This document shows positions 1-33,063 of a stretch of DNA of 33,063 nucleotides, one piece after another. This stretch comes from Jimgerdemannia flammicorona (lineage: Eukaryota). Location of the stretch: contig RBNJ01000324.1 of NCBI GenBank assembly GCA_003990765.1, positions 1 through 33,063 on the forward strand. Reading direction: 5' to 3'. A program made the translations under genes and the position numbers. Numbering within the stretch: the stretch's first letter is position 1; every line of letters starts with the position of its first letter. The notes beneath the pieces were generated by a model. The model saw only the letters and a program-made list of their open reading frames with translations, was not told where the DNA came from and made no database searches.

Positions 1-164
1 AACGAACAAACAAAAAGGCAGATGATGTGGATTCTTCCTGAATCGGCGGATTTCTTGAATAACTCGGATGGCGGTGGATCACTCAAAAATGGCGGACTTC
101 TCTGGCTGACAAAGTTACGTCAAAGACTGCTTCATTTGCACAAGGTTACATTGAGGGACTGGCT

Positions 165-200
165 GCACATCCGCGGGACATGGGTGCGTTAAGAAAAAAG

Positions 201-232
<32 letters not shown>
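165..232 (+). mobile_element. Very short 5'-truncated non-LTR retroposon insertion (26-nt body plus A-rich tail)
   Basis: GCACATCCGCGGGACATGGGTGCGTT followed by a 42-nt A-rich tail (191-232). Flanked by the perfect 12-bp direct repeat GAGGGACTGGCT (153-164, 233-244), the signature of target-primed reverse transcription. Confidence 0.8.
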
Positions 233-236
<4 letters not shown>

Positions 237-470
237 GACTGGCTTCACTGCGAAGGTGCATCTTATTCTAGACTGATTTTGTAAGGCGGACTTAATGGCG
301 GCTTTTCCTTAAGCAGCGGGTTTCTCTTCAAATGGTGGCGAGAAATCCATTCACCGAGACCGTCATACGAAATCGCTGCTACACCCAAGGACCATCCCAA
401 TAAGGAAATTGACTGCTTGATATCCAGATTTGTCTATTATACCACTAAACACCAACATCAGGAATTGTAG

Positions 471-771
471 AACATTTTGTTGCTTTTTGACAAAGTAACT
501 GGGAGCTCAAGCCAATCTACATAGTAGCCCCAATCTTGTAATTTGCCTCCATTGAGCAGGCATATTATATTTAGAGACTCAACTGAGAAGATTTTCTTTA
601 AAATCTATATGACTTTTCAGCTCACAAGAACCCAATAGCCAAACTAGATATATTTGATATAATACCAATCTCTGCTATTATAAGAGAACAAGTCATTACC
701 AGCATTTGAATAGAAAGAGAAGTAATTACCTCAAGACTTGCTAATTACTCAGTATTAGAAAGATCTCAATT
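471..771 (+). repeat. Inverted diverged copy of the element B 5' internal region (9016-9306)
   Basis: The reverse complement of 471-771 aligns to 9016-9306 (e.g. GCTACTATGTAGATTGGCTTGAGCTCCCAGTTACTTTGTCAAAAAGC vs GCTATTATGTAGATTGGCTTAAGCTCTTAGTTACTTTGTCAAAAAGT). Differences are mostly transitions. Confidence 0.85.
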
Positions 772-1148
772 TTCTTTATATTCTTTATCTTCTTTCTGGA
801 TAGTTCTTCTGCCTACTCTTCTAGATAGCCTTCTTACTGATCTCTTTCTTTTCTTAGCAAGGTAGACTGTCTTCTTGAAGATGATCTTGATTAGGTATAG
901 ATCTAGATCACTATAGTCTTTACTATTACTTCTCTTAAAATCTTCTATAGGATAGACTTCAGTCTTCTTATACTGGATTGCATTCTTCTGATTTGATAAT
1001 TCTGAGTCCCTTCAGTCACTTCTTCTGTTATCACATTCTGTAGTATAGTGTCCAAACTGTCTATAGTAGAAGTATTGAACCTAAGCTCTATCTCAGAGTA
1101 GATACTTTCTTCTTCTTATAACTAGTAGCTCCTATTATTTCTAAATAG
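772..1148 (-). mobile_element. gag: LTR element B, 3' part of gag with a decayed CCHC zinc knuckle; truncated before protease
   Basis: The minus strand at ~1027-1080 reads VQYFYYRQFGHYTTECDN, which restores to VQCFYCGQFGHYATECDN by G>A reversal. A low-complexity basic region follows. Confidence 0.7.
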
Positions 1149-1595
1149 TATGACATAGCAGATGCTTAATCTTGGAAGTATGTCAGATTTCTGTATCTTG
1201 AAAACTTGATCTTCTTTGACTCTGCAGAGTCCTCAGAATATAGGGGTAGATAAGTTCAAAGTATATCTACCCACAGACTTACTAGTTTCTTTGCTTTCTC
1301 TCTACTTTAAACTATTTCAATCTGAGGTTTATTTACTCTAAGATACTGGGTTATTTATACAAGTTTATTAGCTATGAGATGGGTGATTAAGTTATAAGTT
1401 ATTTCAAAAGTATTGAAATATTTCAATATTATCAAAATGCTATATTATATTAGATATTTGATTTCAAATCTTTCAAAATGTTTAGAAATTGTTGAAATTG
1501 GGGACTACTAACTATAAGGCTATACTAGTTTGGGACTGGTGGTGATCAAGTGTCTATTCCCTATTTTTTTCTTTTAAATTTAGTTCTATTATATA
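1149..1595 (-). repeat. 3' LTR of element A
   Basis: Aligns with 7388-7835. Contains minus-strand AATAAA (plus TTTATT ~1328) and a TATA-like tract (~1352). Confidence 0.92.
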
Positions 1596-1606
1596 ACTTC
1601 CTCCTA
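1596..1606 (-). promoter_or_regulatory. Polypurine tract of element A
   Basis: Minus-strand AGGAGGAAG immediately before the 3' LTR. Confidence 0.75.
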
Positions 1607-1619
1607 AATAGATGGTCTT

Positions 1620-2075
1620 ATCTCTGAAACATCTATTTAAATTCCCAGACCTCAATTGTCTGTATAGTCTTGTACTGTATGATCTATTATATCACTATCT
1701 CCCAATAGTATCATCTTACTAGCTTGAAATCAGTAAGAGTTATTCCCCATAGGTGGGCTAGTACTAGTTCATCATCTCAGAATAACTTATAAATTCTTTT
1801 AGTGATAGTAATTTATAAATAAGAGAGCTGATACTCTATGATCCAATTATCTTTAGTCATTTCTAGATTCTTGTTGAGTATCTATCTAAGTTTGAAGTAT
1901 ACTTGGAACTCTGTTCAATAGTAGTAGGTCTTAAGTGTGAAATTTAAGAGAGATGGATCTGTATGATACTTTGGATACTATTATAAGATTCTTCTATAGT
2001 TGGGGGTTCTGTGGTATTCCATAGTCTCTCAATGGCTCTTTGAGCTGTACTAGTGATCTTGAGTACTGTTGTCAT
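1620..2075 (-). pseudogene. Extra ORF 3' of integrase in element A (unknown function)
   Basis: ATG at 2075 gives MTTVLKITSTAQRAIERLW..., then a frameshift, then EFQVYFKLR*IL...KRIYKLF*DDELVLAHLWGITLTDF. The core aligns to 30900-31088 of element C. Confidence 0.7.
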
Positions 2076-2119
2076 ACTTTAGTTATTAGCTATAGTACTT
2101 GAGTTAGTTTTAGTAAATG

Positions 2120-3150
2120 GTAGTAGGAATGATTGTGTCTGAGAGTTTTTGTAGCCAAAAGGTGGTCTCTTTTATATCTTGCACAAGATAAGATCCTTTC
2201 TACTTAGGCTTTAGTTTTCATGATCATAAAGCTTCTACTATATTCTGATATATCAGGATCTTGTCTCCTATTTTGATAATCTCTAAGAGCTTGTAAATCT
2301 TTTCTGCATTATTCCACTATAGTGTCTGTATCTTGGTTATGTAATTCTTGATCTTCTTTCTGATTTGGTATAGTCTCCATATTTCTCCATCTATATATTT
2401 CTATATAGTATTCCTATTAGACAATAGGGTTTCTTAAGAACTTTCTTTTCCAAAGAGTATTTCCTGAGAGATGAAATAGATGCTTTATAATTAAATATCC
2501 TAGAGAGCAGATAATACTATTGACAGATAGTGATCTCAGTTTTTATAGTTATTGTAGATCTTAACAATAATATTCTTGAGGGTCTTATTAGTCCTTTCTA
2601 TCTATCCATTTTCTTGAGGATGGTATGCTGTAGTCTGAATATGCTGGATCTTGTATTTCTTATAGAGAATCTCAAAGAACTGATTCACAAATTCTATTTC
2701 TCTATCTGTGGTTACTTGTATTAGAGTTTTGAATTGATAGATAATTTCTTTATAAAAGAAATTAGTAATTGACTATATATTGACTTCCTTGAGGGGTTCT
2801 GCCTCTATCTATTTTGTGAAAAGGTCTATAATGATAATGATGTATCAGTTACCAGTCAAAGTTAAGAGTAGAGGACCAATCACATCTATTGCAATATGGG
2901 TAAATAGTACTGATTCTATATATACTGACCCTGGGGCTTAATTTCATTGATCTTATTTCTATTTCTGGTATTTATCACAGGTCTTAACAAATCATCTGAT
3001 ATCTTTCTCTATTTCTGATCACTATATTGTTCTTTTTACTCTATCATATATATTTGTTTCTCTTAGATGGTCAAGTTTGTGTACTGATTTTATTGCTTAC
3101 TTCTTCTTATATTTTGATATAACTAGTAGCTTTCCTTTTTTTAATATTTC
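2120..3150 (-). pseudogene. Integrase of element A (zinc-binding remnant, core, GPY-like C-terminus; no chromodomain seen)
   Basis: IAIDVIGPL at ~2870-2900, TCDK zinc-domain remnant at ~2970-2985, IKIGDKIL, and KGSYLVQ (GPY-like) at ~2180-2200. Confidence 0.85.
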
Positions 3151-3329
3151 TCTATCAGTTTTGAATTGTTTATATATTCTATTAATAATCATTTATATCT
3201 ATTCTTCCAGATATTGGAGTATCTTTTACTGTCTCAGATAGGTGATAATTCTATAGTAAAGCTCTTTATTTATAATTGATTTGCTAGTTGAGGGTCCTTC
3301 AGAGTGTCTGTGAGAGAGTATCTGCATTG

Positions 3330-3680
3330 GTATTAGTTCTTCCTAAGTAGTACATGATGATTACATTATATACTTGTAACTTCATGATCTATCTAGTATA
3401 GATTCCTTTGGATTGCTCTGTGATTAGTAGCTAAGTAAGAGCTGAGTAGTCTGTCTGAATGGTGAAGTATCTTTTAGCAAGATAGTAGTGGAACTTCTCT
3501 ATAGTCCAGATGACTGCAAGATATTCCAACTTGTAGAATTTATATTCTTTTTTGGCTTCTTGAGTTCCTCAGTTGAGATATATAATGATATACTCTACTT
3601 TGTCTTTCTTTGAGCTAGGACTACTCCTAGTCTCTATATACTTATATCTGTCTACAGGATGAACTCTTGAGTCTAATTAG
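3330..3680 (-). pseudogene. RNase H of element A
   Basis: EFIL*TDISI*RLGVVLAQ (restored FILQTDAS..GLGAVLAQ), followed by remnants of the E and TDH motifs. Confidence 0.85.
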
Positions 3681-3899
3681 GTCTTCTGAGGATGGGTGTC
3701 TGAATCAGTCTAATCTTAAGCTCATCAAATGCTTTTTGTTACCTACTAGTCTATTGGAACTTGGTATCCTTCTTATTAAATTCATAGATTGGGTCTACAA
3801 TATTAGAGAATCCTCTGATAAATTAGTGATAGTATATATAAGATAAGTTCCATGAAGGCTTGGACTTCAGTACTAGTAGTGGGTCTTGAATATGCTACT

Positions 3900-4620
3900 A
3901 CTACTTGAATTTTGAAAAGGTCCATATATGTTCTATCTCAATTGATAATATGGCCAAGATAGGAGATCTCAATTTCTATATATATTTATACTTCTTGAGC
4001 TTGATGTAAAGACCATGCTGTCTTAGCTTCTCTATCATCTGCTGAATATACTGCAGATATTCCTCAGGTGTCTTACTGTAGATAATTACATTATCTATAT
4101 AAACCATCATCTATCTTCCTATATCATAGTAGAAGATTTTATTCATTATTTATTGGAAACTTACTGATGTATTATATATTTCAAATAGTATTCACAAGTA
4201 GACATAGGTTCTATCTGGAGTGATGAAGGCTGATTTCTCACTTACTATTTCTATAAGTCTAATTTGGTAGAATCCTGAGTATAGATCAAAGGTGCTATAG
4301 TACTGTGCTTCATCTCTCAGAGTTATAAAGATGTTATTGATGAGGGGCAGTGATTGGTAATTCTTCTTAGTAACTATATTGAGCTTTTTATAATCAATAC
4401 AGAGTCTTGGGATGAATTCTCCAGGCTTGCTTTCTTTCTTTGAGGCTAGTACAACTAGTGAAGACCAAGGGCTGCTGGCTTCCTTGATAATACCAGCTTC
4501 TTCCATTTACTTGATTTTTTCTCTGAGCCATTCTTAGTAGACTGGTAGGACAGGTCTTGTCTTCTGATAAATTGGTTTGGTATCTCCAGTATCTATATTA
4601 TAATAGTAGTATAGAGTCTT
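3900..4620 (-). pseudogene. Reverse transcriptase of element A
   Basis: ORF 4192-4506 has SSPWSS, RLCIDYKKLN and DLYSGFYQI. The catalytic YIDD is mutated to YIDN at 4090-4101. Confidence 0.93.
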
Positions 4621-4792
4621 TTCTTTGATATTCTTGAAGTTTATAATGAGGACATTCTCAAATTTGTGGAGTATTTTCTTAAGCTCTGTCTTGTGTGGGA
4701 ATTCATTTCCAATAATATAGTTGTGCTTATTTATAGTTTTCTCCTTTTTGTGCTCTAGCTTAGTGATCTTAGTACTAACAAATACTTCTCTT

Positions 4793-5210
4793 TCTATAGA
4801 TCTGAATCCTTTTTTTCCTCTTTCTGTTTCTCCAACTTCTTAACTTCCATGATCCTTGGCTGAAGAACTGGAAAGATCAACATCTGTATCAGTCAGTTCT
4901 TCTTCTTGATTGGAAATAGAATCATAAGATTGTAGTTTCTAGCAATAAGTAGAATTTCTCTAATATAATCTAAATTGATGACTTCTCTTTCAATTGTGAT
5001 TTCACTCCTAGCCAGACTACTTCTTGTCTTGAGAATCCTAACATGGTTCTTTGGAATGATCATCTCTAGACCAGTTGCAAGTAGGGTGGTTGTCTGAGAT
5101 TCAAGTACAGTTTCCTCTACTATGGCAATATCCATTCCAGCTGTGTTTTCTGACTTATATTTTGGTAAGACTGCATTATAATGAATCTTCTGAATTTTGA
5201 TCTTGATTTT
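4793..5210 (-). pseudogene. dut: dUTPase domain of element A, between protease and RT
   Basis: Motif 1 AGMD, motif 2 RSS, motif 3 EVINLDYIREI (restored GVIDPDYTGEI), motif 5 TERGKKGFRS (restored GFGS). Includes ORF 4893-5135. Confidence 0.9.
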
Positions 5211-5342
5211 TTCTTCATCATCACTATTTTTGAGGAGAGCTAGTAGTTTGTCATCCTCTTCTTTTATTTTCTTTTTTTCTCTTGTCTGTTTCTCAAGGGC
5301 CTTCTCTCTTCTTTAGTAGTAGATCTCCTTGATTTTACCAGT

Positions 5343-5441
5343 ATATTGATAATACTTATTGACATACTCTATACAGTATATTTGGATTCTATAGAGACAG
5401 ACTTCTTATAGTATATATTCTTTCATAATTTTCTTATACCA
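5343..5441 (-). other. 33-aa Cys/His-rich module in element A pol, between protease and dUTPase
   Basis: WYKKIMKEYIL*EVCLYRIQIYCIEYVNKYYQY; ungapped match to 26381-26479. Confidence 0.8.
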
Positions 5442-5559
5442 GTCTTCTTTACTTATCCATCTGATTTTCTTCTTCTTTTTCTAAGTTGTCACCATATAGA
5501 CTTCCTTTTGTTTACTCTCTTCTTCCTCTATCTTGGACAGAACTCTTTTTTTGATATTG

Positions 5560-5930
5560 ATGGGAATTTGTATCTTCTGTCTATAGTAGATGATCTATAT
5601 CTTCTAAGCATTCAGATCAATTACTGTCTTGGCTTTATGAAGCCACTGGTTGCTGATAAGAATGTTATAGTTGGTTGCATTGGTTATGATTACATTTACT
5701 AGAATAGTTGTTCCTCCAAACTTGATGGAAATATCTCAGATCTTTTTCAGAGATATGGCTCTTATACAGTCTGCTATAATGAATACCAATTTGGTTACTT
5801 CTTCAACTTCCCAACCTAGACAGTCTGCTACTTTCTTACTAAGGAGACATTCTTCTGCTCTTGTATCAATGATAGCCTCAAAGACTCTATTCTCAATTTG
5901 ACAGGTTGTATAGGCAGAGGTCTTATGGTT
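5560..5930 (-). pseudogene. Aspartic protease of element A
   Basis: VFEAIIDTRAEEC; catalytic DTG is changed to DTR (GGA>AGA) at 5859-5867. Confidence 0.85.
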
Positions 5931-5949
5931 GTCTTTGCTCTTCTCTCCT

Positions 5950-7330
5950 AAGTTCTCTTGAACATTGTTGGCCTCAGTTATCTTCCATTCTTACTCCTTG
6001 GTTATTTCAGCAAGTCTATATCTTATTTGCTATCTAAATGTGAGTATTTCTGCTAGTTGGCCAAAGATTACATTGATCTTTTATTGACTGAGGTTCTTGA
6101 AGATATTATACTTAAAGGTCTTAGTTTTGTAAAGCTTTTTCTCTTTCTCTCCTTTACTGGCTAGAGTGGTTCTTCAGATAATATCTTGAATAGCTTACTC
6201 TAGCTCTATATCTTGATCTGTTTCTTTACCTTGACTTTCTATAGCAGTCTCCATATACTTTTCTACAGAGTTCTTCTTAGTTCTCCCTAGTGATCTCTTA
6301 TAGGATTGTTTACAGACATCTTTCTTGATAGTCTTAACAGAGTAGACTTTTCATTTCTCTTTATCTGACTCTCCAATCTTCTCAAAGGTAATGATATTAG
6401 TCTATTCCTTATTTTGAGTAATATTATTTAGCTGTACCTTGTGCTTGATTTCACTCATACATATATTTATATGAGTAGTAGCCCTCTTCTCCACAAGTAT
6501 AGTAGATATCTCTCTTCTTGTCTAAGGTAGTGGTAAATTTCTGAACTAGGCAGTAGTCTCTTCCTTTAATTTTCTTTATCACATCTCCTAGTTAAGCTAT
6601 TATTTTAGTGAACTTCTTGACAAGTTCCTCCATGGGGTCACTATTTTTCTGTTATTCAGTAGCTCTTAGTTGAGGTGTGTTTTAATTAATCACTAATAGA
6701 GATCATACCAGTTGTCTTGAGTACTTTGATTTTAACTCTAGTAACTCTCTCCATTATATGGTCTTGTAAGTGTCTGGCTATTCAGTATTACTGAGCATAG
6801 GTAACCTTCTGTATTAGATCTAGGACTATTGATAATGAGTAGATAGCCAGGGCTATCTCTAGATAGATTTCTTTTATGAAGATTACTTTGGCTACTTAAT
6901 CTCTAATAGTAGTAGTATAATCTGTGAGGATTATCTAATATTGGATTCTGATATAGAATATATTTGGATCCTTACTCATTTCTTGATATATTGTATTGAG
7001 CTAATCCTTCAGTATCTGCTTGATCTCATCTGTATAGTATATGGCTCAGAGCCAGGTCTTTGGTACTACTAGCATAGTATCATCATTATTTTCTACATGA
7101 GTTACAGCTGTGAATATTGCTCTTACTAATCCTTAGAGACTAAAGAGTATAAGGGTTACTTGCTGCCTTGCTGTTAGACCCCTTATAGTAGCATATTACT
7201 TAAAATTATTAATAAAGGTAATAATTGACTCATCTGAAGTATAGTCATAAAATACTGATGGTCTCATATACATCTTATCTGGATATCTTAGTTTAATTTG
7301 TATGGTTGTTTGAGTGGTAACAGTTGTTCA
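5950..7330 (-). pseudogene. gag: gag of element A with decayed CCHC zinc knuckle
   Basis: N-terminal RPSVFYDYTSDESIITFINNF gag-like motif. IYYTCGEEGYYSYKY at ~6460-6510 is a knuckle carrying transition changes. Confidence 0.8.
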
Positions 7331-7368
7331 TTATTCAGCTTGAAAGTGAGAGATTCATCTTAAATTAC

Positions 7369-7384
7369 TAGCCAATAGGCACTA
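7369..7384 (-). promoter_or_regulatory. Probable primer-binding site of element A
   Basis: Three nt (ACT) after the 5' LTR, the minus strand reads TAGTGCCTATTGGC, restorable to TGG(C/T)GCC. The tRNA cannot be assigned. Confidence 0.5.
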
Positions 7385-7387
7385 AGT

Positions 7388-7835
7388 TGGAATATAGTAA
7401 ACACATAATCTTAAAAGTATATCAGATTTCTATATCTTGAAAACTTGATCTTCTTTGACTCTATAGAGTCCTCAGAATGCAGGAGTGGGTAAGTTTGAAG
7501 TATATCTACCTACAGGCTTACTAGTTTCTTTACTTTCTCTTTGTTTTGAACTATTTCAATCTGAGGTTTATTTACTCTAAGATACTAGGTTATTTATATA
7601 ATTTTGCTAGCTATGAGATGAATGACTAAGTTATGAGTTATTTTAAAAGTATTGAAACATTTTAATATTGTCAAAATGCTATATTATATTGGATCTTTGA
7701 TTTTGAATTTTTCAAAATATTTAGAAATTATTGAAATCAGGAACTGCTAACTATAAGGCTATGCTAGTTTAGAACTAGTAGTAATTAAGTATCTGTTCTC
7801 TATTTTCTTCTTTCAAATTTGGTTCTACCATCACA
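7388..7835 (-). repeat. 5' LTR of element A
   Basis: Direct repeat of 1149-1595; ends TCACA and is followed by TSD ATAG. Confidence 0.92.
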
Positions 7836-7839
7836 ATAG

Positions 7840-10000
7840 ATAGTCTTGATTTCTTCATAGTATATCATCTCTGTTATCTTATAAATAGCTTTGATTTTTA
7901 CATATAGTAAGTTTTTTAATTTATTCAACCAATTGGTCTAGTTTAGAGCTGAGGTCTTGGATTTTATTCTTATCCTTCTTTTATTCTTTTATAGTCTCTT
8001 AAAGGATTCCTTAAAAGGTCTTGACTAAGAGGTCCTCCTTATCTTCTTTCTTATTATTTCAAGTGATTCCTTACTTAATATTAAAGTATCCTTAGGCTAT
8101 ATCTACTTATTCATTAGGCTTTTTAATATCAATAGTATAAATATACTGAGTAATGTTAAAAGAAATACTATTTATAAAGATTATTGTCTAATGATATCTT
8201 AATCAGTAGTACTGAATCTGACAGTATATATTCTCTTCTAAATTCTTATAAAGAATACTTACAGAGATTCTCTAAAATTCAACTTTATGTCTATAATATA
8301 TTCTTAAGCTTTATGGTGAGTTTCTATTCCTATATACTTTTTAATAAGTCAGTAGAATATATATAACTTCATACTGATCTTTATAATAGACTATAGTAGT
8401 TATGACTTATTTAAGATCAGAGTTTAGATAATTAAATACTCTAGTAAGGATTCCTTTAGCAGACTCTTTCAACTATACTTTGAAATAGTAATTTGTCTTC
8501 TAAGAGAAAGGTCTTTTAGGGCTATAATTCCTTTAAGAGTATTCAGAAATTCTCTAAGTTCTTCTTCTGAGTATTCTATAAATATAAGTAATAGTACTAT
8601 TATTTCATTATTACTGTTCTCTAATTCTTCTTTACTTTTAAGTTTATCTCACTTATTATAGATATACTAAGTCTAATTAAGTTGTTGGGAACTAAAGAGT
8701 ATATACTTAGTCTCTGAAATACTGAGATTCTTCTTGATATTCTTGAAGATACTAGGCTGGGAGGATCTACTGATCTAAATAATAGTAAGATTGGTAGTAC
8801 TTCTACAGAAAACTGAAATCTGACAATATGATTTTCAATTTCTTATATAAGCTTATTAAAATTTCTAATAGGGCTTTCTATATTATCTAATTGATCTGAT
8901 GAGATCAGATCTCTTAATAGTAAGTTTGTTAATACTTTTAGAGTATTTACAAGCTATACTTTTGATACTGGTTAAGAATTCTATATTAGTTGAGAATTGT
9001 ACTATACTGACCTCTAATTGAGATTCTTTCAATACTAGATAGTTGGAAAGTTTTGAGATAATTATTTCTCTTCTCTGTTGATAATTTATTCTCCTATAGT
9101 AGTAGAGATTAATGATAAATCAAATATATTCAGTTTGACTATTGAGTTCTTATAAGCTAAAAAGTTATATAAATTCTAAAGAAAATCTTTTCAGTTGAGC
9201 TTCCAAATGTAATATATTAGCTCAATAGAGATAAATTATATGATTAAAGCTATTATGTAGATTGGCTTAAGCTCTTAGTTACTTTGTCAAAAAGTAATAA
9301 AATATTTAGTTATTTTCTAAAAGTATGAGTTCTCAGATTTATATAATATGAATAATTTTGATAATTTTTTTATTAAATAAGTTTGATATAGTAAAGTAGA
9401 TTTAGCAGATTTTTCTTTAATAATATAAATTCTATATCTGATAGATTTCTCTAGATATATATCATAGTTAAGTTTTTTACTTAAACTTTGAGAAGATTAT
9501 TCAGACTTTATCTAGTAAGTATATTAAATATATATATATTAGATTTCTCTTCTAGCTTAGTCTGATAAGTATATTAAAATAAGTAAACTTCTCTTTTTTA
9601 TATTGAAAAGTAGACTAGAGTGAAAAAGAAAGCTCACAATCTCCTAAGTAGTAGCTATAGAGTGAGCATTTCTCCTAAGTATTATAATCTTTTCTGGATC
9701 AAGTGACTTTTGATAGATATATTTCTCAAAGTGTATTTAGGTAGACTTGTCTTTTACTTTAAAACTTTTCAGACTCTTCTTTATATCAGAAAGCAGATCA
9801 GAGTAAATTAGATATCAAGTTCTCTTATTTATAATATAAATTTAAACTGAGGTTTATTCACTTAAATCTCTGAGGTATTTTATATAGGTGTGATTACTAG
9901 CTAATTACTATAGCTAATTATAAAATATACAGTAATATTAATTTAAGAAGGTATGATCTACTAATTATAAGTAGAAATAGTATTTATAGATAGAAATATA
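7840..10000 (-). mobile_element. LTR element B, 5' part (gag N-terminus, leader and probable LTR); heavily mutated
   Basis: Joined to 772-1148 by the TSD of A. The minus strand at ~8520-8580 reads EYSEEELREFLNTLKG (gag-like). An LTR-like block CTGAGGTTTATT...TATTTTATA at ~9847-9885 resembles the poly(A)/TATA block of the A LTR. The right boundary is uncertain. Confidence 0.6.
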
Positions 10001-10389
10001 TATATTTATAAGTATATATAGATTTTATTCTATTTTAATATATATATCAGTTATTTATAGTGAGTAACTATAATAAATAACTATACTAGATATTTGGTTT
10101 ATATATTATCTAGCTATACTATAGTATGTATTAGCTTATTATACTATATAAGAGTAAACTCTTTAAATATGGTATTTTCAAAAATCTCAATTAATAAAAA
10201 GTCAATATAATTTTTAGATAGTTGATAAAAATTCCCATCTTCAGATAATAAATAAAACTTAGTCTAGCTGAGACTATCAAAGACTAAGCCTAAAAGATAG
10301 TAAAAGTTAACAAATTCAAGAAAATTCTAATAAAGAGAGTAAAGATAATTATAAGATCTCTATTTATATTATGTATTTATCAAATTAAA

Positions 10390-10973
10390 AATAGGGGTTT
10401 TAAAGTCATCATTAATACAAGAGTGAGACAATGTCTTCTTAAAAAAAAAAAGCAGTAGACTATCTAGGTTAAAAAATTAAAAAAGCTATAAAACTAATAC
10501 TTATTACAATAGATAGTACTAGAGTTATACTTTTAGAAAAGATTTAAAATATTTTCATTAAGTTTGAATAAGTAACTATCTTAGTAAATATGATTATAAC
10601 TAATACTACTAACTATGATATTCTCATCAGTAATTGATAACTTTATAAGACTAGAGCAATAATTAATATAAATGTCTAAAAGATACAAATTGTCTATAAT
10701 AATACTTATTACTACTCTAAGCTTATCCTTAGATATATAACTCAGATATGTAATAAGATATTACTTAGAGACTTAATATACATATATATCAAGAAGCCTT
10801 TCAATTGTTCTTTTGCTTAGTTATATATATTAAGATTGAGAAAGTATAGTTTCTTTATAGTAAAATAAAGATATTATTCTTTTTTAATAACTATAGTTAT
10901 AAGAGACTTATTCTTATTATATATAGACTAAATCTCATATAATTCAGATTTAAAGAGATTTTCTTTTTAGATT
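10390..10973 (+). mobile_element. Extremely AT-rich relic, possibly a hAT-type transposase remnant
   Basis: Weak plus-strand traces in the expected order: E*DNV (DGW-like), IITNTTNY (VTDxAxN-like), YYYSKLIL (CxxHxxxLIL-like), FFNNYS. Each needs several restorations. Confidence 0.25.
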
Positions 10974-11039
10974 TATATATCAGTTCTCTTTTTTTTCTTT
11001 TTTTATAGTCACTTGGACTCTGCCTTTATTACCAGTCTA

Positions 11040-14000
11040 TGAATAAATATACATCATTTCAACCCACTATCCAATCCCCACAGGGGGGCCCCTCCCTACT
11101 TTCTCATGAATGAAAATCACCCTTTCACCAACTACCCCCACTCTCCCCCTACTTTGCCCACAGATTTTCTCCACCAAGTGGCGCCTCCGACCACCCTGCA
11201 TCCCCCAACCCAGCCACCAGCCTGTTAAGGTGTCTTCCATAAGCCTATGCTATTGCAGCAGCTGGTCCCCCAAGCTCTGTCTCCTCCCATCCTCAAAAAC
11301 AAATAGCCAATGACTGGCCAGCCCCACCCAAATAGCCAATGCCCAATCTAACATAAGCCACTCCTTCCCTATCCCCACTCCTTCCCTATCCCCACTACCA
11401 ATCTATCCCTCAAGTCCTCCCATCACCCCCGTACTTCATCACTCCTACCCTATACCCCTAAGCGATCCCCAATTATCAGCCAAAAATCCCCCAACACCTC
11501 ACACTCTCCTAGCCAATGTTCTGGCATCTGTACATAACCCCCCTTCTGCCCTACATTATGGCACTCCTCACAGTCGAAGCAACCCCCTACAACAAGGTGC
11601 CCTGAGCGAAAATTGAGCATAACATTCCTCTGCAGCATGTGCCACCAGACCACCCGGTACTTTGGTGGCAGCCATGCTCTCACTGCAGTGCTCCAGGTCC
11701 AAACACCATGCCAGTTCCACTCTTCACCAATTCCAACTCCTTGCCAACTGCTAGGCCACAGATCCTGGCCTGGTCCCCTCTGGCATTCCATTCTATCACC
11801 AATGTCGAACTCAACTAAAGGAGCACCACCCAGCAGTATACGGTCCCATCTCTACATTGCTGGGTCCCAATCCTCCTCACCTTCATTCCCCTGCCAACGA
11901 ATACCAATATGGTACACTCCTTCTGCAATTCCCCACCAAAATCCTTTATATCGTAGTTGGGCAGTGTTCAGAAGCCCAACCAAGGAGAGGAGATCACTAG
12001 TTGAGCCCCTTGGCAATGCCCGCCTCTCCCATAACTTCTGTAATAGAGGAACCCATCCACCTCCTCTCAACTCCACTGCCCTCTTCAGCCACTATGCTCT
12101 CAAGCAGTGTAACCGTTTTGAGAAGTCAACCAGCTCAAGACTGCCTCTTGCTACTGGTAGGGACAAGGTCTCCCAATTAATTTGACTCTGCCTGCCAGCC
12201 CAAATCCATCCCTTCACCAACTTCATCAATCTCTTCACTACCCAGGCTGAGAAGTCCAGATGATACGCCAGGTACCACAACTTTGGCAGCCAGTAGACAT
12301 TCAAAATTAAGACCCACCCTACCAGAGAAAAATATCTTCCCCCCCAACTCCGCAGAGCCTCCTCCCAGATTCCAATCCTCTGCTCCCACCAAAGCTTAGG
12401 CAGAACTGACCCATAGACTGACAAGTAGATACCTAAGTACCGTACTACTTCACCGGTGGAGACAATTGTTCCTATAACTTCCCCTCCCACCAGGCCATTA
12501 CCGAGCACCATCATCTCACACTTATGCCAATTCAGCTTAGCTCCAGAATACTCCTCATACTACTCCACAGTCCTCTTGAGCTCCTCAACATCAGCAATCG
12601 AACCCAAACCCACCACCATATCATCAGCAAAGGCCCCAACCTTCCATCCTATGCCAAAAACAGAGAGCCCCACTATCCTCTGCCTAATTCGGTCCATAAG
12701 TGGTTCCAGGGAAAGAGCATACAAAATGGGGGACAATGGATCCCCCTGGGCCACCCCCCTTCCCAAGGGGAATGCTACCCCTCTATGTCCATTACACATG
12801 AGTGCAGCCCTACTCCCTTCCAGTAGGCTGACCATTGTTGACTGGAATTGATGTGGTACCCCCATTCTATTCAAAACTTTCTCCAGCCAGACTCTTCACA
12901 CCCAGTCATATACCTTCTTCTGGTCTAAGAAAACTAGATGCCCATCCAGTCCACAGGCCCTCACCCCTTCGATGATGCCATGCACTCAGGCAGTGCCATC
13001 CCTGATGAGCTGACCACCCACAAATCCCCTCTGCTCAACACCCACGACTTGCTGGGCCACCTTCTGTAGTCTCGCCACCACCACCTTAGTTACCAACTTT
13101 CTGTCTATATCTAGCAGCATTATCGGCTGCCAGTTCTTCCAATTCTCCCACCTTCCTTTGTTTTTGTAGAGCAGTGTCACCAGCCCAAGGTCTTGCTCCC
13201 CCACCCACCTTCCTGTCTGTAGAATAAGGTCACACAATGCTGTCATCTCTCCCATCACCTCTGGGACTTCAGCCATTTGCTTCCAAAAGTCCCAGGGCAG
13301 ACCATCCTCCCCAGGTGCTATACTGGATGTTGTCGCGGCAAGAACCTGGTGGATCTCATCCTCCTGTACAGGCATCACCAGGTTCCCTAGCCCTTCAACT
13401 TGTGGTGGGTGCCAATCCTCCAATGTTCATTCAATTGTAGTGGCATCTGCCCCACCCTCCTCCTCACTCCACAATCCACTCCATCTCTCCTTCAGTGATC
13501 CAAGAATGTCCTGTACACCATGCACCAGTACACCATCAGAGTCCAATACCCCTTCCCACTGTTGCTGGACCCGCCTCACCCTAAGGGCCCTTGTAAGAAG
13601 CTTGGAAGGCCTCTCTCCTTCCTCCAGATCCTGCCAGCGAAGACGTGCTGCCAAGCTCTGTACCCTTGCCTCTTCCTCCTCCCGCAGCACCTGTTGAAGT
13701 TCCCCAACCTCCATTTTCGCCCTCATTAATCTCCAATCTTCTTCTCCCTCCAACATCATCAGCCTTGCCCACTCCTCCAGGAGCCTCATCAATCTAGCAG
13801 AGGCCCAGCGCACTCTTTGTTTTTGCTGCTTCCCTGCCTCCTTGCCAGCCTCCTTCCAGTAAATCCTGGCCATTTCCTTCATTCTCATCTACCGAGTCCC
13901 AACTGCAGCCCCTTCCTGCCTCCAGTTCTCCACCCTCAGTTGAATGTCTTTAGCCCACTCATCCCACTGGGTCTTGTCATCTAACAAAGAGGAATTGAGG

Positions 14001-14740
14001 CGCCAATGTCCAGGCCCATCCCCACTTCCCCCAAAGTGCCCCTGTCCCAAAAGCCCCCAGTGATCCAACCATGGACACCATTCCACCTCCAATGATTTCC
14101 AAACATCTAGTCCCCAGCAGCAGGCCATCAAAATCTAGTCGATTCTAGTCCCCAGACCCCCTGCCCAATGTGTATAGACCCTCCTACTCCCCCAGCACTC
14201 TCTTCCAGCATCCAATAGTGCACTTAGTCTTTCTACTTCCTCCCATGCCACCAGCCCTCCACTCCTGCTCTCAGCACCTCATCCTCCATCTGTTCTATCC
14301 AGCAGTATATTCCTAACCATATTGAAATCTCCCCCAAGCACATCCACCCCAACCTCTGCAAGTAATCCACTCTCCTGTAAGCCTTTCACCCAATCTACCC
14401 TCTCACCCCGTACTGCAGGGCAGTAGCAGGAGCCAACCATAACTGGCTCCCAGCCTGTCTGAATCCACTCTCCCCAGACCAGTCTCTCCCTCCAGCACTA
14501 CATATTCTGTATCTCCCCTCTGCCTTTCCTAACCAAAATCCCAACCTTGCCCTTCCAAATCGCCGTACCTCCCCATTCCTTCATCCATTCTAATCTATCA
14601 GAGTCATCTTCGCACCAGACATCCTGCAAGAGGAAGAGATCGGCCTCCAATCCCTTCATCTAAGTAAAAATGTTCCTATGTCGAGAAGTGCCCCATAACC
14701 CATTCATGTTCAAAGAGAAAATGTTGGTTGTACTATTCAT
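11040..14740 (-). pseudogene. LINE D ORF2: AP-endonuclease, reverse transcriptase, C-terminal Cys/His domain; stops and frameshifts
   Basis: APE motifs SLNMNGL, LFLLQD, GGDFN, RID, (S)DH. RT motifs APGEDGLP, QRGF, QGDPLSP and FADD (12620-12631). CFDC...H...C at ~11500-11580. Confidence 0.93.
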
Positions 14741-14773
14741 ATTGATGATATATGTGATGTTGTCAATCAGCCT

Positions 14774-16798
14774 CTACTGCTCTATACTCATCTCCTCCTG
14801 TACCTTGTCCAAATTATGTTCTGCAGCCCCCTCCTCCTCTTCTGCCCTCTGGGCCTCCAATCCAGCCAGTAGCTCATTCATCTCTCCATCGGCCTTCTCC
14901 TCAAACTCCTCCTGGTATTCGATACATGCTTCCTGCCAGAGCTGTAGTCCATGTCACTTATTCCAGCAGTATTCAGCCCTTTCTCCAGCAATAACCACCA
15001 TCTCCTCCTCCCTCTCCTTATCCACCTCATACCCTTCCTCCTCCAGGTATACTACAAGAATCTCTGCCTTCAATGCCTTCATTATGCCATCTCTCTGCAG
15101 TATATCCACCCAATGCTCATCACTCATCACTCGCAAGTCCACTTCTCCCAACTCTTCTGCCACCAGGTTATTCATTATCTGATACATCCAAAGCAAGTTC
15201 CCCACCTCTTTCCCCCCCAGAGTTGCCAGCCTCCCTCTATCCAACATTGTGGTGTCAGCCCCAGCACTTGCAGACTCATCCCATACTTCCGGGACATCCA
15301 CCAGTTCCTCCTCACCAGCTGCCACCACCTGTCCCCCATATGCCACCTCTGGAACTCTGAATTGCACCCTCTGGGCCCCTTGCATTGGCACATCTTCCAC
15401 CACCCTATTCCAGGAAGCCGGGCCATGCCTGATGAGAGGGGTAGGGGTAGGGGAGCCCACCCAGTCCTCCTCCCACACCTCCAGTATACCATCTGCATAC
15501 AGGTCCTTCCCAGCCTTCTTCTCGTCTTCCCCTGCCTCCTTCTTGTCCTTCCCCTCCCCCTCGCCAGCCCAGACACTCGCTTCAGCTCCCCCTGTACCCT
15601 TCACCTTGCTCACATCCCCCAGTGGTCTGCTATCCAGCTTGGCCAGTAACTCCTTCTGCCTCTTACGCCCCTGAGCCCTTTCCCACTGCTCCTTAGTCAC
15701 TCGAATCTGCTTTCCATCCACCACCTCCAAGTGTGTTGCCTCTTCAAAAGCCTCCCAAGTCTTTGCTCGCCTCTCCACAGTACCCCCCAGCTCTTCGAGT
15801 GCTTCCAGTAAATTCTCCTCCTCCTCCTCACTCCCCTTCACCCTTGTCACCTTACACAGGATCACTCCCCAGATCATCACCGAAGGCCAATCCCTTGCCT
15901 TCCCAGTGGCTTCTTTCCCAGCCAGCCAAATTCTCACATCCACGTCACCAGTCCTAAGCGAGGTCCCTTCCCAGACCCTGAACCCGATATCCACCACCTC
16001 GCCATATTCTACCATGAAATCCTCAACTCTCTTCCTTGTCTCCATCGCTGTTACTGTCGGCACTCCTTTCACCAGTAGTTGGACTACCCTGGGGTCCCAC
16101 TTCAGGCACTGCGCCATTGGAATACACACCTCCCCAACCACCAATCCAACCTTCAGCACCTCCTCCAGTGGTACCACCTCCTCAAAACCCACCTCCACTC
16201 TTTCCAGCCCCTTCAAAAACTTCACGGATACTGCACCTGCCACCTGCTTAGCAATGAGCCCCAGTACCATTTTTGCCATCACTGCCAGGCCCCGGAAGCA
16301 CAGTGTGACTGCGAATGCTGAAATCAATTTCTTGAGTAACGGGGCCACCGCCAGACCCATTACACCATCTGCCAAGTCCTCTTGTCTTCTAAGCCTCAGC
16401 CGCTCAGCCTCGCCATCAGCTGTTACATCTGGATTTTTTTCCAGATTGACAGTCCCAACGCCATCAGCAGTCACACCCCCCCCAGCCACTACTCCTGCAG
16501 CTCCACTGCCCCCCCTTCCAAGGGCCGCACCCCCTGGCACCATCGCCTTCTTGGTCTCCTTGCTCTTCCTCAGCCAGCCCTCTAGCCCCGATGCCTGCTG
16601 TCTCCCCTTCACCATCTCCGTGAAGCTTGCCCTCCCAGATCCTGATCCTCCACCACCTCCTCCACCCCTTCCACATCCACCTGCCAGCAGGCCCCTCATA
16701 CCTCCCCCCAGGCCTGGACTCCTCCCCACCTGCTGCCAGTCGAAAGCGCTCAGGCTGCCCTGCCCAGTACGCACCTAAGGTTGCCTGTCGGTTGCCAT
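14774..16798 (-). pseudogene. LINE D ORF1 (675 codons with two internal stops; includes the 606-aa open stretch 14954-16774)
   Basis: ATG at 16798, SFTEMVK motif, a central RRM-like region (VQLLVKGVP...EYGEVVDI...RTGDVDV) and an acidic C-terminus. Homologous to the ORF1 remnants of E and F. Confidence 0.85.
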
Positions 16799-17269
16799 GT
16801 TGTTAGTCTCTTTTTGCCGAAAACAATGTCGAAAGTGTCTTCCAAAGGTTGTGTAACCTGAATGGTACTGGAAAGAGATGTTGTATATATCAGTTCTCAG
16901 TTTGATAGAAGTTAGCCAAGCTTCTAGAGTTTAGTTAGAAATACTAAGGTAACTTAAACATTATTATTAAGAACTCAGAAGAATGAATATAGAGAAGAGA
17001 CTTCTTATATTTTATACTAAACTAAGAGTTGATTTATTTCAAATATAATTAGTGGAGTATTTATACATATTAGCAAACAAACTATTTAGAGAAAGCTAAG
17101 TTACATATATATCTTTTTACAAAAACTAATATATTCAATAATTTTTACTTTACAATATCTAATTTACAAGATACAGCAGGAGTCTAACTTTGATTTAAAA
17201 TAAATTTTATTGAAATCTATCAAGTTTTGATAAAATAGTAAACTAAGATTCAACTAGCTCTGAGCACTT

Positions 17270-18380
17270 AAAAAGGAGGAGGTCTAGTCTGAATATACCC
17301 AAGAGTTTTACAGTAGTAGCAGGATCTGAAGGTACTGGAGGAAGTAGAGAAGAATAGAGGAGAGCTGCAGGAGTTGAGAGATAGTATATGATAGTAAAGA
17401 GTAAGAGAGCTACTACTAGGCCTATAGTGGTAGAGCAAGAGAGATATAGTATTGATAGAGAGGAGAGTCAGATAATTAGTCAGATACTGAATAGAGATCA
17501 GGGGCAAAAAGGTGTGACTGATATATCTGAGGCTAAGCAGGGCTGGAGAAGAGCTGACAGATAGAGATAATATTACTGAAGATGTAACTATTAAGATAAC
17601 TGAAAGTAAAGAGAGAACTACTTTGGTAGCAGAAACTAGTAAGCTAGTAGTGTGTCCATTCTTTTATAAATTAGTATCAATATGAGTAATCTCTGCCAAC
17701 TATTAGAGATATCTGCTAAAGAAGCTCTATAATTAATAAAAAAAAAGAGGGCTTATAGAAGTAGAGTTACTGAAATTATCCTATCAGCTGAGGTTGAAGA
17801 CTCTGGAGAAAGAGTTGATAATCAAGAGTGTTAAGATTGAGATAGTGAGATACCTATAGTAGAACCCCCCTATAGTAAGATTGGTAATAGAAGAGTTACT
17901 GATATTGAAAAAACAGAAGACAAAAGAGATAATAGTAGAGGTTTTGAAAAAGTATAGCAAGATAGTAGACTTCAAATTCATATTCTAGAAAGGCACCAAG
18001 TTGAGAAATAGAACTTTGAGATAATGGTATATTTAGAGAAGAAGAAAGGAACTAGATTGGGAAAGGATTGGTCTGAGATAATCTATATTACTAACTAAGA
18101 GTATAAGGTGTAAAGGAGAAAGAGGACAGAGTAGAAGAAGGAGAAGCTATCAATTACTCCTGAGGAGAGAGAGGCTGTCAAGATATTATATAAGAGAAAG
18201 TGAGAGAAGTTTGTTAAGGATTAGATTTAGATTCTGGCTAATAGAAAGAGAAAGCAGTAGAGAAAGAAAAACTAAGAATATTACAGACAGTATTGAGAGA
18301 ATCTGAGAGGAGGTAGTAGAGAGGATAGTGATAAATAGCAATCAGATAGAAGGGGTAGAGATAGCTGAGGTGTCCTTTTC
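17270..18380 (+). mobile_element. LINE fragment F (ORF1 only, same clade as D), heavily mutated
   Basis: At ~17850-18020, RYL**NPPIVRLVIEELL...KKYSKIVDFKFIF*KGTKLRN matches D ORF1 QCLKWDPRVVQLLVKGVP...EYGEVVDIGFRVWEGTSLRT. Confidence 0.75.
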
Positions 18381-18414
18381 TTAACTTGAGAGAGTTGAGA
18401 ACTTACTATATATA

Positions 18415-21400
18415 TTTTTTTTTTTTTTTTTTTTTTTTTTGGTTTTTTTACTTTTTTTTTTTTTTATAGGTACTTAGACTCTCTTATTTATTACTAACTA
18501 TTCTATATTATTAATATAGAATAGCCTCTCCTCACCCAATTTTACAGGAGACTCTCTCTCTCTCTCTATTTCTTCACTCTTTTGAATATACTGACCCTCT
18601 CTCTACTCATTATACTAATCTTCTCCACTAACTCATAGAGTTCTTACCCCTGCTACTACCTATTCAGAAGCTCTAATACTAACTACTCTCACCTTATAGT
18701 TTACTTCATAACTCTTACTCCAAGCTCTAACTTTTGGCTATTATCAAAATCATACTATCAATATTTAGCTAGCCTCACCCAAATAGCCAGAGCCTATCCA
18801 ACTATCAACCACTCATTGCCTATCCCTCTTACTAGCTATATATGAAGAGCAACCCACCTTCTCTCTACCCTCTGCTCAGGCAGTTATACTCCCAGCTAGC
18901 CTCTAATTACTCTCCAAAAGTCCTCCAAAACTACCCACTCTTCTAGCCAATTCAGAAGTCTATACCACTCCACTCTCCTGTCTGACATTATAGCACTCCT
19001 CACAATCAAAGATATCTCCTTCTATCAAATATTCTGACTAATAGTTCAATATTATATTCTGATACAAAAACCTCTACCACATCATCCAGAACTTGGGTAG
19101 AAGCTACTATACTACTATCTTACTCTATAACTAGATATCAGCTTTATCTTATCTCTTATTAATATTCACTATCTATCAGGCCTCTGGTCATAGATCTCTC
19201 TCCTGCTTCTAAAGATACTCCATACTATTCTCAAAACTAAAATCATCTATCAGTACACCCCCTAACAGAAGTCAGTCTCACCTCTATATCTAGAGTTCTC
19301 AGTTCTTCTCCCTCATCATCCTGTCATTAGATGCCAATATAATAGACCCCATCTATTACTCCTCACCAGAAACCCTTATAGTATATTCTATAGCTTCTTT
19401 TAAGTACTATCAAAGATAGTAACTCACCAGATACTCTTCTAGAAGAAAACTATATCTTCTATACTCTCTATATAAGAGGGACTTTACTATGACCCCTCAG
19501 CTTACTAGCTTGCTTCAATCACCATACTCTCATATAGTGTAAGCACTTGGTGAAATCTACAAGATCAAGGTCCCCCTCCCTAGCCCACTGGTAATATTGA
19601 TATCTCCTATCCAATCTGACTCTGTCATTCAGCTCAGATCTAAGTCCTGACTATCTTCAAAAGCCTTTTCATCATCTATGTATACTAGAAAGTCCAGATG
19701 ATAATCCAGATATTATAGCTTAGATAACCAATATTACATTCAATACCATTACTTTTCCCACCAGAGAGATATACTGACCACTCCAGTTCAGAAGCATATT
19801 TTTCCACTCTGTCAGTTTCTGCTCCCACTACTCTCTAGACAGTAGAGAGCCATATATCAAGAAGTAGATCTCTAGATAGCAAAATACCTCTCTTACTAGA
19901 GTAATTATACTAACCATATCCCCTCTCACTATATCTTCTCTCAACACTAGAATCTCACATTTGTACTAGTTGAGCTTAGCTCCAGAGCACTTCTCATACT
20001 ATTTTACTACTCTCTTCAACTCTGCTATATTCTCTACAGAGCACAGCCTAACTACTATATTATCTACAAAGGCTCTCATCTTTTGATTTATACTAAGAAT
20101 GTTCAACTCTCTCACCCTATACTGAATTCTATCCAATAAAGGCTCTAATGAGAAGATATATAAAATGGGTAATAGTAGATCACTCTGTAGCATTTCTCTA
20201 CTTAGGGGGAATGAAGCTTCCCTATAACTATTAACCAGGATAGCCACTTGACTTCTCTTTAACAGACTGACCAAAGACTACTAAAATCTATAAAAACTCC
20301 AATATACTTAAGTACTTCAGCCAGCTATACTCACTAAACCATATTATATATCTTTTTCCTAATCTAGAAACACCAGATAACCATCCACTCCTATAGCCCT
20401 CACTTTCTCAATAATATCATAGATCTATGCTATCCTATCTCTAATTATATAAGCAGTCATTAATAAAGTTTCTTTATTTTTCCCTCAGTACTTGTTAGAC
20501 TATTTTCTGCAATCTGGCCATTAAGATCTTTATAATCAGCTTATGATCTATATTCAGAAGTATAATTAACCTTCAGTTCTTCTACTCCTCCCTTCTCTCT
20601 TATTCTTATACAACAAAGTTACAAGCTCCAGATACTGTTCTTCAATCAATGCTCCAGAGTCTATAACTTTATCATATATCTGCTTCATTATTGTAGCCAA
20701 AATCTAAAGAATCTCTACTCCTTGAACTGATACTCCAAGCTTGCCCAAATGCTACTTAATGATCTGTGCATCCTCTCCACCCTCCTTCTCACTCTACAAT
20801 AGCTCTTAATGTCTACTCAACTGATCTAATATGTCCTGAGTCCTCACCATTAGCTATCCTGACTCATTCAATATTCTATCACATTACTACCTCACTCTCC
20901 TCATTCAAAGAAGTCTCAATAAGAACTTTGTAGGCTATTCCCCCTCCTCTAAGCTCTGCTACTACAGCCAGGCTACTATATCCTTCACTCACAAGTCCTC
21001 TTTCTGTCTCAGTAGACTCTACAGTTTCTCTATCTTAAGCTGGACATACTGAACTCTTTAATTAATTATCTTTCTATTCTCCAGCAGTCTAGCCCATTCT
21101 TTCAACAATCTCTCCAACTGGTACAAAGCCCACTATATATAACCTCTCCTCTAAATACTCTTTACTCTTCTAGCCTCTCTCCAAAAGCATGGAGTCTCAG
21201 ATTTCAACTGATACTATTGATCTCCAATAGCAAGTTCTGTCTCTCACTAACTAAGAACCCTAGAGTTAATGTCTACTATCTAGGTATCCTATAAAGAGGG
21301 CTCATCCAACAATGATATATTCAGATACTAATATCCAAACTCCTCTCTACTTCCTCCAAATCTTTCATATCTCAATAGATCTCAATAATCTGACTATAGA

Positions 21401-23209
21401 TACTATACAGTCTCTAATGATTCTCAGACATTCTTCTCTCAGCACTCAGCAGACAGGATCTAGTTAATCTATGAGCCAAGCTCAGCCATCTAGTATATAT
21501 AAACTCATTGATTATCTCACTCTAATCAGCCTATATTTACTAGAGAGCTAAGTCTTTCAATCTTCTCCTAGTCTTTTATTCTCCTACTCCTTCCAGATAG
21601 CCTTCTCCCACTATTAATTCTGTCCAACCTCTCATTGTAAACCATATTAAAGTTTCCACCCATATAGTTAATTCCCATCTCCACTATAGTATCTAAGTCT
21701 TATAATTCATATATTTACTCTATGTGGGTCCCCCTTTCTACTAGACAGTAATAAGACCTGATAACTACTGGGTCCCAGTCTGGTCTCTATTATGTCTCTC
21801 ACACTACCTTACTATTCTAGTGTCTAATATCTCTAATATTTCTTTTTTCCTTCTGAACTAAAATATCCACTCTACTCTATCATACTACTCATCCCCCCAT
21901 TCTCTCATTCAGTCTAGTATATCTAATTTCTCATCACATCTCACATCTTATAGTAAGAACAGATCAGCATCCAGCTCCCTCAGTTAGTAGAAAATGTTCT
22001 TTTACTATACCTATTGATATTATGAGAAAAAAATTCTAATTATACTATTTATATTAAATAACAATTAAAGAGGAATGTCCCATTCTACAATTTTATGCTC
22101 ACTCTATCACTAGTCATATCCAAGTTTCTCTCAGCTATAAGTTTGATATCTTCTTTCTGTTGAGTATCCAGAGCTATCAATATCTCCAGACAGTCCTCTC
22201 CATCCTGGATCTTCATAGATGTTCTGTATTTCTCACATACTATATATCTGATCTCTTCCTCAGGCCCTATAGATAAGCTATATACTCATTAGTAATCTCC
22301 AACAGTACTGTCTCTCTGTTCCTATTGACCTCATACTCCTTCTTCTCTAGTAAAGTTATCATCAACTTATCTCTCAGCTTATATATCACCTCTTTGCCTT
22401 ATATAATATCTCTTTAGTATATCTCATTGATAATATAGAAATTAATCCCACTTCTAACTACCTTCACCCCTAAGTCTAACTTCTGTCTCCTGATCCCTAG
22501 ACCATCCTGGGCCTCTACTCTCACTGACTTATCTCACTCCTCCTCTGGCACATCCTGTAACTTTTCATCTCTCTCTCTTACTGCTAAGATCTCATACTAG
22601 ATGTGAGCCTTATCTTTTATAACTGTATTCTCAGCTATTATGTTCTACTTAAGAGTCACTCTCCCCTCTAGGTCTCTCTCTTATGATGTCACTATCTCTC
22701 CTGCCCAGGCACTGATTCTCAACTTAGCTATCTTGATATTCTCTATCTCTTCAGAACCTCTCTCCAAACTTACCAACAAATCCTTCTATCACTACCTTCT
22801 CTATACTCTCTCTCAAGTAGCTTAGTCTAGATACACTCTCTTATTATTAATAATCTCCACCACTATCTTAACCTTATACTCTTTTCAAGCTAGCTATCTT
22901 CTTTCTGCTACCTCTACTAAGTTCTTTAGTATCTCTAGTAAGTCCTTCTCCTCCTTAGATAACTTCTTTACTCTCAATATCTTATACTCCACCAGTCTCT
23001 ACTTTAGTATTATCAGTCAATCTCTCTCTTTCCTTATATTCTCTTTCTCTATCAGTTATACCCAAATATCTATATTACCTATCTAGAACTCTATATTCTC
23101 TCAGACCCAGAACCTAATATCTATAACATCTCTATACTTCTTGACTATATTGATGATCAGCTTTCTAGCCTTCTTCTTCTTCACTATAGAAATACATATT
23201 AGTGACTAC
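18415..23209 (-). mobile_element. LINE E, 3' part (poly(A), ORF2 ~18520-22060, C-terminal part of ORF1)
   Basis: T tract 18415-18465. The 3' end ATAGGTACTTAGACTCT resembles D (ATAGTCACTTGGACTCT). ORF 19999-20274 is an RT remnant (AFVDN for AFADD). APE motifs GGNFN and LL*DV are present. Confidence 0.92.
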
Positions 23210-23970
23210 TATAATATGTAGAATGAGGTATGACAAGTGATCACATAACTCAGTGAGTAATGACATCATCATATGATTGAGTACAACATATGATATTTTG
23301 AATGACAAATGAACAATGCAGAAAATGATATAAAAAAATGATATTCAGTTTATCTCTAACAATCGGTACTACAGCAACTATTGCCACAGTAGCTGATTAT
23401 TACCTAGTAATTGAGGTCCTGATCACAAAGTTGTTTTTGTCAAAAACCATCTGACAAAAGTTGTGATCATAAACCTCACTATAGTTATCAAATTAGTCAC
23501 CTCATACTTAGCCAGAAATTGCAGACCAACTTATATAAATACTCTCAGTTTCTATCTAAAATAAACCAGTTTTAGTTCAGTCCTTGATACAAGAATCAAG
23601 TCTCCCCCATACATTCCCCTGAGTCTTAATAATGACATCTAAGTAACTCTAGTGTTTTTGACTAAACTCCAGGAGCCTAGCTAACTTCTACCAGAACTGA
23701 GACCAGTATATAAATCCCCAAAGACTTAAGTAAACCCATTGAATCTGAATTCCAAGGTGAATTCAGTCTGTGCACAGCAAAGAACAAGACTCTTGAAATA
23801 TAGGGCAAACCTTTGAAAGATAAGGTATAGCTGCTACAATTACTTTCAAGCAAGTGTTTCCTCAAACTGAAGGCTTCTTGGTATACATTGTATATTAAGT
23901 TCCTAAGTAATAGTCTTACTTCTCTAATTATATAAAGAGTAAGATAGAGATAGAAGTAAGAGTTATTACA
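23210..23970 (+). repeat. 5' LTR of element C
   Basis: Direct repeat of 31539-32309; TATAAATA at ~23535 and AATAAA at ~23560. Confidence 0.95.
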
Positions 23971-23973
23971 ACT

Positions 23974-23985
23974 TGGTAGCAACAG
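23974..23985 (+). promoter_or_regulatory. Primer-binding site of element C (initiator tRNA-Met-like)
   Basis: TGGTAGC begins 3 nt after the LTR end, consistent with the complement of an iMet 3' end (GCTACCA). Confidence 0.7.
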
Positions 23986-24099
23986 ATTATTAGCCAAAAA
24001 GGCATTAAGAACACACTCTTGAGAAGTTGGAACAAGGCCAACCTTAGATAGGAGTAATCTCCCAGAACCAACTGTGGATCTCCAAACTAGAGCCAGAGA

Positions 24100-25850
24100 A
24101 GCCCTTACTATTAGAACCAAGTGATACCAGGAAATCACAGATCCAAGGACCCACCAGCTTGTAATTGACTAGACTTACAAGGATCTATACCAGGTCTTTA
24201 GGACTTACCACCCAGGACTTAGAAATATAGTCAGCCACTGTAGGTTCTATGAACTTCTCCATGAACATATTGAAACCACTAGGACTCCAGAATCTACTAC
24301 TGCAGCCACTCAGGATTTTTTAGAATATATCACACTCCCTGCTACAAAGGAAGTAGCTGCTAAGTGGATTACCTCTGACAGATATCATCATACCCCCACC
24401 AAAACCTCACTCTACTATAGGCTAGTTGTATACTATACCTCTGCCATAACCAGATATGAGAATGAGCAAGTAGGTCACCCATCTCCTACTACTGAACAAG
24501 AAGCAGGCCCATCTTCTCAGCCAGAATCTGACATTCTCTTTGAAGGACCTAGTCAGTACAAGGACACACTATCTCATTGAGAAAGAGAGTCAGACAAAGA
24601 CTCTACAGGTCACCAGTCTGACAATAGCCAACAAGAAACAGCAGGCCTAGAAATTTACCAAGGAACTACAAGTCAAGAAGATAGGACCTCAGAACCAACT
24701 CAGCCATCTATACAGAGGTTTGGTTTACCCTCTCTCACAGGACTCTTTGATCTGATATCCAGGAATCAAGTAACTCTAAGTTATATAGCACCACAACCTT
24801 ATCAGACAGAACAATCTTCAGGAGAATCTACCCCTGCAGGCCCATAACCAATAGTCAATATAATAGTAGATACCAATATTGCAGCACTGACTACCCAGCT
24901 AGCAGCACTAGTAGGGATAGTAGGACAAATTGCTGAATAGAACAAACCAACTAAGGCCTTGCAAATTCCAATATTTAGTGGAAAAAACAGTAACATCAAA
25001 AACTTCATCAATGTAGTTGACACAGGTTACTGAGCAAACCAATGGAATGACAACCAAGTATCTATAGGAATGCTCACCTACAATTAGAATAACACCCTTC
25101 AATAGTTGGTTGCCATATCAGTAGCATAAGTAGAAACAGTAGCCATATTCTTCATTAGAACTGTAGCCGAATTCTGGCAAACCTTAGAACAATACCCAGT
25201 AATCTGAGAAGACTGCCCTCAAGTCAATGGACAAGTATAAGCCTATAACAGACCAGGATGGGATAACTATAAAGCAGGCTTAGGACTCAAGGCCCTACTA
25301 CTAACCAAATTCCAAAATATAGCCTATATACATATAAGAAACTTGGAACAAACTAGCCCAGATAAAGTTCCACAAGAATGGTGAGGAGAATCTAGAAACC
25401 TTTGCTACCAGAATGGATTCCTATCTCAAAACCATTGAACTTACCTATCAGGAAACCAATTTGGCTATCAATGGTATCAGAGCTAACCATCTCTTTACAG
25501 CCCTACCAGACTGGCTCACCCAGAAGATTAAGGAACAAGACCTTCCCCAAGGATATCCCCACTACTTATGGTGCTTTGCCTAAGTACAAAGAAGAGCCCA
25601 TAAAATCCTTGCTGCTCAGGTCCTATGAAATCCAGAATACAAGAAGGATAACTAAGATAGAAAGAATCCTACCAGAAGGAATGATCAAAGAAATGATCAG
25701 AGAAATAATCAAAGAAACCAATGAAACCCCAGAGGACCTAGACCTCCCACTGAGGATGAAAAGAAGCAGCTTCATGAAAAAGGATTGTGTTTCATCTGCA
25801 AGAAGGCGGGACACATCTCATTCAAATGTCCTGAGAAGAGAAACAGATCA
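24100..25850 (+). pseudogene. gag: gag of element C with intact CCHC zinc knuckle
   Basis: IPIFSGKNSNIKNFINVVD gag motif at ~24965; CFICKKAGHISFKC at 25788-25829. The start is approximate. Confidence 0.85.
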
Positions 25851-25913
25851 GATGAACCTGGTAACCAGAACATTACTATTATTGGAGAAGGTCTAGGAAA
25901 GAAGAACCCCAAG

Positions 25914-26331
25914 AATATCATCAAAGTGTAAAAGATATGGTACAAGGCTACCATCTCCACTAAAGCCTATCCCACCAATATAGAATATAACCTCTATAGT
26001 AGCCAAGACCTCACCATTCCACTGAGTACCAATACTACAGTATAAATAGTAATTGCAATACAAGCCCCCAAAGGTACATACATCTGCCTTGCTGAGTGAA
26101 GCAGCCTAGCCAAAGAGTTCAATATTAGGCTAGGAGGGGGAGTAGTTGATCAAGGATTTATTAGTGAAATCTGTATCATCTTGTAAAATTTTGGAAATAT
26201 CTCATTTGAAGTCAAAGTAGGCCAAAGAATTGCTAAGCAATTATTAAAGAAATCTATCAAGATCTTACCATTGAAGAAGTCTCTGAGCTCTTTCAGACAG
26301 ACTATAGCAAGAAAGGATTTAGATCAACCAA
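25914..26331 (+). pseudogene. dut: dUTPase domain of element C, between gag and protease
   Basis: All five motifs are present: NIEYNL (restored DAGYDL), *SSLA (RSS), GGVVDQGFISEI, GQRIA, and TDYSKKGFRST (restored TDRGxKGFGST). Confidence 0.9.
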
Positions 26332-26380
26332 CAAACCTCCTAGTCAAAAGGTCACTACTATGAAGGAAGATGATGAAAAC

Positions 26381-26479
26381 TGGTACAAGAGAATTGCAGA
26401 TGGTTATACACCATATGGATGATGCCCTCATTCTATTTGAATATACTGCATGGAACATATTGGTGAATACCATACATGC
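26381..26479 (+). other. 33-aa Cys/His-rich module in element C, between dUTPase and protease
   Basis: WYKRIADGYTPYG*CPHSI*IYCMEHIGEYHTC, in frame with the downstream protease and followed by an acidic linker. Confidence 0.85.
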
Positions 26480-26649
26480 CTCTTCAAAGTTTTCAAAATT
26501 CAATCTGAGAAGTGCCAAGCCCAACAGACTGAGGAACCCAAACAAGACAATCCTCTTTGTGAAGGATGGGAAGAAACTGACTTTGAGGAGACTGATAGCA
26601 ATTGGGACAATAATGAGGATGAAGAGCTCAACACCATCAAGAAGGAAGA

Positions 26650-27030
26650 CAGTTGCATCAAGTTTACAGGCTAAGTCTACAGACAGAATATCAATGTCTT
26701 GCTTGATAGTGGTGCTACTGGAAACTATATCAGCACTAAGACTGCCAAGAGGATTAGAGCTTGAAGCAGGCCAACTAATGAGAAAAGAAGTGTTATCTTT
26801 AGTGATGGTAAGACTGTACTACTGACCAAGATCTGTGAAGATCTCTTGCTCAAGATTGGCAAATATCAAGAAAAGTTGAACTTCAGCATTATAGATCTTC
26901 CAGGACAGAATATTATTCTAGGAAAAGCCTGGTTGACCCAGCACAACCCAGATATCAACTGGAGGACCAATAAGATTAATCTGATCCATAAAGATAGAAA
27001 AATCACCCTGATACCCCAAGAAGGTATCAA
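26650..27030 (+). pseudogene. Aspartic protease of element C
   Basis: VLLDSGATGNYIS (DSG at 26705-26713) and IILGKAWLTQHNPDINW. Confidence 0.93.
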
Positions 27031-27179
27031 CTATCAAGGAATTGAAATCATCTCTGCCATCCAAATGAAGAGACTCTCCTGAAAAAAGGGAAACACCTAC
27101 TTCATCTATACAGTACAAGAAGTCACTAAAGCTCCAAGTAGCCCAATTCCAACAGAAGCTCAAGAACTATTTGAGGAAT

Positions 27180-28500
27180 TCCAAGATATATTCCAAGATC
27201 CTCAAGGACTTCCACCCAAGCACCAAATCCAATATAGAATTAATCTCATTCCAGGATCTGAACCCCCATACAAGAGTATCTATCAACTGACCCAATCTGA
27301 ACTCAAGACCCTCAAGGATGAGTTGACCAAACTACTGACCCAAGGATATATTAAACCCAGCCACTCTCCATTTGGAGCCCTCATTCTGTTTGTCAAGAAG
27401 AAGGATGGCTCTCTGCAAATGTATATTGACTACAGAGCCCTCAACAAGACCACCATTAAGAACCAGTATATCCTACTAAGGATTGATGAGTTGTTGTACT
27501 AAATCTTCAAGGCCAAGACCTTTTCCCTACTAAACTTGTGAAATGGCTACTACCAGATTCTCATTGATGAGAAGGACATTGAAAAGACAGCTTTCTGAAT
27601 GTGATTTAGACACTACCAGTTCCAAGTCATGCCTTTTGGTTTAACTAATGTACTAGCAACATTCCAGTACTTGATGAATGATATCTTTAGACCACTGCTC
27701 AACATCTGTATTCTTGTATATATTGATGATATACTAATCTATAGCAAAACAGTAGAGCTATACTATACTCACCTCAGACAGATACTGACCCTTCTGCAAG
27801 AATACCAACTCTATGCCAAGATGAGCAAGTGCAAGTTCTATCAAGACCAGATTGAGTACCTAAGACATATCATCTCTGCTGAAGATATCAATGTGGATCT
27901 CTAAAAGGTATCAGCTCTTAAGGATATCTCTATCTCCACTATCCTTAAGCTACTTCAGCACTTTCTGAGTATTGCTAGTTACTACTGAAGATTTATCTAA
28001 GGATACTCTGCTATTATAGTCCTACTGACCAGCCTAGCTCACAAAGGAGTAAACATCAAGATTGAATGGATCTCCAAATATATTCAGACTATGGACCATC
28101 TCAAAAGACTCCTTACTGAGACCCCAGTACTAATTGTACCTGACCCTACTAGGCCATTTACTCTGACTACAGATGCCTCTGACATTGCCATAGGGGCAGT
28201 GCTCAGCCAAAAAGATTACCCAGTGGCCTACCTTTCCCAAAAACTCAAGCCAGCTGAGATCTGGTATACTACTTATGAGAAAGAACTCCTGGCCATTATC
28301 ACTGTACTCTAAAAATAGCACCATTTCCTCCTAGGACAACTATTTGTGGCCTACACTGATCACTATGCTCTGTGGTATATCTACACACAGCCCATGCTGA
28401 TCTACAGACAAGTCTGCTAGATGGAAATCATTACCAACTTTGATATGGAAATTAAGTATATGTATCCCAGACAAAACCAACCATGTGGCTAATAGTTTCT
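27180..28500 (+). pseudogene. Reverse transcriptase and RNase H of element C
   Basis: [28 protein letters not shown] (27719-27730), FTLTTDASDIAIGAVLSQ, YEKELLAI and YTDH. Confidence 0.96.
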
Positions 28501-28699
28501 CCAGATATATAGAAGATGAACTTGTCTTCATAGTCGAAGTAATTAGAGATCTTATCCAGATGATCAAGAATGGCTACCAGCAAGACAGCCCTCTGATGAA
28601 TTTCCTTTAATTCTGCCAAGACCCAGAGGCTGAGGTCTCCGAACCCATGAGGCAAATGTCCAAGAGATTCACTTACTATGATGGACTTATCTATAGAGA

Positions 28700-29995
28700 C
28701 TATGACAGAGTGGTTGTACCCAACAATGATACTCTGTGGCTCAAGATCCTACAGGAACTCCATGATACTCCTGCAGCAAGACACTTTGGTTTTGAGAAGA
28801 CCTATAATCTCCTCTCAAGAGAGTTCTACTGACCAAGGATGACCAAGGATATCAAAGACTTTGTGGCCTCATATAAGATATACTAAAGGTACAAAAGTAG
28901 TATTAAGCTACCAGTAGGACTTCTACAACCTCTGCCTATCCTGAGTCATAACTGGGATCAGATTGCAATAGACTTTATTGTTCAGCTCCCCAAGACCAAA
29001 GCAGGATGAGATGCCATTGTGGTATTTGTAGACCGCCTAAGCAAACAAGCCCATTTTGCACCCACCAAGATTACTGCTACAGTACCAGAGATTGCTAAGA
29101 TTTTCCTCAATCTAGTATTCAGACTATATGGTATGCCTAGCACTATTATATCTGACCAAGATGTCAAGTTTACAAGTAACTTCTAGAAGGCATTTTTCTC
29201 TCTCTATGAAATCAAGCTGAAGTTCTCTACTGCCTACTACTTTCAGATGGACAGTCAAACTGAGCAAATCAATAGAACCCTCAAGCAGATGCTTAGCATC
29301 TTCTGCTATTATAAGCAAAATGATTGGGACAAGTATCTAGCCTATGCCAAGTTTGTCTACAACAATAGCCAGCAAACCTCTATAAAGAAGACTCCATTCT
29401 TCCTGAACCACAGTCAATATCTAAAGACCCTGAGTACTATTGCAAAATCAGTAGTCTCAGTAGCCCAATATCTGGCTGAGACTATTTCTGATCTTACCTG
29501 AATGATAAGAGATGCTCTCATAGAAGCATAGGACTATCAGACCAAGTATGCAAACTTGAAGCAAAGAGAAGTCTTCTACAATATTAGTGACATAGTTATG
29601 CTTAGAACAGACTACCTCCACCCAGATACTCTGGCACAACAACCAGCCAAGAAACTCTATACTAGAAGAATTGAACTATACAAGATTGTGGAAAAAGTCA
29701 GGAAAGTTAACTATAAGTTGCAACTTCCTCATAATATCTGAGTATACTCAGTATTCCATATCAGTCAATTGGTGGACAACTATGAGAACCCATTCCCTGA
29801 GCATACAGTTCCACCTCTACCCCCAATTAGGATTAATAATCACAAGGAATTCGAAATTGAGGAAGTACTTGACCATAAGGTCCATAAATACCCCAAAACA
29901 GTTGAGTAGTTTTTCCTCATCAAGTGGAAGGGTTACCCCACCCATGATGCTATCTGGGAAAAAGAAGAGGCTCTAGAGAATGCATGTGAAGCCCT
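28700..29995 (+). pseudogene. Integrase with C-terminal chromodomain, element C
   Basis: HDTPAARHFG, IAIDFIVQLP, ISDQD and DSQTE. Chromodomain EFEIEEVLDH...FLIKWKGYPTHDAIWE at 29847-29990. Confidence 0.95.
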
Positions 29996-30689
29996 CTAGC
30001 ACTATATGGAAACACTCATCCCCCAGCAAAGAAAAGAACTACAGCTCTAAAAATTAAAGCACATAGCAATAGGAGGATACTACATATTCTTATCTGAAAT
30101 ATATAATACTGAACATTGCAGAAAAAAGAAACATCATAGTTAATCAATACAAAAATACTCAGGCAAAGAACAATCTAGCATAGTGTAGCAAAATGCATTT
30201 GAACAACTTCATTTCATGCTATTTATATCATTTCTACTAGATAATGACAGATACTTCATACATATGGAACTTAGGAAAGCTGATAATGTTGAAACCAATC
30301 TAAGCCCATCTATATGACAGATATTATTACTAGAAATTGTCTCAGATTATAAGAAATACTATTTCCAAGAGGTTTGAACCCCCAGCCATAACAATGGGAG
30401 CTCTCACCCTAGACAAGAATTATTAGTTCTCACAAATGTACTAACCAGACAAAAAAAAAGAGGACTAAGATCTGTCAATCCTGTGTAACCACAATTGCAA
30501 GAAGCGATATCTTTGAAATCAGGATTTTCTCATGTGACCAGCATATGCTCAGCTTATAGCAATAGGTCACACATTTTGCTGGAAAGCATGACCAAAAGAA
30601 GGTTACATCAGACAGAGGAATAGGTATAAATACCCAAGGCCAGAATATTCCACAACTCTTATCCCCCTCTCTTTATAAAGAAAAGATAG

Positions 30690-31500
30690 ATAAGAATACC
30701 TGCTACCCACCACCAAACTGTCTGCCATAACCAGCCTTTCCCAAGTCAGGTTGACTACCTCTTTGGACATATCTAAGTTGCTATCCAAGAAAGGAACTGC
30801 CACTCTGAGGCCCTTAATCTCTCCAGCCAGGATCTAGGACATTATGCCCTCAACCACTATGAAGTTATTGAAAGAGCCTACCTTGCTACTAGCTGTCTAG
30901 AGATCTGATATAAATACAAAATTAGCCACCAACTCCTTCAATGAGCAAAGGACCTACCTATTGATCAGATCTCAGACTGGACCCACCTGGACAGGCATGA
31001 GCAAAGACTTGCTAAGAAGGTCCATCAAATCATACACTATGTACTCTTTGTGATCTCCAATCTCAACTATATCCAACTGAAGGATTTTCAGAACCTCTCT
31101 TTCTCTGAGATTGACAAGCTAGAGATCAAGGTAGCCCAAGAAGCCAACTTCTGGATTGCTCTCAAGTCTACTGACTGTGAACCCCACTGGAGCCCCCTTC
31201 TGAATGACAACTCAGACCAATGGCTCCAAGGCCTCTCTGACTTCCTTGAAGGATCACCTATCTGAATGGATATCCCTAGGTATGAGGATCAAGAATCTTA
31301 CTTGGATAGTCCCAACTGTATCAGATAGAGAACCCCTATATCAGCACCCATCTCAATACAAGAACCATTTGCAGACCTCATTGACTTCTCTATCCTAGAT
31401 AGTGAGCCATCAGCAACTACCCCCCCCCCCTACCACTGAAGAAGATAGCAATAATACTGAGGAAGATTCTCCACCTTTCTCTCTTCTGGTTCTCAATTTC
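30690..31500 (+). pseudogene. Extra ORF 3' of the chromodomain in element C (unknown function)
   Basis: Nearly open frame including ORF 31050-31265; core 30900-31088 aligns with 1726-1911 of element A. The start is uncertain. Confidence 0.72.
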
Positions 31501-31525
31501 TGAATCAATAAGGATGTTAATTTCT

Positions 31526-31538
31526 AAGAGAGGAAGAA
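31526..31538 (+). promoter_or_regulatory. Polypurine tract of element C
   Basis: AAGAGAGGAAGAA directly before the TG of the 3' LTR. Confidence 0.85.
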
Positions 31539-32309
31539 TGTAATAGAATGAGACATGACAAGTGATCATGTGATCTGGTGAGTGATGATATCATCATACA
31601 ATCAAGCATAATATATGATATTTTGAATGATGAATGAATAATGCAGAAAATGATATAAAAAAATGATATTCAGTTTATCTCTGACAATCAGCACTACAGC
31701 AACTATTGCTATAGCAGCTGATCATTGTCTAGTAATTGAGATCCTAATTATAAAGTTGTTTTTGTCAAAAACCACTTGACAAAGATCACAATCACAAACC
31801 TCACTATAGTTACAAAATTAGTCACCTCATACTTAGCCAGAAATTGTAGACCTTGTATAAATACCCCCAGTTTCTATCCAAAATAAACCAGTTTTAGTTC
31901 AGTCCTTGATACAAGAATCAAGTCCCCCCCATATACATACATTCCTCTGAGTTTTAGTAATGATATCTAAGTGACTCTAGTGTTTCTGACTAAACTCCAG
32001 GAGCCTAGCTAACTTCTGCCAGAATTGAGACCAGTATATAAATCTCCAAAGACTTAAGTAAACTCATTGAATCTGAATTCCAAGATGAATTCAGTCTATG
32101 CACAGCAAAAAACAAGACTCTTGAAAGATAGGGCAAACCAGAGAAAGACCTTTGAAAGATAAGGCATAGCTGCTATAATTACTTTCAAGTGAGTACTTCC
32201 TCAAACTGAAAACTTCTTGGTATATATTGTATACTAAGTCTCTAAGTAATAGTCTTACTTCTCTAATTATCCAAAGGGTAAGAGAGGGGTAGAAGTGAGA
32301 GTTATTATA
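31539..32309 (+). repeat. 3' LTR of element C
   Basis: Starts TGTAAT, ends ATTATA (from ATTACA), and aligns with 23210-23970. Confidence 0.95.
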
Positions 32310-33061
32310 GACTACTAACTATATTATCCATAGGTCTCAGGATAGATCTTCTTCTTCAAATCTCACCTCAACCCCCTTAAGCCCCTTCAGAAACTTTATT
32401 GAGATTATCTCTTTCACCTCCTGAGTTAGTAGCCCCAGAACTAGCTTAGCTATTACAGTCAAGCCTCAGAAATACAATATGATAGCAAATTTGGACATCA
32501 ATTTCTTAAGTAATCATGCTATTACTGGTCCTGTTATACTATTAGCCAAGTTCCCAGATCTTATGCCACCCCCCAGCCCTAACTCTCCATCAACTATTAT
32601 ATTTAGATTTTTTGCCAAATTAGTAATTATCTCTCTATCAGTAGTCCTCTCAGTCACTACTCTCTCAGTCCTGTTACCACTACTATTCTGAGCAGCCCTC
32701 CCAGACTCTACAGCCCTTGCCTTTTTCTTATCTCTCTGCAGCCATCTATTTAAGCCCACTGACTGACCTCCAGCCTTGATTTTATTATCAAAGCTCACTC
32801 TTCCAGTCTCCTATCTACTTACACCTGATCTCTCACTATTGTCCACTCTATATTTATCTGAACAAGAGCCCAACAGACTTTCCTCCAAGTCATAGCTCTT
32901 CTCTATATACTACTAGTTAAATATCCTAGAGCCACCCTACCTAGTATGCTCCTCAGATTGCTTTTTAGTTACTATATTGCTATTATCTTTTCTCCAAAGA
33001 CTATATTGAAAGTATTGTCAGAAGTTTGTATAATCTGAATAATACTAGAGAGAGATATCTT
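32310..33061 (-). mobile_element. LINE E, 5' part (ORF1 N-terminus and 5' UTR)
   Basis: ORF 32514-32798 (SFDNKIK...GLNRWLQR) matches D ORF1 (SFTEMVK...GLEGWLRK). The terminal TGTATAATCTGAATAATACTAGAGAGAGAT matches the D 5' end TGTGTAACCTGAATGGTACTGGAAAGAGAT. The start codon has decayed to ATA at 32975. Confidence 0.9.
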
Positions 33062-33063
33062 TT

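Follow-up and report, generated by a model that had tools for sequence, protein, structure and literature searches.

The locus described here raises the question of what a short peptide rich in cysteine and histidine is doing beside the dUTPase of two decayed retrotransposons, and whether it is a peptide domain at all. The window (the whole stretch of Jimgerdemannia flammicorona DNA that was analysed, 33,063 nucleotides of contig RBNJ01000324.1) contains two elements, A and C, which are both dUTPase-bearing Ty3/gypsy LTR retrotransposons with LTRs, a gag CCHC knuckle, protease, reverse transcriptase (RT), RNase H, an integrase of the H2C2 type and a dUTPase. The original prediction had placed an unrecognised 33-residue Cys/His module next to the dUTPase in both of them. 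This placement is correct: the module lies 17 codons after the end of the dUTPase in element C, and in element A the partial dUTPase match is 56 codons downstream of it.

Element C is read on the plus strand. Its 5' LTR (23219-23968) and 3' LTR (31544-32307) belong to the direct repeat families D2-D5 (85-94% identity, spacing approximately 8325). Between them follow, in order, the gag CCHC zinc knuckle (25788-25829; C-x2-C-x4-H-x4-C, read directly as a motif), the dUTPase (25956-26329), the module, an acidic linker, the protease, RT/RNase H and the integrase. The dUTPase was located by mapping a Pfam dUTPase match on an intact relative, P0153 (residues 295-423, E 4.6e-33), through ungapped tblastn HSPs; it shows a frame change near 26237-26252 and a dUTPase motif at 26309-26332. 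The Cys/His cassette (26363-26500 as a whole, with a tblastx HSP at 26375-26500 and the originally reported core at 26381-26479) is decayed and has two in-frame TGA stops. The start of the aspartic protease (26675-26788) gives weak Pfam matches under the cut-offs (Asp_protease_2 and gag-asp_proteas, E 0.004-0.005), and its D-S-G lies at 26705-26713, approximately 75 codons past the module (the D-S-G-A motif was read directly). The integrase region (28728-30005) comprises an H2C2 zinc domain at 28728-28898 (Integrase_H2C2, E 2.7e-15), a Tf2-type SH3 domain (SH3_Tf2-1, E 9.8e-13) and a chromodomain at 29850-30005 (Chromo, E 1.5e-09). RT and RNase H of element C share one frame and the integrase is in the +1 frame, the switch falling near 28.4-28.6 kb (28400-28650, plus strand).

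Element A runs on the minus strand, in the order gag CCHC, protease, module, dUTPase, RT/RNase H and integrase. An LTR was delimited at 1155-1454 (a minimum extent; direct repeat family D1, 87% identity, spacing 6239) with its partner at 7394-7693. The gag CCHC knuckle (6463-6504) is decayed, with Tyr at three of its four Cys/His positions, and is read by spacing only. The aspartic protease (5589-5927; Pfam RVP_2, E 6.3e-06, residues 32-144 of P0002) ends 49 codons before the module. The cassette itself spans 5322-5459 (reported core 5343-5441), is more heavily decayed than that of C and has one TAA stop in the core. Downstream are a partial dUTPase match at 4929-5174 (PF00692, E 9.3e-09, residues 283-364 of P0002) and the integrase H2C2 zinc domain at 2953-3108 (Integrase_H2C2, E 5.4e-06; rve, E 1.3e-05). 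In the one frame scanned with Pfam, no chromodomain was found in element A at E<=0.001. Of the claim that the module is shared by a chromovirus and an element without a chromodomain, the first half is thus secured by the chromodomain of C and the second holds for that frame. The module is located between protease and dUTPase in both elements, with the order of the two enzymes swapped.

The space between A and C is partly occupied by a LINE-type (non-LTR) retrotransposon (10800-17400, minus strand), which matches Exo_endo_phos (E 1.6e-4) and RVT_1 (E 2.2e-27) and has a 606-residue open frame at 14954-16774. At 50-56%, the GC content of this LINE exceeds that of the rest of the window (20-42%), and there is a strong C>G skew on the plus strand. 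In the adjoining region (17400-23300), an AT-rich stretch at 18.7-20.9 kb (GC approximately 36%) gives four weak blastn matches to the LINE, collinear and at a constant offset of approximately 7.3-7.45 kb; judged by these matches, it looks like a diverged second LINE copy.

Re-translation of 26381-26479 (plus) and 5343-5441 (minus) reproduced the peptides exactly as they had been given, and the gapless alignment claimed between them is also correct, with 12 of 33 residues identical and a BLOSUM62 score of 72. At the DNA level the two cores agree in 57 of 99 bases and differ by 31 transitions and 11 transversions. When the gag-to-RT regions were compared in all nine pairings of sense frames, the best 33-residue window was the module pair itself (score 81, shifted by two residues and thereby taking in E-[DN]); the runner-up among real windows scores 45. 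The same search on 100 residue shuffles gave best scores averaging 38.9 (sd 3.6, maximum 50), none of which reached 72. The significance of the A-C alignment against shuffled controls, one of the points at which the original prediction had offered itself for refutation, therefore held. A six-frame scan of the whole window revealed no third copy of the module at a score of at least 40, and a degenerate DNA pattern for the core matches at only the A and C sites (0.02 expected). The similarity of the two modules is not due to chance, and the observation is confirmed. A fortuitous resemblance of two AT-rich decayed sequences has nothing in its favour beyond the low complexity of decayed DNA, and runs against the shuffles, the six-frame scan, the DNA pattern and, as described below, both the transition-reversion background and an independent intact relative; we consider its probability next to nil.

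This intact relative was obtained by a word-index protein search with the A/C module alignment, which returned a sole protein, P0153, at E 2.5e-18 among 5.77 billion sequences. P0153 (485 residues, source 'jgi') is encoded on one contig of 2037 nt, its open reading frame running to the contig end. The open frame spans a gag CCHC knuckle (zf-CCHC at residues 242-258, E 0.0043, below the cut-off), the dUTPase mentioned above and the module, over which it is about 80-82% identical to copy C. The module of P0153 reads W-Y-K-R-I-A-D-G-Y-A-P-C-G-R-C-P-H-S-I-R-M-Y-C-M-E-H-V-G-E-C-H-A-C. In this intact cassette a short lead (W-Y-K-[RK]-I...G-Y) precedes the Cys/His cluster, whose putative ligands follow the pattern C-x2-C-x-H-x5-C-x2-H-x3-C-H-x-C, that is, five Cys and three His in 22 residues. 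The consensus originally derived from A and C (C-P-H-G-I-x-I-Y-C-M-E-H-x2-E-Y-H-x-C) captured a real Cys/His module and was incomplete: P0153 adds an upstream C-x2-C and has Cys in place of Tyr. Loss of the Cys/His positions in the family, which had been put forward as a possible refutation, is not what is seen, as P0153 carries all eight.

Both window copies are dead, with C>T/G>A transitions throughout. Two Cys of the P0153 module are replaced by Tyr in copy C, and two Arg by stops; in all, C>T/G>A changes on the side of the window copy account for 89 of the 109 amino-acid differences between copy C and P0153, and for 15 of the 16 stops among them. For element A, a tblastn search with residues 439-477 of P0153 finds 5447-5331 (E 3.1e-4). 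Here 11 of the 33 core positions are identical to P0153 and 17 more are reachable by undoing C>T/G>A changes, giving 28, against a mean of 5.3 (sd 2.0, maximum 14) at 5647 other offsets in the same element. The idea that such decay explains the deviations of A is thus largely upheld. Of the eight core Cys/His, seven are either kept in copy A or recovered there by undoing transitions. The first Cys of the pattern is TAA there, and because transitions alone cannot restore it, the eight-ligand pattern may be absent from the A lineage.

How the cassette compares with the rest of the elements can be seen from a tblastx comparison of A and C, which gives four HSPs only: the module, the RT core, RNase H and the integrase. 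The proteases and dUTPases of the two elements give no HSP at E<=0.01, and the dUTPase of P0153 is 26.6% identical to that of A. The cassette is nearly the same in A and C, but their dUTPases are only approximately 27% identical, so that the two parts have different histories. As a measure of divergence we chose transversions, because C>T/G>A decay does not make them. Over the HSPs the module has 17 transversions in 126 positions, against 179 in 639 for RT, RNase H and integrase (Fisher p 4.9e-4); per 99 nt it has 11, whereas none of 117 windows in the three pol HSPs has fewer than 22. At third codon positions the numbers are 6/42 for the module and 76/213 for the pol HSPs (p 0.006); a count of 'putative four-fold' codons, which admitted 36 of 42 codons and is too permissive, adds nothing to this third-position count. 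After undoing transitions, 30 of the 33 codon pairs of the module are able to share a residue (maximum 25 in the 117 pol windows).

The boundaries of the similarity are equally clear. Purine/pyrimidine identity between A and C is 0.8-1.0 from approximately 26360 to 26500 and about 0.5 (random) on either side, and the similarity falls to random within approximately 15 nt of both cassette ends. The cassette is a discrete unit of approximately 45 codons, set in unrelated linkers and better conserved than the cores of RT, RNase H and integrase; these sharp boundaries and the low divergence are a new result of the present analysis. Having half the transversion divergence of the pol cores points to exchange between lineages or to unusually strong constraint. 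Because the cassette is so much less diverged than the rest of pol, it has probably been passed between two gypsy lineages rather than inherited with them. Nonetheless, the low number of third-position transversions is not clean evidence of recent exchange: many codons of the cassette are two-fold (W, Y, C, H, K, E), and in such a sequence protein constraint alone lowers this number.

The same sharp boundaries and scarce third-position transversions might be argued to reflect conservation of a nucleotide-level element, for instance a structured RNA hairpin in the genomic RNA, with the peptide similarity partly a by-product or dual-coded. The RNA of copy C (26363-26500, plus strand) indeed folds into a long imperfect hairpin of -35.7 kcal/mol (z -3.0; 1 of 200 shuffles as good), in which first-half codons of the Cys/His cluster pair with second-half codons. 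On the A/C alignment 77.8% of cells pair, compared to 27-45% with the partners slid; six pairs are changed on both sides, and helix 3 (25 pairs) is 84% paired with five double changes. However, the structure was derived from C, which biases the slide control in its favour, and copy A folds differently from C and no better than many shuffles (z -0.68; 50 of 200 as good). The double changes are moreover CG-to-UA replacements, such as C>T/G>A decay yields in the absence of selection, and the covariation score is reached by 37 of 500 shuffles, two sequences giving no power in such a test. The Cys/His pattern and the open frame of P0153 argue for a peptide, and we regard the RNA explanation as very unlikely.

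As a peptide domain, the cassette was compared with the zinc fingers already known from retroelements and with other finger families. The original prediction excluded the gag CCHC knuckle, and correctly so, as judged by spacing (C-x2-C-x4-H-x4-C for zf-CCHC, PF00098) and by profile match: the module has C-x2-C-x1-H-x5-C, and zf-CCHC is not listed for it at E<=10 although it is listed for the gag knuckle of P0153. The exclusion of the integrase HHCC finger (Integrase H2C2, PF17921; H-x(3-7)-H-x(23-32)-C-x2-C at the integrase N-terminus) is equally justified; the module has no H2C2 match in Pfam, and both A and C carry an H2C2 domain elsewhere. For the intact module of P0153, Pfam at E<=10 lists DUF1451 alone, through its zinc-ribbon part (E 0.054; 14.1 bits, where the cut-off is 26.1), and neither zf-AN1, zf-CCHC, an integrase finger nor any other finger family is listed at that threshold. 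A zinc ribbon such as DUF1451 (PF07295) holds two C-x2-C knuckles on beta-hairpins; in the module C-x2-C occurs two times at a distance of 14 residues, and the AlphaFold2 model of the module is helical, at low confidence. A profile search of PDB sequences gave only alphaRep (E 0.14), which was taken as an artefact; the matches to designer PPR and alpha-solenoid proteins are likewise artefacts, being the sum of nine repeats at 2-3 bits each.

The AN1 finger (PF01428) has the pattern C-x2-C-x(9-12)-C-x(1-2)-C-x4-C-x2-H-x5-H-x-C. Locally the module resembles the C-terminal half of this finger (C-P-H/C...[YF]-C-x-x-H...H-x-C), but it lacks the first C-x2-C pair and has spacings of x7 and x4 in place of the x4 and x5 of AN1. 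Five in-frame archaeal AN1-like fingers share C-P-H-x4-Y-C-x-E-H with the module, a likeness that is imposed by the search pattern. When the module profile was aligned by hhalign with two archaeal AN1 fingers (taken from pattern-matched proteins, but not themselves selected by the pattern), the probability was 0.1% (E 0.54, 7 columns), and AN1 membership was rejected. Three of the archaeal open frames with AN1-like fingers, from two Halorubrum records and a Methanobacteriota MAG, may be described briefly: those at L016:2972-4384(-) and L032:3665-4378(-) have two such fingers followed by an acidic linker, and the one at L024:3662-4330(-) is cut at the contig end, with the second finger alone visible. 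Their tails hold a membrane anchor (L024 and L032) or a CAP (cysteine-rich secretory protein) domain (L016; Pfam E 1.1e-10).

A looser DNA pattern gave 37 matches in prokaryotic genome contigs, against approximately 69 expected by chance (by our own arithmetic), and none of the 37 has C-x2-C directly before C-P-H or the W-Y-K lead within 15 residues upstream. The stricter DNA pattern C-P-H-x3-I-Y-C-x-E-H, which demands Ile where P0153 has Met and hence misses P0153-type copies, gave 0 matches in viral contigs; in metagenome contigs, where such copies would escape it in the same way, its single match is due to chance, in a non-coding frame. No loci related to P0153 were found on viral contigs. 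At the protein level, a word-index search with a stretch of element C (dUTPase end, module and protease start) gave 165 candidates, none at E<=0.01; a word search in which the query was just the P0153 module found no protein other than P0153, and the ESM Atlas yielded no usable match to the module. Structure prediction by AlphaFold2 without an alignment gave models that are unusable: the module has a pLDDT of 59 (three helices), and P0153 as a whole has 41, with even the dUTPase unfolded. Foldseek with the low-confidence model of the module found 0 matches at E<=10.

By sequence profiles and patterns, the module is therefore assigned to none of the named families compared, the zinc-ribbon match lying below its cut-off. 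The corresponding claim of the original prediction stands after Pfam, PDB sequences and the AN1 profile test, and no already described domain came up to refute it. Could it still belong to a named zinc-finger family (AN1-like, zinc ribbon or CCHC knuckle) and have diverged beyond recognition by sequence tools? The weak DUF1451 match speaks for this, as do the archaeal AN1-like fingers, although the latter likeness is pattern-forced and hence only a lead. Against it are the lack of any finger family at E<=10 in Pfam, the hhalign result, the deviating AN1 spacings with their missing first C-x2-C, and the artefactual nature of the PDB matches. We give this possibility only a slim chance.

The module is a real but unnamed unit and probably constitutes a small zinc-binding domain. 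What had been called a metal-binding accessory domain without a named family is confirmed as a conserved and unnamed Cys/His module; the metal binding is suggested by the pattern of residues alone. As a conserved peptide, the cassette combines eight Cys/His with several basic and aromatic residues. One or two zinc ions held by the eight Cys/His would give the peptide its fold, that of a small knuckle of basic character and rich in aromatic residues, and this knuckle might contact nucleic acid or a partner within the reverse-transcription complex. The neighbouring dUTPase would thereby be held at the site of cDNA synthesis, by analogy with the nucleocapsid (NC) in the betaretroviral NC-dUTPase fusion. 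The reading that we prefer, tentatively and at somewhat less than even odds when taken as a whole, is that the cassette is a real peptide domain of approximately 45 residues in the Gag-Pol polyprotein of fungal dUTPase-bearing Ty3/gypsy elements, which would act as a zinc knuckle tying the dUTPase to cDNA synthesis and has probably been passed between lineages. A complex prediction for a dUTPase trimer with the module and 2 Zn gave a score of 0.13 and a mark of 0.34, which speaks neither for nor against such a tie.

The main rival of this proposal concerns the link with the dUTPase. All three carriers (A, C and P0153) have a dUTPase within 17-56 residues of the module, which is weak evidence given that they represent two independent lineages. 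Because only these two lineages and one intact relative have been seen, the adjacency could be a by-product of a permissive linker beside the protease. The module might then be a generic extra zinc knuckle, for instance a second NC-like or G-patch-like nucleic-acid binder on the protease, which has no link with the dUTPase, both extras simply residing in a linker that tolerates insertions. In line with this, the module is on opposite sides of the dUTPase in A and C, yet always between protease and dUTPase; the divergence histories of cassette and dUTPase differ; and, according to the available part of PMC2864245, the position of the dUTPase varies among fungal gypsy families. Apart from the constant proximity of the dUTPase, a second weak observation goes against it. 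An exhaustive HMMER search of a representative library with a 750-residue query from element C, reaching from the module to RNase H, gave 165,019 matches, and among the best 150 of these RT relatives none aligns over the module (best gapless score against it 26) and 0 of 150 have a dUTPase, so that neither module nor dUTPase occurs in them. A generic knuckle of this kind is, in our estimation, unlikely, but it deserves to be taken seriously.

The tie between knuckle and dUTPase may also be thought of more boldly. The cassette could be a self-contained mini-domain of approximately 45 codons that moves between unrelated lineages by recombination, with two zinc sites in 22 residues and a fold outside Pfam and PDB; it would have been selected because it links an acquired dUTPase of either orientation with the reverse-transcription complex, and the stretch might in addition be dual-coded through a conserved RNA hairpin. 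We consider this extended version improbable.

A zinc knuckle adjoining a retrotransposon dUTPase is already in print. In the Juno LTR retrotransposons of bdelloid rotifers, as described in the portion of Rodriguez, Kenefick and Arkhipova 2017 available to us (PMC5408684), the dUTPase lies between protease and RT and is 'followed by an extra Zn knuckle'. According to that portion, Juno, a retrovirus-like LTR element, has in common with the fungal elements a small module of the zinc-knuckle type which adjoins the dUTPase and is placed after the protease and before RT, but it has an animal host and belongs to another element lineage; the two are likened here by description. The fungal module differs from what is said there in that it also occurs upstream of the dUTPase (in A) and has a Cys/His spacing unlike that of a CCHC knuckle.

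A second precedent is the NC-dUTPase of Mason-Pfizer monkey virus and other betaretroviruses; following the accessible text of PMC1802613, its zinc-knuckle NC domains adopt the symmetry of the trimeric dUTPase to which they are fused once oligonucleotides are bound. This betaretroviral protein resembles the present arrangement in that a zinc-knuckle nucleic-acid-binding domain is covalently joined to a trimeric dUTPase in a retroelement polyprotein, next to the protease; its knuckles are, however, the CCHC fingers of the Gag NC as given in that text, whereas element C has a separate gag CCHC in addition to the unrelated pattern of the module.

Close in host and element type are the fungal Ty3/gypsy elements and chromoviruses with a dUTPase of variable position that are named in the consulted part of PMC2864245, namely PosPlaTy3-3, -4 and -5 of Postia placenta, in which the place of the dUTPase in the polyprotein varies, the Phanerochaete elements and Tmt1 of Tuber. 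Placed beside the PosPlaTy3-type elements as this part presents them, C has the arrangement gag-dUTPase-protease with a chromodomain, and A has protease-dUTPase-RT. The account differs from ours in that, as far as that part goes, only CCHC and HHCC fingers are named, the word 'zinc' occurring 0 times in the main text. In the accessible text of the literature on dUTPase, retrotransposons, zinc fingers and fungi or arbuscular mycorrhiza, including an Entomophthora preprint, we found no description of the present module.

Given these precedents for a knuckle beside dUTPase, and with the host copies dead, the impact of the finding is confined to retroelement biology and domain annotation, and the cassette is a modest addition to the known parts of retrotransposons. 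The wiring of accessory domains into the replication machinery of retroelements is poorly understood, and the cassette, which accompanies the dUTPase in both gene orders and is better conserved than the RT core, is a candidate adaptor in this respect. For these reasons it is also a candidate for shuffling between retrotransposon families at a scale below that of the domain.

Follow-up and report, generated by a model that had tools for sequence, protein, structure and literature searches.

Extra genes of LTR retrotransposons are mostly known from plants and animals, and almost none of them has a known function. For plants, Vicient and Casacuberta (2020, PMC7264820) treat additional ORFs placed after pol and before the 3' LTR, in sense or antisense orientation, as well described, mostly without a known function. 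Among fungi, Novikova et al. (2010, PMC2864245) reported gypsy elements with variable dUTPase positions, for which independent acquisitions were inferred, and also described dUTPase-bearing chromoviruses. In Botrytis and Sclerotinia, Boty-like elements have an additional gene, brtn, whose function is unknown and which is placed after pol and before the 3' LTR (Zhao et al. 2011, as cited in PMC8365987 and PMC7264820). In C. elegans, the gypsy-type element Cer1 carries CERV, a novel accessory protein belonging to no family, which is made from a spliced mRNA and is required for genomic RNA to be exported (PMC10309623).

We studied a stretch of 33,063 nucleotides of DNA from Jimgerdemannia flammicorona (the window), where two LTR retrotransposons were found, element A on the minus strand and element C on the plus strand. 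We hold with good confidence that these are two dead gypsy elements, each with the remains of a third gene (ORF3-A and ORF3-C) between pol and the polypurine tract (PPT), to which we would ascribe an accessory or regulatory role. Both ORFs resemble the aORF-3S or env-like ORFs of Athila, Bagy2 and SIRE1 in position, in sense orientation and in their conservation between diverged copies, but env-like ORFs, as described in PMC7264820, are mostly from plants and are named for their transmembrane segments, whereas ORF3-A and ORF3-C have none. They are also like the additional ORF of unknown function ('add. ORF') in fungal gypsy elements with dUTPase, a likeness taken from its description only (PMC2864245). 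The gene brtn is antisense, whereas ORF3-A and ORF3-C lie on the gag-pol strand, again compared by description only (PMC8365987, PMC7264820), and no named Botrytis protein appeared among the matches of the ORF3-C family. CERV, likewise an accessory protein without a family, shows what an ORF of this kind can do (PMC10309623); a sequence relation between it and ORF3 is not expected. In our incomplete coverage of the literature, no described family of sense, non-env ORFs like ORF3 was found in fungal chromoviruses. The present analysis places two unnamed protein families, both of them rare, in the env slot of gypsy elements that bear a dUTPase.

Anatomy and decay of the two gypsy elements

The features of both elements are collected in Table 1. 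Pfam scans, in which stops were read as X, revealed in element C a dUTPase, an aspartyl protease, RT, RNase H, an integrase zinc domain, a Tf2-type SH3 domain and a chromodomain (residues 1961-2012 of the frame starting at 23970), and in element A a protease, a dUTPase, RT, RNase H and integrase. Both are old, mutationally dead Ty3/gypsy elements with gag, protease, dUTPase, RT, RNase H and integrase in each. The position of the dUTPase differs between them, and their best tblastx segment corresponded to RT, with 36% identity over 110 residues. Their LTRs start alike (TGTAATAGAA in C and TATAATAGAA in A) and 39 nt of their LTR TATA regions match at 79%. By these comparisons the two elements are distant relatives.

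Table 1 Position of the main features of elements A and C in the window
Feature	Position	Strand	Remarks
Element C 5' LTR	23219-23968	+	87% identity with 31544-32307
Element C chromodomain, last pol Pfam domain	29850-30005	+	PF00385, E 9.4e-09
Spacer between pol and ORF3-C, 690 nt	30006-30695	+	10 stops in the pol frame
ORF3-C, ~268 codons, degraded	30696-31503	+	between chromodomain end and PPT
Element C polypurine tract AAGAGAGGAAGAA	31526-31538	+	LTR start TGTAATAGAA next
Element C 3' LTR	31544-32307 (repeat match start); likely true start TG at 31539	+	
Likely end of element A pol, TAA TAA	2083-2088	-	right after integrase SH3-like ...LKYY
ORF3-A, degraded	2093 to ~1750	-	match to P0011, an environmental protein
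Element A polypurine tract AGGAGGAAG	~1597-1605	-	immediately upstream of LTR repeat (match end 1588)
Element A 3' LTR	1167-1588	-	partner 7406-7827, 86.5% identity over 422 nt

Element A showed no chromodomain: there was no Chromo match at E<=10 in three frames of its 3' stretch. The chromodomain was also rejected as the identity of that stretch, which in the same three frames had no Pfam match at E<=10 and which, aligned with the chromodomain of C, gave a Smith-Waterman score of 30, which 133 of 500 shuffles reached (shuffled scores 27.6 +/- 4.0). In the spacer of element C, a different frame presented a sub-threshold Pfam match to DUF7892 at ~30405-30610 (E 0.054).

Substitutions that separate the two LTRs of an element are nearly all transitions (80 of 84 in C, 55 of 57 in A), in both elements mostly in CpA/TpA context, and the observed/expected ratio of CpG was 0.02 in C and 0.00 in A; the mutation spectrum of both elements is RIP-like and, taken with the dUTPase, suggests that the host is probably a fungus. 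In the ORF3 copies of the window, RIP-like transitions (C-to-T and G-to-A) destroyed the reading frame, and each copy also suffered one frameshift.

Remains of a third gene between pol and the polypurine tract

A preliminary description of this DNA had proposed a sense-strand extra ORF, not env, in the env position of each element, and we could confirm its placement: both ORFs lie between pol and the PPT and have intact homologues outside the window. The translations quoted there were also in place, EI*YKYKISHQL...KKVHQIIHYVLFVISNLNYIQLKDF at 30900-31088 in frame mod3=0 of element C, within ORF3-C, and EFQVYFKLR*IL...KRIYKLF*DDELVLAHLWGITLTDF at 1911-1726 on the minus strand of element A, mostly inside ORF3-A.

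An unindexed HMMER search of 1.84 billion representatives with the frame-0 translation of 30051-31436 as query yielded four proteins (P0001-P0004) at E<=1e-3. All of them matched query residues 220-439 only, and residues 1-219, on the spacer side, matched nothing among those representatives. The best match was P0001 (214 aa), with 57% identity and an E value of 8e-70. A word-index search with 30783-31436 gave no match, the family having come from the unindexed search. P0005-P0010 were added by cluster look-up and profile search (7 proteins among 2432 candidates), and a metagenome scan provided, from 55 pattern matches, one locus (L001), a 1535-nt contig with an intact ORF of 291 codons (291 aa). 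Scans of viral contig and genome contig collections revealed no relative. The C-type family is small and unnamed, with about 11 environmental sequences only (P0001-P0010 and the L001 ORF); P0001-P0010 come from JGI or ENA environmental assemblies, in contigs of 778-4848 nt, and are unnamed or annotated as 'hypothetical protein'.

The C-type profile, constructed with six environmental proteins and leaving out the window copy, had a single match in the six-frame translation of the window, at 30759-31388 (226 bits, E 1.6e-70), and 17 invariant columns of the family were kept in the window copy (L, E, A, I, S, W, P, L, D, D, L, Q, G, I, P, Y, I). The start codon of ORF3-C, aligned to the ATG of L001, is now ATA (30696-30698), and five in-frame stops (X1 to X5) are located at 30774, 30906, 30942, 31263 and 31326. 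In the family alignment X2 and X5 stand opposite an invariant W, and in the relatives X3 stands opposite R/K/W, X4 opposite R/K/Q and X1 opposite K/T/R. The frame shifts from mod3=0 to mod3=1 within the poly-C run at 31420-31430 and closes with a TGA stop at 31501-31503; the tail after the shift, ...EEDSNN..LVLNF* (frame +1), matches ..DDEDSN..VLNF of L001. On these alignments, ORF3-C is a genuine degraded coding sequence and a real third gene.

In L001 the stop of the ORF directly abuts GGAGGGAGGA followed by TGTAATAAG, that is, a PPT and a C-like LTR start, and the frame is closed upstream, so that the ORF is not a pol extension. The link of the C-type family with LTR elements, as read from these flanks, rests on two loci, element C of the window and L001. 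Over 240 codons the two differ at 80, 55 and 128 sites in codon positions 1, 2 and 3, respectively, with a pN of 0.254, a pS of 0.756 (saturated) and a pN/pS of 0.34, a codon-position pattern and ratio which indicate that the C-type gene was under purifying selection while linked to the element; the family evolved under purifying selection at the protein level. The dead copies of the window are of importance only because they connect the protein families with the elements, and the intact L001 ORF is a concrete, clonable candidate for studying how such elements regulate or protect themselves.

For element A, a word-index search with the frame 2075-1597 found P0011 (E 4.6e-12), a protein of 115 aa that ends at the edge of a 600-nt contig, from which the A-type ORF has at least 115 codons. 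In BLASTP alignments the first half of P0011 matched A in frame mod3=2 (33/49 identical, E 1e-23) and the second half matched it in frame mod3=0, the one used in the preliminary description (43/61 identical, E 1e-29), giving 67-70% identity over the window stretch 2075-1750. ORF3-A thus runs in mod3=2 down to ~1932 and then passes by a 1-nt frameshift to mod3=0, a frame join consistent with the loss of one base near 1932. IANN*S of A aligns with MANNWS of P0011, hence the original start of ORF3-A is the ATA at 2093-2091, five bases before the TAA TAA of pol, so that the ORF3 start overlaps the pol stop. Stops in ORF3-A stand opposite W, H and three Q of P0011. Coding support reaches ...LAHL at 1750, which is the end of the P0011 contig, and the next in-frame stop is at 1713-1711. 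By its match with P0011, ORF3-A is likewise a true coding sequence, a real third gene.

Two explanations would deny an element gene in this position. According to one, the stretch is merely non-coding 3' UTR, and the resemblance comes from its AT-rich, transition-biased composition. The window copies alone carry a weak signal, as would then be expected: in C an open run of 106 codons was reached by 79 of 1000 shuffles and a minimum of 4 stops per 218 codons by 43 of 1000, and the block aligned in the preliminary description scores below the shuffled background (see below). This explanation is nevertheless next to negligible in probability, given the E values to intact outside proteins (1.6e-70 for C; 1e-23 and 1e-29 for A), the excess of third-position differences and the location of the stops on W, R or Q codons. 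The other explanation, that ORF3 is a transduced fragment of a host gene, has a basis in the capture of host sequence by LTR elements, of which rare plant copies are mentioned by Vicient and Casacuberta (2020, PMC7264820). We consider it improbable here: all 11 of 11 relatives come from JGI or ENA environmental assemblies with no name beyond 'hypothetical protein'; C and L001, at 57% identity from each other, keep the ORF in the same place and ending at the PPT; and purifying selection acted while the ORF was linked to the element.

The preliminary description also held that the ORFs do not look like env, and this reading was borne out: neither ORF presented a membrane segment, a signal peptide or a match in Pfam or PDB. 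The maximum 19-residue Kyte-Doolittle mean was 0.31-0.74 in six intact relatives, and their N-termini were polar or basic. In Pfam, six of the seven relatives scanned (P0001-P0003, P0007, P0011 and the L001 ORF) had no family at E<=1, and P0004 had only a sub-threshold match to ATG5_HBR (E 0.13). The C-type profile had no match at E<=10 among PDB sequences, where the best E value of P0011 was 0.42, not a match. ORF3-A and ORF3-C therefore share no sequence similarity with anything named in Pfam or among PDB sequences, and judged by these features neither of them is env.

Relationship between the A-type and C-type ORFs

In the preliminary description the two ORFs were presented as homologous. 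Of this claim, the extra ORF in each element stood and the homology was not established (hhalign probability at most 3.2%). Its account of the aligned segments was accurate: the 25-residue ungapped block has seven identities (K, V, L, I, L, D, F), and the spacing of the two blocks differs by one residue (38 residues in C, 37 in A). The pair of window copies did not hold as evidence, however, because the block has a BLOSUM62 score of 28 and the best local score over 9 frame pairs with dinucleotide shuffles of A had a mean of 39.5 (sd 4.3). The real best A/C score, 51, fell in a different A frame and was reached by 6 of 300 shuffles; with the same local scoring, reversed A gave 47 and eight other pieces of the window gave 33-42. 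The window copies of A and C are no more alike than expected by chance. The alternative alignment with the score of 51 (Smith-Waterman; IER..TT and NLDR motifs, A frame 2) was discarded as out of register with the HMM alignment of P0011.

That ORF3-A and ORF3-C share ancestry, as diverged homologues of one ancestral third gene in a dUTPase-bearing gypsy lineage, has in our judgement somewhat less than an even chance. They have a common slot, a common strand and a similar helical character, and their parent elements are related in RT, LTR starts and LTR TATA regions (see above). Over 73 columns with almost no gaps, the intact P0011 aligned with the C-type profile in the register of the preliminary description, with 7.5 bits in HMMER and aligned pairs such as FQEYFKLGQIL/WQEYEIGNLL and KRIHKLF/KKIHQVF (P0011/C-type profile). 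This score was reached by 4 of 2000 residue shuffles and by none of 160 natural 115-residue control windows (maximum 1.1); hhalign with the A rows picked the same 38 columns (P 0.014), and the summed pairwise Smith-Waterman score, in the same register, was reached by 18 of 1000 shuffles. Reversed P0011, on the other hand, scores 6.8 bits, so helical or compositional likeness could produce the 7.5-bit score. Profile-profile comparison of A and C, the check on which the preliminary description had let its homology stand or fall, was non-significant, with hhalign probabilities of 0.9% (P0011 alone) and 3.2% (with A rows) and P values of 0.014-0.065; when the window row was left out of the family, hhalign gave a score of 17.8, which 11 of 300 column shuffles reached. 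The DNA of A was no better than chance against the family: it scored -0.6 bits with the C-type profile (reached by 72 of 290 shuffles) and 1.2 bits when C was added to the profile (30 of 295). A frameshift-tolerant alignment of A gave 14.5 bits versus 13.5 +/- 1.8 (reached by 45 of 200 shuffles), its transition-aware version was reached by 86 of 200, and the per-member Smith-Waterman scores were reached by 8, 21, 30, 67, 163 or 820 of 1000. Moreover, A has space for only ~160 codons and is devoid of the most conserved half of the C-type core (LEA..VA.EA...W.P.L.D..DQ.LQG).

An even chance can be given to the opposite reading, in which the third genes of A and C are unrelated and were gained independently, as separate accessory genes, in one permissive slot between pol and the PPT. 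No robust sequence link joins ORF3-A with ORF3-C, their lengths differ, and so do the layouts, with a 690-nt spacer after the chromodomain in C and, in A, no chromodomain and a start on the pol stop. The dUTPase is also placed differently in A and C, and the lineage shuffles accessory modules, to judge from the elements described by Novikova et al. (2010, PMC2864245). Against independent gains, the best local alignment fell in one consistent register by three methods and was rarer than most shuffles, and with RT at 36% identity a fast-evolving accessory gene is expected to be near the detection limit. As they stand, the alignments are only suggestive of homology between the A-type and C-type ORFs.

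Possible expression and role of ORF3

Since the C-type family was clearly kept by selection, it does something for the element. The most likely class for ORF3 is that of accessory or regulatory proteins without enzymatic activity, and we judge it rather probable; the preliminary description had put forward a silencing antagonist or a regulator as putative examples. The C-type core has ~215 residues and a near-neutral charge, and the tail that follows it has 54-124 residues with a net charge of -15 to -22. The motif F-x-[DN]-L-I-x-F was present in 8 of 10 tail-bearing rows of the alignment, and a final motif (V/I/T)LN(F/I) in 8 of 9 outside tail rows, six of which then have LL at the C-terminus; the final LN motif of C itself sits in the shifted frame. 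Activation domains, export signals and other docking sites that work through short motifs typically have acidic tails of this kind, studded with large hydrophobic side chains. By way of its acidic, motif-bearing tail ORF3 might thus work as an adaptor, a transactivator or an RNA-export factor, any one of which, taken singly, is unlikely to be the specific role; such guesses from the tail are resemblance, a matter of pattern recognition.

AlphaFold2 models of P0002 and of the L001 core, obtained from 11-row alignments, had low confidence (pLDDT 35.7 and 44.1, respectively); both agree in a predicted helical core ending in a short hairpin. Searches of the ESM Atlas stayed below the recognition threshold and gave unnamed clusters only, with one match (0.89) labelled Mucoromycota, which is a lead only.

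Complex retroviruses have accessory transactivators such as Tas of foamy viruses, which has an internal promoter. The likeness of ORF3 to Tas, by analogy only, consists of the location of the gene shortly before the 3' LTR, a possible TATA box inside the element that repeats the LTR TATA motif, and a tail that is both acidic and hydrophobic; unlike in Tas-type transactivators, no DNA-binding domain was found in ORF3. As a protein, ORF3 recalls regulatory proteins of the Rev, CERV or Tas kind only in its acidic tail and hydrophobic motifs. One could go further and picture ORF3 as the regulatory gene of a 'complex' fungal retrotransposon, expressed from an internal promoter that is a copy of the LTR TATA motif or by env-like splicing. 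Its helical core would bind RNA or DNA of the element, while host machinery that activates transcription or exports from the nucleus would be drawn in by the acidic F-x-D-L-I-x-F / LNFLL tail; the A and C types would be fast-evolving versions of one ancestral gene. We think this whole picture decidedly unlikely.

As for expression, the A-type ORF3 could possibly be made by termination-reinitiation at the overlap of the pol stop and the ORF3 start, as a start codon overlapping the preceding stop recalls that mechanism. For the C-type ORF3, the mRNA would be either subgenomic or spliced. A TATA-like sequence, GGTATAAATACCC, is located at 30623-30635, ~70 nt upstream of the ORF3-C start; a 12-mer of this site, GTATAAATACCC, is found again at 31855, where the 3' LTR has its TATA region, and L001 has TATAAAAG ~80 nt upstream of its ATG. 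These sites upstream of ORF3 in C and L001 would fit an internal promoter and are only a lead, the TATA-like box being a short AT-rich motif in an AT-rich window where GTATAAATA occurs 7 times. Just before the ORF3 starts of both C and L001 there is a pyrimidine-rich run and then AG, which would equally allow env-like splicing to ORF3.

Start and frame of the third genes

ORF3-C and ORF3-A, the degraded third genes lying between pol and PPT in the gypsy-type elements C and A, differ in how their starts are placed. In both element C and L001, an environmental contig with an intact relative of ORF3-C, the start of ORF3 is found about 70-80 nt downstream of a TATA-like motif. The motif in element C may be an internal promoter, since it duplicates a 12-mer from the TATA region of the element's own LTR. 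In element A, the pol stop codons and the original start of ORF3-A share a few bases, and this overlap suggests coupled translation of the two genes. The frameshift of ORF3-C falls in a homopolymer and could be a true indel or else an assembly or sequencing error.

Features of the window and of contig L001
Feature	Position	Strand	Basis or detail
TATA-like motif upstream of ORF3-C	30623-30635	+	sequence motif
12-mer of LTR TATA region, element C	31855-31866	+	same 12-mer as in 30623-30635
TATA-like motif upstream of L001 ORF	L001 296-303		sequence motif
Original ORF3-A start/pol stop overlap	2093-2083	-	ATA GCT AAT AA; TAA TAA in pol frame
ORF3-C frameshift site	31420-31430	+	11-C homopolymer
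LINE-like non-LTR element, 50% GC	11000-17000	-	composition, repeat comparison
AT-rich, CpG-free copy of LINE-like element	18700-23200	-	71-73% identity in repeat families
dUTPase domain, element C	25947-26261	+	PF00692, E 3.7e-15
dUTPase domain, element A	5174-4818	-	PF00692, E 7.5e-12
Inverted repeat, 232 nt, 80% complementary	471-702/9075-9306		repeat comparison

dUTPase position

The dUTPase domain was present in both gypsy elements (Pfam) at different positions. In element C it follows the gag zinc knuckle and precedes the protease; in element A it follows the protease and precedes the RT. A likewise variable dUTPase position is reported for Postia placenta elements (PMC2864245).

Mutation pattern and neighboring repeats

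CpG observed/expected was 0.00-0.02 in elements A and C and in the AT-rich LINE-like copy, and the classical RIP indices of these three were unremarkable (TpA/ApT 0.95-1.17). Transitions made up 80 of the 84 LTR-pair differences in element C and 55 of 57 in element A, the changes being chiefly CpA to TpA and TpG to TpA. The pattern looks like a mixture, RIP-like and CpG-directed.

The LINE-like element, whose RT and endonuclease were recognized in its translation rather than in a Pfam table, showed a very strong strand skew (G 2240 vs C 894 on the coding strand). It adjoins its AT-rich copy, and heavily mutated repeats lie on both sides of the 50% GC element, the less mutated of the two.

The inverted repeat brackets element A plus its surroundings. 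The left end of the window (1-470) presented higher GC, a recurring TCCGCC motif and a 40-nt poly-A/T run at 191-232.
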